Below, piece by piece: positions 1 to 64,000 of a stretch of DNA of 64,000 nt. The notes under the pieces are model-generated. The model worked only from the letters and a program-made list of their open reading frames with translations, had not been told where the DNA came from and ran no database searches. The stretch lies in IMG/VR virus record IMGVR_UViG_3300006213_000002, positions 1 through 64,000 of that record. The stretch is one strand, 5' to 3'. Numbering within the stretch: the stretch's first letter is position 1; every line of letters starts with the position of its first letter. Origin of the DNA: an uncultured virus (IMG/VR IMGVR_UViG_3300006213_000002). Lineage: Duplodnaviria > Heunggongvirae > Uroviricota > Caudoviricetes. Made by a program: the position numbers and the translations under genes.

Positions 1-108
1 ACTATGAGTATGATTAGTTTTACTATATACACTATCATGATTATGTGTAGTTAATGAATAATTACTATGAGTATGATTAGTTTTACTATATACACTATCA
101 TGGTTATG
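1..108. repeat. 63-bp coding tandem repeat (21-aa unit SNYSLTTHNHDSVYSKTNHTH)
   Basis: actatgagtatgattagttttactatatacactatcatg occurs at 1 and at 64; same unit in the copies near 20872 and 40283. Confidence 0.9.
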
Positions 109-189
109 GTTAATATTTGCTTTATTTTTTAATTCATTCTTTGTTAATCTTATTAATTCTTTTATACCATTATCCTTTAATTGTTTCAT
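1..189 (-). CDS. MKQLKDNG-family His-repeat protein, copy 1 (5' part; runs off the window edge; not in the ORF track)
   Basis: ATG at 189 with GGAGG RBS; translates MKQLKDNGIKELIRLTKNELKNKANINHNHDSVYSKTNHTHSNYSLTTHNHDSVYSKTNHTHS; nearly identical in DNA to 20872..21060. Confidence 0.85.
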   Translation of the reverse strand, partial: MKQLKDNGIKELIRLTKNELKNKANINHNHDSVYSKTNHTHSNYSLTTHNHDSVYSKTNHTHS

Positions 190-209
190 ATTATTATACC
201 TCCAATATA

Positions 210-252
210 CTAAATAATTACTATATTTATAATAAATATAGTAATTATTTAG
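210..252. repeat. Perfect inverted repeat (21-bp arms) upstream of His-repeat gene copy 1
   Basis: ctaaataattactatatttat-a-ataaatatagtaattatttag. Confidence 0.9.
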
Positions 253-262
253 ATTTATAATT

Positions 263-284
263 TATAGGGAATAAAATCCCTATA
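263..284. terminator. Intrinsic terminator-like hairpin
   Basis: tataggga-ataaaa-tccctata followed by a T run. Confidence 0.55.
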
Positions 285-314
285 TATTTTTTTATCTTAT
301 TTCGTCCTAGTAGA

Positions 315-326
315 AACAGAAGCATA
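315..326 (+). promoter_or_regulatory. Candidate late promoter, AR9-type AACA-N6-TA
   Basis: AACA-GAAGCA-TA 57 nt before the structural operon at 383; matches the recalled AR9 late promoter consensus. Confidence 0.5.
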
Positions 327-382
327 AGAATCATACAGGTATATGTATTCAAAAAATTATTTTAGAAAAGGAGAGATAAAAT

Positions 383-2152
383 ATGTTTACGTTTGGAGAT
401 ACAAAAAATGATATTCTCTTAACTGAAGGAATTATGGATAATGTATTAAATACTGCTGGTGATGCAGTAGGTGTTGATACAAATAAGTTCAAAAAAGCTT
501 GGAATGATGCAGCAGATCCTGACATTCATCCTAATAAAGTAAGTGATTCTGAAGTTACTCATAGAAGAATGAAGTTAATGAATAAGGCAGGTAATACTGC
601 AGTAAATAAAATTGATAAAACTACTTCTGACATAAGTAAGCTTACAGATAATAGATCACTTGTAGCAAGAGCTAAAAATTCTATTATGATGTTCTCTTGT
701 TATATTTCACAGTCAACACCAGTAAATGTTGCACAAATTGAATCAGAATTATTTGCTAGAGTATATACATCTTTAGTACAATCAGTATTATCTCAAAATC
801 AAATATTGGATGAATCTGAGGCACATAATATGTCATTTTTAAAGAATTATCATACCAATTTGAGAGAAGCTGTTGATGTATTTGTAAATCAATTTTATGA
901 GCCTATTGATAATATCGATGAAATGATTTGTGAATCTGTATTTCTTGAACAAAAGATTACAAATAATCTTAGTGTTACATTTAGTGCTATTCCGAGAAAT
1001 AATGAAATTATTAATATGGAAAGTGCTATATTTGTACAAGATCCTATAATAGGTTTTGAATCTTTATATGCAGAAGCAGAAGAAATACAATCTGAAAATA
1101 AAGATAATTTCTATACATTATCAGATAATGATTTTAGAGATATGGCTATGAATCAACTTAATATGACATCATCAGATAGAAAATTAGCCGATATGTCTGA
1201 AATTGATTTAATTAATAGATATGGCGATTATGATAGCAGGTCTGGTAAGAATGTTCCAAATGGTAGTGAGTATAGTGATGCAATAGATGCAAGGAATGAT
1301 CTTAATAATCAGATTGATAATAAAATAGCTGATATTAAAGATGCTATTAAGAGTGGAGAAGATAAAAATTATAGTATGTATAAATATGTAAATGGAAGAT
1401 TCGCTAGATGTGATAGATCTGCAACCGTTAAAAATATTAGTAAGCGAGTAGATGCTCCTATTATTTTGAGAGATCATGATATTAAAAAGATCAATGCTAT
1501 GGCTCCATATACAATTAAAGCTCAATTCAAATTAAGAGATAATAAGGGAAATATTACTGGTGAAGTAGAATATGTAATAGGAGTAAAATGTATATTACAT
1601 CTTATTCGTACCGAAGATTTAGTAGATGATCTACCAGAGCTCGTTACAGGTAAGATTAAGAAATTACAAAAAGTAAGATACAAAACAGGTGAAATTACAT
1701 TCTTCGATTATTTATTTAATAAAAAAGGATTAAAATCTGATGCAGCTAAGAGAATTAATCATAATAAGAGATGGATAAATAATCTTAAGAGATTATCTGA
1801 ATATAGACAAGCTCATGGTGGGTTTTTAAAGAAACCTATAGAAGATATAACAAGTGGTCATGTTCCCATTCCTAATGGAACACTTATACTTACTCAATCC
1901 GATGTATCTACATTAACATCCACTACAGGTATTGATCTAAGTGAATCTTCTAATGCTATTAAATTAGCAAAGAATTTATTTTTAATGGCAGTTGTAATTA
2001 TTGATAGTTCTGCAGGTACAATGAGAGTTCTGTTTCCTGATGAATCATCATCATGGAATGTTTATTCGTTATCATCAATTGAAGCTGATTTAGCTAAGAC
2101 TGATAATAATAAACTTATGCAGGAATTAAATAGAGTAGTAAATACAAGATAG
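383..2152 (+). CDS. Probable virion (head/inner-body) structural protein, 589 aa
   Basis: Long ORF with RBS in the operon containing the prohead protease; candidate processing sites LTE-G and YAE-A. Confidence 0.55.
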   Translation: MFTFGDTKNDILLTEGIMDNVLNTAGDAVGVDTNKFKKAWNDAADPDIHPNKVSDSEVTHRRMKLMNKAGNTAVNKIDKTTSDISKLTDNRSLVARAKNSIMMFSCYISQSTPVNVAQIESELFARVYTSLVQSVLSQNQILDESEAHNMSFLKNYHTNLREAVDVFVNQFYEPIDNIDEMICESVFLEQKITNNLSVTFSAIPRNNEIINMESAIFVQDPIIGFESLYAEAEEIQSENKDNFYTLSDNDFRDMAMNQLNMTSSDRKLADMSEIDLINRYGDYDSRSGKNVPNGSEYSDAIDARNDLNNQIDNKIADIKDAIKSGEDKNYSMYKYVNGRFARCDRSATVKNISKRVDAPIILRDHDIKKINAMAPYTIKAQFKLRDNKGNITGEVEYVIGVKCILHLIRTEDLVDDLPELVTGKIKKLQKVRYKTGEITFFDYLFNKKGLKSDAAKRINHNKRWINNLKRLSEYRQAHGGFLKKPIEDITSGHVPIPNGTLILTQSDVSTLTSTTGIDLSESSNAIKLAKNLFLMAVVIIDSSAGTMRVLFPDESSSWNVYSLSSIEADLAKTDNNKLMQELNRVVNTR

Positions 2153-2166
2153 GAGGATATAATATA

Positions 2167-3381
2167 ATGAATCAGTATAGTATATGTAATAATTATCTTG
2201 AGATTGTTGCAGGTACGGGTAATAAAACTCATCCTAAATATGTAACAGAAGCAAAATCTATTGCTTCTAGTGGAACAGAGGGTCTTGGTGTAAAAGAAGC
2301 AAAATCTATGGCTTCTAGTGGAACAGAGGGTCTTGGAAAATTAAAAAACTTTATTACATCGATAGAAAAGATTTCTTCTTCTAGTGCCTGTAATGATTCA
2401 AGAATTTCAGAATCAAAAGGTAATATTAAAAACTTTTCAGGATATGAAAATATCACTACTGCAATGACATTTTTAAAGAGTAATTTATCTGGTGTAAATT
2501 TAATGAAAGATCTTATATCATTATATGATAATTTGATTAAATACCAACCATTATATTCCGATGGATATACAAAAGGAGTTAGACTTGTAATACTTGAATA
2601 TGAAAGTGCAGTATATATGTTAGTAACAGGTTTATCTATGGCTATGGCTAATAATATAGATGTAGTATCTACTGGTACTAAAGTAAAGATTGTTAAAAAA
2701 TCTTCTGATACACATGGTACTATATCAACTGTAATATCTGATCTTGTTAAGCAATTAAATAAATCAGAGCATAAAACATATCTTGAGAATATGGTAAAGG
2801 CAAGAGATAATGTTAAAATCGATACAAGTAAAATTGATAAAAAGGAAGAAAATAAGGATGATAAAGAAATTAAAGAATCATATATGGTTGAATCTCTTGT
2901 ATCAGATACTCTTGAATTAATTAATACTGGTATAAGTTTAGTTGGTTCTGGTGTTAGATTTGTAGGAACAGCTACTCGTGCGGTTAAAGATTCTATTTTT
3001 GGTATTGTACCATTAATAAGATCTGTAATGTATCTTAAATATAAAAAGAAAGCAGATACTATATTAGCATTAGAACAACAAGTTCAATTCATTCAGCAAA
3101 ATATTAATCAACTTGAGAATAGGAGTAATATTGATCCTAAAAAGAAAGAGCATATTATAAAAAAACAACAGGCTCATATTGATGCATATAAGAAGAGAGC
3201 AGAGAAATTAAGAGCAGAATTAATGGAAACCGAAAAAGATGCTTCTAATGCTATAAAGAATGATAATCCAAATATGTCTAAAGAAGATACTCCCAATAAA
3301 GATGATGATTTTGTATTAGAAGGAAAAACTATTAAAGAAATATTTACAGAAAATGAGGTAAATAGCAACACTCTTTCATGA
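2167..3381 (+). CDS. Probable virion head protein with C-terminal coiled coil, 404 aa
   Basis: AGGAGG RBS; VTE-A, MVE-S and VLE-G motifs; internal duplication with a 16-aa period. Confidence 0.55.
   Translation: MNQYSICNNYLEIVAGTGNKTHPKYVTEAKSIASSGTEGLGVKEAKSMASSGTEGLGKLKNFITSIEKISSSSACNDSRISESKGNIKNFSGYENITTAMTFLKSNLSGVNLMKDLISLYDNLIKYQPLYSDGYTKGVRLVILEYESAVYMLVTGLSMAMANNIDVVSTGTKVKIVKKSSDTHGTISTVISDLVKQLNKSEHKTYLENMVKARDNVKIDTSKIDKKEENKDDKEIKESYMVESLVSDTLELINTGISLVGSGVRFVGTATRAVKDSIFGIVPLIRSVMYLKYKKKADTILALEQQVQFIQQNINQLENRSNIDPKKKEHIIKKQQAHIDAYKKRAEKLRAELMETEKDASNAIKNDNPNMSKEDTPNKDDDFVLEGKTIKEIFTENEVNSNTLS
2247..2336 (+). repeat. In-frame tandem duplication with a 48-bp period
   Basis: agaagcaaaatctat(t/g)gcttctagtggaacagagggtcttgg at 2247 and 2295, one mismatch. 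Confidence 0.9.
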
Positions 3382-3415
3382 AGCCACTAATTATTCTGAT
3401 ATAAAAGATGATATT

Positions 3416-4846
3416 ATGAAAAAATATATACCTAATATTTATCAAAAATCAATATATACAATTGACTATGATAAGTTGAAAAAGAAAGGTATAAAATTAT
3501 TATCATTTGATATTGATGAAACTATTAGTGGCGATAGAGAAAAAGAACCACCTAAACCAGCTATTACATTATTTGAAGACTTAAAGAAGAAAGGATTTAA
3601 AATTATTTTATTCACAAATGCTAGTGAAATTAGAGCAAGAAAATTTGCTACATTACTAGATGTTCCATTCTATTGTGAATGTAAAAAACCTTTAGGAACT
3701 AACTTCAATAAAGCTTTAAAGAAATATAATCTTAAACCATCACAAATGTGTCATATTGGTAATAATAGATTCGATGATGTAGCTGGAGGTAATTCACTAG
3801 GTATTATAACATGCTTAGTTAATAATGTATCAGGTAAAGTTGATAATCCTGAAGAGATAAAGTTGGTGAATGAATTACGGAGAAGAAAATTGATAACTAA
3901 AAATAAATTCTATCAGATAAATGAATCTGTAGATATGAATGTTGTTAATAAAAGAAAAGAAAATTCTATTAATAAATTTATTAATAGGATGGATAAATCA
4001 AATAATTTCTCATTTCCATGGAATAAAAACAAATCGACTATTAATAATGATTTAGAATTATATAAACCTAAATTAGATGCATTATATGATGAATTATTTG
4101 AAATTACTAAACAACAATCAATAGTTCTTAATTTCAGTTATGCTCAAATGACAGAACCTCCAAGTTTTAGAACTAGAACTAAACTTGGTGGTACGCCATA
4201 TTGGCCTGCTGAAATGGCCCCATCCTATCCAAAAGATATGCTGTTATATGCTCAAATTAATTTTGCAGAATTACCAAATCTAAAAGGATATCCATCATCT
4301 GGTATTTTACAATTCTTTACTGATGGATGGTTGTGGGATGGAACAAATGATTATTCAAGACATAAAACAATTTATCATCCAAATGTGTTTGAAAACATAT
4401 TACAGTTTAATTATATACCAAAAACAACTATAACTGACAATGATGATGAAGCACCATTTAAAGGTGTGATACCATTATTAGGATCAAAGATGGAATATCA
4501 ATGTATCCAAATGGACGTTGAAGGTTTTGATAATGTAATATATCCATTAATTGAAAAACATCTTGGTATTAAGACTGATAGTATATATTATGGATTACCA
4601 AAAGGATGTTATAGTTATCTGTATAATAAAATAAATGCAACTGGATGGGGTAATAGAATAGGTGGTTATCCTAACTTTACTCAATCTGATGCTACTGATG
4701 ATAATTATAATACACTATTATTCCAAGTTGATAGTAATAAAGATATCTTATGGGGTGATGATGGTATATCTAATATCTTTATTAATGATAAAAAATTATT
4801 AAATAAAGATTTTAGTGATTGTCTATATACATGGGATTGTTATTAA
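3416..4846 (+). CDS. Fusion of a YqeG-like HAD-IIIA phosphatase and a YwqG/DUF1963 domain
   Basis: N-term IPNIYQKSIYTIDY..GIKLLSFDIDETI (DxD), FTNAS, KKP, HIGNNRFDDVAGGN; C-term KLGGTPYWP, AQINFAELP, GILQFF, RIGGYPNFTQ, LLFQVDS, WGDDG, DFSDCLYTWDC. Confidence 0.75.
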   Translation: MKKYIPNIYQKSIYTIDYDKLKKKGIKLLSFDIDETISGDREKEPPKPAITLFEDLKKKGFKIILFTNASEIRARKFATLLDVPFYCECKKPLGTNFNKALKKYNLKPSQMCHIGNNRFDDVAGGNSLGIITCLVNNVSGKVDNPEEIKLVNELRRRKLITKNKFYQINESVDMNVVNKRKENSINKFINRMDKSNNFSFPWNKNKSTINNDLELYKPKLDALYDELFEITKQQSIVLNFSYAQMTEPPSFRTRTKLGGTPYWPAEMAPSYPKDMLLYAQINFAELPNLKGYPSSGILQFFTDGWLWDGTNDYSRHKTIYHPNVFENILQFNYIPKTTITDNDDEAPFKGVIPLLGSKMEYQCIQMDVEGFDNVIYPLIEKHLGIKTDSIYYGLPKGCYSYLYNKINATGWGNRIGGYPNFTQSDATDDNYNTLLFQVDSNKDILWGDDGISNIFINDKKLLNKDFSDCLYTWDCY

Positions 4847-4861
4847 GGAGGTGAAATCAAA

Positions 4862-5731
4862 TTGATTAATAAAAGTAAACTTGCAGATATGAATACATTT
4901 TGTTATATCCAGGAGCAAACTTCATCTGAAGAAGATTACACTAACTTTGGTTATCAAGTTTATGATAAAGGTAATAGGTTTTATGTAACTTTTAAAGCTG
5001 TATTACAATCATTTGAAGTTAAGAATCGTAATGGTCGTGAATATGATCAAAACAATGTATGGGATAAAATTGTTAATGATGAATATATTCAGGATCAATT
5101 ACGTAAGAATTCTTGGATGGGTGAAATTGATCATCCAGCTCCAATTTATAAAGATGATGAATTAACAGTACAAAGGATAGCTAATCCTGATCCAAAGTTA
5201 ACATCACATTATATTAGATCTCCTAGATTAAATAGTAATCTTTTAGAAGCTAATATACAAACAGACTCAGGTACAGAAGCAGGAATGAATTTTGCTATTA
5301 AAATAGTAGATGGTAAAATTATTCCATGTTTCTCTGCTAGAGTATTAGGTTCAGCTAAAACTGTAGGTGGAAGACTTGTAGTATGGGTAAATAAATTAGT
5401 TACATATGATTGGGTATTTTATCCTAGTCATAAAGAAGCTGAAGCTAGAATTAACCAACCTAGAATGGAAGCTGTAGATGACTTTACTAAATTTACAGGA
5501 TGTAAAGTAATTTATTTTCCTGAACTTGCAAGAATGGCAGCAAATAATTCTAGAGAAACAGAATATTTATGTGAATCATTTGGTCTTACAATAGATGATG
5601 TAATAGGTATTACAGAATCGGGTAATTCAATTGTTATACAAGAGAATTCAAATATATATGCTCAACCTATTATGGATTCTACTATTAAGAATAAAACACA
5701 AAAGATGATGAAAGATTGGTTACATAGATAA
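4862..5731 (+). CDS. Prohead core protease (T4 gp21-like)
   Basis: NRNGREY, GEIDHP (catalytic His), FSARVLG (catalytic Ser), TYDWVFYPSH; TTG start after AAGGAGGTG. Confidence 0.85.
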   Translation: MINKSKLADMNTFCYIQEQTSSEEDYTNFGYQVYDKGNRFYVTFKAVLQSFEVKNRNGREYDQNNVWDKIVNDEYIQDQLRKNSWMGEIDHPAPIYKDDELTVQRIANPDPKLTSHYIRSPRLNSNLLEANIQTDSGTEAGMNFAIKIVDGKIIPCFSARVLGSAKTVGGRLVVWVNKLVTYDWVFYPSHKEAEARINQPRMEAVDDFTKFTGCKVIYFPELARMAANNSRETEYLCESFGLTIDDVIGITESGNSIVIQENSNIYAQPIMDSTIKNKTQKMMKDWLHR

Positions 5732-5736
5732 TATAT

Positions 5737-5762
5737 TAGAGGTATCCAATTGGATACCTCTA
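5737..5762 (+). terminator. Intrinsic terminator
   Basis: Perfect palindrome tagaggtatccaattggatacctcta followed by a T tract. Confidence 0.8.
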
Positions 5763-5771
5763 TTTTTCTTT

Positions 5772-5790
5772 TATATATTATAAAAGTGAT
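5772..5790 (+). promoter_or_regulatory. Candidate early (virion RNAP) promoter
   Basis: TATATATTATAAAAGTGAT; near-identical TATATATTCTAAAAGTGAT at 19743; resembles phiKZ-type TATATTAC early promoters. Confidence 0.5.
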
Positions 5791-5832
5791 GGTAATAAAT
5801 TAAGTGTTAAAAAAACGAAAGGAGAATTATTT

Positions 5833-6864
5833 ATGAAACACATTATTATTCCAGAAAAAGCTAATGTAAAACTTTTGTCAAAAGCTATTTATAGCTTATT
5901 AGCAGGATTAGATTATTCTGTTGGTAAAGTTACAGTAGATGAAACAAATTATCAGTACTATATCCGTTCACAGGCAGATGGAGATGGTACAACTATCTAT
6001 TCCATGTTTGCTTTTAAGACAACAGGAACATTTGAAATGAATATACCATTGTATATCTCAGACATGATTATTATGCCTAATTTCTCAATGCGGCTGATTA
6101 ACATTAGTAAAGGAATGACAAAATTACATGATGCTAATGATGATATCAACGTTTTGTATGGTCGGTTTTCAGACTACAGAGAATTGTTCATTGAAATCTC
6201 TAATCATATCATTGAAATGTATTTGCACGAAAAATGCAAATTGACTGTATATTGTCTTGCAAAGAAATTTCCAAATGGAGATAGACATCAGGTTCTAAAT
6301 GGTGCCATATTCGGGTTGTATTGGAATAAATCAAAACAGCAGATGGAATTTATTGATCTAATGAAAGAGGATAATACTTTATGGGTGATTCCTAATATTG
6401 AATCTGATACTGTACAAAAAAATGGCACAAGAATAATTCAGTCATCACAAACTGTATATGTTTGTATTCCTATTGAAAAAGCTGTTAAAATTTTTCAGGA
6501 TAACCAGGAAGAAGCTGAAAAGTTAGCATCTACAGCTGATTCTATTGCTGCAAAGTTATCTGACAAGAAAACTTTGGTATATGAATTAGTAGATGAACAT
6601 TCCAAGCCGATTCATTATGGTGACGGATATTCTGTAAAAGTTTTCATGTTTGAAAAGCCGATTACTAAAAAGAAATTCAAAGAAGTTCTTAAAGATAAGA
6701 AACTGGCTGTGAATGAGGAGGAGGAATATCCATATGGCAACTATGTGAATATTTACGCAGGTAAGTTTGATGATTTCAAGAACCGTACGAAAGTAGAAGA
6801 TTGGGATTATGAAACAATATCCAATGTATGGACATGGCAGGAGATTCATCAGTATACCGATTAA
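5833..6864 (+). CDS. Hypothetical protein (probable paralog of the next gene)
   Basis: 343-aa ORF with RBS; YCLAxxF..LNGxxF motif shared with 6929..7909. Confidence 0.7.
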   Translation: MKHIIIPEKANVKLLSKAIYSLLAGLDYSVGKVTVDETNYQYYIRSQADGDGTTIYSMFAFKTTGTFEMNIPLYISDMIIMPNFSMRLINISKGMTKLHDANDDINVLYGRFSDYRELFIEISNHIIEMYLHEKCKLTVYCLAKKFPNGDRHQVLNGAIFGLYWNKSKQQMEFIDLMKEDNTLWVIPNIESDTVQKNGTRIIQSSQTVYVCIPIEKAVKIFQDNQEEAEKLASTADSIAAKLSDKKTLVYELVDEHSKPIHYGDGYSVKVFMFEKPITKKKFKEVLKDKKLAVNEEEEYPYGNYVNIYAGKFDDFKNRTKVEDWDYETISNVWTWQEIHQYTD

Positions 6865-6928
6865 TAAATAACACATAATATGGGGATTCAGTTGAATCCC
6901 CAATTTTTATTTGTAAAGGAGAAAAAAT

Positions 6929-7909
6929 ATGATTAAGGTTATAAATAATATTACAATTGGTTTACTTAAAAATTTTATTTTTAGTAAATATGCTAGAATA
7001 AATCTGAACGGAATAACAGATGAGGTGGAGTATGATTATGAAAATAATACTTATAGAATATATTCTATAGTCGATGAATTATCAGTAAGGATATATTTCG
7101 GAAATAGTGATGGATTTTCAAGATCAAAATTAATTATGAATTTTGATCATGACATGAATGTATTATTTTATGATGAAATAGATCATACACATTGTGCAGC
7201 TAAAGTTAATCCAGATACAATTATTGACAATAAAATATGGGATTTATTATTCGATAATCCTGATGAGCATAAAGCAGAACAGACAGGTATCGAAGCTATG
7301 ATTCTGAAATATTCAGAAGGGTTTTTATCTGAATACATGTATTGTTTAGCAATACCTTTTGGATCTAAGGATGGTGGTTTATATAATTTGAATGGTAAAT
7401 GTTTCCAGATAGAATTACAGAAAAATCATGCATTATTTAAATCTAATAAAGGTGATACGATTCTTTCAGTGGGTGCTACTACTAAATCTGATTATATTGT
7501 TAATATATTCAATGAGAATAATGTTGATATTGTGATAAATAATGATCATAATCTTGTCAGAATAAACTTAATAACAGTTAATTACATTATCGATCAATTA
7601 CATCAGGAATACTTTTTCAATAAAGAAGCCGATGAGGAAGAGAACATAGATGAAGACAATATATGGTATGATTCAATGGAGAATATTGCCGCATATGTGA
7701 TAAAAAGAAATGATGAGATTCTTTGTTATTTTGAAAAGAATATATCTGGGATTAAAGCAAAGCATTTTATTATGAATTATTTGAAATACAAAGGAATCGC
7801 AGATTTTAAAAATGAATGTGAATTTCTTAGCAGCTATATCATTTTATCTTATGGAAACGAAATAACGAATGACACTGTTTCATTCGTGTTTTATATCAAA
7901 AAGAAATAA
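6929..7909 (+). CDS. Hypothetical protein
   Basis: 326-aa ORF with AAGGAG RBS. Confidence 0.7.
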   Translation: MIKVINNITIGLLKNFIFSKYARINLNGITDEVEYDYENNTYRIYSIVDELSVRIYFGNSDGFSRSKLIMNFDHDMNVLFYDEIDHTHCAAKVNPDTIIDNKIWDLLFDNPDEHKAEQTGIEAMILKYSEGFLSEYMYCLAIPFGSKDGGLYNLNGKCFQIELQKNHALFKSNKGDTILSVGATTKSDYIVNIFNENNVDIVINNDHNLVRINLITVNYIIDQLHQEYFFNKEADEEENIDEDNIWYDSMENIAAYVIKRNDEILCYFEKNISGIKAKHFIMNYLKYKGIADFKNECEFLSSYIILSYGNEITNDTVSFVFYIKKK

Positions 7910-7917
7910 AAAGATTT

Positions 7918-7940
7918 AAGGGTGGTTTAATTCCACCCTT
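7918..7940. terminator. Bidirectional terminator
   Basis: aagggtggtttaattccaccctt between convergent genes; identical core near 63473. Confidence 0.8.
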
Positions 7941-7952
7941 TTATTTTTTATA

Positions 7953-8162
7953 TTATTGAGCAAAATCATAAGGTAAACTTGTCATTGTTTCATAATCATC
8001 TGCTGTAATTTTATTTTGTACTCTATATTCAATTAAGTATACTACACGTTCTACAGGTCTATATGTTTTTTGTATAGTCTCCAATGCTAACTTTTCTGCA
8101 TCTGTTAAATTTGTTCTATTAGAAAAGTCTACATAAAATTTAGACTGATCGTAAAGAATCAT
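7953..8162 (-). CDS. Small protein with an XkdX-like C-terminus
   Basis: VQNKITADDYETMTSLPY resembles the XkdX pattern V..GKIT.EEY..ITG..Y; GGAGG RBS lies in the upstream gene. Confidence 0.5.
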   Translation of the reverse strand: MILYDQSKFYVDFSNRTNLTDAEKLALETIQKTYRPVERVVYLIEYRVQNKITADDYETMTSLPYDFAQ

Positions 8163-8911
8163 GGTTCTTCCTCCTTTAATAATTCTTCAAATTTTGTATA
8201 ATTTTTATTTACAATTTTAATAAACTTAACGAATCGAGTTAAAGATTGCATCATTTCTTCTTTAAGTTTATCCTTTTCTCTGCTTTCTTGATTAATATTT
8301 AATGCAGATCCATCATCTTTTATTTCTACTTCTAAACCGAGAGATGGAATATAAAAATCAGGGATATAAAAATGTATATCTCCTTTATAATGATAAATAT
8401 ATGTATGTGGTGAAGGTGAAAATAAATCAGATGAAGGCCAATATAATTTATAATCTAAATATTTCAAAAAATCTAATTCATATGATGATGAATATGTAAA
8501 TTTAGATTTATTATCAGACCATATATATTCACCTGATATTTTTCTATTAGCTAACATTTTCTTTTGCATTTCTGGATCATCTAATAAATATACTTTGCCA
8601 TATTTATCTATCATTCTTTTATCACGTTCTTCCTTATATTTTTGCTTACACATTGGATTATTACAGAAACGTGAATATTTCATTGTTTTTTCATTGAAAT
8701 CTGTTTCATTATGACATTCTATACAACTACCTTTATCTTTTCCAGTTAATAAATAATAAAAATATCTATAACCATTCATTCCTTCTGGTAATAATAATCG
8801 ATGTTTAGTATCATAATGTTTACCCATTTTATGTTTAGCATCTATAACTTGTTTCCTATTTGAAGGTATAGGAATATTATATTTACAAAAGTTGCATCTA
8901 TATATCTTCAT
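8159..8911 (-). CDS. PD-(D/E)XK (TnsA-like) endonuclease with Zn-binding N-terminus
   Basis: CNFC..H..H and CIEC..FCNNPMC; SSYELDF, YIPDFY..EVEIK. Confidence 0.7.
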   Translation of the reverse strand: MKIYRCNFCKYNIPIPSNRKQVIDAKHKMGKHYDTKHRLLLPEGMNGYRYFYYLLTGKDKGSCIECHNETDFNEKTMKYSRFCNNPMCKQKYKEERDKRMIDKYGKVYLLDDPEMQKKMLANRKISGEYIWSDNKSKFTYSSSYELDFLKYLDYKLYWPSSDLFSPSPHTYIYHYKGDIHFYIPDFYIPSLGLEVEIKDDGSALNINQESREKDKLKEEMMQSLTRFVKFIKIVNKNYTKFEELLKEEEP

Positions 8912-9018
8912 ATGTTAACCATCTCCTTAATATTTTATATTATACAATAATTTTATAATAAATGTATAAAGTACCAAAAAGTAAATACATCGCATTATTT
9001 TAAGGAGGGAATACAATA

Positions 9019-11574
9019 ATGGCAAAAAATTTTTGTAAGATCTATGAGTATGAATTAATGGAAGATGTAAGAACATTAATGAATCATAGTTCAAAGGTAA
9101 AAGCAGATATATTCAAATCAATTATGATGAATCGTAATAGTGATTTATTAGTATATAAATCTTTTCTTTCATATATAAATATTTTATTAAAACGATATGA
9201 AGAGTATGGATTTGAATTATCTAATAGAATGAAAAACTGTAAGGGTATAGAAAATATTAAAATTATATCATATGATGATATTAAAAATATTATTTATGCA
9301 AAATATGATTATGAATCATTATTATCATTCGTAGATGGGGTAATGAAAGCATCATCAGAAGGTAATAATAAAATGAATGTGGAAGAATTCTTTATACATG
9401 TAGTAACAAAAGCATTTAAAGAATTACCACCATCCACAGCAGGAATCCTTGATTCATATATAGGAGATTCAACAGTTATTACTTATAAGGTATCTGATAA
9501 ATATGAATCACGATTATTTGAATCATTAAAGACATATAAAATGTTTAATAATACAGATCGTTCAGATTTATATCGTAATATTACATCTATTATGAATATG
9601 ATGTCAAATTATGATCTTGTAAATAAATATATCAAATTTGCTAATCCAAAAGAAACTATATCAGCTATTAGTTGTATTATAGAATTTATAACATATTCTG
9701 TTACAGCATATATTTCACGTATTTATATCATTGGATCATATTTGATAAATTTTATTTATGCAAATGAAGATCTTAATACAAAACCACATATAGAATTTAC
9801 AGAAAGATCTGAATTACCATCTACAGAACAAACATTGGATTCAGTAGCTAGTACAATATGTAGAGATTTAGAAGATGCATTTTCTAAGGATATAAACAAT
9901 CATAAAGAATTAAATAATAAACTTAAAGAATTTATTATAAACATAGGATGCGAATTAAATCAAGCATTATCAAATACAGAAACAGAATATTGTGCAAAGG
10001 ATGCATATGTTAATTCATTTAGTAATAAATTGAATGGTAATGCATTATATAATTTTCTTATTAATGGTAAATATGAATTATTTAGTATGGATAATATAGA
10101 ACCACATCTTGCAGAATTACATAATATTTTAAAATCTTCTATATATAATCCTACACATGCTATTGAAGGATCATCATCTGATAGACATGAAATAATTCAT
10201 ACAATTAAAGGTGCATCTATAGGAAAGACAATGAAAGATGTACAGAATGTATCTTTAGATCTTTATAAATTTATAAGATATATTGGTAATCAAATATCAA
10301 ATACATTGAATACATTATCAAGGTGGTCGGGCGATATACAGGTATCATTGTTATATAATCCTACAATCAAAAATGATATTGCTGATTGTGATAGAATGAT
10401 GAGAGAAATATATGCAGAAATAGCTCTTATAGTAATTCAAAAATTTAAAGATATTGAAGATGAATATAATAGATTAGTTAGTAATAAGAAAAATGATATT
10501 ATGAATAAATTATCATTAAATCTTTCTAATACTAAATTAACTACAGATAATACTACTAATGCTGCGTCTGATGCAACTCGTATTCCATTAGGAATAATGG
10601 ATATGTATACAATGCAAGCATTTGAAAGTGCTAATATGTATAATGAATATCTTAGAGAAATTTTTAAAGATGATATTTATTTCTCTGAAGCATTTAATTT
10701 TTCATCTATCATTGAATATCTTAAATCATTACTCAATTCAGGATTACAGAAGTTAGAAAATTTTATTAATGATAATAAGGTGAAACTTTGTGTAAAATGG
10801 ATTAATGATAATAAAGAAAAATTCAATTCTCTTGACTATAATAAAGTTGGAGTTATAAAAGTATTACCATATAAAGAAAATATTAATATAAAATTAGGAT
10901 TAACAAAATTAATTTCAAATGCATCTCAATATAAAAATAAAGATGTTAAATCATATTCAGAATCATTATATCCTAATAATACTGTATATAGTTGGTTTAC
11001 TTCTTCTAATACTAATGATAAAAAACAAAAAACTGGATCAAATAAATATTGGAATTATATTTGTTTTGCTAAGAGTGAAGCAGAAGTTACAGATAAACCT
11101 GCATCATATATTGATATACAAGGTGATAACATAAGTAAATATGTAAATAGTTATATTTCAACTATATTATCTTTACAAGCTGCTTATAATGAAATAAAGA
11201 AAGATAAACAAACATTGGATAATATTGTAAATGATATACAGAAAGAAATTGTTAGATTAACTAATGAACAGAAAAAGAATAATAATTCAAATGCAGCTGA
11301 TGGATCAGTACCGCCAAATATGAATGATAATAATCAGAATAATAACAATAATAATTCTGATAATAATCAAACACATACAGAAAGTACTAATGCTCCTGAG
11401 ACACCTGGAGATAATAAATCAGATAATGAATTAAATGCTCTTAAGGATAAAATAACTGCATTGCAATTAGCAATTAGTAATTTATGGATACCTATTCCGT
11501 ATATAGTAGCTAAAGTAGTTTCTGTTCAATATGGTTATCTAAAAGAAATCTATAATAAAGTACCTAAAGCTTAA
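9019..11574 (+). CDS. Probable virion structural protein, 851 aa
   Basis: AAGGAGG RBS; TACA-N6-TA upstream; FSE-A and FE-S motifs; Asn-rich linker near the C-terminus. Confidence 0.55.
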   Translation: MAKNFCKIYEYELMEDVRTLMNHSSKVKADIFKSIMMNRNSDLLVYKSFLSYINILLKRYEEYGFELSNRMKNCKGIENIKIISYDDIKNIIYAKYDYESLLSFVDGVMKASSEGNNKMNVEEFFIHVVTKAFKELPPSTAGILDSYIGDSTVITYKVSDKYESRLFESLKTYKMFNNTDRSDLYRNITSIMNMMSNYDLVNKYIKFANPKETISAISCIIEFITYSVTAYISRIYIIGSYLINFIYANEDLNTKPHIEFTERSELPSTEQTLDSVASTICRDLEDAFSKDINNHKELNNKLKEFIINIGCELNQALSNTETEYCAKDAYVNSFSNKLNGNALYNFLINGKYELFSMDNIEPHLAELHNILKSSIYNPTHAIEGSSSDRHEIIHTIKGASIGKTMKDVQNVSLDLYKFIRYIGNQISNTLNTLSRWSGDIQVSLLYNPTIKNDIADCDRMMREIYAEIALIVIQKFKDIEDEYNRLVSNKKNDIMNKLSLNLSNTKLTTDNTTNAASDATRIPLGIMDMYTMQAFESANMYNEYLREIFKDDIYFSEAFNFSSIIEYLKSLLNSGLQKLENFINDNKVKLCVKWINDNKEKFNSLDYNKVGVIKVLPYKENINIKLGLTKLISNASQYKNKDVKSYSESLYPNNTVYSWFTSSNTNDKKQKTGSNKYWNYICFAKSEAEVTDKPASYIDIQGDNISKYVNSYISTILSLQAAYNEIKKDKQTLDNIVNDIQKEIVRLTNEQKKNNNSNAADGSVPPNMNDNNQNNNNNNSDNNQTHTESTNAPETPGDNKSDNELNALKDKITALQLAISNLWIPIPYIVAKVVSVQYGYLKEIYNKVPKA

Positions 11575-11580
11575 TTAAAT

Positions 11581-11608
11581 AAGAAGAGGGATTTAAATCC
11601 CTCTTCTT
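11581..11608 (+). terminator. Intrinsic terminator
   Basis: aagaagaggga-tttaaa-tccctcttctt. Confidence 0.8.
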
Positions 11609-11678
11609 ATTATTTATTTTTAACTATATATTCTTATATTGACATAGGATATATTAAATATAGAAAGGAATAAATATT

Positions 11679-13220
11679 ATGTTTGATAATATAGAGAAAA
11701 TGTATCAGGAATTATTACAGGCAGAGGCGAATTCATATAATGAAGGTTCAGGTGTTAATGGATTATATGATTACCAGTATGATAGTTATGATGATATAGA
11801 AGTTATAGGTACAAGTGCAGAAACAGCTAAAGAACAAGAAAAAATAGAAAAAGCATTAGGTGATAAATATAATTATGATAAATATAATGAATCGCCAATA
11901 GAAGAAAGATTACATTTTAAACGATATAGTGTAAAAAGAGAGCATAAATATACAGAGACAGAAATGAAAAAGATTAGGGAAGAATGTGAAGCTGTTATAG
12001 TACATGATTATGGTGAAAATGATATATATCATATGTCTGATGAAGAAAGACAAGAAAATGATATGTTGGCAGAAATTAGTATAAAGTTAAGAGGTATTGG
12101 TAGGATATATCATAAGGTAGATCAATATGTTGAAGCTATGAGAGTTGTAACGCAAGCATGGGAAATTTTAGAGAAAAATAATTATATACATCCTGAAGAT
12201 GAATTCTTTCAACTTGTAGCAGAAGGTAAAATAGTATCTAATAGAATAATAATGCCAAAACTAAAAAGAAAAGATAAATATAATATGGATCTAATAATAA
12301 AATATATTAGTAACCCAGAATTAGATCCTGCAGATTTAAGACCAGAAGTAAAAGATTTAGATCCATTAGATGATGATTTTTACACAGATATGGAAGAAAA
12401 TGAAGAATATGTTAGATTAAGAGATAAATATAAGGAAGAACATAAAAATGATATTATAAAGAATGATTTTACAGGTAAAAAAGAAAAGATTGATGATTAT
12501 GAATTGGAATATAGAGCAGATAATTATGCAAGAAATGAATTGAAGATAATAAGGATGGAAGAATTATTAACTCCAGAAGAGGCATTATCATTAAATAATA
12601 ATGAACCGTGTCAAATGAGAGTTAAAGAAGTAAAGAGGAAATATATAAAAGATTTTAGTGAATTCGGTTCTTTGAAATCTAGAAAGAAAAAGTTTAATAA
12701 GAAAGAAAAATATATTAGAGATAATTTACATCTATTATTGAATAAAATACAAACTAATCCTAAAAATCATGATGATGACGAGGGATTTACTAGAAGTTAT
12801 ATGTTAACACATAATATGTTTGAAACTGATAAACCTGAAAAAGATGTTTGGGACGATATACATTTTGAAGGATCATTAGCATCTGATTCGGCAGATTATT
12901 TATATAATATCACTGTAAGAGAAAAATTGATGGAACAACATCCATTGAAAGATAGATATCAAACATATGCAGATAAAGAATTAAGTAATTTCTTCAAAGT
13001 ATTAGAAGATCATGGAGTTAGTACACTAGAACTTAGCAGAAGAATGGATTATAGTCAGGAAGAAGAAAATAAGAAAATATCACAAAGGAAGAAGAAAGAA
13101 AATAGAAAAATGGAATCACAAATTATACAGCGAATTACAAAACAAAATAATGATCCTAAATTTAAGAAACTAGTAGCTAAAGCAGAAAAAGCATTAAATA
13201 GAGCTGCAGAAGAATATTAA
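11679..13220 (+). CDS. Hypothetical highly charged protein, 513 aa
   Basis: Long ORF with RBS; no motif recognised. Confidence 0.75.
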   Translation: MFDNIEKMYQELLQAEANSYNEGSGVNGLYDYQYDSYDDIEVIGTSAETAKEQEKIEKALGDKYNYDKYNESPIEERLHFKRYSVKREHKYTETEMKKIREECEAVIVHDYGENDIYHMSDEERQENDMLAEISIKLRGIGRIYHKVDQYVEAMRVVTQAWEILEKNNYIHPEDEFFQLVAEGKIVSNRIIMPKLKRKDKYNMDLIIKYISNPELDPADLRPEVKDLDPLDDDFYTDMEENEEYVRLRDKYKEEHKNDIIKNDFTGKKEKIDDYELEYRADNYARNELKIIRMEELLTPEEALSLNNNEPCQMRVKEVKRKYIKDFSEFGSLKSRKKKFNKKEKYIRDNLHLLLNKIQTNPKNHDDDEGFTRSYMLTHNMFETDKPEKDVWDDIHFEGSLASDSADYLYNITVREKLMEQHPLKDRYQTYADKELSNFFKVLEDHGVSTLELSRRMDYSQEEENKKISQRKKKENRKMESQIIQRITKQNNDPKFKKLVAKAEKALNRAAEEY

Positions 13221-13248
13221 TTTATTAAAAGAAAGGAAATAAAATATT

Positions 13249-13833
13249 ATGATAAGTATGCCAGTAGAATTGTACACAGATGGAAGTTGTTTAAGGAATC
13301 CAGGAGCAGGAGGTCTTGGATTCCTAATAAGGTATTATGATGAAATTGATGATCAATCTATGCCAGAAGAAAAAATTATAGAAGGTAATCAAGGTTTCAG
13401 ATTAACCACTAATAATAGAATGGAAATAATGGCAACATTATATGGAATAAAGAAAGTAATTGAGTTAACTAATTCTAAAGTATTAGATGGTATAAAACAA
13501 TTAAACATATTCTCTGATAGTGAATATTTATGTAATGCAATTAATCAAAGATGGATAAATAGATGGCAAGAGAATAATTGGATGACATCTGGATTTAGAG
13601 GAAATCAACCAAGTCCAGTAAAGAATAAGGATTTATGGGAACAGATAATAATTATGCAACAAGAATTACAGAATATGGATATTATAATGACTATTACTCA
13701 TGTTAAAGGACATGCAGATAATGAATACAATAATAAAGCTGATAAATTAGCAACACAAGCATCAGGAAATGGTCAGAATCATATTATAGATGAATATTAT
13801 GAGAAGACTACTACTGTAATAAATAGGAGATGA
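13249..13833 (+). CDS. rnhA: Ribonuclease HI
   Basis: YTDGSCLRNPGAGG, TTNNRMEI, SDSEY, VKNKDLW, HVKGHADNEYNNKADKLA. Confidence 0.95.
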   Translation: MISMPVELYTDGSCLRNPGAGGLGFLIRYYDEIDDQSMPEEKIIEGNQGFRLTTNNRMEIMATLYGIKKVIELTNSKVLDGIKQLNIFSDSEYLCNAINQRWINRWQENNWMTSGFRGNQPSPVKNKDLWEQIIIMQQELQNMDIIMTITHVKGHADNEYNNKADKLATQASGNGQNHIIDEYYEKTTTVINRR

Positions 13834-13839
13834 TAATTT

Positions 13840-13986
13840 ATGAACTATGAAGAACTATGTAACTTGCCAAAATTGAATGGATGCAGTATTATAGGAGATA
13901 AAACATTTGAAGATTATGGCTTAGTACCCATATCTTCAGAAGAATTGACAGAATTAATGTTAGAGGTATTTGGTTATGTATTATAA
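13840..13986 (+). CDS. 48-aa protein (below ORF-track cutoff)
   Basis: AGGAG RBS; MNYEELCNLPKLNGCSIIGDKTFEDYGL resembles the Y..L.NKP.ING..L.G.KT...LG motif of small Firmicutes phage proteins; followed by a terminator at 13991..14012. Confidence 0.6.
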   Translation: MNYEELCNLPKLNGCSIIGDKTFEDYGLVPISSEELTELMLEVFGYVL

Positions 13987-14073
13987 ATAAATAGAGGGAA
14001 TTATCCCTCTATTTATTTTTTATTTTATTTTTTACTTATATATTTTAATGATGAATAAAGGAGGTATTATAAT

Positions 14074-14424
14074 ATGATAACTAAAGTAAACTATGATAGT
14101 ACAAAAGAAAAGAGTGTAATAAATGGATTTTTAACTGAACTGAATAATTGTATAGATCAATATAATTCTATACTAGAAGAAGTCAATGAGGCTAGCGTAT
14201 GGATTGATCATGAATATGAAAGAGCTGTTAAAGAAAATCTATTTATTATTCATGATAGAGCATCTGTGTTTAATGAATCTTATATTTATAATATAATATC
14301 AGATGAATTAAAAGTATCATTAAATACTCAATTGGATACTATTAGAAATGAAATACTAATAGAAAGAGAAAAACAACAGATACGAATGAAAAATAATGGA
14401 ATTAAATTAAATGAAGATATTTAA
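14074..14424 (+). CDS. Hypothetical protein
   Basis: 116 aa; AAGGAGG RBS; TATATT motif upstream. Confidence 0.65.
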   Translation: MITKVNYDSTKEKSVINGFLTELNNCIDQYNSILEEVNEASVWIDHEYERAVKENLFIIHDRASVFNESYIYNIISDELKVSLNTQLDTIRNEILIEREKQQIRMKNNGIKLNEDI

Positions 14425-14512
14425 AAACTTTTCTATGTTCATAAAAGTTGAATTTCAAAAATAAACGTTTCAAATTATTAAAAATAAAAATTTGAAAAGG
14501 AGGGAATAAAAA

Positions 14513-15022
14513 ATGAATCATTATAATATGAAATATCATAATATTACTACTGATGATATGAAAAATGGTGATGGATTACGTGTAGTATTATGGGTATCAG
14601 GATGTTCACATCATTGTGATGGATGCCATAATCCATTTACTTGGGATCCAAATTCTGGTTTAGAATTCACTCAGGAGACAGAGGATGAATTAATGGATAA
14701 ATTAAATTATCCATATATATCAGGATTGACATTATCAGGAGGTGATCCATTTTTTCATAGTAATATAGTAGATGTAGGAAAATTAATAGGAAAAGTAAAA
14801 TTAAATTTTCCTAAAAAGACAATATGGGTATATACTGGATTTAAATATGAAGATATTTATCCTAATATAAAATATTTTATATCTAATATAGATGTAATAA
14901 TAGATGGAAGATTTGTTAAGGATTTAGCTGATGTAAAATATAAATGGGCAGGATCAACAAATCAGAGAATTATTGATGTAAAGAAAACAATAAAGACAGG
15001 AGAGATAGTAAGTTATGTATAG
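14513..15022 (+). CDS. nrdG: Anaerobic ribonucleotide reductase activating enzyme
   Basis: NGDGLRVVLWVSGCSHHCDGCHNP, GLTLSGGDP, GSTNQRII. Confidence 0.95.
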   Translation: MNHYNMKYHNITTDDMKNGDGLRVVLWVSGCSHHCDGCHNPFTWDPNSGLEFTQETEDELMDKLNYPYISGLTLSGGDPFFHSNIVDVGKLIGKVKLNFPKKTIWVYTGFKYEDIYPNIKYFISNIDVIIDGRFVKDLADVKYKWAGSTNQRIIDVKKTIKTGEIVSYV

Positions 15023-18000
15023 AATAATTAAAAAGGATGGTACATTAGAAGATTTTGATAACAATAAGATTATTAATGCAGTAACTAAATCAGCAGGTAG
15101 AATGATGATTCAATTATCAGATGATGATTTTAATAATATCATTAATAAAATTATTTCTAAAATAGAAGATTTTGAAATGTCTGATATTAAAGTAGATGAT
15201 ATGCATTCATTTGTAGAAGCCACATTAGAGGAGTTTAATCCTATTATAGCAAAATCTTATAGAGATTATAGAAATTATAAAAAAGATTTTGTACATATGA
15301 TGGATAAAGTATATGAACGATCACAAGCTATACGATATATAGGTGATAGAGAAAATGGTAATACAGATTCTGCATTAGTGGCAACAAAAAGATCATTAAT
15401 TTATAATGAATTAAATAGAAGACTATATAAACAATTCTTCATGACTGTAGAAGAAAGACAAGCATGTAGAGATGGCTATATTTATATACATGACCAATGT
15501 TCACGACTTGACAGCCTAAACTGCTGTCTATTCCGTATGGATAATGTAATGAAAGATGGATTTGAGATGGGTAATGTTTGGTATAATGAACCTAAAACAT
15601 TGGATACTGCATTTGATGTTATGGGTGACATTATATTATCAGCAGCATCGCAACAATATGGTGGGTTTACAGTTCCAGAAGTAGATAAATTATTATCATA
15701 TTACGCAGAGAAATCATATAATGTATATTATAATGAACACAAATCCAATTTAGAAGAATTTATTATGAACAACGATGTTCTTCATAATAAATGTGATGAA
15801 TATGCAATGAAGAAAGTTAGACGGGAATATGAACAAGGATTTCAAGGTATTGAAATGAAATTAAATACTGTAGGAAGTAGTAGAGGAGATTATCCTTTTA
15901 TTACTATGACATTTGGATTAGCTACTGATAAATTTGGTAAGATGGCTTCAGAAGTATTTTTAGATGTTCATATGAAAGGTCAAGGAAAGAAAGGATTTAA
16001 ACGCCCAGTATTATTTCCTAAATTGGTATTTTTATATGATAAAAATTTACATGGAGAAGGAAAAGAATTAGAAGATTTATTTAATAAAAGTATTGAATGT
16101 TCATCATCAACCATGTATCCAGATTATCTTTCATTAACTGGAGATGGATATGTTCCTTCTATGTATAAAAAGTATGGTAAAGTAATCAGTCCTATGGGAT
16201 GTGTTCAAAAAGATGAACTTGTAACATATAAATTCAATGGAAATTTATATGTTGAGAGTATAGGAAGGATGTGGAATAGAATTAAGTGTGCATTTCCACA
16301 AAAAATACAAATTGAAGGACAACCTCATTTGTATATTGATGTAGATCCAAATTTAGTTCAAATATATGATAAAGAAAAAGGTTTTGTAAAAACTAAAAGA
16401 ATGGTAAAAAATAGGAGTAATAATTGGGCTAGAGTTACATTATCAAATGGAAGAATATTAGAATGCACATTAGATCATCCGTTACCTGTAATAGGAAAGG
16501 GTCGAACATTTGTATCAAATTTACAAATAGGTGATAAAATTCCATTGAATAAGACTCAATATGTTGAAGAAACATATAATGGAACTAATATTGATTATGC
16601 ATGGATGCTAGGAATAATATTATGTGATGGATGTTATGATGATCAACTAAATGTTACAATTAATTCTTATGGAGAAGATGAAATTGTTAATGCTTTAGCT
16701 CCAATTATGCAAAAATATTATAATCTTGAAATGATTATAAATGAGCAGAAAAGGGGTAAAAAAGGAAATTATTTAGAGTTGAAATTTCCTCATTCTAGTC
16801 ATGTATGTAGAGATATGATTCATATATTTGAAGGATTACAAAAAGTGCATAGACACATACCTAATTTTATATTTAATTCAAGTAAAGAAGTTAGATTAGC
16901 ATTTTTAGCTGGAATGATTGATGCAGATGGGTATATTAATGATAATAATCATGTATCTACAATTCAGCTTGGATCTACTAATAAAGAATTAGCTTTACAA
17001 CAAATGGCTCTTATGCAATCATTAGGGATTAGATCAAATATTTATTCTAATAAATATAATAAAGTATTTCCGAACAAAATAAGGTATAAAGTTGAAGGAG
17101 AAGCTATAAGTGAATTAGTAAAGTATATAAAATGTAAAAAGAAAATTGAACATTTCAATGAGAATGTTCGTACTAATATTTCTAAATCTGATTTAGATGA
17201 AGGAGTGGTAACAAAGATAGAAATATTATATAACAGAATTGATTGGAGTTATGACGTTACAACAGAATCCGATTATTTTGATATTTCTGGAATATATTCT
17301 CATAATTGTCGAGCATTTTTATCACCTTGGTATGAAAAAGGTGGCATAGAACAAGAGAATGAAGATGACCAACCAGTATTTCTCGGTAGATTTAATATAG
17401 GAGCTGTATCATTACATCTTCCTATGATATATATGAAATCTAAAAAGGAGAATAAGGATTTTTATGAAATATTAGATTATTATCTTGAAATGATTAGACA
17501 GCTGCATATTCGTACATATGCATATCTTGGAGAAATGAGAGCATCTACTAATCCATTAGGATTTTGTGAAGGTGGATTCTTAGGTGGCAATCTTAAACCT
17601 AATGACAAGATTAAACCTTTATTAAAGGCTATGACAGCTTCTTTTGGTATTACTGCATTTAATGAATTGCAAGAACTTTATAATGGAAAATCTATTAGAG
17701 AAGATGGGATGTTTGCATTAGATGTATTAAAATATATAAATAATAAAGTTAATGAGTTTAAAAAAGAAGACAATAATCTATATGCAATTTATGGTACTCC
17801 TGGAGAAAACCTTTGTAGTTTACAAGTTAAACAATTTAGACAAATATATGGCATAATAGAAAATGTTTCTGATAGACCGTATGTGAGTAATTCATTTCAT
17901 TGTCATGTAACTGAGGATGTTACTCCTATAGAAAAACAGAATATTGAAAATAAATATTGGAATTATTGTAATGGAGGAAAAATACAATATGTAAAATATC

Positions 18001-18266
18001 CAATTGATTATAATATAAAAGCAATAAAAACATTGGTAAAGAGAGCAATGGAAATGGGTTATTATGAAGGTGTGAATCTATCACTTGCATATTGTGAAGA
18101 ATGTGGACATACAGAATTGGAAATGGATGTATGTCCAAAATGTGGAACAAGAAATATATGTAAAGTAGATAGAATGAATGGATATTTAGCATATAGCAGG
18201 GTACATGGGAGTAGCAGACTTAGTGATGGTAAAATGGCTGAAATAGCTGATAGAGTAAGTATGTAA
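15015..18266 (+). CDS. nrdD: Class III (anaerobic) ribonucleoside-triphosphate reductase with ATP cone and intein
   Basis: ATP-cone start IIKKDG; YIHD, NCCLF, QQYGG; spliced PMG-CRAFL; CEECG..CPKCG; glycyl-radical RMNGYL. Confidence 0.95.
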   Translation: MYRIIKKDGTLEDFDNNKIINAVTKSAGRMMIQLSDDDFNNIINKIISKIEDFEMSDIKVDDMHSFVEATLEEFNPIIAKSYRDYRNYKKDFVHMMDKVYERSQAIRYIGDRENGNTDSALVATKRSLIYNELNRRLYKQFFMTVEERQACRDGYIYIHDQCSRLDSLNCCLFRMDNVMKDGFEMGNVWYNEPKTLDTAFDVMGDIILSAASQQYGGFTVPEVDKLLSYYAEKSYNVYYNEHKSNLEEFIMNNDVLHNKCDEYAMKKVRREYEQGFQGIEMKLNTVGSSRGDYPFITMTFGLATDKFGKMASEVFLDVHMKGQGKKGFKRPVLFPKLVFLYDKNLHGEGKELEDLFNKSIECSSSTMYPDYLSLTGDGYVPSMYKKYGKVISPMGCVQKDELVTYKFNGNLYVESIGRMWNRIKCAFPQKIQIEGQPHLYIDVDPNLVQIYDKEKGFVKTKRMVKNRSNNWARVTLSNGRILECTLDHPLPVIGKGRTFVSNLQIGDKIPLNKTQYVEETYNGTNIDYAWMLGIILCDGCYDDQLNVTINSYGEDEIVNALAPIMQKYYNLEMIINEQKRGKKGNYLELKFPHSSHVCRDMIHIFEGLQKVHRHIPNFIFNSSKEVRLAFLAGMIDADGYINDNNHVSTIQLGSTNKELALQQMALMQSLGIRSNIYSNKYNKVFPNKIRYKVEGEAISELVKYIKCKKKIEHFNENVRTNISKSDLDEGVVTKIEILYNRIDWSYDVTTESDYFDISGIYSHNCRAFLSPWYEKGGIEQENEDDQPVFLGRFNIGAVSLHLPMIYMKSKKENKDFYEILDYYLEMIRQLHIRTYAYLGEMRASTNPLGFCEGGFLGGNLKPNDKIKPLLKAMTASFGITAFNELQELYNGKSIREDGMFALDVLKYINNKVNEFKKEDNNLYAIYGTPGENLCSLQVKQFRQIYGIIENVSDRPYVSNSFHCHVTEDVTPIEKQNIENKYWNYCNGGKIQYVKYPIDYNIKAIKTLVKRAMEMGYYEGVNLSLAYCEECGHTELEMDVCPKCGTRNICKVDRMNGYLAYSRVHGSSRLSDGKMAEIADRVSM
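16200..17306 (+). mobile_element. Intein with LAGLIDADG homing endonuclease (369 aa) in NrdD
   Basis: Begins CVQKD after SPMG; block B CTLDHP; LGIILCDG and FLAGMIDADG; ends YSHN before Cys. Confidence 0.93.
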
Positions 18267-18270
18267 TTAG

Positions 18271-18307
18271 AATAATATTGGAGTGTATAATACACTCCAA
18301 TATTATT
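18271..18307 (+). terminator. Intrinsic terminator
   Basis: aataatattggagtgta-taa-tacactccaatattatt. Confidence 0.8.
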
Positions 18308-18647
18308 TATTTTATAATTATAGACAACAATGATCTTGTAACATGGATCCTTTATCTTTTATTTACATAGAGAAGACCCTACAGAAGCCCATGGTGTAAA
18401 ACATTTAAAATGAAAATGGGAAAAACTCGCCAACTACTATTATATTTGAGAAAAATTTATATAATATAAAAGCTAATGGCGAGATTTTCCCTAAATATTA
18501 TATTATAAATTTCAATGATAATATTGGATACACCAATGATGATCTGTATAGTTATATACTATAATTATATATTATATTTATATATGAAAAGGAGGCATAT
18601 ATAAATATAGTATATAAAAATTTTAATTAACGAGAAGGAGAAATAGT

Positions 18648-19121
18648 ATGAAAATGAAAAGTGGCATAACTTTTAAAGATTTAAAAGATGCAATAAATTT
18701 ATTACGAGAACTTAATATATCAGATTACTCATTCGAGGATGATGAATATAGTTTACAAATTGATATTTCATTTAATAATTTAGATATGATTCGTATAAGT
18801 AATCTTAAAGGTGATAAAAAAATTAATATGTTTTTTTATTATTTAGAGAGGAATCCTAATATTAAAGAAATCGAATATGATATGATGATTTTATATGAAA
18901 TCATCTATAATAAATATGGAGTAGTATCAAATGATGATATGATAAAAGGGTCTACGTGTTTTTATACACATCAAGACAATCTAATATGTAATAATCATTT
19001 CTTATATTTAACTTTTGAAGGATTTAACTTAGATCCAAGACCTTTAATAATTAATTCCATAGTGAATATTTATAAAAATTCCAATGAAAACATAAAACTC
19101 TCAGATGAAGATTTTTGCTAA
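18648..19121 (+). CDS. Hypothetical protein
   Basis: 157 aa; AAGGAG RBS. Confidence 0.65.
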   Translation: MKMKSGITFKDLKDAINLLRELNISDYSFEDDEYSLQIDISFNNLDMIRISNLKGDKKINMFFYYLERNPNIKEIEYDMMILYEIIYNKYGVVSNDDMIKGSTCFYTHQDNLICNNHFLYLTFEGFNLDPRPLIINSIVNIYKNSNENIKLSDEDFC

Positions 19122-19211
19122 GAAATTTTTAATTGAAGCAAAAAATAAAGGATTGAAAGTCTCAATAAATATTAATGGCACAATTTATGAATAAAGAAAG
19201 GAAATAATGAA

Positions 19212-19667
19212 ATGATTAAGATTGATATTAAGTATTTTTCAAACGATATTGACAAAATAACAAAAATTGAAAAAGGTAATTGGATTGATTTGAGAGCAGC
19301 AGAAACAATTGAATTGAAACAAGGTGATCATAAATTAATACCATTGGGTATTGGAATGATATTACCAGTAGGATTTGAAGCTCATATAGTACCTCGTAGT
19401 TCAACATTTAAAAGATATGGAATTATACAGACTAATCATATAGGTGTTATTGATGGTCCTGATAGAGAAACTGGCATAGGTGGTTATTGCGGTAATAATG
19501 ATCAATGGTTTATGTCTGTATATGCTACCAGAGATACTGTTATCAATAAAAATGACAGAATATGCCAATTTAGAATAATAGAACAACAACCTACAATAGA
19601 ATTTATTGAAGTGGATAATCTTGGAGATGTAAATAGAGGTGGATTTGGTACTACTGGTGTAAATTAA
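19212..19667 (+). CDS. dut: Trimeric dUTPase
   Basis: WIDLRA, PRSS, GVID..YCG, RICQFRI, RGGFGTTG. Confidence 0.92.
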   Translation: MIKIDIKYFSNDIDKITKIEKGNWIDLRAAETIELKQGDHKLIPLGIGMILPVGFEAHIVPRSSTFKRYGIIQTNHIGVIDGPDRETGIGGYCGNNDQWFMSVYATRDTVINKNDRICQFRIIEQQPTIEFIEVDNLGDVNRGGFGTTGVN

Positions 19668-19799
19668 TAATATTAATAATAGATTGGGGTTCATGTTGAT
19701 AGAGGAACCTCCCCCCCCCATCGTATATTTCTCTTATTATATTATATATTCTAAAAGTGATACATAGTTTAGAATATTAAAAATAGGAGGATAAAAACT

Positions 19800-20156
19800 A
19801 TGAATGCAATTACAGAGGTAAGTTTCAAAGTATCGGAAAACTGTGAATTGGAAGATGTTGTAGGAATTATTTCTATAAGAGATAATATTAGATCAAGAAG
19901 GATTGGAGCTAATCTTTCCACATCTTTCGAAATCATGCCTAAATCATTACACAATGATATTGCAGAATCATTAGACAATAATTTTGCAGGTGGGTGTACA
20001 TTTAAGCTGAAATGTATTGAAACTGGTAAGATTATTGATAGTGATGATTGTGTAGCTAATATCACATTACGATCAGGTGATAAAGTTCAGATTCAAGTAG
20101 CATGGAATGAAGTGGATGGTATTGCTACCGATTGGTTGAATGTGAGTATTTTCTAA
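19800..20156 (+). CDS. Hypothetical protein (probably early)
   Basis: 118 aa; AGGAGG RBS; promoter-like motif at 19743..19761. Confidence 0.7.
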   Translation: MNAITEVSFKVSENCELEDVVGIISIRDNIRSRRIGANLSTSFEIMPKSLHNDIAESLDNNFAGGCTFKLKCIETGKIIDSDDCVANITLRSGDKVQIQVAWNEVDGIATDWLNVSIF

Positions 20157-20170
20157 GAAGGAATAAAGAA

Positions 20171-20302
20171 ATGAAAAGAGAAGATTATGTACCATCAAAG
20201 GAACTTCAGGATATCATTAAAAGATCGTTAGAGGATGAGATTATGTTTAGACAAAATATCCAAACATTTAATAATTATATCGAATGTCTAATGAATCAGT
20301 AA
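20171..20302 (+). CDS. 43-aa hypothetical protein
   Basis: AAGGA RBS; MKREDYVPSKELQDIIKRSLEDEIMFRQNIQTFNNYIECLMNQ; terminator at 20324..20345. Confidence 0.5.
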   Translation: MKREDYVPSKELQDIIKRSLEDEIMFRQNIQTFNNYIECLMNQ

Positions 20303-20400
20303 AATTACAACTAAATATTGAGAAAGGGTGATTATAATCACCCTTATTTTTTTATAATATTATCTATTATAAAATAAAATATTGAAGAAAACGTTAAAAA

Positions 20401-21060
20401 TTAATAATTTCCTTTAAAATGTTCAATATAATCATTTACATCATAAATAACTTCTATACTAGTTTTATATTTATTTAAAAATTTTACATGAATATTTATT
20501 ATGCTATGATTTGTATGAATTAATTGAGTATGATAATCATATAAATTCCCTTCTCTACATATATCTATATTTATAAAAGCAAATTCTGTATTGAAAGTTA
20601 CAGTACTTTCAAGATTTATTCCATTTGTTTTTGTTAATATTGGTTTTATAGGATGAATACTATCAGTACTACTTGGATAATTTATAAAATTAGTATTTAT
20701 AGTTTCAATAATTTCATAATTAAAATTTCTAAATTCAATATTATACATTAAATAGTCATCATAAAATTCATCAACACTATAAAAGAATTTAAATAATACA
20801 GATTTTATATTATGATTATTTATATTAACTGATAAATATTTATCGTCGTGATTATGAGATGATGCTGCATAACTATGAGTATGATTAGTTTTACTATATA
20901 CACTATCATGATTATGTGTAGTTAATGAATAATTACTATGAGTATGATTAGTTTTACTATATGCATTATCATGGTTATGATTAATATTAGCTTTATTTTT
21001 TAATTCATTTTTTACTAATCTTATTAATTCTTTTATACCATTATCCTTTAATTGTTTCAT
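20401..21060 (-). CDS. MKQLKDNG-family His-repeat protein, copy 2 (219 aa)
   Basis: Constant N-terminus, five HxH repeats, then a unique C-terminal domain. Confidence 0.8.
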   Translation of the reverse strand: MKQLKDNGIKELIRLVKNELKNKANINHNHDNAYSKTNHTHSNYSLTTHNHDSVYSKTNHTHSYAASSHNHDDKYLSVNINNHNIKSVLFKFFYSVDEFYDDYLMYNIEFRNFNYEIIETINTNFINYPSSTDSIHPIKPILTKTNGINLESTVTFNTEFAFINIDICREGNLYDYHTQLIHTNHSIINIHVKFLNKYKTSIEVIYDVNDYIEHFKGNY

Positions 21061-21090
21061 ATATTTATTACCTCTTTTCTATGTATTTAT

Positions 21091-21122
21091 CTATACTAAT
21101 TTTATAAATAAAATTAGTATAG
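21091..21122. repeat. Perfect inverted repeat (15-bp arms) upstream of copy 2
   Basis: ctatactaattttat-aa-ataaaattagtatag. Confidence 0.9.
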
Positions 21123-21273
21123 CTTAAAGGTTATAATAAATATATAAATACAATGAAATAAATTAATTAAAGATCTCCTATTATAGGAGATCTTTATTTT
21201 TTACTTATATATTTTAATATTATCTAAATAACAAATTATTTAGTTATCATTAAATTTTAAGGAGGAATAAAAT

Positions 21274-21459
21274 ATGAAGGTGCGTTTTTTAAACAGGGAT
21301 ATTGAAGTTACTAAAAGTAGGATTAATATTTGTAATTTTAAAGGTGAAAAAATTCTGATAGGAAGGAGTTTTAACAAAAAAGAAATGAATATTAAAAGTT
21401 ATAAAATTTTAATATTAATGATATTTATGCCATATGATTATTTAAATAAAAGATTATAA
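21274..21459 (+). CDS. Small hypothetical protein
   Basis: 61 aa; AAGGAGG RBS. Confidence 0.5.
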   Translation: MKVRFLNRDIEVTKSRINICNFKGEKILIGRSFNKKEMNIKSYKILILMIFMPYDYLNKRL

Positions 21460-21475
21460 AAGGAGGATCATAATT

Positions 21476-22621
21476 TTGAGAGAAAAATTTAATTTAATAC
21501 AGGAGCTTCGTGGAAAAAATGAAGAACTTGTAGGAACTAATCGATTAGCTTTAGTTGGTCAAGGTGATTTCGTAGGTGCCAATAATGTAACACGTGGTGC
21601 TATGAATATTAAACATAAGACTCAACATTTAGCAATTGATAATCCAGAATTCCCATTCTTTTATGATGGTAAAGAAAATGTAATGGGTGAAAATTCATCT
21701 TTCTATTTCAAGACTGATAAAAATTATGAGGTCGTAGATATAGTAAAGAAATATAATGAATTTTTAAAAGGTAGAACAAAAATAGCATTATATTTTCTAT
21801 ATTGTAGAGATGATGATTCATATAAGTTGGTAGAACGCCAAGAATGTGAGAACCTAACAGAGAATTTTGGATTTGATTATGTAAATGATACATTGGATAG
21901 TTTAGAAGTAGGAGATAAAATACCAAAAAATACATTATTGAAAAGATCTACATCATATGATGAAAATGGTAATGTTGGTGTTGGATTAAATGGTAGAATA
22001 TTAAATGCAATACATCCTGCAGTACAAGATGATGCCATTATAGTATCTGAATCATTTGCTAAACGTGCTGTCATTAATAATATTATTACAGTTACTATTC
22101 CCATTAATAATGATACCATGTTGTTAAATTTACATGGTAAAGATGGAAAATATATAGGATTACCAGATATAGGTATGAAAGTAACAGAAGGTGTAATAGC
22201 AGCTACACGTCCTATAAAAGAAACACGCATGTTTTCAGATTTGCGTGATGCATCATTAAATACATATAATATTCATACAGATCAAGTGTATTATGCAGAT
22301 GGTGAAATTATTGATATTAATGTATATTGCAATAATCCAAATCAAAAAATAAATAAGGTTAATAGACAATTAATGCAATATTATTATGATTGTCGGTGGT
22401 TTTTTACTGAAGTCTATAAAGTATGTAAAAGAATATTAAAGACAGGAGCATCTAAAATAGATAAAGAAATTAATAATTGGATGAGAATGGCTATTGATTA
22501 TTTGGATACAAATGCAATATGGGATTTCGGTAATGATAATAATTCAAATATGATGGTAGAATTATTAGTAAGACGTAAAGAGCCCATTAAAGTAGGCAGA
22601 AAAATAGTTGGTAGAGCGGGG
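21476..22621 (+). CDS. RNA polymerase beta-like subunit (C-terminal-half type, probably non-virion RNAP), 5' exon only
   Basis: ANNVTRGAM (equivalent to DDANRALM), GLN..QDDAIIVSES, GEIIDINVY; ends at KVGRKIVGRAG, where the GDK..GRHG-NKG motif is cut by intron sequence. Confidence 0.85.
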
Positions 22622-23105
22622 ACGTATATAATCATTTTATAAATTAAACATGGTTTAGCCTCGGGTAAACTATATTAATTGCGGGAAAGACTTGTATAAG
22701 TCATTATTACTAAACTATTTATAGAAATATAGTAGTGGTCTAGAGTAATTAACTAGAGTATAGTAAAAAGATAATGAATTGGACAATCCGCATTTTTATT
22801 TTATAATAATAAAGAAACCAATTATTTGATATCTAAAGAAATATATAAAAGTATTAAACTCAAACGATCGAAAAAAATAGATTCAATGATATCGAATAAT
22901 AGACATAAATATAGAAATATTATAAATGAAATTCAACGACCATCGAAAGATAATAACTCAGAAGAAATAATAATAGAAGAAACAATTTTATTTGGATATG
23001 AGTTAGAATCGAATAGAGTAGATGTATTATTTAATCGAAGTGAAAAGGATAATAATTTATCATGATATGGTCTATATTTTATTGAATAAATAAAATTATT
23101 TAAAG
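22622..23105 (+). mobile_element. Group I intron-like element, apparently chimeric or split (5' boundary approximate)
   Basis: P aattgcgggaaag 22677, Q aatccgca 22785, R ttcaacgaccat 22932, S gatatggtct 23064, terminal G at 23105; the P3 strands do not pair. Confidence 0.75.
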
Positions 23106-24461
23106 GATGCAAATGTAGGTATTAATAAAAATTTAGTAGTAGAACCAACACTAGCTAATAGTAGAGGTTATAGAGAACAAGTAGATGATGTTGAAACATT
23201 AAAAGATGTAAATTTATTTTCTCCTGTAGAATTATTAACTCCAGGAACTATATGTGTAGATGATCCAATTCGTTCTGCTATTGCTGCTAAACAATCAGCC
23301 CATGTTGTACCAGTGAACGATTCAATTCCATCATTAGTTTCAAATGGTTTCGACGAGGCAGTTCAGTTTTATTTATCATCTGATTTTGTTATTAATGCAG
23401 ATGAGGATGGTAAAGTAATTGATGTAAATGATGAATTGGGATTTATTATGGTTGAATACAAATCTGGAAAGAAACGTGCTATAAATACAAATCCTGATAT
23501 AGTACGTAATTTAGCAGGTGGATTTAATCTTGCTAATAAATTAACTCCAGTGTATACTAAAGTAGGTCAAAAATTTAAAAAAGATGAACCATTAGCATAC
23601 CATCCAAAATATTTCCAATATTCTCCTATTAATGGATTACGATATTCATTTGGTCCATTAGCAAAAGTAGCTTTTATGTCTACATATAATACATATGAAG
23701 ATGCAGGATTGACACATGAAAGTTTTTCTGATAGAATGGCAACAGATATTGTTTATCAAGAAAAAGGTATGTTTAAACGTAATAACAATATTTTGAGTAT
23801 GGTTAAAATAGGTGATCATGTTGCTATAGGAGATCCATTAATAAAGTTTGATGTATCTGTAGAAGACGATATATTATCTTCATACTTAGTACATTTATCT
23901 GATGAAAATGCAGAATTATTAGCTAATGAGACTAAATCAGAAATTAAATCATCACATGCAGGAAAAGTAATAGATATAAAAGTATATAGTATATTAGATC
24001 CATCTAACTTGTCTCCTTCTTTAGCTAATATAGTACAAGCATATTTTGATAAAGGAAATATGAAAAAAGAATATTTGGAACAATTTGATGGTACTCCAGG
24101 TATTATAAAAGCTGGCTATATGGTTACTGATACTACCGAGCCAATTAAGAATAGATATAATAGTATTAAAGGAAATAAGGGGGTAGATGTTTTAATAGAA
24201 ATTTATATAGAACATAAAGATGTGATGGGTGTAGGTGATAAGGTTGCATTATATGCAGCTAATAAACAAATTATTTCTGAAGTTATTCCTGAAGGATTTG
24301 AACCATATTCAGAAATAGAACCAGATGAGCCTATAGATTTATTTACAAGCCCTGGAACAATTGCGAGGAGAATGACTCCAAGTGTAGAACCTATATCTGC
24401 CGCATGCAAAGTACTAGTATATCTAAAAAGAAAAATAAAAAAAGAAATCAAATATTCATAA
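23106..24461 (+). CDS. RNA polymerase beta-like subunit (probably virion RNAP), 3' exon only
   Basis: Frame is open from 23094 with no RBS or start; DANVGINKNL (PNIGLINSL equivalent), DDPIRSAIA, AFMSTYNTYEDA, GKVIDIKVY, GVGDKVALYAANKQ, PIDLFTSPGTIARRM. Confidence 0.85.
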   Translation, partial: DANVGINKNLVVEPTLANSRGYREQVDDVETLKDVNLFSPVELLTPGTICVDDPIRSAIAAKQSAHVVPVNDSIPSLVSNGFDEAVQFYLSSDFVINADEDGKVIDVNDELGFIMVEYKSGKKRAINTNPDIVRNLAGGFNLANKLTPVYTKVGQKFKKDEPLAYHPKYFQYSPINGLRYSFGPLAKVAFMSTYNTYEDAGLTHESFSDRMATDIVYQEKGMFKRNNNILSMVKIGDHVAIGDPLIKFDVSVEDDILSSYLVHLSDENAELLANETKSEIKSSHAGKVIDIKVYSILDPSNLSPSLANIVQAYFDKGNMKKEYLEQFDGTPGIIKAGYMVTDTTEPIKNRYNSIKGNKGVDVLIEIYIEHKDVMGVGDKVALYAANKQIISEVIPEGFEPYSEIEPDEPIDLFTSPGTIARRMTPSVEPISAACKVLVYLKRKIKKEIKYS

Positions 24462-24468
24462 TATTATA

Positions 24469-24499
24469 AACAATAGTCCGGAAATTTCGGACTATTGTT
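24469..24499 (+). terminator. Hairpin after the beta exon
   Basis: aacaatagtccgg-aaatt-tcggactattgtt. Confidence 0.65.
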
Positions 24500-24645
24500 A
24501 CTAAAAGATATGCTAAATATGAAATAACGACAATTGATAATAAAACTCATTTCTATCATAATGATGAGAAAGTTTTATTAATACCTGGAATATAAAAATA
24601 TAACCATGATGAAATAATTAATTTACATGGGCTACAATAAAAAAT

Positions 24646-24672
24646 AAAGGAGTGGTTTATTTCCACTCCTTT
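24646..24672 (-). terminator. Terminator for the beta-prime gene
   Basis: aaaggagtgg-tttattt-ccactccttt flanked by A and T runs. Confidence 0.75.
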
Positions 24673-24691
24673 ATTTTTATTTTTTTGGCTC

Positions 24692-24858
24692 TTAATTATC
24701 TGAAAGGATCGCTATAGAAATGTTTTCTAACGCGCTAAGATCTAATCGAATCGATTGATCCACCCTATTTATGAGCATATTAATAGGACTAAATCCTTCA
24801 AATAATTCCCAAAGCTCTTCGAGTGGTAATCCTAATTCATTCAAAACATCTCCGTCAA
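24692..24858 (-). CDS. RNAP beta-prime-like subunit, exon 4 (not in the ORF track)
   Basis: TT GAC GGA GAT GTT TTG AAT = (F)DGDVLNELGLPLEELWELFEGFSPINMLINR... to TAA; completes NADFDGD in frame. Confidence 0.88.
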
Positions 24859-24913
24859 TTTTTTATTAATTTCTCCACAATTAATTAGTTTTATTAAAAA
24901 GTTTTTTAGTATA

Positions 24914-24925
24914 AACAATGATGTA
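24914..24925 (+). promoter_or_regulatory. Candidate late promoter for the GIY-YIG gene
   Basis: AACA-ATGATG-TA, followed by AGGAGG RBS and ATG at 24955. Confidence 0.5.
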
Positions 24926-24954
24926 ACAAAATAATATTATAGGAGGAATAACTT

Positions 24955-25809
24955 ATGTTAACTACTAATGAACTTTTAAACAATAAAAACACCATTTCTA
25001 ATTTTTTAATTAATCGACCAATACCAGAAAAATATCGATTGACAGTTGATAAGATTCCTTTTGGTTATATCTACTGCATTGAGAATAAATTAACAGGTAT
25101 GAAATACATAGGTTCTACATACTCAGTATGGGCCGGTATACAAAAGCCAAGACCTTATACTTCATTATCAAAACGAGCTTCACATTATTTATATGAATAT
25201 AACAAAGCTATGAAATCTATTACAGCTGGTAACAAAGTTACATATAGACCTATTATACAAGCTATGATAGATAATGGTTTTGATAATTTTATTATGTATC
25301 CTATTTGTGAAACTACTCCTGCTAGTCATACTGGAATGGAAAATTATTTCATAGATATTTATGATACTATTAAAAGTGGCTATAATGTTTCTAGAGCTGG
25401 TGTACCAACTGCAACTGGTCGAGTATTAACTGCTAGAGATAAGCAGATTAGATCAGAAGGTATTATAGCTGTTAATATGAATGATAAAAAACTTGTAGTA
25501 TCTGAATCCATGAAATTATTAGGTGACTATATTGGTACTACTAAAGATCAAATTAAAAATGGTAATCGTAATGGTAAACCAGTAAAAGGTTGGTTTATAT
25601 TTTATTTAAATCCAGATAAACGACATGAAATATTATTTAAGAATGTAATCCATGATCAAAATAAGCGTAAACAAGAACGTCATTCTGATAAAGCAAAATC
25701 ATTTTATATAGGACTATATAATGCAATAGAATTACATCTAAATGAAACATATCATAGTGAATATTTTCCTGGTTTTGAAAGATTACCTAATCTGATATAT
25801 ACTGATTAA
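24955..25809 (+). CDS. GIY-YIG homing endonuclease, antisense within intron 3
   Basis: GYIYCIEN..KYIGST, KRASHY, ENYFI..GYN; C-terminal helical DNA-binding-like region. Confidence 0.85.
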   Translation: MLTTNELLNNKNTISNFLINRPIPEKYRLTVDKIPFGYIYCIENKLTGMKYIGSTYSVWAGIQKPRPYTSLSKRASHYLYEYNKAMKSITAGNKVTYRPIIQAMIDNGFDNFIMYPICETTPASHTGMENYFIDIYDTIKSGYNVSRAGVPTATGRVLTARDKQIRSEGIIAVNMNDKKLVVSESMKLLGDYIGTTKDQIKNGNRNGKPVKGWFIFYLNPDKRHEILFKNVIHDQNKRKQERHSDKAKSFYIGLYNAIELHLNETYHSEYFPGFERLPNLIYTD

Positions 25810-25983
25810 TTATGGAATTATTAATAACATAGACCATATCTTTAGAGGAATATATATGCTACTATATATTCCTCTACTTCTGTTTAGATTTAAGGGGTGC
25901 CAATCCCACTTATTTTTCAATAAGCCCTACTCTACTAACTATATACATCATATTCATTATAGTTATTTCGATGGTCGTTGAAC

Positions 25984-26343
25984 TCATGTGCGTTTTAATG
26001 TGTCTGGAAAACATTTTGGACACAAAGATATTTTCAATTCAAACTCTGCAGGTTTTGCCTGAAATTTAGTACCACATGGTTTATGTCTGTATTGTACTAT
26101 ACATTTAGGAGTATATAGTTTATAGTCTGATAATAACTCATACTCTTCTGCATGTGGAATCTTTTTCAATTCTCTTAAATACATTTCCTTTGTGATACGT
26201 TGTTTTGGTTTGTTAGCTAATGTTGGTCTGTTTCCAGATGCATCCAATTCTATGAATGCTTGTTGTTTCTCAGCTAATTTCTTTTTACGTGCAATCTTTT
26301 TTAATCCTCTTTCTGATGGGATTAAACTACGTGGTATAGGCAT
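25984..26343 (-). CDS. Intron-encoded basic Zn-ribbon protein (homing-endonuclease DNA-binding module, no nuclease motif seen)
   Basis: AAGGAGG RBS; YELLSDY..HKPCG..F..CPKC. Confidence 0.65.
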   Translation of the reverse strand: MPIPRSLIPSERGLKKIARKKKLAEKQQAFIELDASGNRPTLANKPKQRITKEMYLRELKKIPHAEEYELLSDYKLYTPKCIVQYRHKPCGTKFQAKPAEFELKISLCPKCFPDTLKRT

Positions 26344-26568
26344 ATTATATTACCTCCTTTCTATACTATTATAGAATATATATTTAAATTGAAAATATTT
26401 TAAACGTACACTTTGCTGCGTCGATTGTATCTAATTAATACCTTTTTACTATACCTTGAGATATTGCCTCTTGCCATTATTATATTACTATAATAATTTA
26501 GTAGTATTAATATTAACGATAGTTTCCCGCAATTAAAATAATTTAAGCAGACCTCGACAGGCATGTTA

Positions 26569-26581
26569 AGTCTGCATTTAG
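26569..26581 (-). CDS. RNAP beta-prime-like subunit, 13-nt micro-exon 3 (L-N-A-D plus first base of F)
   Basis: CTAAATGCAGACT between the terminal G of intron 2 (26582) and the P1 U-G site of intron 3. Confidence 0.88.
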
Positions 26582-27696
26582 CGTATTATTCATATACTAT
26601 TATATTAGTATATCGAGCTTTTAACTCTGCCCTATATCTCTATAGGATACTAGACTATATCTTCAATTAATATAATATTAATTGCCATTCATTTCCATAA
26701 TTTATTTATGTACTCTACTAATTACATATTGTAACTTTGGATAGTCGTTGAAGCTAGTAATTTTATTTTTCTATCAATTCGTTTAACCATTTCAAAATTT
26801 TTATTATTTAAATCTAAATTAAGTATATCTAATATTTCAGCTTTATCATAACCTGCTAAAAGAAGTTCTTCAACATATAATTTCATATCTTTAGGATATT
26901 TTTCTTCTGGTATGTTATATAATTTTGATATATGTTTCCATCTTCTACCTTTCTTTATATCAGTTATATATTTTCTTTCAACACCAGTTAATTCTGAAAT
27001 TATATTATTAGGAGTTCTTTGTTCTAGGAGTTTACATACTTCATGGATTTGTTTATCTGTATAATGACTTAAACTATTAGATGATCCAACTATAGCTGTT
27101 TTTAGTCCAGTCCTAAATGCATGCAATATATTTTCAGATGTAGTAGACCATTCTAAGTTTAAATCTACATTAATATACTTTTTACCATTAATATGATTTA
27201 CTTCTGGTTTATTATCAGGATTAGGAATAAAAGCTGTAGCAACAAACCTATGTATTCCTGGATGATATTGGCTACCATTAGGTCTAACTATAGTTGAATG
27301 TAAATATCCGTCTTTATCCATATATTTAGATAAAATCTTTTTAGTTATAGCATTTCTTACATCACCTATATTAGATACTTCATAATTAGTTTTCATACCA
27401 TCAATTATGATTGGTTTCCATTCGAGATTAACTAAATAGATATAATCTCCTATTTCAAAAATATTCATATAAATATCCTCCTGTATATCATATTTATATG
27501 AATAATATATAATTACTTTACCTGCGGATTGACTATATATCTTTAACCTTTTTACTATACCTTCCACATTACTGGTTGCCACTACTATATCACTATAATA
27601 GTTTAGTAGTTAAAGCTCTTAAGCATCCATATATTATATAGATAGAATTTAGGCAATTCTCTTTCCCGCATAATTGAATGAATAGGCCGCCTTTTG
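26582..27696 (-). mobile_element. Group I intron 2 of the beta-prime gene (1115 nt) with HNH endonuclease
   Basis: Exon AGGU pairs with IGS GCCU; P tatgcgggaaag, Q aatccgcagg, R ttcaacgactat, S aagatatagtct; P3 cattc/gaatg; terminal G. Confidence 0.9.
26722..27468 (-). CDS. NUMOD4-HNH homing endonuclease (I-HmuI-like); probable start at 27468
   Basis: EWKPI, YEVSNIGDVR, HRFVATAFIPNP, VNHINGKK..N..NLEWST..EN; AGGAGG before MNIFEIG. Confidence 0.9.
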   Translation of the reverse strand: MNIFEIGDYIYLVNLEWKPIIIDGMKTNYEVSNIGDVRNAITKKILSKYMDKDGYLHSTIVRPNGSQYHPGIHRFVATAFIPNPDNKPEVNHINGKKYINVDLNLEWSTTSENILHAFRTGLKTAIVGSSNSLSHYTDKQIHEVCKLLEQRTPNNIISELTGVERKYITDIKKGRRWKHISKLYNIPEEKYPKDMKLYVEELLLAGYDKAEILDILNLDLNNKNFEMVKRIDRKIKLLASTTIQSYNM

Positions 27697-28245
27697 ACCT
27701 GGCAGGATTGCTGATGGTATTGCTAAACTATAATCATCAGAATCTTTCTTTACCTTTCTAATTCGCATCAAAAGAATACTTCCAAATGTTATTGTAGGAT
27801 TACGATTAATTATAATTTGCGGAGCATCTTCTTTTATAACTCTACACATTATATCATATACATATGGATCGAAATTAAATTTTGATGCTAAAAAGTTTTG
27901 TGCTCTTGTTATTGTCCATCCTTTATCTTTTATAATTCTACGTAAAATGTTACCTTTATATATTTCAATAAATTGTTTATATGGTACATCTACTTCATCC
28001 ATCTTTAAAGATGAATCTAATACAATTACGCTTCTTGATGAGTAATTAAACTCGCCACCAAGAACATTTGCCCTAGTCCAACCATGCTTTCCATCAATTA
28101 ATGAGAAATTTATCTGCCATAATTCATTTGCTCTCATTTGAGCTTGATATAAATAAAGAGGTACTTCTATAGCAGTTGCTTTCTTCAAATTAATTGATAT
28201 ATGAGTTAAAGGATGAATATTTTTATCAAGTGGTGAGAAATAATA
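27697..28245 (-). CDS. RNAP beta-prime-like subunit, exon 2
   Basis: KHGWTRANVLGGEFNYSSRSVI (GKRVDYSGRSVI equivalent), IIINRNPTI (NRAPTL equivalent); ends SAILPG. Confidence 0.9.
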
Positions 28246-28539
28246 CAATTATCTTATCTTTATATCTCTATAAACGTTGAGACTATATCTTTATAGAATC
28301 TATTATAGTAATCTATATCTTTCGTTTCCATTATATATGTACTATACTCATATCATTATTGATATTTTCTATAGTCGTTGAACTATATTCACACAGCTAC
28401 TGATTATCCCAAACTTATTTGATTTTACTATCCTATATCCATTACGATATATGCTAACTTATATTATTACTAATATAATGCAGTTAAATAAGATAAAAGG
28501 AACTTCCAGTAATTATGAAAGAAAGAGCTATTATTTTCA
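28246..28539 (-). mobile_element. Group I intron 1 of the beta-prime gene (294 nt, no ORF)
   Basis: Exon AGAGU pairs with IGS GCUCU; P10 AAAUAAUA with exon UAUUAUUU; P aattactgg, Q tcagtagc, R gttcaacgacta, S aagatatagtct; terminal G at 28246; restores TTES-YYFSP. Confidence 0.9.
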
Positions 28540-29193
28540 ACTCTCAGTTGTTATCCCCTGTGGTCTTAATACAGTAGAATATACAGGTAATTTAGAAGTC
28601 CATACTAAATCTTTATCCTGTATTAATGAATCTATTAATTCTGCTTTCTGTTTTCTTTTACCTTTATAATAGGTCATAATCTCTTCATAATTTTCATAGA
28701 ATTCTTGTAAACCTAAATTATGATATTTCAACATAGATTTCTTAACTTCTATATCATCATTCTTATGTCTAATAATACCAGCGGATGTAATGATGTTTTC
28801 ATTAGAGATTATATTCTCTAAAACTTTAGTAGATAAAGCAGACTTTAACCGGAAGAAAAAAAGCGGATTGATTATTTTAAACGGAGAAAAATTGAGCCAC
28901 CCTGTATATAGAATATCTACATCACGATGTTCTACAGGCTCTCCACAAAATATACATTTTTCACCTTCAAACTCAGCTCCTATAGTTCTTCCGCATTTAC
29001 AACGATATCTATCCATGAATTCATTAGCATCACCATATGTAGTTCCATATCTAGGTGATCTAGGTCCATTCATATTTCGAATAGTTTTATCAACATCAGA
29101 GAATGGTATATCTGAAATTAAAAATCCTCTGTTATTAATAATATCATTATAACATTCTGCCTCTAGATTCATCTTTTTAAATGAAATTCTCAT
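28540..29193 (-). CDS. RNAP beta-prime-like (N-terminal-half, catalytic) subunit, exon 1; spliced product 460 aa
   Basis: GPRSPRYG, Zn finger YRCKCG..CIFCG, GWLNF, LPVYSTVLRP; exons 654+549+13+167 = 1383 nt, in frame. Confidence 0.9.
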
Positions 29194-29213
29194 TTAATAT
29201 AAAATCCTCCTTT

Positions 29214-29753
29214 TTATTTAAATATTTTATTTAAAATTACTATTATAATTCTAATTAGTAGAATAATAGCAAATAATAAATAACCAATTTGAAACATAAA
29301 TGAAAATACTTTTTCAAGAATTATCTTAAATGTATTTAAATTCGGATAATCAATACATGCATAATTTACTAATATTGACATAAAATATGATTCCATTGAT
29401 ATTATTAAAAAGATAAATGATAATTTTGACATTGGGTGTTTTAAAAACTTATCAATGAAATATGTTAATATTGTGCCTGAAAAAGATATTGGTAATAATA
29501 ACGATATTGTTTTAAAGATATTATGATCAACCCCGAACATAATATTAGCAATTAATAAAGAAAATATACTAACTAATATAAATTCTTTCCATCTTATATA
29601 TTTCATAATATCAACAATATCGTCTATTATTATAGTAAACCTATTATTTTCTTTTTTATTCTTTATTTTCAATTTTTTAAATCTCCTTTCAATAAATAAT
29701 GATATTGGGAGTAAATTACTCCCAATATCATTTATCTTATATTTTACATTCAA
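29214..29753 (-). CDS. Membrane protein (about 4 TM segments)
   Basis: Multiple hydrophobic stretches. Confidence 0.6.
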   Translation of the reverse strand: MNVKYKINDIGSNLLPISLFIERRFKKLKIKNKKENNRFTIIIDDIVDIMKYIRWKEFILVSIFSLLIANIMFGVDHNIFKTISLLLPISFSGTILTYFIDKFLKHPMSKLSFIFLIISMESYFMSILVNYACIDYPNLNTFKIILEKVFSFMFQIGYLLFAIILLIRIIIVILNKIFK

Positions 29754-29940
29754 TTATAGAATTATCATTCTTATTAATGAATATCAGATAATGTGTCTTA
29801 ATTGTATCACGTGATAAAGAACCACCTCTGTATTGTTCAGTCTTTGATTTCAGATACAAATAATCATCTGGATTATATCCATTAATATTTAATATGTTTC
29901 TTTGTGATCTTGTAGGTTTTGTTCCTCTATATCTTGACAC
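29737..29940 (-). CDS. Small basic phage protein (DUF6906-like)
   Basis: GTKPTRSQRNIL..GYNPDDYLYLK; GTG start with AGGAGG. Confidence 0.55.
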   Translation of the reverse strand: MSRYRGTKPTRSQRNILNINGYNPDDYLYLKSKTEQYRGGSLSRDTIKTHYLIFINKNDNSIIECKI

Positions 29941-29958
29941 TTATTTTTTCCTCCTATG

Positions 29959-30594
29959 TTAAATGTATATTGAAAAGCATAATTTTATTATAGCAGCATC
30001 CCATAATGAATTATGTTTAAGAATTTTGCCATCTTCTCTTTTTAGAATAGATGGTACAAGATCTTCCAGTTGGCAACATACATGTTCTTTAGCAAATTCT
30101 TCACGTGAATAATCAGCATCTTCATATTTACTTTTGAACTGCAATAATGTTGATAAATCCATCGGTATATAATAGATTTCATCTGGCAAATTAATAGCTA
30201 AACCATCTTTACATAATAATTTATTCATTAACATCCAATCATATGCATAACAATCTGAACAAAATTGTACTTTATCAGCAGATGTTATTATTAATTGGCT
30301 ATGAATCCATTTCATTAATATATCTGCTATTTCTGTTGATGATCCTTTCATTTGTATTGATGTATTTATCTTATCAGGATAATCATTTGTAAATATAAAT
30401 TTACTATCATTAATAAATAAAAGGTTATCAATTACATGTTTCTCAATCCATTCATCAATTTGTTCCTTATCATAGTCTATGAACTCTGCATAAAAGTATG
30501 CTCCTGTTTCGCTAACTATACCTAAACTGATTAATGTTGTTTCTGAATGTAATCCAGTAAATTCAGTATCAAAATATAATTTACAAAGTTTCAT
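29959..30594 (-). CDS. DEDDh 3'-5' exonuclease (RNase AS/DUF5051-like)
   Basis: YFDTEFTG, LISLGIV, AYDW, HNSLWDA. Confidence 0.85.
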   Translation of the reverse strand: MKLCKLYFDTEFTGLHSETTLISLGIVSETGAYFYAEFIDYDKEQIDEWIEKHVIDNLLFINDSKFIFTNDYPDKINTSIQMKGSSTEIADILMKWIHSQLIITSADKVQFCSDCYAYDWMLMNKLLCKDGLAINLPDEIYYIPMDLSTLLQFKSKYEDADYSREEFAKEHVCCQLEDLVPSILKREDGKILKHNSLWDAAIIKLCFSIYI

Positions 30595-30612
30595 ATTACA
30601 TAACTCCTTTCA

Positions 30613-31531
30613 TTATGCTACAGAATCAAATTCGTTTGCTGTTTCTAGAGTAATATTTGTATTAGACAATACTAAGAAATCTAACATTTGATCTATCAAC
30701 TCTCTCTTGTTGATTGTGATTTCTTGATCCAATAATCCTTGCTCTTCATATAATACAAATTTATATTTACTATTAGCAAATGTAATCAAGAATTTCTTTA
30801 TGATATCTTCTTTGATATCTACAATGGTACTATAAAACTTTTCTGTTATAAGTTTATAGGTTTCATTATCTTTTAAATATTTAATATCTTTCATATACAT
30901 TTTTTCTCCTACAGGAGTTTCTTCTATGTTAGATGTTAATATCAAAGATAATGTAGAATCCAATAGAGTATCTTTTGTTACGTTGAATCTTCTCATGATA
31001 TCTTTACGCATTATCAATAATAATGTATACCAATCAAGATTACGTAATAATGCAAATTCTGCAGATGATCTAGTATAATTAAAGAAATAAATTTCTATCA
31101 TTAACTGATGTAACCTGCTAGGTTTCATATTACGTCTATAATACTCTAATTCTTCTGTAGTAATTTCATTTGCATATTTCTGGTATAGATTCTTTACTAA
31201 GTTCTTCATATCCATAGAACATGTGATTACATATTCTTCATTCATCTTCATCTTATTTGCTCTATATCTATCATTCTTACTATTACCCTCTGCATCAGGA
31301 ATAATACTGGTTTCGATGAGATTTCTTCTAAAGACTTGGATGATGAAGATACTAATATGTGTGTTAACAATTGATGCAAGAAAACTTAAAACTCTTTCAC
31401 GAGGCTGTTCTTTTACACTATCCCATGTCTGACATATTTGAAACTTAATAAAGTTATCTATAATGACATTTCTTGTCATCAATTGATTGATAATAATTGA
31501 TATATCTTTTCCTTCGATCTCTTGTTGTTCG
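30613..31531 (-). CDS. Exon 2 of an intron-split 574-aa protein (candidate nvRNAP promoter-specificity subunit)
   Basis: C GAA CAA CAA after the terminal G at 31532; joins exon 1 as KSI-F-EQQEIEG; 806+919 = 1725 nt, in frame. Confidence 0.8.
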
Positions 31532-31918
31532 CAGTTATCTTAACTCTACATCTCTATAGACGCTGTGACTATATCATTATAGTATTTATTATATTACCTA
31601 TATTATGAGCTTCCATTACATATGTACTCTACTAACTATATTTGATATACGTATTTCTCGTATATCATAGCTTTTCGATAGTCGATGAACTTTTATCTAT
31701 ATAATAGATACTTAACTACCTATGATCTTCTCTACTAATATGATTTTACCATCCGATAGTCGTTATACTATCTGCTAACTTATATTATTACTAATATAAT
31801 GCGGTTATATTAGACTAACAAGAAGTTCCGGTAATCCACATAATTTATCCATCTCTAAACTCTTTCAAATATTAACTATTCTTTTGATAAGTTAATCTTG
31901 AAAGTATAAATTGATTTC
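31532..31918 (-). mobile_element. Group I intron (387 nt, no ORF)
   Basis: Exon CAUCUU pairs with IGS GAGAUG via U-G; P attaccgg, Q ggtag, R gttcatcgacta, S gatatagtc; P3 ttatg/cataa. Confidence 0.85.
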
Positions 31919-32724
31919 AAGATGCTTTTATTAAAATTATAAGAACTATTGCATTTGTTCTCTATATAACTCCATATTTTATTATAAATATTAAAATCAT
32001 GCTCAAAGACATTAAACATATCAATATAGAATCTATAAAAGATTTCTATATTCTTTTGAATATTTATTGATCTCATTACTGCAAAATGATTTATAATAAA
32101 AGACAGAATCTTTATTCCAAATGAAATTTCTAACATAGCTTTTACATGTACATTTAGAAATTCCAATGATTTTTTCTTACGTTGCATAATTGATAACATA
32201 TCCGGATTGCTCATATTTCTAACATTTTCTGCTTCAATATCATCCACATAATTTTCTTCAATCATGCGTGTAATTTTTTCTTTCATCGATTCCGTAAAAA
32301 TTGTTTTATAACAAAGATCTTTAAATGCATCAAAGTTTTTCATTGTATATGATACATTATCAGCATCTATCAAATATTTAATTCTGAATAATGCTGTTAT
32401 TAGTTCACCTTCCTGATCATACATTGTCTCAAAGAAATTTAATTCTTCACACATACGAGGAAGATAAGATGAGTATGATAATTTTGTTACTTTAAACTCA
32501 TTAAGTGCAGCTATATTCTCATTATTTACTTTATCTAATTCCTTGTTAAATTTAACAATCATTAATTTAGGTAAACAAAAGAACCTAGCATCATCTGGAT
32601 ATAATTTCCACTTAATCCAATAAGAAGATTTACCATTAGGAAATGAATTCTTTTTATATTTCCATCTCTTTAGTTCAACAATCTTCTCGATTGGTTTTAT
32701 TGCTGTCAGTTGTAACATTACCAT
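31919..32724 (-). CDS. Exon 1 of the intron-split 574-aa protein
   Basis: AAGGAGG RBS; reading frame runs into the intron. Confidence 0.8.
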
Positions 32725-32763
32725 CCTCCTTTTTCATTATTCTATTCATATATTCGTCTCTCA

Positions 32764-33513
32764 TTATTTTGTCTCCTTCATTGATATAAACGATTCTACT
32801 AATTGGAATTTATTAACAGACTCTGTGATACCTATTCTAACATATGGATGTTCTTTCATTAGTTTAGTTAAATCATATTTGAATATTTCAATAAAATCAA
32901 TATAATTATATCTATAATCTGCTGATAGTAGTATATGTGAACAGGTACCCATTAATATTTCCGATGATCTTTTAACCAATTCGATGTCTGAAAATATATA
33001 TGTAAAATTTTCTGTAGTTTGTTTCAAACATTCGGTCAAATCACCAAAAATATATTTTACATCCATACCGGAGAAAATATTTTTTATATCTTCTTTTATA
33101 TATGGCTCTTCTTTTTCACTATATACAAATATAGGAATTTGAATATTCTGCTTTTTACATTGATCCAATATAATAGAAATATTTAATGCTGGGCTTAACT
33201 GATAGATGGTTTTATCATGTAATAAATAACCCCATAACATATTATCTAAAATATCATCAGTAAGTTGATGGTTATAATCTAAACATTTAAATGGATTAAT
33301 ATATCTTCGATTCATATACCATTCAATAATTGAAATTATTGACATATTTTTGATAATGTTTATTGGTAATCCAAATGAATTTTTAGTAGCAATCATTTTT
33401 ACTATTGCATATAAATAAACAGGTTTTATTATATCATGATATTGTATAAACATACCTGCACCGCCAGCAAATAATTCATTTGTATTGAAATTATTATTAT
33501 CATCAGTAAGCAT
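32764..33513 (-). CDS. Hypothetical protein, possibly a degenerate HAD fold
   Basis: 249 aa; AGGAGG RBS; IPIFVYS and TYIFSD strands. Confidence 0.6.
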   Translation of the reverse strand: MLTDDNNNFNTNELFAGGAGMFIQYHDIIKPVYLYAIVKMIATKNSFGLPINIIKNMSIISIIEWYMNRRYINPFKCLDYNHQLTDDILDNMLWGYLLHDKTIYQLSPALNISIILDQCKKQNIQIPIFVYSEKEEPYIKEDIKNIFSGMDVKYIFGDLTECLKQTTENFTYIFSDIELVKRSSEILMGTCSHILLSADYRYNYIDFIEIFKYDLTKLMKEHPYVRIGITESVNKFQLVESFISMKETK

Positions 33514-33594
33514 TGTGTATAAACCTCCTTCCTTATTATTTTATTTATATTAATATGGATGAGGAATTAACCTCATCCATATTAAATATCTTTT

Positions 33595-34314
33595 TTATGT
33601 CGGATTATATGTGCTCATATCCTGTTGTTTCCATCCCTGTTGATTATTGTTATTATAATTATTACCATTATAAGATTTCTTATTGTAATTATTATTGTAT
33701 GGCTTCTTATAATTACTATTATTATTAAACTTATTCTGATAATTACTATTGTTATTTTGTGTATTATTACCATTCTTATTTAAAGAATTAACATAATCTT
33801 CTGTGAGCTTATCAAGATGACGATCTGCATTAATTCCTGTAGAATATCCTTTTACAATACTCAAGAATGATTTTAATCCACTCTCAACTACCTTAGTAAC
33901 TATTTGACCATTCTCTTTAACCTGAATAGTCATAGTCTGGAACTTAAATGGAATTGTAACACCATTTTTAGATATACTAAATATTGTTTCCATAGTTCCA
34001 TTTTGCCCAAGTTTTCTTTCAAGATTTAAAGATGCACCGCCAGCACATGGAATAGGTAGATTACATTCTTGAATTTTACCATTAATAATATCTTCAATAG
34101 TTAACTCTAATGCAGCTGCACCTTCAAAATTAACAGTTGTTACTTGACCATTTTTCATATCATATGAGCTTTTTCCTAAATTATCTTTTGAGATAAATGG
34201 ATATAAACTAAATGATAGATTAGTATTGAAGAATTTTATATTCATATATGACATTCCATCTGAATATAAATTTCTTATCTGGGTAGTAGTATTTGTATTA
34301 ATAGTTTCTGACAT
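33595..34314 (-). CDS. Hypothetical protein with Asn/Tyr-rich tail, possibly ssDNA-binding
   Basis: Beta-rich core plus low-complexity tail; lies in the DNA polymerase operon. Confidence 0.5.
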   Translation of the reverse strand: MSETINTNTTTQIRNLYSDGMSYMNIKFFNTNLSFSLYPFISKDNLGKSSYDMKNGQVTTVNFEGAAALELTIEDIINGKIQECNLPIPCAGGASLNLERKLGQNGTMETIFSISKNGVTIPFKFQTMTIQVKENGQIVTKVVESGLKSFLSIVKGYSTGINADRHLDKLTEDYVNSLNKNGNNTQNNNSNYQNKFNNNSNYKKPYNNNYNKKSYNGNNYNNNNQQGWKQQDMSTYNPT

Positions 34315-34315
34315 T

Positions 34316-35095
34316 TTAAATTCCTCCTTCTGGATTTGTGATTTTGTTACTAAGTTGATGTAATAGATCTATATCACTTATAATATCAACTTCTAATTCA
34401 TTATTTTCGTATAACTTTGGTGTATATTTTCTCATAAAATTACCAGATATATCCATATTATCATATAATTCTATAATATCTTCATCTGCTGTATATTTTA
34501 GGAAATCTATTGGTGTCATTTTTAATAGAGGAGAATATTCTTGTATTAGATTTCTTGTCAATGTAAATAATTCGTCCTCTACTAATTCTTGTGGTATTTT
34601 TGTCATCATATCTTTAGCAATAACATTCCTGAAATTGTTTCTAGCATTTAATATAAAAAACTCGTATGATTTTCTTATAGCAAATTCTTGTTCATCAACA
34701 TCAGGAGTAGATTGATCATCTAATGCATTAATATTTAATGCTAATCTATTTTTAAATAAATTTGAAATATGATCAATAAATTTATCTTTTATATTATCTA
34801 ATACTTCAAGTTCTTCTTGTTTATGAATGTCATCATCATCTGATATTACTTTTTCATATGAATAATTATATTGAGTATAAAAGATATCGACATAATCAGT
34901 TTTATCCTCAGTTCTAATATAATTTTGAAATTGTTCTGTTAATCCCTCTATAATAGTATCCATAGGATAATCTCCCTCAAATACAGAATCTCTAATTAAA
35001 TCTGTATAATCTAAGGGAGATTCATAATCTCTTGCATCAAAATCTTCATCTTCATCTACCATTATACCAGAATATTCCATAAATGCATTAATCAT
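34316..35095 (-). CDS. Acidic hypothetical protein
   Basis: 259 aa; AAGGAG RBS. Confidence 0.7.
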   Translation of the reverse strand: MINAFMEYSGIMVDEDEDFDARDYESPLDYTDLIRDSVFEGDYPMDTIIEGLTEQFQNYIRTEDKTDYVDIFYTQYNYSYEKVISDDDDIHKQEELEVLDNIKDKFIDHISNLFKNRLALNINALDDQSTPDVDEQEFAIRKSYEFFILNARNNFRNVIAKDMMTKIPQELVEDELFTLTRNLIQEYSPLLKMTPIDFLKYTADEDIIELYDNMDISGNFMRKYTPKLYENNELEVDIISDIDLLHQLSNKITNPEGGI

Positions 35096-35146
35096 ATCTT
35101 ATTCTCCTTTTATTTTGTTTAATATTGTTCTTAACAATTTATGTTA

Positions 35147-37213
35147 TTATAAGCTAATAAGACATGAATTAATAGCTGCATCTCCATTTGGAGTTTTATA
35201 ATACATTTCTTCTATATTTAATGCATCTAATACAGAACGGAATGATGATATAACATCAGATATGATTATATCATAATCAATTAATGGAATTAACCAATCA
35301 GGTATTTTCTTTACACTCTTTGGAATACATATTACTTTTAATCCTGCTTTTCTTATTTCAGGTTTTTCTGAATGATAAATCTTATTAACTACCATATTAT
35401 ATTCATTAGGAAATGTATTCTTTATTTTCTCTAATGCCTGTTCATTAACTGTTATAAGTTTAAGGATATTTACTCTATCTAATGAATAAATTTTTCTAGA
35501 TGGATATAATTCATTCCATATAGATGATCCTCTAAATACCGGTAGTTGCCAAGCTTTTTCTACTGATTTATATCCGCTTTCAACCTTATATGCTTGCTGT
35601 TTAAGATATTTCATTCCTCCTATCTTTAAATCATGATATATTTCTTTTTCAAATCGTTTTAAATCATCCATCAAAGCATGTAATTCAAGTTCTTCAGAAA
35701 ATAGGATATGTTTTTCTAACATTTTTGTGAATCTATCCGTAACGTCTTTAGTTACTCCTGCCTTTATAAAATCCATTCCTTTTATTTCAAGTTTAAAAGG
35801 CATCATAATATTTCCTTCTCTTAATACAATGGATGCCGCATATCTTTTCTTCTTTGTCATAATAAAGAATCTTCTAAACATAAATTCATTCTTCATTGTC
35901 AATTCTGCTCTTGCTTCTGGACCCATATGATGTATTCTTCCATAATAATCTAATAACTTAGCTACAGAATCATCTAACATATTAGCTAATATATTTACTA
36001 ATATCATTTCATTATATAATCTCTTTCTACCAAATGTTTCATGTGGAAATATTTGATGTATAATAAATGATACAAATAAATCAGCATTAATAATATTTGA
36101 ATCTGTATCTACTAATAATACAGTATTTCTATAATGATTATTTAGTTTAACTATACTATCTGGGGTACAATATTCAACATATATAAATTGATGTAATAAT
36201 TCTCTCAATCTCTTCATAGGTTCTACTATACAATCTGGAACTGTATATGGATCAAGAAACATTACTTTTGATACCCATTTATTATATTTATCAACATCAC
36301 TACTTGTTGCATCAGATTCAAACTTCCCTCTAAATTCTATTGGTAATTCTTTTTCTACTGCTTCAAAGTTAGGTAATGTATATAATACTTGTCTTATTAA
36401 ATCTATAACTTCTTCATGATTTTTTATGAATGATCTTAAATTATTTGCATAATATAAATAAATCAATTCATCTTTTGATCTATTTTCTATATAACATTTT
36501 AATCCATCATAATCACTTCTATCAAACATGTAAAAATGCTTTACTATTCTATGGAATACATCAATATGTGTTGGGCATTTAACCCATTTAGGTACTTTAT
36601 CTTTCTTTTCTAAAACTTTATTCATCCAATCATAACATTCATTAACATGAAAGAACTTTTGGTTATCTCCTACATATGATTCAAAGAATGCTGCCATTGT
36701 TGTAATAATACTTTGAGCCATTAATGTTGTTGCTGCAGGTGAATATTTTGTATAAAATGCTGCAGTTGGTGCACCAGAACCACCATAATCTGCATTCATA
36801 ATAACTTTCTTATTAGCTTGATCTAAATCAAGCATTGCATATTCATCACTATTAGGATTATATTTAAACATTTCTTTTTTAACTGCTTTACGACCTTTCT
36901 TTAATCCTCTTAGCATGCTTGATGTAGGTGATTCTAATTCTTCTGGTTGGCAATAGAATGTTGCATTGCCTGATACAACTGGATTTCTCTTTTCAATCCA
37001 ATTACACATTTCAGTCAAAGTTATAGTTGCACCATCCCCTGTAACATTATTATCCATAATAATAGTTGGATCTTTCATCCGTTGTTTAACCATTCTAGTT
37101 ACAACTTGTTTTATATCTTCTTCATCCATATTAGGTTCAATTCGTTTTATAGTTTCTATGGTAGATGTAATGAAATCCTTTTTTATAGCCATAAATTTAA
37201 TTTTCCTTTCCAT
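35147..37213 (-). CDS. Family B DNA polymerase, C-terminal part of a phiKZ-type split enzyme
   Basis: KKVIMNADYG (motif B), VDTDS (motif C), KKKRYA, IKGMDF; no exonuclease motifs or motif A seen. Confidence 0.88.
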   Translation of the reverse strand: MERKIKFMAIKKDFITSTIETIKRIEPNMDEEDIKQVVTRMVKQRMKDPTIIMDNNVTGDGATITLTEMCNWIEKRNPVVSGNATFYCQPEELESPTSSMLRGLKKGRKAVKKEMFKYNPNSDEYAMLDLDQANKKVIMNADYGGSGAPTAAFYTKYSPAATTLMAQSIITTMAAFFESYVGDNQKFFHVNECYDWMNKVLEKKDKVPKWVKCPTHIDVFHRIVKHFYMFDRSDYDGLKCYIENRSKDELIYLYYANNLRSFIKNHEEVIDLIRQVLYTLPNFEAVEKELPIEFRGKFESDATSSDVDKYNKWVSKVMFLDPYTVPDCIVEPMKRLRELLHQFIYVEYCTPDSIVKLNNHYRNTVLLVDTDSNIINADLFVSFIIHQIFPHETFGRKRLYNEMILVNILANMLDDSVAKLLDYYGRIHHMGPEARAELTMKNEFMFRRFFIMTKKKRYAASIVLREGNIMMPFKLEIKGMDFIKAGVTKDVTDRFTKMLEKHILFSEELELHALMDDLKRFEKEIYHDLKIGGMKYLKQQAYKVESGYKSVEKAWQLPVFRGSSIWNELYPSRKIYSLDRVNILKLITVNEQALEKIKNTFPNEYNMVVNKIYHSEKPEIRKAGLKVICIPKSVKKIPDWLIPLIDYDIIISDVISSFRSVLDALNIEEMYYKTPNGDAAINSCLISL

Positions 37214-37266
37214 TTTTTGTTACATAAATAATATACATTTAAAAATCTGATCAAAAAGTAAATAAA

Positions 37267-37301
37267 AATTATCTAGAGGGATTAAATCCCTCTAGATAAT
37301 T
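37267..37301. terminator. Intrinsic terminator
   Basis: aattatctagaggga-ttaaa-tccctctagataatt. Confidence 0.8.
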
Positions 37302-37304
37302 ATA

Positions 37305-38165
37305 TTATTCATTTATTTCAGTATTTTCTTCTATTTTCTTTACGCCTATAATAGATGAAATTACAATCTGATTGAGATTACCTGATCTGATCTTAAATGT
37401 AATTGGATCTGTTGTTCCTTCTCTAACTTCATATTCATCTCCTGATGTGTCAACTTCTTCAATTTCCGTATTAGTTACAAAAGGAATATAAGATCTAACC
37501 TCTTCATTATCAAGAATTTCTTTATTTAATTGAATAGGACACATGGCCGATTCACAACTAATTGTAAGAATTTCATTATCTGTAATCTTAATATCCATAT
37601 TACTTGGAGGAAACATAATTTTTCTTTCAAGGGAAGGTAATAATTGCATTAATTGTAATACAGATTCTTCTACAATATATTCATATGTCTTATCAGATAC
37701 TTCATATCCTTCTTCAAAAATATTTAAATCTCTATCCTCAAAAAATATTTGATTATCTTCTTTATTGAGAGAAAATTTTCTAATAATAGAAGATACAATT
37801 GATTTTTGGATATTAGGAATAATATAAAGATCAAATATTGTTTTAAGTAATTCAATATTTTCTGGTTTGAATAATATTAATTCAGGTATATCAATATATT
37901 TCTGGATATAATGATTATTACTCATTTCATCTATTAAATCATATGATAAATGTTTAATAAATTCTCCATCTGGATTTAAAAAATCAGATACAGATTTCAT
38001 ATTTGGACAGAATATAATTTCACGTTGTTTTACAATATGTTTTAACTTCATAAGATAATTTGGATAAACATATGAAGCTACTCCATTAATTATTGACCAT
38101 TGTAACAATTCGATCTTCGATTTGTGGTCTTCCATAGCAATTTTAATTTTTTTATTGAATCCCAT
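37305..38165 (-). CDS. Hypothetical protein
   Basis: 286-aa ORF. Confidence 0.7.
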   Translation of the reverse strand: MGFNKKIKIAMEDHKSKIELLQWSIINGVASYVYPNYLMKLKHIVKQREIIFCPNMKSVSDFLNPDGEFIKHLSYDLIDEMSNNHYIQKYIDIPELILFKPENIELLKTIFDLYIIPNIQKSIVSSIIRKFSLNKEDNQIFFEDRDLNIFEEGYEVSDKTYEYIVEESVLQLMQLLPSLERKIMFPPSNMDIKITDNEILTISCESAMCPIQLNKEILDNEEVRSYIPFVTNTEIEEVDTSGDEYEVREGTTDPITFKIRSGNLNQIVISSIIGVKKIEENTEINE

Positions 38166-38221
38166 AATTCAATCCACCTTTCTTTAAAATCTAATAAATA
38201 TATGTAAAGGAGATATTTAAA

Positions 38222-39514
38222 ATGTATAAACCAATTAATCTTCCAAAAATAGAAAATAACAAAAATAAAATTGAATTATTTAGTGAGAATACTGGATTTG
38301 ATATATTCACAGAAGCAGTATTTTTAAATGGCAAAGAAACCATTGCTCCTATAGTCGATAAATTAAAAATTATAAGAGATGAATTATTAAAAGAAATAGG
38401 ATTACAAAAATCAACTTTTAATACTCAGAATAAACAGATATTTGTACCAAAAGAATTTTGGAAACATCAATACTTCAAAGATTTAGAAAATACTATACAA
38501 GAAATATTTGGATTTAGAGCTGTAATGATTAATCCATGGATAGAAAAATATAATCATAGAACAGATGAATTTGAATCTAAGGAATTAAATTGCATGGTAT
38601 ATAGTCATGATAGATACCCAATTGATGGATTAGTTACAGAAAAAGGATTTTATGATACAACTCATTCATGTATAATGGAAATATGGATATCTTTAGGTTT
38701 AATTAAAGTTTTAACTCCTGAAGAGATACTCGCAATAATACTACATGAATTTGGTCATAATATTGATCCTGCTATAGTAGATATAAAATATGCTGAGACT
38801 AATATTTTATCTAAATATCTTACTGATAGAGAAGCTGAAATGAATCCAGCGGAAAAGAAATTAAAGAATATTACTAAATATCCATTTATGGATTCTATAT
38901 TAGATTATATGGGTAATAATATAAAGAAACTTACATTTAGTTTACAACAATTTTTCAGTAAAGATAAATTTATAAATAATCCAACAATACATAATTTTTC
39001 TTTAAAAGATATTTTTACATCTCATAATAAAAAGATACAAAAACGAATAGATGCTATTCAAAATCAAATCAAAAATGAAAAGAATCAATTTAATTACCAT
39101 TTATATAGTGAAGCATTTGCAGATAATTTTGTAAGAATGTATGGATATGCAGTCTATTTATCATCTTCATTTCAAAAGATGAGTAAAGATACTGATAATT
39201 ATGTAAAATCAAGATATCAAAAAGAAAAAGAAAGACAAAAGATTATTTTAGATATGACGGAACGAGCTTTATCAGATGTACATAAGACTGATATCCATAG
39301 AATTCATGCATTAATAAATGAATACAGAAATGATTTAAATGATCCTAATATACCAGCAGAAGTTAAAAAACAAATGCAAGATGACATTAATGAGATGATG
39401 GAAGTATTAAATGCTTATACAAAAGATTTTGATTCATTCCAGAATCAAATTAATAAAATTATTAATGAGGAATTAAGCAAAATAGATGGATTAAATGATA
39501 TAATAGAAAATTAG
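38222..39514 (+). CDS. Zn metallopeptidase (HExxH), probably virion-associated
   Basis: LTPEEILAIILHEFGH and downstream EAFADNF; N-terminal FTE-A. Confidence 0.8.
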   Translation: MYKPINLPKIENNKNKIELFSENTGFDIFTEAVFLNGKETIAPIVDKLKIIRDELLKEIGLQKSTFNTQNKQIFVPKEFWKHQYFKDLENTIQEIFGFRAVMINPWIEKYNHRTDEFESKELNCMVYSHDRYPIDGLVTEKGFYDTTHSCIMEIWISLGLIKVLTPEEILAIILHEFGHNIDPAIVDIKYAETNILSKYLTDREAEMNPAEKKLKNITKYPFMDSILDYMGNNIKKLTFSLQQFFSKDKFINNPTIHNFSLKDIFTSHNKKIQKRIDAIQNQIKNEKNQFNYHLYSEAFADNFVRMYGYAVYLSSSFQKMSKDTDNYVKSRYQKEKERQKIILDMTERALSDVHKTDIHRIHALINEYRNDLNDPNIPAEVKKQMQDDINEMMEVLNAYTKDFDSFQNQINKIINEELSKIDGLNDIIEN

Positions 39515-39526
39515 TAATAAAAGATA

Positions 39527-39560
39527 AGAAGAAGAGGGATTGATTAATCCCTCTTCTTCT
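39527..39560. terminator. Bidirectional terminator
   Basis: agaagaagagggatt-gatt-aatccctcttcttct. Confidence 0.8.
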
Positions 39561-39639
39561 ATTTGTTATCTTGTAATAGTAGTCTTCACAAAAATAATTA
39601 CTTCATATCAATGTCAATAAATAATGCTTTTCTTGTCAC

Positions 39640-39820
39640 AAAAACGTATTCAATAAACATCGTTAAGTTTCTTTTTTGCGGTTCAATTCCCATTTCAGAA
39701 CCGCGATCTTTCACACTCTTTGTATCCGGCCGGACACCTATCTCTTTTCTTTTCTGTGGGCACCGCACATCCCCAGCGGCACTCACTCTCTTCTTATACC
39801 GCTATACTTAGCGCAATTTG
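39640..39820 (-). ncRNA. Candidate structured RNA of unknown class
   Basis: GC-rich island with serial hairpins separated by purine-rich linkers; G-U pairs favour the minus strand. Confidence 0.45.
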
Positions 39821-39847
39821 ATCTTTTTTTGAAAATATTATAGGTAC

Positions 39848-40030
39848 CTAACCATAGTCATGTTTAAAGAATCGCCTGTAAATGTCGATCGTAATACATC
39901 GACTCAATTCTTTAATGACATAATGAATTTTGAGATAGATATATGTAATAATCTTTATTCCATCTGCAGTTAAAATAAATATACCACATATACCTATGAA
40001 CGTTAATATTATAAAAATCCACGTAGTCAT
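39848..40030 (-). CDS. Small membrane protein (probable start MTTWIF at 40030)
   Basis: AAGGAGG RBS; N-terminal hydrophobic helix. Confidence 0.55.
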   Translation of the reverse strand: MTTWIFIILTFIGICGIFILTADGIKIITYIYLKIHYVIKELSRCITIDIYRRFFKHDYG

Positions 40031-40164
40031 TTTTAGCCCTCCTTTCGAATTATTACCATAAATAAAAAATACTGTATACATCTGCTATATCTAATATTGA
40101 TGGTTTAATATATTATGTATATATAAAAAACTTTTTAATATTTTATCTAATATTATATTAATTT

Positions 40165-40199
40165 CTATATACATTTTTTATTATAAAAAATGTATATAG
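40165..40199. repeat. Perfect inverted repeat (17-bp arms) upstream of copy 3
   Basis: ctatatacattttttat-t-ataaaaaatgtatatag. Confidence 0.9.
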
Positions 40200-40217
40200 G
40201 AAAAGAGGTATAACAAT

Positions 40218-40634
40218 ATGAAACAATTAAAGGATAATGGTATAAAAGAATTAATAAGATTAGTTAAAAATGAATTAAAAGGATATAGTAAAACAAATCA
40301 TACTCATAGTAATTATTCATTAGCTACACATAATCATGATAGTGTATATAGTAAAACTAATCATACACATGATTATAGTAATATATATGCAGCTAAAGGT
40401 CATGTTCATGATGATAGATATATAACTACTGAAGTTACAGGACAAGATCAAAAGCATTTAGGAGATTTAACTATTATGGATAAAAACATGATACATATGT
40501 ATGATGATTATAACGATTTACCTAGTACACGTATTAATGGTAATTGTATTAATTTAAGACAAAATGGGAAAACCGTAGTTACCATAACACCACTTGGTAT
40601 AATATCTAATGGTAAATTTGTTGTAAATTTTTAA
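40218..40634 (+). CDS. MKQLKDNG-family His-repeat protein, copy 3 (138 aa)
   Basis: Same first 21 aa as copy 2, four HxH repeats, different beta-rich C-terminus. Confidence 0.8.
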   Translation: MKQLKDNGIKELIRLVKNELKGYSKTNHTHSNYSLATHNHDSVYSKTNHTHDYSNIYAAKGHVHDDRYITTEVTGQDQKHLGDLTIMDKNMIHMYDDYNDLPSTRINGNCINLRQNGKTVVTITPLGIISNGKFVVNF

Positions 40635-40872
40635 AATTATATTAAATACTATTATTAAGATACTAGGATTTGGGATTCATATACTTAGTAATTTTAATAT
40701 AGATAATAAAATGGCAGTAATATTTATAGAAATCATTATAAGTTTACATATTACTAGGAATTACAATATTATATTAATATAATATTAGAGAAAAATAAAG
40801 TTATTTCAATAAATTAAATAAATAATGGGTATCATAATGATACCCATTATTATATATTTTATTTTAACTTTA

Positions 40873-41745
40873 TTAAATTCTTATTACATCCTTTTCTTGT
40901 ACGATAATATATTCATAATCACTTACTTTGGATTCCATATTAATAGTATATGAACGCATCTCGCTATTCCTTTCAATTACATATCCATAACATATACTAC
41001 CATCTTTTTTTCTTATTTTTACTCTATCACCATGTTTAAAATCATTATTCTCATCTTTATTTATGTTTTTAGATATTTGAAGATTATCAGTAGAATATGT
41101 TTTATAATATAATTCTAAAACATATAATGCATATTGTAATGGTATAAATTTTACATTTGTCTTAGTAGTTTTAATTATTCTTTGTTCCATATTTTCTTCA
41201 TCAGATATAATAAATCCTTCTATATCTGATATTTTATTTCTCAGTGTAGCATCATATATACTTGCAACATTTCCTCTAACAATGATTTTAACAGCTGATA
41301 TGTTATCTATAATTATACTATCTTCACCATCTTCTTCACGTTTATCTATTATATATAATCTATTCTCCTTTACTTTATTCTGATAATTTTCAATTATGTA
41401 TAACATGAATTTTTTAATGGTGGTTTTAAATAATGGATTAATTTCATCCCAATATGGAAATTTATCAATGTAAAATGTTTTTGAATATTTCTTAAGTTTA
41501 TCATTATCATCATATACCCCAAATTGGCAATTAGCTATTTCAACATAATCTTTGTCATCATAATCATATATGAGTAATATAGTCTGATAATGTTCCAATG
41601 TAAAAATACACAAATCAATCTGGTTGGTATTTTTATCATAGTATAACATGAATCTATCATTATTAAAAACAATAGGATCATTTTTGATATTATTTTCTTT
41701 AAAGTATTTAGCTGCAATTACAAAATCATATATTGTATAATTCAT
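40873..41745 (-). CDS. Hypothetical protein with a C-terminal SH3/Tudor-like barrel
   Basis: FKHGDRVKIR..GYVIE..YTI. Confidence 0.6.
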   Translation of the reverse strand: MNYTIYDFVIAAKYFKENNIKNDPIVFNNDRFMLYYDKNTNQIDLCIFTLEHYQTILLIYDYDDKDYVEIANCQFGVYDDNDKLKKYSKTFYIDKFPYWDEINPLFKTTIKKFMLYIIENYQNKVKENRLYIIDKREEDGEDSIIIDNISAVKIIVRGNVASIYDATLRNKISDIEGFIISDEENMEQRIIKTTKTNVKFIPLQYALYVLELYYKTYSTDNLQISKNINKDENNDFKHGDRVKIRKKDGSICYGYVIERNSEMRSYTINMESKVSDYEYIIVQEKDVIRI

Positions 41746-41759
41746 TTATATTATTCCTC

Positions 41760-42134
41760 CTATATATTCATTATATATTCAATAAACTTTTTAAGTATAT
41801 CACCATAAACTTTATTCTCTTCTTCCCACATAATTTTATTAAGCTTTACATCTAATGACATCATTGTTACCATTTGTTTTAGATTAAATGAATTATTTAC
41901 ATAACCATATCTTGTAGGATGATAGAATTCAAAATTATCTCTAATATAATATAAAAGACAAATGCATTTATATCTACCTTTAACTTTGAGACATATGTCA
42001 ATCTCATTATTATGATGCAATAAAATTCTAAACATTTTCTTTTCAAGTATAACATCATAATACTTATGATCATTATTACCTTTCTTACAGATAGATCTTA
42101 CCTTGTCAAATAAATCTCTAAAAGTTCCTTCCAT
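41760..42134 (-). CDS. Hypothetical protein
   Basis: 124 aa; AAGGAGG RBS. Confidence 0.65.
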   Translation of the reverse strand: MEGTFRDLFDKVRSICKKGNNDHKYYDVILEKKMFRILLHHNNEIDICLKVKGRYKCICLLYYIRDNFEFYHPTRYGYVNNSFNLKQMVTMMSLDVKLNKIMWEEENKVYGDILKKFIEYIMNI

Positions 42135-42182
42135 ATATAGATTCCTCCTTAAAATATATTTTTATTACATTATAAAAATATA

Positions 42183-44504
42183 TCATTTAGAATCATATCC
42201 TATTTTCTTTGCTATAGCATATGATTCTAATAATTTTAATTCATCTAATTCATTTTGATCTATTACTAATAATGACCATTCATCTGGTATCACTAGATGT
42301 CTTACATCCAAATTGAATTCAGGATGTTTAACTATCAATCTATTCCAATAATAAACATTTGCTAAATGTTCTGCATACATCTGTATACAAGTAAACATAA
42401 CACGTTTATTAGGAGTATTAAAAATAGTATGGTTTAATGCTAAACAATATTGACAGCTATTATTTATAGGACACTCATAACAAATATCATTTGTACTACC
42501 TCTTCTTGTAACATTATCTAATATCTCTGTAATTTCATTATTATCTGCTCTACTAATAACTCCATTATCAATATTACCTATACATAGATCTTTAACATCA
42601 TTACCAACACTAGTTGGCATATATCTAATACATGGATAAAAATCTCCATTAGGTCTAATTGCAAACATTGAAAGTTCTCCGCCGCAGGCTGCACCATCCA
42701 TAGATTTTTCACTAGGACCTTCTTGTCTATCTCTAAATATAGCAATATAAATATTATATAGATCATTATCAATAATATAGTCAGCTAATTTCTTTAATTG
42801 ATTATATTCTTCTAATGCTGTTTCCTGATTCCATCCTTCTTCGAATATGCAATTTAAATTAATAGACATCATTCCTTTATTAATAAAATCTATTACTGAT
42901 TCATATAAATATTTCATGTTAGAAGGTGACAATGTCATTTTACTATTTCTTTCAGATGTATAATTATCATTAAAATGATTTAATGCCAGCATATCAATAT
43001 CATATGATCCTTCTCCATTTGGTTGAATCCTACACGTATCATGTAATTCTCTATTACCATCTATAGATATATTAAATGAAATATTTTGAATGTAATCTTT
43101 AAAGAAATCTTGTACATCTTTTTCAAAATATGCCAATCCATTAGAGCATATAGATAATCTATGTAATTTAAACCACGGATGATTTAAATCATAACATCTA
43201 TCAAGAAAATATTCATATATTTGTCTGATTAGTTTAATTTCTAACAAAGGTTCTCCACCTATAAATTCTATTATTATAGCAGGAGAATTATATCTATTAA
43301 TATATCCATATTCATCATTCAATAATTTATCAATAAATTTCTTAGCAGTTTCAAATTCCATTCTCATTGGAGTTTTATTGAACTGATAACAATTATGCAC
43401 CAATAAGTTATTTGCTATATACGTATGAGATTCAGTTTCAAAATTATATACATCTTTTTCTCCTAAATCATAACTACATTCTATATTATACCAACCTGGC
43501 TCAATATAGATAGGAGCACAAGTATATGATCTCTCAAACCCTTTAACTGCCTTTCCTATTTCCATTTCTTCTAAACATACCAAAGAATCTTCTGTTTCAT
43601 TTATTTCATCAATTCGTTTCCAACCTTTACTTGTTAATATAGGATGCTCTTCAGTAATAAATATATGAATATCACCACTATGATTTAGTTGTAATTCATT
43701 TTTTCCTCCATATATAGTAATCATGAATACCTTACTTTTTCTATGGAATAATTTAGTTACTTTAGTAGGATATAATTTATTTTGACTATCTAAATCTTCA
43801 TTGAATCCTAATACTATATCTCCTACTTGAATATCTTCTATTTTCTTTGTACTATAATCTGCCATCTTTATATCAGTACCTTTAATAAGGCAATATGTAC
43901 ATTGTAATGAACAACGTTCAGTAACTTGAAAAGTTAATGAATGTGTAAATACCTCCTTATCGGCACCTGTGCCTATTATATGTTGCTCTTTATTCTCAAA
44001 TAATTCAGGATAAGCTTTAGCTATAGCATCATTATAAGAATCAGTGTTATACCTAAAATAATCATTAGGAAATATATTTAATACTTCATTGTCTTCTAAT
44101 GTATCATTTAAATAATTTATATATTTTTCATTTTCTGATATGATATCCATATCAAATCTAACATTAATACTATCTATCTTTACATCTCGTATTAATATGT
44201 CTTTAATATAATATTTTGGATTACCTATTTCAGGTGGTGTATATAATACATCTAATAATAATGCATGACAGAATTCTCCAAATAAATTTCTTAGGTCGAT
44301 TGCTTTAGCGGTAAATTCTTTTTGTAAATCAGGTAATGTAATTTGGTTCTTATTATGATTTATCATATATTTAATTCTAAATAATAAACTATCTAATTCT
44401 AATGATGTACGATCTAAATCATATCCATTAAATAATTTAACACACATTGTATCAAATTGGTGTTTATATAAAACTATATTTTTTGTAAGTTTATATACAT
44501 TCAT
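42183..44504 (-). CDS. Radical SAM/SPASM peptide-maturase-like enzyme (CXXX-repeat maturase type) with mini-intein and N-terminal extension
   Basis: Spliced TFQVTERCSLQCTYCYQ; EFIGGEP, SNG, SIDG..HDTCR; SPASM CGG..GDFYPCIRY..CYECP..CQYC..C. Confidence 0.85.
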   Translation of the reverse strand: MNVYKLTKNIVLYKHQFDTMCVKLFNGYDLDRTSLELDSLLFRIKYMINHNKNQITLPDLQKEFTAKAIDLRNLFGEFCHALLLDVLYTPPEIGNPKYYIKDILIRDVKIDSINVRFDMDIISENEKYINYLNDTLEDNEVLNIFPNDYFRYNTDSYNDAIAKAYPELFENKEQHIIGTGADKEVFTHSLTFQVTERCSLQCTYCLIKGTDIKMADYSTKKIEDIQVGDIVLGFNEDLDSQNKLYPTKVTKLFHRKSKVFMITIYGGKNELQLNHSGDIHIFITEEHPILTSKGWKRIDEINETEDSLVCLEEMEIGKAVKGFERSYTCAPIYIEPGWYNIECSYDLGEKDVYNFETESHTYIANNLLVHNCYQFNKTPMRMEFETAKKFIDKLLNDEYGYINRYNSPAIIIEFIGGEPLLEIKLIRQIYEYFLDRCYDLNHPWFKLHRLSICSNGLAYFEKDVQDFFKDYIQNISFNISIDGNRELHDTCRIQPNGEGSYDIDMLALNHFNDNYTSERNSKMTLSPSNMKYLYESVIDFINKGMMSINLNCIFEEGWNQETALEEYNQLKKLADYIIDNDLYNIYIAIFRDRQEGPSEKSMDGAACGGELSMFAIRPNGDFYPCIRYMPTSVGNDVKDLCIGNIDNGVISRADNNEITEILDNVTRRGSTNDICYECPINNSCQYCLALNHTIFNTPNKRVMFTCIQMYAEHLANVYYWNRLIVKHPEFNLDVRHLVIPDEWSLLVIDQNELDELKLLESYAIAKKIGYDSK
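43392..43892 (-). mobile_element. Mini-intein (167 aa, no endonuclease)
   Basis: Starts CLIKGT; block B ITEEHP; block F VYNFET; ends VHN before Cys. Confidence 0.93.
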
Positions 44505-44592
44505 AATGTTATCCTCCTAATTAATATAATTATATTAATATTGTATAAAATGAATAAAAAATAATATATGGAGATATTATCTCCATATATTA

Positions 44593-44739
44593 TTAATCAT
44601 TATTTTCATTTAACATAGTAATATATGTATCACATTTATCTTTATTAATACATATATTGCATTGTTCTATAATAACGTATTCTCCATTAGGTTTATTTGG
44701 ACAAGGGAATTTTATATTATTTTCTTTATTCATTTCCAT
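44593..44739 (-). CDS. 48-aa Cys-rich peptide (below ORF-track cutoff)
   Basis: AAGGAGGTG RBS; MEMNKENNIKFPCPNKPNGEYVIIEQCNICINKDKCDTYITMLNENND. Confidence 0.7.
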   Translation of the reverse strand: MEMNKENNIKFPCPNKPNGEYVIIEQCNICINKDKCDTYITMLNENND

Positions 44740-44772
44740 TACACCTCCTTTTATGAATAACGTTATTAATAT

Positions 44773-45591
44773 TTAATCTATAAGCTTTATTTCTTCTGGT
44801 ACATATTCTTTCTCCTTTATTGTATTATATTTCTCTAATATCTCTTTTACTTTCAATCTTACTTTATCTGATACATTATCGATTTTACCTTTATCAATCA
44901 TAGTCAATGCATTATATTGAGTAATACAAGGTTTACATCTTTTACATGGTACATTATATTCTGATGGGTTTTCACATGTCCATGTCATATCAAATAAATC
45001 ATACTCTATAAGTTTAATAATAATCTTATATTTTTCCATCATTAAATATGGCTCTCTCAAAATTAAATTCTTTTTTAATAGTCCATTGATTCCTTCAAAA
45101 AATTTTTGGTATGATGCCTGATTTGTATAAAATGTTAAATCATCATCTTTAATAGCTCCAGTATAAATATATGCATTATCACATGAATATACTGATGCCA
45201 AAGATAACCAAAATACTGATTGACCATATCCTGCATTCAAATGAAATGGTCCAGTCATACCTGTAGATTTATAAGACATGGTTAATGTAAAATGTCTAAA
45301 TTGAGAATAATGATCTCCTAATCTGTCACAATATGATTTAAATAATTCCCTAGAAGCATTTTCATTCTTAATTTTCATTGGTAATAAACATTCAGGTTCA
45401 AATGATACTGCAGTAACATGATTTGATCCGTATTTCTGTAATAATTCATATAACAATAAAGTTGAATCTGTTCCTCCACTCCATAAAACAAAATGATGTT
45501 GGTGTTTATCGCTATAATCATGATATATTAAATCTAATAAATTATCTTTACCACTAGTAAATACGTCTATATATTTTCTTTCTACACACAT
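44773..45591 (-). CDS. QueC-like PP-loop ATPase (7-cyano-7-deazaguanine synthase family)
   Basis: VLWSGGTDS PP-loop; TWTC..PCKRCKPC Zn site. Confidence 0.75.
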   Translation of the reverse strand: MCVERKYIDVFTSGKDNLLDLIYHDYSDKHQHHFVLWSGGTDSTLLLYELLQKYGSNHVTAVSFEPECLLPMKIKNENASRELFKSYCDRLGDHYSQFRHFTLTMSYKSTGMTGPFHLNAGYGQSVFWLSLASVYSCDNAYIYTGAIKDDDLTFYTNQASYQKFFEGINGLLKKNLILREPYLMMEKYKIIIKLIEYDLFDMTWTCENPSEYNVPCKRCKPCITQYNALTMIDKGKIDNVSDKVRLKVKEILEKYNTIKEKEYVPEEIKLID

Positions 45592-45673
45592 AATAATTCT
45601 CCTTAAAATAAAAATAAAGAAGGTTCATATGAACCTTCTTTAATATAGTTGGGTTATCGTTTTATTCGAGGGA

Positions 45674-45967
45674 TTAACACGGTTCACAAAAACTATTCAG
45701 ATAGTCTTCTTTAGTGAACCGTAAGGCATATGACTTAATGTCATTTAATCGTATACAATCTTTGAATACAGGTATTCCCTCATTATACCTATAACCTTCA
45801 ACTGTATACGTAGATGCAATCTTTTCATTTGGATACATTTTAAGATAGAATGTTTTAAATCTTAAAATAAATCCATTTCCAATACCAGTAGTTTTTACCA
45901 TGGTATGAGGTAAAATAAAACACTCACTTATTTCATTTTCCGATTTAAATCGTATATATGTTGCCAT
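45674..45967 (-). CDS. Hypothetical protein
   Basis: 97 aa, abutting the upstream gene. Confidence 0.5.
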   Translation of the reverse strand: MATYIRFKSENEISECFILPHTMVKTTGIGNGFILRFKTFYLKMYPNEKIASTYTVEGYRYNEGIPVFKDCIRLNDIKSYALRFTKEDYLNSFCEPC

Positions 45968-45968
45968 T

Positions 45969-46541
45969 TTACTTTACTACGTTTCCGTTAAGATCCTTAC
46001 GTACCTTAGAAACAATACATGGCTTTGGAACAGGAGACTTAGTTCTTACCTGAACATAATCCTTAGTTGTTGTTGTTACCGATCCTACAACCTGCTTAGA
46101 ATTAATATCCCTTACATCTGATGTCTTGATTTTACCTTCAACAGGTGCAAGATATACAGAACCCTGTACAGTAGGCATATTTGGAAGATCAAACTTTTTA
46201 CCAGACTTAAGCTGTTCCATAACAATATAAGGAATAGCTTCTGCCAATCCGGTTGTAACAATTTCTGTTGTCTTAAGAACATCTGCTTCAGACTTCTGAG
46301 GCCACTTAGCCTTTTCCAATGTCTTCTGTAAATCAGATCTGATCAATTCAGAAATATTTACTGTCTCTGTCTCATTTCCATCCTTATCAAAAGTTTTGAT
46401 ACCGAAACTTGTGTCATTAGCCAATGCACTTACAGTATTACTGAATCCAACTTTTGAAAATGACCCTTTACCTGTCATAATCTCATTGATCTTATCCTGG
46501 CCCTTAATTGAACCAAGAACATCGTTTACCATTTTACTCAT
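45969..46541 (-). CDS. Probably abundant protein, possibly HU/IHF-like DNA-binding
   Basis: AGGAGG RBS; distinct codon usage; C-terminal half LKSGKKFDLP..GSVYL..arm..VQVRTK follows HU topology. Confidence 0.45.
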   Translation of the reverse strand: MSKMVNDVLGSIKGQDKINEIMTGKGSFSKVGFSNTVSALANDTSFGIKTFDKDGNETETVNISELIRSDLQKTLEKAKWPQKSEADVLKTTEIVTTGLAEAIPYIVMEQLKSGKKFDLPNMPTVQGSVYLAPVEGKIKTSDVRDINSKQVVGSVTTTTKDYVQVRTKSPVPKPCIVSKVRKDLNGNVVK

Positions 46542-46760
46542 GATAAAATTCCTCCTATTAATTTTTATTTAGTTATTGCCCAATATATTGAACAATTTAC
46601 ATTATTGGTATATATTGAAATAATTTTTATATAGTAATTACTGCTAATAATATAAATAAATTCAATATATCCCATTAATAATATATATGTGAAAATAAAA
46701 GCTCCTGGGATTTTCTCAGGAGCTTTTATTTAACTATAAAGGAAAAAGATCTTTATTACT

Positions 46761-47183
46761 TTATTTATTATTTTCTAATCTTTGTATTTCTTCTTGGAAC
46801 TGTTCAGTCATATCTAATACTATAGCATATTCCCTATCCAGTTCTTCTTTTTCTTTCTTTAATTCAATAAATTTTTCTTTTAAATTTTCAGCATCTTCAA
46901 ATATACCATCATCTATATAATGAGCATTATTTGTAGTTCTAGTATTTTTCAATATAGCCATATTGGTATTCATGATTAATAGCATCATGTCATGAGCTAA
47001 AAATTGTATTTCTTTATCCTTTTTTGAAAGTTTTTGTTTTAACTTTTTTTCTTTCTCAATAAATGTACTTTGTTCATCTATTTTATTTATTACCTTATCT
47101 TGTCTCTTCTGAATTATCAATGTAATCACTGAGAATACAGATGTGATTAAAGCGATAATTACTGCTGATGTCCATTCGTTCAT
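46761..47183 (-). CDS. Single-TM coiled-coil protein (holin-like candidate)
   Basis: N-terminal AVIIALITSVFSVITLII, then a charged coiled coil. Confidence 0.55.
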   Translation of the reverse strand: MNEWTSAVIIALITSVFSVITLIIQKRQDKVINKIDEQSTFIEKEKKLKQKLSKKDKEIQFLAHDMMLLIMNTNMAILKNTRTTNNAHYIDDGIFEDAENLKEKFIELKKEKEELDREYAIVLDMTEQFQEEIQRLENNK

Positions 47184-47210
47184 ATTTTATCTCCTCCCTC
47201 TAAGTTTTCA

Positions 47211-47828
47211 TTACGACATAATTCTATATCTTATTTCTGAAGAAAGAGATCTATGTATTCTCACGCTTTCTTCATATTGTTTTAATTTAATTTTTATAAG
47301 TAAAATAAAAATTAAAATGAGAATTATACAACATACAAAAGTAAATACCCAAATATTTTTTACTTGATGTTTACTCATGTATATCATTACAAGACATTTA
47401 TTATTTTGATTATCAGTAATCCATCTAAAATAAATATCTTCTTCCATATCATTTATTCTTATACATGTATGGCCTTCTTCATGTTCCTTTAATAAATCTA
47501 TTAATCCAGATTCATTTCTTATATCTTTACTAATATATTCATCATCTTCTTTAAATTGAATACGAAAAATTTGTTCAAAATCTTCAGAATACATTTCAAT
47601 CATTTTATATGAACCAGGTCTAAATGAAATAATCTTCTCAGCAAATTCATTATGTAAATCCATATTAGTTTCACTATGGACCATTAATAATTGCTCCTCA
47701 TTAGATATAATTATTTCATTCATTTTAGATCTAGTAAAGTACATCAAATAACAAATGCATATTGCAATTAGAACTATAATTCCAATTTCAAATTTATAAT
47801 TGTTACTTCTTGACTTCATATTAGACAA
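47211..47828 (-). CDS. Two-TM membrane protein with an extracytoplasmic Cache/PAS-like domain
   Basis: TM near aa 14-31 and 160-180 flanking an alpha/beta domain; start codon uncertain (TTG 47828 or ATG 47819). Confidence 0.55.
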   Translation of the reverse strand: MSNMKSRSNNYKFEIGIIVLIAICICYLMYFTRSKMNEIIISNEEQLLMVHSETNMDLHNEFAEKIISFRPGSYKMIEMYSEDFEQIFRIQFKEDDEYISKDIRNESGLIDLLKEHEEGHTCIRINDMEEDIYFRWITDNQNNKCLVMIYMSKHQVKNIWVFTFVCCIILILIFILLIKIKLKQYEESVRIHRSLSSEIRYRIMS

Positions 47829-47900
47829 CTCCTTTCTTTATAATATTCTATTTACATGACTGTAAAAATAATAAGAAGGGGAATTAATTCCCCTTCTTAT

Positions 47901-48881
47901 TTATCTTCCATATAATCTATAAATAGCTTGTACTGAATCTCCATCTGTAAGAGCTATAGACGGTCTAGTAAAATGTGTAAACATTCTAATTGATTCATAA
48001 TCCCCTAATTGGTTATTATACCATCCTGATACTAATGCTAATTCATTTACACGTGGTATAGAATTAGTAGTAGTAAACCATCCCCTGCCATCATCAAGAT
48101 CAATAGATATATTCATCTCTACATATGATTCAATTGGTATACTAGATGTTGATGCAAAAACGGTATCATCTACTATAGAAAATTCTTTTCTATTACCAGT
48201 AGCCCATACATGTACAATATGCGGTTTAGGATTATCAAATGTTTTTATATATGATGAAGTAATAATTTCGTTTGATCCTTGTTTTACAGATTTTGCATTA
48301 CCAAAATATTTTCCTTGTGGTAAATCAAAACCATCATTTGACATTCTAAACGGTACCGCTCTAAATAAAGTTCTATCCTTATAATTAGGAGCTATAGCAG
48401 TTGTACCATCACCTTTAGCTCCTCCATCTCCCATCATAAAACCAAATATAAAATTATTAGCTGATATATTAATACCAGGATTAATTTGCATTGCTCCATT
48501 AGTAATAGAACATTCAGCATTATAATGAATTGAATTATATTGTTCTCTCTGTACACCTATCTTCATTAGTGGTGCTTCGTCATTAAGATCTCCAACTCGT
48601 AATGTTGTTTCCTGATCTAATCCAATATTAAATAGTTTATCAAATGCAAATTGATAACCTCCTATAGGAACTATATTTGGTAATATTTCTGTTACTTCAT
48701 CAAATTCAGTTCTATAATTTTCATTTCCATATGGATCAATATAATGAACTACATGTCTTCCTTTACCAAATATTACTTCACCTTTAAATCCGCCTAATTC
48801 TTTTTCTGTTGTTGATACTTTATCTCTTATATTAATTCTTTTTATTCTATTTTTTCTATTCCATTTATTTGTTGAGCCCAT
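47901..48881 (-). CDS. Probable virion (baseplate/tail) protein
   Basis: Beta-rich; GFMMGDGG, NELALVSG, C-terminal AIYRLY. Confidence 0.55.
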   Translation of the reverse strand: MGSTNKWNRKNRIKRINIRDKVSTTEKELGGFKGEVIFGKGRHVVHYIDPYGNENYRTEFDEVTEILPNIVPIGGYQFAFDKLFNIGLDQETTLRVGDLNDEAPLMKIGVQREQYNSIHYNAECSITNGAMQINPGINISANNFIFGFMMGDGGAKGDGTTAIAPNYKDRTLFRAVPFRMSNDGFDLPQGKYFGNAKSVKQGSNEIITSSYIKTFDNPKPHIVHVWATGNRKEFSIVDDTVFASTSSIPIESYVEMNISIDLDDGRGWFTTTNSIPRVNELALVSGWYNNQLGDYESIRMFTHFTRPSIALTDGDSVQAIYRLYGR

Positions 48882-48958
48882 CTTTATTCTTTCCTTTCTA
48901 TACTTATAATTTAAACGTTACTCTTAGGTTTATAAAAACTCGCAAAGGAGATTTATAT

Positions 48959-50278
48959 ATGATTGAAAAAAGTGAGCATCCATTATCAGATGCAAAAATA
49001 TATTTAACTAAATATCGTGTAGAACAATTAGTTTTTATGTTAGGGGAAACTAACCTTTCTATGGATCATACAAATATTATATCTGTAGAATATTGTGCCG
49101 ATTATGATTTCAATATACGAGCAATATTAAAAATATCCTTACGTATAGATGGTCGACAAAAATTATGGTTATTACGTAATAAACGAAATATAACCTGTAA
49201 ATTCCAATTTGTTAAATTTGGTATGGATGCTGAAGTTAATGAATCAGTAACGACATCAGAATATGTATGGAATCAAGATTTTAAAATCTATTTTTCTGAT
49301 GCCGATGAAGCTATTGATACTAATTCAATGGAACAGCGATTAGATATTAATGAAGGATCATCTTATGCTTCTACCGATATAAACAATGAAAACTATTATG
49401 AATCACAAAATTTATTAGATGTATTTTTATTTGATCAAGAATTATTAAATGCATCTAATATGATATTTAATGAAATATTTACAAGTAATCTTCTTCAAAC
49501 ATGTGTAGGAAGATTATTGACTGCTACGAATCATAATAAAGTTTTAATGAGTCCATTTGAAAATGATGAGATATATAATGAATTGTTAGTACCTGCATTT
49601 CCAGCATGGAAATCATTGATTTATTTAGACCAATATTATGGATTCTATAAAACTGGTGCATTAATATTCTATGATGTTGATATGCTTTACATAATAAATA
49701 GTAATGGTCAATTAACAGCTAAACGAGAAGGTGAATGGCCAGAAACTTCTATATATGTAACTACTCTTGATTATAGCATTCCTGGAAATGGAATGTTTAG
49801 AAAAGAGCAACCAATCAACTATGTTTCTGTTAGTGAAATGGATTGTAACCCACATAACTTTTCAGAATCAAAAAATGAAGAATTAGGTAGTGAAGCAAAG
49901 ATAGTTGTAGCTGACGATATTAATGTAAATATTGCAGCTGCAAATCAATCTGTTATAGATCAACGTAATGAGAGTATTATGTATTCTAAAAAAGATGATA
50001 ATAAATATCTTCCATATATTGTAATTGCACGTATGGAAGAAAATAAAGGTCAAATGTATATAACTTCACATAATGTTGATATAACTGCATTCACACCTAA
50101 TAAAATTTATAATATGATATATGATGATACTATTAAACAAGAAAATTATGGTAACGATAAAACATATCGTTTATCATATGCATATCATTTATTTCAGATT
50201 GAATCTGGTGAATTTATGTCATCTACTCATAGAATAGTATTAAAACAACGAGTATCAGAAGAATCATTAGAAGATTAA
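48959..50278 (+). CDS. Probable baseplate-hub-like virion protein (start MIEKSEH at 48959)
   Basis: AAGGAG RBS before 48959; IYLDQYYGFY and FTPNK..YRL patterns. Confidence 0.5.
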   Translation: MIEKSEHPLSDAKIYLTKYRVEQLVFMLGETNLSMDHTNIISVEYCADYDFNIRAILKISLRIDGRQKLWLLRNKRNITCKFQFVKFGMDAEVNESVTTSEYVWNQDFKIYFSDADEAIDTNSMEQRLDINEGSSYASTDINNENYYESQNLLDVFLFDQELLNASNMIFNEIFTSNLLQTCVGRLLTATNHNKVLMSPFENDEIYNELLVPAFPAWKSLIYLDQYYGFYKTGALIFYDVDMLYIINSNGQLTAKREGEWPETSIYVTTLDYSIPGNGMFRKEQPINYVSVSEMDCNPHNFSESKNEELGSEAKIVVADDINVNIAAANQSVIDQRNESIMYSKKDDNKYLPYIVIARMEENKGQMYITSHNVDITAFTPNKIYNMIYDDTIKQENYGNDKTYRLSYAYHLFQIESGEFMSSTHRIVLKQRVSEESLED

Positions 50279-51465
50279 GTTATAATAGTTAACATTCTTT
50301 TTGCTCGTGTTATAGCAGTATATATTAATCGTTTTTGTAATTCATCATCATATTCTTCATTAGGATCAGTTATCAATGTAACTTTATCCCAATGAGATAC
50401 ACGTGTTAATGGTACAGGTAATGCATAGGCATACTTGAATAATATGGTCTCATCTGGTATTATTTGTCTACTGTTAAATTCTATATTATTTAAGTAATGT
50501 CTATCCATTACTAAATCATCAAATGATTCATCATAGAATTGTGGTTTAAAATCAATTGGTACATATTTTGTATTTAACACATGATGATTACATTTTGTCA
50601 ATGTACCAACTGTTCCTTTAGTTAAAAATACTTTAACTTTTTTTTCAGTTTTATTGACTAATTTATGTTTATATAAATTATTCATTACTATTAATCTTTC
50701 TCCAACCACATTAATTATATTTTGCCTTTTTAATATCCTTTCTCTATATAATCTATTTACTTGATCACTTAAAACATCTGATAAAGTTATAATCATTTCT
50801 GATGATCTTAAATTATATAAATTCATTTGTTTCCTTGGTACTATTGATACATTATCATATGTACCTATTTTCCATTTTTCATTATTCAATACTTTATGTG
50901 CAAAATATACTAATGGATTTCGTGATAAATCTGGATGTGCTTCTCTTAGTATAATATTTGCATCTCTTAAAAATGTATATGTATCAGGTACTGGTAATAA
51001 CATTGGATCTCTAATCAATATTATAGGTAGACCAAATGATGCTAAATCTGTTACAGTTTCTACATTTAATAACATTGAATCAAAAACTATAATCAATTTG
51101 TATCTTGGATCTATTTTCTTTCGTACTGATTTTTTCCATTCATATTCTATTGCTTTACTATATGAATTTATAACTGGTAATGTATCAAAATCTACAATCC
51201 TTGTATAATTATATATTATACTATTAATATAGTAAGCATGATATCTTTTATAAGCTAAATTTAACACTTGATGTTGATCATATGATAGATACATAATTTC
51301 TCGTTGTTGTAATTCAACATTATCAATGAAATTTTGTAATAGTTGCCATATACCTGTACCTGTTACTCCAGAAATTTCTATAATTTGATGTGTTGATTTA
51401 TAATACCACCTTTCGAGATTATGTAATCCTTGATATTGATCGTTAGTTAAAAACACATTAATCAC
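50275..51465 (-). CDS. Dda/RecD-like SF1B helicase with degenerate ATPase motifs
   Basis: LTNDQ, ISGVTGTGIW, LIIVFDSML, IRDPMLLP, YAYALPV, LIYTAITRAK. Confidence 0.8.
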   Translation of the reverse strand: MINVFLTNDQYQGLHNLERWYYKSTHQIIEISGVTGTGIWQLLQNFIDNVELQQREIMYLSYDQHQVLNLAYKRYHAYYINSIIYNYTRIVDFDTLPVINSYSKAIEYEWKKSVRKKIDPRYKLIIVFDSMLLNVETVTDLASFGLPIILIRDPMLLPVPDTYTFLRDANIILREAHPDLSRNPLVYFAHKVLNNEKWKIGTYDNVSIVPRKQMNLYNLRSSEMIITLSDVLSDQVNRLYRERILKRQNIINVVGERLIVMNNLYKHKLVNKTEKKVKVFLTKGTVGTLTKCNHHVLNTKYVPIDFKPQFYDESFDDLVMDRHYLNNIEFNSRQIIPDETILFKYAYALPVPLTRVSHWDKVTLITDPNEEYDDELQKRLIYTAITRAKRMLTIIT

Positions 51466-51510
51466 CTCACTTTTATTTATATTATGACGTTATGAAAGGA
51501 GAAATATAAA

Positions 51511-51906
51511 ATGGAAGAAATTTTATTAACAAATGATCAGAAAAACAAAATTAGAGAATTTTTCAAATCCAGTTTATTTGAAAAAGATAAAGATTTAAAT
51601 AATGAGCAGATATGGTTATCATTTAAACAGTTAATGTATAGAACATCAGAATTTACATATAATGAATTAAATGTAGTGCAAAAAATTTATAAAAATTTAA
51701 TGAATCTTAGACTTGTTAAAGATTATAAATATTTTCCTAATAATTTAAAAATTATTTTAAACTCTGAATTTGGATATAAACATTATATCAATATGAATAT
51801 ACTTGATGATCTAAAGAATCTTAAATATATGCAGTATATTTTTGATGTATTTAAGATTACTATGAGAGTAGAAAATAATCTACTATGTTTAGAGATGGTT
51901 AAATAA
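51511..51906 (+). CDS. Hypothetical protein
   Basis: 131 aa; AAGGAG RBS. Confidence 0.65.
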   Translation: MEEILLTNDQKNKIREFFKSSLFEKDKDLNNEQIWLSFKQLMYRTSEFTYNELNVVQKIYKNLMNLRLVKDYKYFPNNLKIILNSEFGYKHYINMNILDDLKNLKYMQYIFDVFKITMRVENNLLCLEMVK

Positions 51907-51968
51907 AATAAAATAAAAAAGATATTACGTACTTACTATATTATATTTTAAATTTAGGAGGAAAATAT

Positions 51969-52373
51969 ATGTTTGGTTTAAATGAACTATTAACTGGAGG
52001 AAATGATTTTCATGTATGGCAAGATACATTCACATTGTTTTTATTTTATTCATCAATTGGTATATTAATAGGAATTATATCATTAAAGATTAAGAAGATA
52101 AAAAGAAAACCAGGAATTTCACTTGTAACAAATTTTACTTTAGCAATATTCATAGTTCTTACATTGGTAGGATCTATTTCTTGTCATAGTGAAAAATCTT
52201 ATAGAAGAGATATGTTCAAAGCAAGTCAGTTATTTGATCAAGGTGAATATCTAGAAGCATATTATATTTATGATCAATATGCAGATACAGACAAATCAGA
52301 AATAAATGTTAATAAAAGAAAATGTGTAGAAGCTTTAGCAAAAGGAGGATATTATTATGATAAAAATGAATAA
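51969..52373 (+). CDS. Two-TM membrane protein with TPR-like helix pair
   Basis: Two hydrophobic helices; ASQLFDQGEYLEAY. Confidence 0.65.
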   Translation: MFGLNELLTGGNDFHVWQDTFTLFLFYSSIGILIGIISLKIKKIKRKPGISLVTNFTLAIFIVLTLVGSISCHSEKSYRRDMFKASQLFDQGEYLEAYYIYDQYADTDKSEINVNKRKCVEALAKGGYYYDKNE

Positions 52374-52851
52374 TATGGTTATAGCTGGTTTATTAATGAA
52401 CAGAAATTTCTTTGTTCAATTAAGAAATATAGGTTTATCTATTTTGGTAATAAGTATTTTTATTTGCTTTTTATATTCTATCATCTTAATTTCCATTAAA
52501 ATTAATAATAGATATAAATCAACAAACAAAGATCCAAAAAGATTAAGAAATAAAATATCTACTAAAAAAGTTATAAATAATTTCTATTTTGTAATTTTAA
52601 TTTCAGTATTATTTAGTATATTTCTGATATTATGGAAGAATGATTATGATATATCATATGAAACATATAAATCAGCTGAAGAATTATATTACGATGGACA
52701 ATATTTAGAAGCATATAAATTATTAAAGAAATGGTATGTTACTTCAGATTATGATATTTATAACGATTATAAGTTATTAGAATATCTTGTAGAACTTAGA
52801 ATAAAAGAAGTATATATGAAAGGAAAGGAAGTAATTGAAAATGATAAGTAA
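52357..52851 (+). CDS. Two-TM membrane protein, paralog of the previous gene
   Basis: Two hydrophobic helices; AEELYYDGQYLEAY. Confidence 0.65.
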   Translation: MIKMNNMVIAGLLMNRNFFVQLRNIGLSILVISIFICFLYSIILISIKINNRYKSTNKDPKRLRNKISTKKVINNFYFVILISVLFSIFLILWKNDYDISYETYKSAEELYYDGQYLEAYKLLKKWYVTSDYDIYNDYKLLEYLVELRIKEVYMKGKEVIENDK

Positions 52852-53137
52852 AGATGCTATCTATGATATGGATAAAGCACAACATGAGATTGCAGATAAG
52901 AAATTATTGCTCGATGTAAAAGTTGAGACCCAAGTTATTTTACAACTTCTTGTAGAGAAGGGAATATGTACTAGGGAGGAGGTATCTAATACACGTGAAA
53001 AAGTAAAATCACAACCACATTATGCTACATTATATCAATATCTAGATAATAGTGCAGAAAAAGCTCAATATCTAAAAGACAATCCAGAAAAACATTTAAA
53101 AGGTTTATTCAATGCGAAACTAAAAGGAGATTTGTAA
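52841..53137 (+). CDS. Hypothetical protein
   Basis: ATG at 52841; LLVEKGICTREEV motif. Confidence 0.65.
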   Translation: MISKDAIYDMDKAQHEIADKKLLLDVKVETQVILQLLVEKGICTREEVSNTREKVKSQPHYATLYQYLDNSAEKAQYLKDNPEKHLKGLFNAKLKGDL

Positions 53138-53138
53138 A

Positions 53139-53840
53139 ATGTATATCGATTATAACAAATATAATTTTAAAGGTAAAATTGTAACTATTTCATCTTCTTT
53201 AAAATTTAAATCAGAAATAAAATCAATAAAAAAATATTTAATAAAAAAAGGTGCAATAGTACATACCCCTGAATCATGGAAAGATTTATTTAATAAAGAA
53301 CCATCAAAACAAGAATTAGATCAAATAGTTAAAAATTATGATAAGATGATTTCTAAATCTGATGTTTTATTTGTAATAAATAAAAATAATTACATTGGAG
53401 ATTCAGTAGAACATGAAATTGAAGTTGCAAAAAATATAGTAAATGGACCAGATATAATTTATTATGAACCAACTATATTTGTTACATTAATTGGATCTGA
53501 AAAATTCAGTAAATTATTTTATGATGTTCAATTAACATTTATTTCTCAAAAGAATATTCATTATGTAATATTGAGACCCGAGACTTTTAAAGTTAGAGAA
53601 AAGTCTGTATTAAGTAATGAGGAATGGGAAAAATTTCATAAATTACATCAAATAAAAATGGATCTAGCTGATATAATTTATGTTATAAATCCAAATGGTT
53701 ATATTGGCCCAGATACACAAAGGGAAATTGAATATTGTAAATCATTAAAATACGATATACATTATTTTTATAAAGATGATGATCCATTTAATTTAATCTT
53801 TAAAGATTTAAAAGATAATTTAGATATGAAAGGAGTATAA
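53139..53840 (+). CDS. Tandem nucleoside 2-deoxyribosyltransferase-like (DUF4406-type) domain protein
   Basis: Two repeats: VTISSSLKF..SDVLFVINKNNYIGDSVEHEI and VTLIGSEKF..ADIIYVINPNGYIGPDTQREI. Confidence 0.7.
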   Translation: MYIDYNKYNFKGKIVTISSSLKFKSEIKSIKKYLIKKGAIVHTPESWKDLFNKEPSKQELDQIVKNYDKMISKSDVLFVINKNNYIGDSVEHEIEVAKNIVNGPDIIYYEPTIFVTLIGSEKFSKLFYDVQLTFISQKNIHYVILRPETFKVREKSVLSNEEWEKFHKLHQIKMDLADIIYVINPNGYIGPDTQREIEYCKSLKYDIHYFYKDDDPFNLIFKDLKDNLDMKGV

Positions 53841-53841
53841 T

Positions 53842-54534
53842 ATGCAAGCGTTTAAGTTTAATTTAGGAAGTAATGTTTTTATAAGAAATAGAGATAGAGA
53901 AGGTATATTTGGTATAGTAGATAAAATATATCCAGTAGATCCGGAAGATAATATTAATGAAGTAAGATATAGGGTTGCGTTTCCTACAGGGTATATTATT
54001 ACCGGTGAATCTAATCTTATATCTATTGAAGAATATGAATCAAAATTAGATGGCAATATAAGTTCTATACAAACATTCAATATATTTGATTATCTCTCTG
54101 AAGATGAAATAAAACGTATTGTGACTGAAAGATGTAAAAATGCAGTTACTGAAAAAATCGATGGTATCTTAAAGGTTAGACAAGATGCTAATATTTCTTT
54201 AGTAGATCAAATAATATCTAATGTAGCTAAAGAATATGCAGATAAATTATATCCAGATGTAAATCCAGATGTATTAGATATCATAAAAGATATTATAAAT
54301 AAAAAGTCTGAAAATGAAGATGATTATGATAATTTTAGATACCAATTGAATTATAGATTACAAAATGTTGTAAAAGAATACATAGAGAAAAATAAAGAGT
54401 ATTTATTTACTCTTATAAAAGATTCTGTAGAAAGTGCATGTAAAACATTGGCTATGGAAACATTTATAAGTAAATTAATCAATGCTATGGACTTTAAACA
54501 AATCATATTGGATATAATAAAAGAATCTGAGTAA
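53842..54534 (+). CDS. Hypothetical protein (N-terminal SH3-like barrel)
   Basis: FKFNLGSNV..GIV..YRV..ESNL. Confidence 0.65.
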   Translation: MQAFKFNLGSNVFIRNRDREGIFGIVDKIYPVDPEDNINEVRYRVAFPTGYIITGESNLISIEEYESKLDGNISSIQTFNIFDYLSEDEIKRIVTERCKNAVTEKIDGILKVRQDANISLVDQIISNVAKEYADKLYPDVNPDVLDIIKDIINKKSENEDDYDNFRYQLNYRLQNVVKEYIEKNKEYLFTLIKDSVESACKTLAMETFISKLINAMDFKQIILDIIKESE

Positions 54535-54561
54535 AATAAGGGGGATTAAATCCCCCTTATT
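54535..54561. terminator. Bidirectional terminator
   Basis: aataaggggga-ttaaa-tcccccttatt. Confidence 0.8.
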
Positions 54562-55621
54562 ATTTTTTCTTCATAGAAATATAAATTTTATCTATAGTTT
54601 TATTCATTGTATTAATATCCGCCATAATATATTTAAGTATCACTCCAATTACATTAATACCAACACTTATATTCTGAATAGTATTAGTAACTAATTTTTG
54701 TTGTCCATGTGATAAATTAGCGAATGTACCATTAGCTTGCGTTTCTGAAAATTTATTACCTAAATCTTTTTGTAAATTTTCTAATGGTTTCACAAAAATA
54801 GATAATTCTTTTGATAGATCATATAATGCTTCGATATAGGTTGATTCATGTTTTTTACCATGTAAATCAACAAATGTTATTGCTGTGTTACTACCAAAAT
54901 ATAGATCTACTACTGATTGAGATGACATTTCTATAGTAGTCTTAGTAAATCCTAGATTTTTTATTCTTTTCAATTCATCATCAATTTCATTACATAATTT
55001 CATATCTGTATTAGATGTAATTATTCTAGCAACAAAGTTATTCTCACTATTAGTTACGGTTTGTTTTCTACTACCTTTGAAAAATGTTGTCCACATATCT
55101 CCTTTAGATAATTGAGTTACTAATTCAATAAAGTTACTCATATGCAATATAAGATCTTTATTATATAAATCAGCAATATCTTCTGCCGTAATATATAAAG
55201 AAATATTTCCTTTTATTTTGTTCCTTACATTTTCTGGAATTTCATTTATTTTTATCACTCCTTTATTTATTGCTTTAGGAATTTTTTCTATCCATTTATA
55301 TACAAAACCAGTAATTTTAGTTATTAAATGTATACTATTTATTACTAGATCCCAAGTAGATTTAATTAATCCAGCTTTAGAATCAGTGATATCATCATAA
55401 ACATTAGCAACCTGTTTTGTTGTTTGCTTCGTATTGGAAATTATATTGTTTATCTTTCTTATTTTACTTTCACCTTTACCTGTAACTGCTTCAAGTATTA
55501 AGTCATTAGATGTTAATAAATATAACTCATCTAATGAATTGCAAAATTCTTTAAACTCATTACTATTAATAACTGAATTTAATATTAATGGATCTATTAC
55601 ATCTAAATTTATATTTTTCAT
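54560..55621 (-). CDS. Probable virion protein
   Basis: 353 aa; ILE-A near aa 43, then helical domains. Confidence 0.55.
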   Translation of the reverse strand: MKNINLDVIDPLILNSVINSNEFKEFCNSLDELYLLTSNDLILEAVTGKGESKIRKINNIISNTKQTTKQVANVYDDITDSKAGLIKSTWDLVINSIHLITKITGFVYKWIEKIPKAINKGVIKINEIPENVRNKIKGNISLYITAEDIADLYNKDLILHMSNFIELVTQLSKGDMWTTFFKGSRKQTVTNSENNFVARIITSNTDMKLCNEIDDELKRIKNLGFTKTTIEMSSQSVVDLYFGSNTAITFVDLHGKKHESTYIEALYDLSKELSIFVKPLENLQKDLGNKFSETQANGTFANLSHGQQKLVTNTIQNISVGINVIGVILKYIMADINTMNKTIDKIYISMKKK

Positions 55622-55709
55622 TATTTATATCCACCTTCCATATTAATATATTTTTTATCATCGAGTTCATGAATATATATTCTCTATATAGAGAAAGGAG
55701 AATAAAAAT

Positions 55710-55880
55710 ATGAAAGCAATTGAAAGATATGAACAATTTAAAGATAATTCATTCGACCAAGTTTTACTTTATATCAAAACAGGTAAAATCAAATGTGGTC
55801 GTTATGCGAATTTATTTAAGATTCAAAAAAATAAAATAATAAAAGAAAAGGAGTTATTTAAAAATGGAAAAAATGATTGA
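55710..55880 (+). CDS. 56-aa hypothetical protein
   Basis: AAGGAG RBS; MKAIERYEQFKDNSF... Confidence 0.45.
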   Translation: MKAIERYEQFKDNSFDQVLLYIKTGKIKCGRYANLFKIQKNKIIKEKELFKNGKND

Positions 55881-56025
55881 TAACATTATGGAAACTGTGG
55901 GAAGAACAATTAAAGCAAATAAAGATAATGATTTACTTTTTAGAAAAGATCTACCTAATCAAAATAAAAATTATACAGAATCTGAAAATGATACTACAAG
56001 AAAAATTGAATATTTTACTGATTAG
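55864..56025 (+). CDS. 53-aa hypothetical protein
   Basis: AAGGAG RBS; MEKMIDNIMETVGR... Confidence 0.45.
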   Translation: MEKMIDNIMETVGRTIKANKDNDLLFRKDLPNQNKNYTESENDTTRKIEYFTD

Positions 56026-56039
56026 AGGGGGGCTCTTAA

Positions 56040-56654
56040 ATGATGATAAATGAAATGAAAACAAAACTAATTGATCAAATGAAAAGTACTATATCTAAAC
56101 TTGTAATTATTACTAGACATACATTAGCTAAAAAGTTTGATGTTGAAAACGAAGAATCTGAATTTTATAAATATACAGGATTATGTATTGAATCTTGTTT
56201 AATTATGGATGAGAAATTAAGAGATATGCATAAAAAGGCATTTAAAATTCAGAAAGAAAACTATATTGAATTTTCAATAAAAGAAATACATGGTGAATTA
56301 AATCACATATCAAAAATAAAATCTGAATATTGGCCTCTTCAACATTCATTAATTCAGTTAGATGTAATAGATAAAAGAGATGGATCTAAATTATTTTCTA
56401 TATGGATAGATCCTACATCAGAACAATTTCAACAATATTCAAATTATATACCTGCAATGTATATCGATACAAAGAAACCATGGTATTTCTTACCAGATCG
56501 TAAAAATCCTGCATTTAATGGAATTAGTAAAAAATTGAATGAGAAAATTAAAATAACATATAAAGTAGACGATAGAAAAGTATCTGAAGGAATTGTCGAA
56601 TTTTATCAATATGGAATTATTGGACCAATAAAAGATTTACTTCATAGATATTAA
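56040..56654 (+). CDS. Transglutaminase/papain-like protein
   Basis: TGLCIESC, QHSLI and WIDPTSEQF give a Cys-His-Asp triad pattern. Confidence 0.5.
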   Translation: MMINEMKTKLIDQMKSTISKLVIITRHTLAKKFDVENEESEFYKYTGLCIESCLIMDEKLRDMHKKAFKIQKENYIEFSIKEIHGELNHISKIKSEYWPLQHSLIQLDVIDKRDGSKLFSIWIDPTSEQFQQYSNYIPAMYIDTKKPWYFLPDRKNPAFNGISKKLNEKIKITYKVDDRKVSEGIVEFYQYGIIGPIKDLLHRY

Positions 56655-56675
56655 TTAAAAAAAGAAATAGGGACA

Positions 56676-59600
56676 CTAGTCCCTATTTCTAAAATCTTTC
56701 CAACCATCTAAATCAACTTCATTATTATTTATTTTTGTCTCTTTCTTTCTAGCCATCATAAGAATATTATCTTCTTCTGACCATCTACCTGTATTAGGTT
56801 CACCGTTAAACCATACTGATGAATATTCATTAGGATCTATATCATGTTGATTCTTAAAGAATTTAACTTCATCTACCATATGTAATGAACCCATTCTTTC
56901 TTCTCTAACATGTGCATCGAATCCTTCTGTTGTCATAGTTAGCATTTCAGACCTATCTTTTATAATAATACTATGTTTCATTCGATGTTCAGTATCATAT
57001 AAGCCAAACTGCGATTCATATCCTCTATTAGCTAATGTAATAAAGTTAATAACAAAATTGACATCATCAAATAGCTTAAACATATTTGAATTTCCACCAG
57101 AATCAATTTTATCATCAAATATAAATCTTAATCCAGTTTTAGCAATATCAACAAATGAAGATTTAAAATGTTCTATTAATGATATTAATGGTCTAAAGAA
57201 TGATTCTTGTCCTAATATAGATTGTTCAAAATATTTCATATGCAGATCTAATTCAGTTTCTATGGATAATATTAATTTCATTATATCTTCCATCCATGCA
57301 GATTTATTAAGATTAAATCTATCATCTTTATATAATAAATCATATAAAGTACGATTTTTTCTATATAAATATTCCTGATATGTTGTAGGAGCTTTAGCAA
57401 ATCCACTAACATCCATTAATATCTTTTCTTTTAATATTTGCTTATAAATAGATGATCTTATATTAGATGGTAATCTTTCACCTTTAGTATATGACAATCC
57501 ATTACTATTGAGAATTGGTGTGTTAACTTGAAAGAATGCATTAAACAATCCTTCATCTGGGAGTTTATCTATTAATTCAATAGCTTTATTTACTGCATCT
57601 TCATTCACTTCCCATCCAATTTCATCATCACTATAATCCATGAATATTCTCATATGATCATCAGGTTGATCTTGGAATGATTCAAGTTCTCTTATATCCT
57701 CACAATTTAATATATCATGAAAATATAAGTATCCTCTATCATCTTCACCATATGGAGTATCTAATGTTATATGAATAAAATAAGGAATCTCATTACCTTC
57801 TGATACAAATGGTGAATGGTAACGTGATATGCCAAATGATTCAACTGTTACTACTTCGCCTGTAATTGTTCTTGGATAAAAGTGTTTATATGCCTTTATT
57901 TCATCTGATGTTATGTTATATTTTTTACATATGGTGATTAAAGGTAATTCATAATCATCCAAAAAGGTATTATGATTAATATCATATGTATATAATGCTC
58001 TATATATACTTTCATATTCTACATATTCATGTCTATTAGTTGCATTAACAATTTTACTTTCTAACCATTCTCTCATTGGATATAATACTTCATTAAATAA
58101 TCTATTTATATCTGTTTTATCGGTAATAGTAAGATTATTTAAATACTTTATTATCCTATCTCTATCAACATATTTAGTTGTATCTAGAAATTCATTAAAT
58201 GAATCAAAATTAAGTTCAAAATTAAATCCTGCTGTTGATAATAATTTTGTTTCATTTGTAATTATTTCTCCAGGTAAATCATTGATCATACACATAGCTG
58301 ATATAATAGTAACCATAATATCATATATAGATATCATTTTTGTACCAAATAACTCTGGTATCTCAATATAGAATGTATCTGTAGATGATTTATTATCCAA
58401 TATCATACGTGAGAAATATATAGATTCAAACATATATTCCATTTGATGTATAACTGCTTCTATTGTTATATATTTAGAATCGCTTATTGAGTAATTAGAT
58501 TCCTCTAATATTTTTTGTACATCGGGAGTATCCCACCAGGTAGGATCATTACTAACAATAGACTCATAACTATATATAGGAGCTTTTCCATTTGATATCG
58601 TATCATAAATATTTTTATCTTGTAAATCAATTTGTAAAAAGTATGGTTTTACTTTATCTTTTACTTTATAATTATCATCTTTATCAAATTGCTGACCTTT
58701 CATCAATAATAGTTTACTGATAATAATATCTTGATAACCTAATATCTCTATTAGATCATAATAAATATCATCTGTACCACGTTCACGTATTAATTTTAAC
58801 ATATTAATACATAAATTCCTTCTAATTTCATTTGTTAATAGAAGTTTATTGTCGATACCATATGTTGATAACATTATATGAAGTATAGCATCATCTAAAA
58901 ATTGTTTACTTGTAATTGATTCTAATGCTTTATTTGGTATCTGCATTAAAGTAAACATCATTATTAGTGATCCCATAAAATTTCTATAACCTTCAAATAC
59001 ATCTTCAAGCTGTTTATTATAAAGAGTAGTCATTACATATTCTCTATAGCTTGCATATAATTTACTAAATGTATCTATAAGATTAGGATTAATATCAGAT
59101 CTGTTCAATAAATATCTTATAATTTCAAAATCCTTGGCATTTCGTGCAACAAAGATATCTATTTTATACATACCTAAATATTTTAGATATTTTTTATCAG
59201 GATTATTCTTTAATACTTCTTTGTATTCATCCGTACTCATATAATTATTTTGTATCAATGGAGATAGTAGATGTACAGGATCATTAGAAGCATGTAATTG
59301 ATTTCTGATAGGTTCACTAAGATATATAAAATCTTCCTTCTTAGTATCAATTGGAGGTAATCCATTTAGCATTCTATAATATTCATTCTGCTCTTCATAT
59401 TGTGACATGAACTTTTTACGTCCAATTTGAAGAAGATGATCTCTATAAATCATAGGAACTGTAAATGGATTACTTTTATATTGATTATATTGATCATAAG
59501 ATAAATTTGTAACTATAGATTGAAACATTCCAAAATCCCAATATTCACTATATGTAGAATACTGATCTTTTTGATATTTTGCATTCATCCACATAGCTGC

Positions 59601-59735
59601 TAATCTTTTAATTTCTGGAGTTTCAAATTTATTTGCTTCGGCTTCATCTTTTAATACAATATAATCTAATATCTTTTTTATATCATTAAAGATATTTTGA
59701 AGTGGATCTATTCTATTAGAATCATTAGATGCCAT
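56676..59735 (-). CDS. Large virion structural protein (baseplate wedge-like), 1019 aa
   Basis: YEEQNEYYRMLNGLPP, LIRERGTDD (KGT-like wedge motif), DPTWW. Confidence 0.6.
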   Translation of the reverse strand: MASNDSNRIDPLQNIFNDIKKILDYIVLKDEAEANKFETPEIKRLAAMWMNAKYQKDQYSTYSEYWDFGMFQSIVTNLSYDQYNQYKSNPFTVPMIYRDHLLQIGRKKFMSQYEEQNEYYRMLNGLPPIDTKKEDFIYLSEPIRNQLHASNDPVHLLSPLIQNNYMSTDEYKEVLKNNPDKKYLKYLGMYKIDIFVARNAKDFEIIRYLLNRSDINPNLIDTFSKLYASYREYVMTTLYNKQLEDVFEGYRNFMGSLIMMFTLMQIPNKALESITSKQFLDDAILHIMLSTYGIDNKLLLTNEIRRNLCINMLKLIRERGTDDIYYDLIEILGYQDIIISKLLLMKGQQFDKDDNYKVKDKVKPYFLQIDLQDKNIYDTISNGKAPIYSYESIVSNDPTWWDTPDVQKILEESNYSISDSKYITIEAVIHQMEYMFESIYFSRMILDNKSSTDTFYIEIPELFGTKMISIYDIMVTIISAMCMINDLPGEIITNETKLLSTAGFNFELNFDSFNEFLDTTKYVDRDRIIKYLNNLTITDKTDINRLFNEVLYPMREWLESKIVNATNRHEYVEYESIYRALYTYDINHNTFLDDYELPLITICKKYNITSDEIKAYKHFYPRTITGEVVTVESFGISRYHSPFVSEGNEIPYFIHITLDTPYGEDDRGYLYFHDILNCEDIRELESFQDQPDDHMRIFMDYSDDEIGWEVNEDAVNKAIELIDKLPDEGLFNAFFQVNTPILNSNGLSYTKGERLPSNIRSSIYKQILKEKILMDVSGFAKAPTTYQEYLYRKNRTLYDLLYKDDRFNLNKSAWMEDIMKLILSIETELDLHMKYFEQSILGQESFFRPLISLIEHFKSSFVDIAKTGLRFIFDDKIDSGGNSNMFKLFDDVNFVINFITLANRGYESQFGLYDTEHRMKHSIIIKDRSEMLTMTTEGFDAHVREERMGSLHMVDEVKFFKNQHDIDPNEYSSVWFNGEPNTGRWSEEDNILMMARKKETKINNNEVDLDGWKDFRNRD

Positions 59736-60881
59736 TTACATCACCTCAAGTTCATATATTTCATCAAATTGTCCTTTAACAGTTTTATCTTTTTCATTAA
59801 ATACTAATCTCTTTGGATCAGCTTCAGGTGTAGGACAACCAATAATTTCTTCTCCTGTATTAGTGTTAATTGCTTTAAACCTTGCTTTATCTTCATCTTT
59901 ATGCCATTCGACTACATATTTTTTTGGAATATTCTCATATATAACTGAATTACTTGAATCTAATTCAGGACCATCCCATGTAGATGGATCAAAATTATTG
60001 CTTAATACAGAATTAGATGCCTGCGGGGTATTTGGTCTAGTACCTGTAACTTGATAAAATCCATTAGGATTATAACTATCTGGACCACTTGATGTTGTTA
60101 TATTCACATTTGATTGCATTGGCTGTTGTACAGGTGGTTGTACTGGAGGTTGCGCAAATTGACTACTTGTATCTCCAAATAATGATGATGCTATACTAGA
60201 TCCTAATAATCCAAGATCATTACTATCACCTACAGAAGATGAACCGCCAAGTTCAGAATCTAATTTCTTTTGTCTCATATAAAGATCAGCAATATTCTTT
60301 TTCAAGTTACCAATTTCTCTTAAATAACCTAAAGAATTAGATCTTGATGCATTTACAGCTGCAGCTAAATCTACCATTGTTTTATTTAATGGCATAGCAT
60401 CTTTTGTGTTAGGCCCAGCCATATTTTGAAATCGTTTCTGTAATTCAATAGTAAATCTATTCTGATCTGCTACTAAATTTTTTAACATATTTAATTCAGC
60501 ATTGAATTCCTTTTGGAAATTTTTCTTTTTAGGTTTTTTAGGTTTAGCTACTGTAATATCAGATGTTATATCATCACTAATCCATTTTTTATATTTCTTT
60601 TTTCTTTTCTTTTCATCTGAATATTCAAGATCATCTCCAGTTAACCCATATAATACTTCTTTCCAATTATCTAAATCTCTTTCTCTTTTTTCTTTTTTAG
60701 ACAATTTTGTACCATCTTCTTTTTTATTTTTCTTTTCTTTCTCTTCTCTTTTCTTTTCTTGTCTCTCCATTCGTTCAATTTCTTTTTGTTCGCGTTCTTG
60801 TAAACGCTTTTCTAAAAGACTAGAATATATAGAGTGAACTGAAGACTTTACATCGTCTTCTGTATGATTATTTTTACTCAT
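59736..60881 (-). CDS. Hypothetical protein (charged N-terminus, coiled coil, P/Q-rich linker)
   Basis: 381 aa, abutting the next gene. Confidence 0.7.
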   Translation of the reverse strand: MSKNNHTEDDVKSSVHSIYSSLLEKRLQEREQKEIERMERQEKKREEKEKKNKKEDGTKLSKKEKRERDLDNWKEVLYGLTGDDLEYSDEKKRKKKYKKWISDDITSDITVAKPKKPKKKNFQKEFNAELNMLKNLVADQNRFTIELQKRFQNMAGPNTKDAMPLNKTMVDLAAAVNASRSNSLGYLREIGNLKKNIADLYMRQKKLDSELGGSSSVGDSNDLGLLGSSIASSLFGDTSSQFAQPPVQPPVQQPMQSNVNITTSSGPDSYNPNGFYQVTGTRPNTPQASNSVLSNNFDPSTWDGPELDSSNSVIYENIPKKYVVEWHKDEDKARFKAINTNTGEEIIGCPTPEADPKRLVFNEKDKTVKGQFDEIYELEVM

Positions 60882-60980
60882 TATTGTAACCTCTCTTTCT
60901 TTTTAAACGATATATTCTGTTATTAGGATAGTTTAATAGGCTATTCTATATAATTATTATAATAATAGGAGGAATTTAAA

Positions 60981-62030
60981 ATGTCAAATGCAAAAGAATT
61001 GGATTCTAAGGTAATTACAGCAGGAGGTATTATAAAACATATCTCAGAACTAAAAGAAGGAGAAAATGTGATTGATTATGTAACAGGTGAATTATTACAT
61101 GTAGAAAGCGTAGAAGAAGAACCAGGATTAAGATTTACAATGTTAACATATAATGATCATAGAACACAGATAGTTCCATTAAATGGATTAGTGTATACTG
61201 GTATTAACATAGTACCATTATTGAATATACTAGATAAATCAAAGAACAATCCTCAATTTTTAAGTATATTTAAAAAATTTTATCAAGTATATACTAAGAC
61301 AGAATTATCTACTATACAGATTACAAAATCACCTTTCTTTATAGGTTGTATAGTTGTATATGGTGATGATAGTAAATGCCCATTTGTATCATTTAAAATG
61401 GAAAAGGAAGAATTTGAAAATATTTTAATAAGATCTAAAATGAATGAGAAATATGGCTGTACAGATAAAGATGAAAATGGTAATGTAATATTACAATATA
61501 AAGATGGTCATACTTTAACATGGTCACAATATTTATCATCAGATATAATGTTTTATGATATGGAGAAAAAAGAAATACCAACATATTTTTATTTAGCTAG
61601 AAATGATATTAAAGAAGACTTTATATCAGGTATGATAGAAATGACATTTAATCCAAAATTGGTAAATGATGGTATAACATTATCATCAGATGATAATGAA
61701 TTATTAATTCAAATAAGAAATTATTTATATCATATAGGTATTATATCAATATTTGAGATAAATAATAATCCTGCTTCTAATTTTAATTATAATCTTATTA
61801 TAGTTGGATTATCAGAAAATAATTGGCCTAAATTCTTTGATAATATTCCAGTATTAAATAAATATATAGAAACATATGGTAGACAAAGTGCTGGTGATTT
61901 TGAATTAAGATTATCATCTATCAGAGCTATAAATTTATCAAATGTAAAATCATCATATAATATTAAAGTAAAGGAAGGTAAAAATAAAATTATCTTAACA
62001 AGTAATTATTTACCTAGAGTAACATTATAA
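60981..62030 (+). CDS. Free-standing degenerate intein-like protein (Hint plus LAGLIDADG remnants)
   Basis: N-term AKELDSKVITAGG..HISELKEGENV; FFIGCIVVYG and FISGMIE; C-term SYNIKV..ILTSNY; own RBS and terminator. Confidence 0.65.
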   Translation: MSNAKELDSKVITAGGIIKHISELKEGENVIDYVTGELLHVESVEEEPGLRFTMLTYNDHRTQIVPLNGLVYTGINIVPLLNILDKSKNNPQFLSIFKKFYQVYTKTELSTIQITKSPFFIGCIVVYGDDSKCPFVSFKMEKEEFENILIRSKMNEKYGCTDKDENGNVILQYKDGHTLTWSQYLSSDIMFYDMEKKEIPTYFYLARNDIKEDFISGMIEMTFNPKLVNDGITLSSDDNELLIQIRNYLYHIGIISIFEINNNPASNFNYNLIIVGLSENNWPKFFDNIPVLNKYIETYGRQSAGDFELRLSSIRAINLSNVKSSYNIKVKEGKNKIILTSNYLPRVTL

Positions 62031-62159
62031 AAATATACAAAAGGGAGACTAAATCTCCCTTTATTTTTTTTATCCTCTTTTAGATAATTATATATTTTAA
62101 ACTTGATACTTAATCTAAAAATTATAAAAATAATTTTATCTTAAGGAGGATTTAAACAT

Positions 62160-63467
62160 ATGGCAACAAAAAAAGCAGTGGATATAATAGCTGATCAATT
62201 AGATATAATGCAAACATTTAATCCACTATCTGTAGCATTGAAAGAAAATGATAAAAAGAATCTATTCAATACTAATGCAATTACAGCATTTATTAGAACT
62301 GGATATCCATTAATAGATTATTATTTTGGATCATTGATAAATGTACATGATGAATTAGGAAAATTAATTAGACAAGAACCAAGAATAGGCCAAGCAGCAG
62401 GTACATTTAACCTTATAGTAGGAGCCAGTGGTTCTGGAAAAAGTACATTAGCAGAACAAATTGCTGCATATATACTTAGGCAATTTAAGTTAGCAAATGT
62501 TATTCATTTTGATACAGAACAACGTACAGATATTAGTAGAATTGAATCTGTAACAAAATTACCAATACAATATTTTGCAAGTAAAGATGGTAGTACTCCA
62601 AGATATATGTTAAAAAGTGGAGCAGTTAGTTTATCTATGATACAAGCTATGTTGGTACAAATGGCTGTAACTAAGATAAGGCTTAGAGAACAAATAAAAA
62701 TTAATATGGGATATAATGATGAATTTGGTAAACCTGTAATTATACTACCTCCTACCATAGTTATTATTGATTCAATTACATCTGTTATAGATGAAACATT
62801 CAATGTTGATAATTCTAAAGAAGTAAAAGATGCAGAAAAGATGAGGAGTAATACTGAAGGAGCAAGAGATGCAAAGACTCTTAAAGGTTTCTTTAAAGAT
62901 ATACTTCCACTATGTAAAGAAGCCGATATTATCATTTATGGTATTAATCATATTAACACTAATATGAGTATGAATGCATTTACTCCAGTAGCTAGACAAC
63001 AAAATTATCTTAAACAAGATGAAAGTATACCAGGTGGAAAGACAATGTTATATTATCCGTATAACATTATTAAATTAACAGCTTTGCCATCTGATAACTT
63101 TACAATGGAGAGTGATGGTTTTGAAGGTCATTTAGTTAGATTTGAACCAATTAAATCATCTTCTAATCAATCAGGCAATGATAGTAAGGGTATATCTTTT
63201 GAACAAGTATTTTCATTTAAAGAAGGATTTGATTCATTACGTTCATTAATATTATATGGAAGGGAAAATGGATTCATAGAAGGTAATAAGACAAGATATA
63301 AATTTAAAAATGATCCAGAATGTACTTTCTCATGGAAAAATATTTATAACGAATTAAATGAAAAACCTATATGGAAAAATACTAAAGAAATAATTATTCC
63401 ACATCTTGAAACACATTTACCATGGATAGAAAATAAAGAATTCAATGATTGTCTATTAGATTATTAA
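62160..63467 (+). CDS. RecA/UvsX-like recombinase
   Basis: RTGYPLID, GASGSGKST, HFDTE, VIIDSI, GINHI, PGGK. Confidence 0.88.
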   Translation: MATKKAVDIIADQLDIMQTFNPLSVALKENDKKNLFNTNAITAFIRTGYPLIDYYFGSLINVHDELGKLIRQEPRIGQAAGTFNLIVGASGSGKSTLAEQIAAYILRQFKLANVIHFDTEQRTDISRIESVTKLPIQYFASKDGSTPRYMLKSGAVSLSMIQAMLVQMAVTKIRLREQIKINMGYNDEFGKPVIILPPTIVIIDSITSVIDETFNVDNSKEVKDAEKMRSNTEGARDAKTLKGFFKDILPLCKEADIIIYGINHINTNMSMNAFTPVARQQNYLKQDESIPGGKTMLYYPYNIIKLTALPSDNFTMESDGFEGHLVRFEPIKSSSNQSGNDSKGISFEQVFSFKEGFDSLRSLILYGRENGFIEGNKTRYKFKNDPECTFSWKNIYNELNEKPIWKNTKEIIIPHLETHLPWIENKEFNDCLLDY

Positions 63468-63469
63468 AA

Positions 63470-63499
63470 ATAAAGGGTGGTTTAATTCCACCCTTTATT
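63470..63499. terminator. Bidirectional terminator
   Basis: ataaagggtggtttaattccaccctttatt. Confidence 0.8.
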
Positions 63500-63563
63500 T
63501 TTATATTATTTATATGATAATCCTAAATGCAGTATGTTTATTATAATCGACATAATATAAACT

Positions 63564-64000
63564 TTATAAATATTTTATAATGTAACCATCAAAATCAGCT
63601 CCAGTAATTAATATTTGTTCACATAATTTTTCGATTGTATCTTTATCAGTAACCTGTATCGTATTAAGTTTCTTATATGATTTTTCTTTTTCATTATTTT
63701 CTTGGAATAATTGAGAGTATTTTATGGAACCATAATCAAAATCATTAGGTCTATTATATACAAATAAATCACATATTTTTTTGCATTCTTCTTCAGATTC
63801 AGCTAATACAAACATAATATCATTAAATGATATTAATGGATAATGTACTACTAGCCAAATATTTTCTTTAGTATAATAAACCTTATCATCAGAAAAAGGA
63901 ACACTTATAGCACATTTATTATCTTTCTTAAGATTAATAATATTTATTGATGTTTTATAACCAAATTTTGTCAAAACATTAATAACATGATTCGAAGATT
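63564..64000 (-). CDS. Hypothetical protein, 3' part (start probably outside the window)
   Basis: Frame appears open to the window edge. Confidence 0.5.
   Translation of the reverse strand, partial: SSNHVINVLTKFGYKTSINIINLKKDNKCAISVPFSDDKVYYTKENIWLVVHYPLISFNDIMFVLAESEEECKKICDLFVYNRPNDFDYGSIKYSQLFQENNEKEKSYKKLNTIQVTDKDTIEKLCEQILITGADFDGYIIKYL

Follow-up and report, generated by a model that had tools for sequence, protein, structure and literature searches.

Does a jumbo phage keep the exons of its RNA polymerase genes at separate loci and join them by an unusual route? The question is raised by a stretch of 64,000 nucleotides, positions 1 to 64,000 of a virus record (hereafter the window), in which a group I-like intron is flanked by exons of two different RNA polymerase (RNAP) beta genes. 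The initial annotation of this locus proposed that the mRNAs depend on trans-splicing or on a DNA rearrangement that can be reversed, expected the reciprocal hybrid at another locus, and named misassembly between similar introns as the alternative. The phage comes from mouse-gut metagenomes and is a relative of the AR9/PBS1-like phages, which encode two RNA polymerases. A real hybrid would be the first example of phage RNA polymerase genes that undergo trans-splicing or a programmed rearrangement. We judge that it is not real, and that the hybrid intron is very probably an artefact of repeat-induced metagenome misassembly.

Exons of two RNA polymerase beta genes flank the intron

The upstream exon (21476..22622, + strand) belongs to the gene for the C-terminal subunit of the non-virion RNAP beta (beta-C), where it opens with a TTG start. 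It aligns to residues 8–376 of the 665 residues of AR9 gp089, the corresponding subunit of that phage (E = 8e-47), and matches positions 24–402 of the 698 positions of PHROG 3295. The open frame spans 21476..22642 and the exon sequence stops at ...VGRKIVGRAG, its last base being the A of a split AAT (Asn) codon at 22622. The initial annotation also had the exon stop at GRAG, but its end at 22621 is corrected by one nucleotide to include this base.

The downstream exon (23106..24461, + strand) is the final exon of the gene for the large virion RNAP beta subunit (aa 1058–1507 and the stop codon), as seen from its alignment to residues 972–1418 of the virion beta (1418 aa) that Staphylococcus phage SA1 encodes (E = 8e-68) and its match to positions 952–1389 of the 1393 positions of PHROG 14872. 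A second match of this exon, to positions 323–441 of PHROG 3295, overlaps the range covered by the upstream exon. Thus, the two exons encode portions of the beta fold that overlap and stem from two paralogs, as first proposed, rather than being collinear parts of one protein. The downstream exon is also without a start, in-frame ATG, GTG and TTG all being absent before 23313, and the partners that had been reported missing from the window are missing from the whole 135-kb record as well: tblastn with AR9 gp089 and the SA1 virion beta, at E values up to 50, returned only the two known exons and noise, a search of the record with PF00562 found only the two window exons, and one with PF04560 gave zero matches.

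The intervening element is a hybrid of two introns

The element between the exons combines the 5′ part of one group I-like intron with the 3′ part of a second. This arrangement, already suspected in the initial annotation, is borne out by a three-way alignment with the introns of a second record of the same phage (G001, described below): up to 22779 the window follows intron A, which interrupts the beta-C gene, and from 22699 onward it follows intron B, which interrupts the virion beta gene. Window positions 22623–22779 are identical to G001 273884–274040 in intron A, and 22699–23105 to G001 138977–139383 in intron B. The intron A-specific 5′ part (22623..22698, + strand) differs from the 5′ part of intron B, and contains a G at 22658, the guide CCTCG (22659–22663), the P3 5′ strand CTATATT (22670–22676) and the P element AATTGCGGGAA (22677–22687). 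It is followed by the crossover zone, a block of 81 nt (22699..22779, + strand) that is 100% identical in introns A and B and represents the longest substring that the two G001 introns have in common (273960–274040 and 138977–139057); an exact run of 63 nt is also shared with a third copy (G001 7237–7299, minus strand). The intron B-specific 3′ part (22780..23105, + strand) carries the Q element CAATCCGCA (22784–22792, then an AT run), the R element TTCAACGAC (22932–22940) with the P7 strand GACCAT (22938–22943), and the S element GATATGGTC (23064–23072) with the P7′ strand ATGGTC (23067–23072). It ends in a terminal G at 23105, so that P, Q, R, S and the terminal G are all present as described at the outset; the last base of the preceding exon is A, not U. 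An open reading frame of 79 aa within the intron B 3′ part (22826–23065) overlaps the R element, has no Pfam or PHROG match and is probably not a gene.

The P3 strands of the element had been reported not to pair. Indeed, ctatat pairs neither with gaaaag at 23044, the 3′ strand first suggested, nor with CGAAAG (22944–22949), which would be the more likely 3′ strand because it lies directly after P7, as in eight other members of the intron family. For the combination in the window, the 5′ strand of intron A with the 3′ strand of intron B, the duplex energy is +0.3 kcal/mol, compared with −2.3 for the two strands of intron B; with AU-rich strands these energies are all weak, and they agree with misassembly rather than being strong evidence by themselves. 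The element as it stands therefore does not qualify as a functional cis-splicing intron, its P3 strands being unpaired and its exons coming from two paralogs.

Both beta genes are intact in the complete genome

The record from which the window derives (G000) is 135,234 bp long and has a completeness rating of 50%. By self-BLAST, its first 266 bp, which form the record start at window positions 1..266 (no strand assigned) and were also placed by mapping onto G001, are identical to its last 266 bp, which marks the contig as a walk through the assembly graph that returns to its own start. The same segment is a perfect inverted copy of 70595–70860, a region of the record beyond the window. G001 represents the same phage with 289,059 bp, terminal repeats and a completeness rating of 100%, its identity with G000 being 99.9–100%. 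Two relatives are of nearly the same length (292,119 and 289,234 bp), each likewise rated 100% complete. Megablast places G000 1–22779 on G001 251310–274040 and G000 22667–135234 on G001 138947–251575, with 10 mismatches in total and two tandem-repeat length differences across the 135 kb. From this two-part mapping it follows that G000 is the G001 interval between both intron copies, closed on itself.

Within G001, both beta genes lie in cis, each with whole introns of its own, and a reciprocal hybrid intron is absent. Exon 1 of the virion beta gene (135753–138923; 1057 aa) ends with ...ITTSA and is followed by the 460-nt intron B and then by an exon (139384–140739) identical to the downstream exon of the window. 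The beta-C gene begins with an exon 100% identical to the upstream exon of the window (272737–273883), and continues with the 767-nt intron A, exon 2 (from 274651, starting at NK), a second intron and exon 3. Intron-less alleles confirm both exon joins: the beta-C gene of the relative G002 is uninterrupted (785 aa) and reads GRHGNKTVV across the intron A site, and four of the six loci compared (L008–L011) read through the virion-beta intron site as ...STS[A/P]D[A/G]NVG... (SPNANVG in L010), with the virion beta of L011 uninterrupted over aa 4–1507. Both genes are in cis in two complete relatives (G002 and G003) as well. The spacing from beta-C to virion beta is 133,180 bp in G003 and 133,353 bp in G001, and the number of beta-C introns ranges from none in G002 to at least one in G003, at the same site as in G001, and two in G001.

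These genomes bear directly on the proposal that the normal genome has both beta genes broken, with a reciprocal hybrid elsewhere, and that expression depends on trans-splicing of group I halves or on a reversible DNA rearrangement. This is what the G000 record, read by itself and with the partner exons absent from it, would suggest; however, that record is rated as only half complete, and G001, which carries all four exon and intron pieces at 100% identity to the window, has both genes intact in cis over its complete 289 kb, with no reciprocal hybrid junction. The initial annotation had itself listed intact copies of both beta genes elsewhere as an observation that would speak against its proposal. 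In addition, the two complete relatives have both genes in cis, and the hybrid in the window cannot form P3. Whereas a trans-spliced split intron would have no intact cis copy and would lie beside cognate exons, intact cis copies are found in G001, G002 and G003. We consider the proposal hardly credible.

Features of introns A and B

The introns belong to a family with at least 12 copies in G001, several of them in RNAP genes. For P4, the P segment TTGCGGG (22680–22686) and the Q segment CCGCA (22788–22792) are complementary over TGCGG/CCGCA, and we take the P and Q elements of these introns to match the classical P/Q consensus; the Q element of intron A (GATCCGCAGC) is fuller than that of intron B. 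For P7, the R and S hexamers are complementary in all 12 family copies, ten of which have GACTAT/ATAGTC, whereas intron B and the copy at G001 142260 (minus strand) have GACCAT/ATGGTC, a compensatory change on both sides. A terminal G is found in all three introns of the two genes: intron B ends as ...TTTAAAG/GAT, giving ...ITTSA/DANVG as in L008–L011, intron A as ...ATAATG/AT, giving GRAG-N-KTVV as in the GRHGNKTVV of G002, and the second beta-C intron as ...ATAATTG/AT, giving GE-Y-ETPN.

P1 can be formed by each intron with its own exon. It comprises UCGGCU/GGCCGA with a U-G pair in intron B, and GUGAAU/GUUCAC, also with U-G, in the second beta-C intron. In intron A it is CGGGG/CCTCG, where the last exon base, A, is opposite G and no U-G pair is present; the homolog of intron A in G003 has CATGGG/CCCATG and likewise places A opposite G, and the compensatory change between the two supports the P1 of intron A. 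The missing P1 U-G pair and the AT-rich break after CCGCA, both of which had been pointed out as irregularities of the element, are properties of the two genuine introns and not of their fusion. Intron A is predicted to be spliced after the A at 22622, joining ...GGGGA to AUAAAACU..., and its P3 3′ strand is tentatively assigned to AATAT, approximately 14 nt downstream of P7 rather than directly after it. We note that intron A is without the usual U before the 5′ splice site. An alternative splice (exon ...ACGU, intron end ...UUAAG) would restore U at −1 and is in frame in both G001 and G003; this choice was rejected, as it adds three residues that are absent from the intron-less G002 allele and offers no P1 pairing.

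The Rfam group I model (RF00028, Intron_gpI) gave no match at the gathering score anywhere in the window, and at E values up to 10 it had no match in window positions 20000–30000 or at the G001 loci with intact introns A and B; long AT-rich insertions may be the reason. The Rfam hits that were listed all scored below their gathering thresholds and look like chance. In blastn comparisons with annotated phages, intron A returned only short matches covering 4–20% of the query, one of which falls under an entry of Staphylococcus phage Quidividi named "intron-containing Mre11 / HNH homing endonuclease" and hints only weakly at a relationship to known phage introns. None of the 18 phage-bearing public runs is recorded as RNA. 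Overall, the biology of the phage is ordinary for its group: each gene carries an intron of its own in cis and is presumably cis-spliced.

Origin of the hybrid junction

How could the two introns have become joined? The real phage genome is about 289 kb in size and contains a multi-copy family of group I-like introns, with intron A in the non-virion beta-C gene and intron B in the virion beta gene, which lies 135 kb upstream. An assembler would have entered the 81-nt identical block from intron A and exited into intron B, so that the 135 kb between the intron copies would have been closed into a false circle, the record that contains the window. The breakpoint lies inside the 81-nt exact repeat and G001 is collinear with G000 on both sides, and we infer that software produced the join, which would then not be present in DNA. 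The misassembly that was at first only an alternative thus finds support in G001, the 81-nt repeat, the relatives and the sequencing depths.

A different origin for the same structure would be homologous recombination at the 81-nt blocks, yielding a 135-kb subgenomic circle, or the deletion that corresponds to it, in the form of a minority or dead-end molecule abundant enough in one sample to be assembled. Excision between two direct repeats would give exactly the structure of G000, and on this point the sequence alone cannot separate software from cell. Moreover, the 81-nt identity within otherwise divergent introns and the 63-nt run in the third copy show that sequence has been exchanged in the past, and there is a precedent in phage T4, where recombination between intron cores reportedly gave rise to hybrid introns and deletions (work attributed to Bryk and Belfort in 1990). 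Such a molecule, however, would be without virion-beta exon 1, beta-C exons 2–3 and 154 kb of the genome, and could not propagate alone, and both ends of the record fall within another repeat, as they typically do in graph-walk artefacts.

The depths of contigs in four public runs speak to both origins. Only Logan contigs were used, which break at any repeat of at least 31 nt and cannot phase the 81-nt block; in all four runs they break inside the block, where the depth is 2–4 times that of the flanks, and no contig crosses from 22728 to 22764 in either the hybrid or the intact arrangement, so that the hybrid junction is bridged by none of them. In two of the runs, X2 and X15, the 5′ flank of intron B itself runs into the block, within contigs 5748 and 4069 nt long, respectively. 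The depths of these contigs (24.3 in X2 and 25.7 in X15) are similar to those of the intron A 5′ arm (22.1 and 24.4) and the intron B 3′ arm (26.2 and 22.3); the arms found only in the intact arrangement are therefore as deep as those shared with G000, and the excess expected of an additional 135-kb molecule is not seen. The last shared unitig in X2 has a depth of 49.2, compared with 26.2 for the B-type exit, and the gap of about 23 indicates another exit that is not in the window, as expected for the 3′ half of intron A; the corresponding depths in a third run, X1, are 1200 and 746. No unitig with the 3′ flank of intron A itself was present among the compared contigs of the four runs, which a 95% likeness filter may explain, and it is the depth balance that points to its presence. 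The shared pieces in X2, at 1.6–2.7 times the flanks, follow the G001 copy numbers of 2, 3 and 2, whereas G000 has one copy of each. Together, the depth balance in X2 and X15 favours the intact arrangement.

Run X1, a possible source sample, fits less closely in another respect. Its block depths of 3.2, 3.9, 3.1 and 1.9 times the flanks, set against G001 copy numbers of 2, 3, 2 and 1, exceed these by about one copy; G001 does not fully explain them, which is a point in favour of a real recombinant. A scan for exact copies of the 81-nt block, from which the genome records of the window itself were possibly excluded, found two matches in viral contigs, both in G001, and zero in metagenome contigs, and thus no further assembly that would speak for or against the hybrid. 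Taking both sides into account, we regard it as quite improbable that the join exists in DNA, and as very doubtful that the hybrid junction reflects ectopic recombination between intron copies in which the 81-nt block loops out a 135-kb subgenomic circle. Were the loop-out true, the spread of introns would be a source of large-scale genome instability, a T4-like shuffling at fifty times the scale.

With misassembly as the preferred reading, the consequences are practical. Exact blocks shared among the copies of an intron cause metagenome assemblers to link loci that are far apart, and a metagenomic phage record that shows exons of two genes around one intron should first be compared with alternative assemblies of that genome. 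As a half-genome closed in error, the public 135-kb record is unfit as a reference for this phage, for which the 289-kb record is preferable.

Comparison with known systems

For Staphylococcus jumbo phages, a preprint describes virion and non-virion RNAP genes that are interrupted in cis by at least one intron, some with homing endonuclease ORFs, at positions that vary between relatives (10.1101/2020.12.14.422802). The beta-C annotation of phage Machias consists of six joined pieces. The phage studied here resembles the AR9/PBS1-like and MarsHill-like jumbo phages in having cis introns in both virion and non-virion RNAP genes that vary between relatives, but differs in being a mouse-gut phage with only 26–36% protein identity to them, in introns that are missed by the Rfam group I model, and in the A at the 5′ splice site of intron A.

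Trans-spliced group I introns of organelles have their halves at separate loci, each beside its cognate exon, with no intact cis copy known. By contrast, the halves in the window flank non-cognate exons, and intact cis copies are present in the complete genome. The structure also resembles the intron recombinants of T4 td, nrdB and sunY that Bryk and Belfort are said to have isolated as DNA in 1990, with hybrid introns that still spliced: there, too, exons of two different genes enclose a hybrid intron, and the crossover falls within a core block that both parent introns share. However, the hybrid described here is known from an assembled record alone, would delete 154 kb including parts of essential genes, and has non-complementary P3 strands.

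The record is also like the chimeric or falsely circular contigs that repeats induce in short-read (de Bruijn graph) metagenome assembly. As in such chimeras, the breakpoint of the 135-kb record lies in an 81-nt exact repeat, the record spans the interval between direct copies, its identical 266-bp ends lie in another repeat, and G001, which was assembled independently, takes another path through the repeat and has the genes intact. The mechanism in our record is one that we infer; structurally, we find no difference between this record and a de Bruijn repeat chimera.

Two paralogous RNAP beta exons flank a hybrid intron

The hybrid element (window 22623-23105) lies between two open frames on the plus strand. 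The first (21476..22642, TTG start) corresponds to the 5' part of the gene for the non-virion RNAP beta C-terminal subunit (beta-C), whose exon 1 (21476..22622) encodes a protein ending in ...VGRKIVGRAG; it aligns with AR9 gp089 over aa 8-376 of 665 (E 8e-47) and matches positions 24-402 of 698 of PHROG 3295. The second frame is open from 23094, with its first ATG, GTG or TTG not before 23313, and covers the 3'-terminal part of the gene for the large virion RNAP beta subunit (last exon, 23106..24461), aligning with aa 972-1418 of the 1418-aa virion beta of Staphylococcus phage SA1 (E 8e-68) and with positions 952-1389 of 1393 of PHROG 14872. A further match of this frame, to PHROG 3295 positions 323-441, lies within the range covered by the first, so the exons are overlapping parts of two paralogs and not collinear in one protein, as the initial annotation had proposed from the sequence. 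The same annotation had found the missing parts of both genes absent from the window, and a search of the whole 135-kb record (G000) revealed no coding sequence for them elsewhere either. The 483 nt between the exons do contain P, Q, R, S and a terminal G where it had placed them.

The breakpoint falls within a block common to two introns

G000, of which the window forms the first 64 kb, comprises 135,234 bp with a completeness rating of 50%, and its first 266 bases are identical to its last 266, both ends lying in a repeat family that recurs within the record. Using the exon-2 protein as a query against viral contigs, we obtained a 100% identical match in G001, a 289,059-bp record of the same phage with terminal repeats and a completeness rating of 100%. 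Megablast places G000 on G001 in four collinear pieces (1-2288 on 251310-253597, 2289-22779 on 253550-274040, 22667-40370 on 138947-156648 and 40283-135234 on 156624-251575), with a total of 10 mismatches and two tandem-repeat length differences. This collinearity indicates that G000 consists of G001 from ~138.9 to 274.0 kb with its two ends joined, and the joining point falls within the hybrid element. The tandem repeats are 48 bp longer in G000 at window 2241-2336 and 63 bp longer in G001 at 40283-40370, owing either to variation between strains or to a repeat collapsed in one of the assemblies.

In three-way alignment and exact comparison, the window from 21476 to 22779 is the same as G001 272737-274040, comprising beta-C exon 1 and the start of the beta-C intron (intron A), and from 22699 to 24461 it is the same as G001 138977-140739, comprising the end of the virion-beta intron (intron B) and the virion-beta exon. 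The positions common to both matches (22699-22779) form an 81-nt block with 100% identity between introns A (767 nt) and B (460 nt). Outside the block the two introns diverge: the 5' flanks resemble each other without being the same, whereas the 3' halves have unrelated lengths and mostly unrelated sequences. A third intron copy (G001 7237-7299, minus strand) shares a 63-nt exact run with the block (G001 138977-139057 and 273960-274040). Such mosaic identity among otherwise divergent copies suggests past sequence exchange, possibly by gene conversion.

Both genes are intact in G001. Upstream of intron B, a 1064-aa open frame (ATG at 135753, ending ...GKIAITTSA) aligns with SA1 virion beta aa 327-970, and joining it to the window exon gives ...ITTSA followed by DANVGINKNL. 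Among six related loci compared, four (L008-L011) are uninterrupted at this join and read ...STS(A/P)D(A/G)NVG, or SPNANVG in L010; L011 has no interruption over aa 4-1507, and L007 carries an intron at the site of intron B. Downstream of intron A, G001 contains a beta-C exon beginning ...(N)KTVVSAIWPDEWMPY, after which come another intron and exon 3. Of two relatives rated complete, G002 (292 kb) encodes its 785-aa beta-C without interruption and reads GRHGNKTVV, and in G003 (289 kb) an intron occupies the intron A site with both exons in cis. The distance from virion beta to beta-C is 133,180 bp in G003 (same strand) vs 133,353 bp in G001. In G002 (L008, L039) it is ~240 kb (or 52 kb), vs 133 kb in G001 and G003, reflecting a true rearrangement or else a further assembly fault caused by repeats.

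With the breakpoint in an exact block and both genes intact in G001, the hybrid intron is very probably a repeat-induced misassembly, which the initial annotation had held as its alternative. Its leading proposal, that trans-splicing or programmed rearrangement is the normal state of these genes, is effectively refuted by the intact copies.

Pairings within the intron family

A single intron family is present in G001 in at least 12 copies, and the P7 hexamers are complementary in 12 of 12, with GACCAT/ATGGTC in two copies, including intron B, vs GACTAT/ATAGTC, a change on both sides. The exon joins place a G as the last base of intron A, intron B and the second beta-C intron. Each P1 forms with its own exon, intron B through UCGGCU/GGCCGA with the U-G present, and intron A through CGGGG/CCTCG in G001, for which G003 has CATGGG/CCCATG with compensatory changes. 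The Rfam group I model detected neither the intact introns nor the hybrid; the group I assignment therefore rests on the pairings and on the P/Q/R/S elements, which we take to match the classical consensus.

P3 was compared in eight copies between the strand just before AATTGCGGG and the strand just after P7. TTTTG pairs with CGAAA in intron B, whereas in the hybrid element CTATATT of intron A faces CGAAAG of intron B without pairing. The duplex energies (+0.3 kcal/mol for the hybrid vs -2.3 kcal/mol for B with B) are weak, and so agree with misassembly but do not carry it. Among the oddities first remarked upon in the hybrid, the P3 mismatch holds as a mark of a false join, but the AT run after CCGCA is native to intron B and the missing U-G to intron A, where the last exon base in both G001 and G003 is an A, opposite the G that would usually pair with U (window 22617-22622 and 22658-22663; G001 273878-273883; G003 locus L040, minus strand ~1480-1500). 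If intron A splices, this would be an unusual 5' splice site.

Public runs fit the intact genome

The stretch occurs in 18 public runs of gut samples (mouse and others), each available as Logan contigs, and four of these runs (X1, X2, X7, X15) were examined. In all four, the 31-mer contigs end within the block and none spans it, as expected for 31-mers. In X2 and X15, contigs measuring 5748 and 4069 nt, respectively, connect the 5' flank of intron B itself to the block, and the depths of these contigs (24.3 and 25.7), the A-5' arm (22.1 and 24.4) and the B-3' arm (26.2 and 22.3) are equal. The last shared unitig in X2 has a depth of 49.2 and the B-type exit 26.2, so ~23 must leave by an exit absent from the window; X1 is similar (1200 vs 746). 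No unitig was placed for the 3' flank of intron A in the four runs, its presence being read from this depth balance only. Depths of the shared pieces in X2 track the G001 copy numbers of 2, 3 and 2, where G000 has one copy each; block depths in X1, however, lie ~1 copy above the G001 numbers, an excess that G001 does not explain.

A real recombinant DNA form carrying the hybrid junction, excised through the two 81-nt direct repeats, would be indistinguishable in sequence from a false path taken through an assembly graph. Overall the runs fit the intact genome with no excess of the 135-kb part, although a minority recombinant could go unseen in them; we consider such a form improbable. Scans of viral and metagenome contigs gave no further assemblies with the exact block. 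X1 and X7 contain a further intron variant, absent from G001 and G000, that follows the block and 13 nt of intron B before diverging (window 22750-22792, loose end 22792), such that these samples hold either more intron copies or a related phage.

Neighbouring features

Three more introns of the family lie at window 25800-28536 (minus strand) beside RNAP beta-prime-like exons (27649-28248 and 28537-29193, PHROG 2987), one of them between the two exons with its R element near 28380. An HNH/NUMOD4 endonuclease ORF (26722-27582) and a short HNH-like ORF (25984-26343) each reside within one of these introns, and the two ORF-bearing introns seem to adjoin, separated by no more than a tiny exon. Shortly after the virion beta stop codon is a free-standing GIY-YIG homing-endonuclease-like ORF (24955-25809; PHROG 5123, E 2e-8), with a diverged copy at record 67409-68005 (68% DNA identity).

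A module repeated at least five times (window 1-266, 20835-21119 and 40178-40421; record 70595-70942 and 134884-135234) encodes the N-terminus of histidine/asparagine-rich proteins, such as that of ORF 20401-21060 (minus strand), which has no PHROG match. One pair of copies forms a perfect 266-bp inverted repeat in which the G000 ends fall, and the 103-bp terminal repeat of G001 belongs to the same module family. By eye, ORF 15015-18266 looks like an anaerobic ribonucleotide reductase with an intein carrying an endonuclease domain. The dUTPase match at 19212-19667 (PHROG 135, E 1e-27) is of note in a phage related to AR9 and PBS1, which are uracil-DNA phages.

Comparison with known jumbo phages

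The underlying biology, namely in-cis mobile introns in RNAP subunit genes, is already described in jumbo phages of the AR9-like and MarsHill-like groups. For these two-polymerase phages, 10.1101/2020.12.14.422802 describes RNAP genes with introns at positions that vary between relatives, and PMC12908238 treats homing and group I introns in phages.
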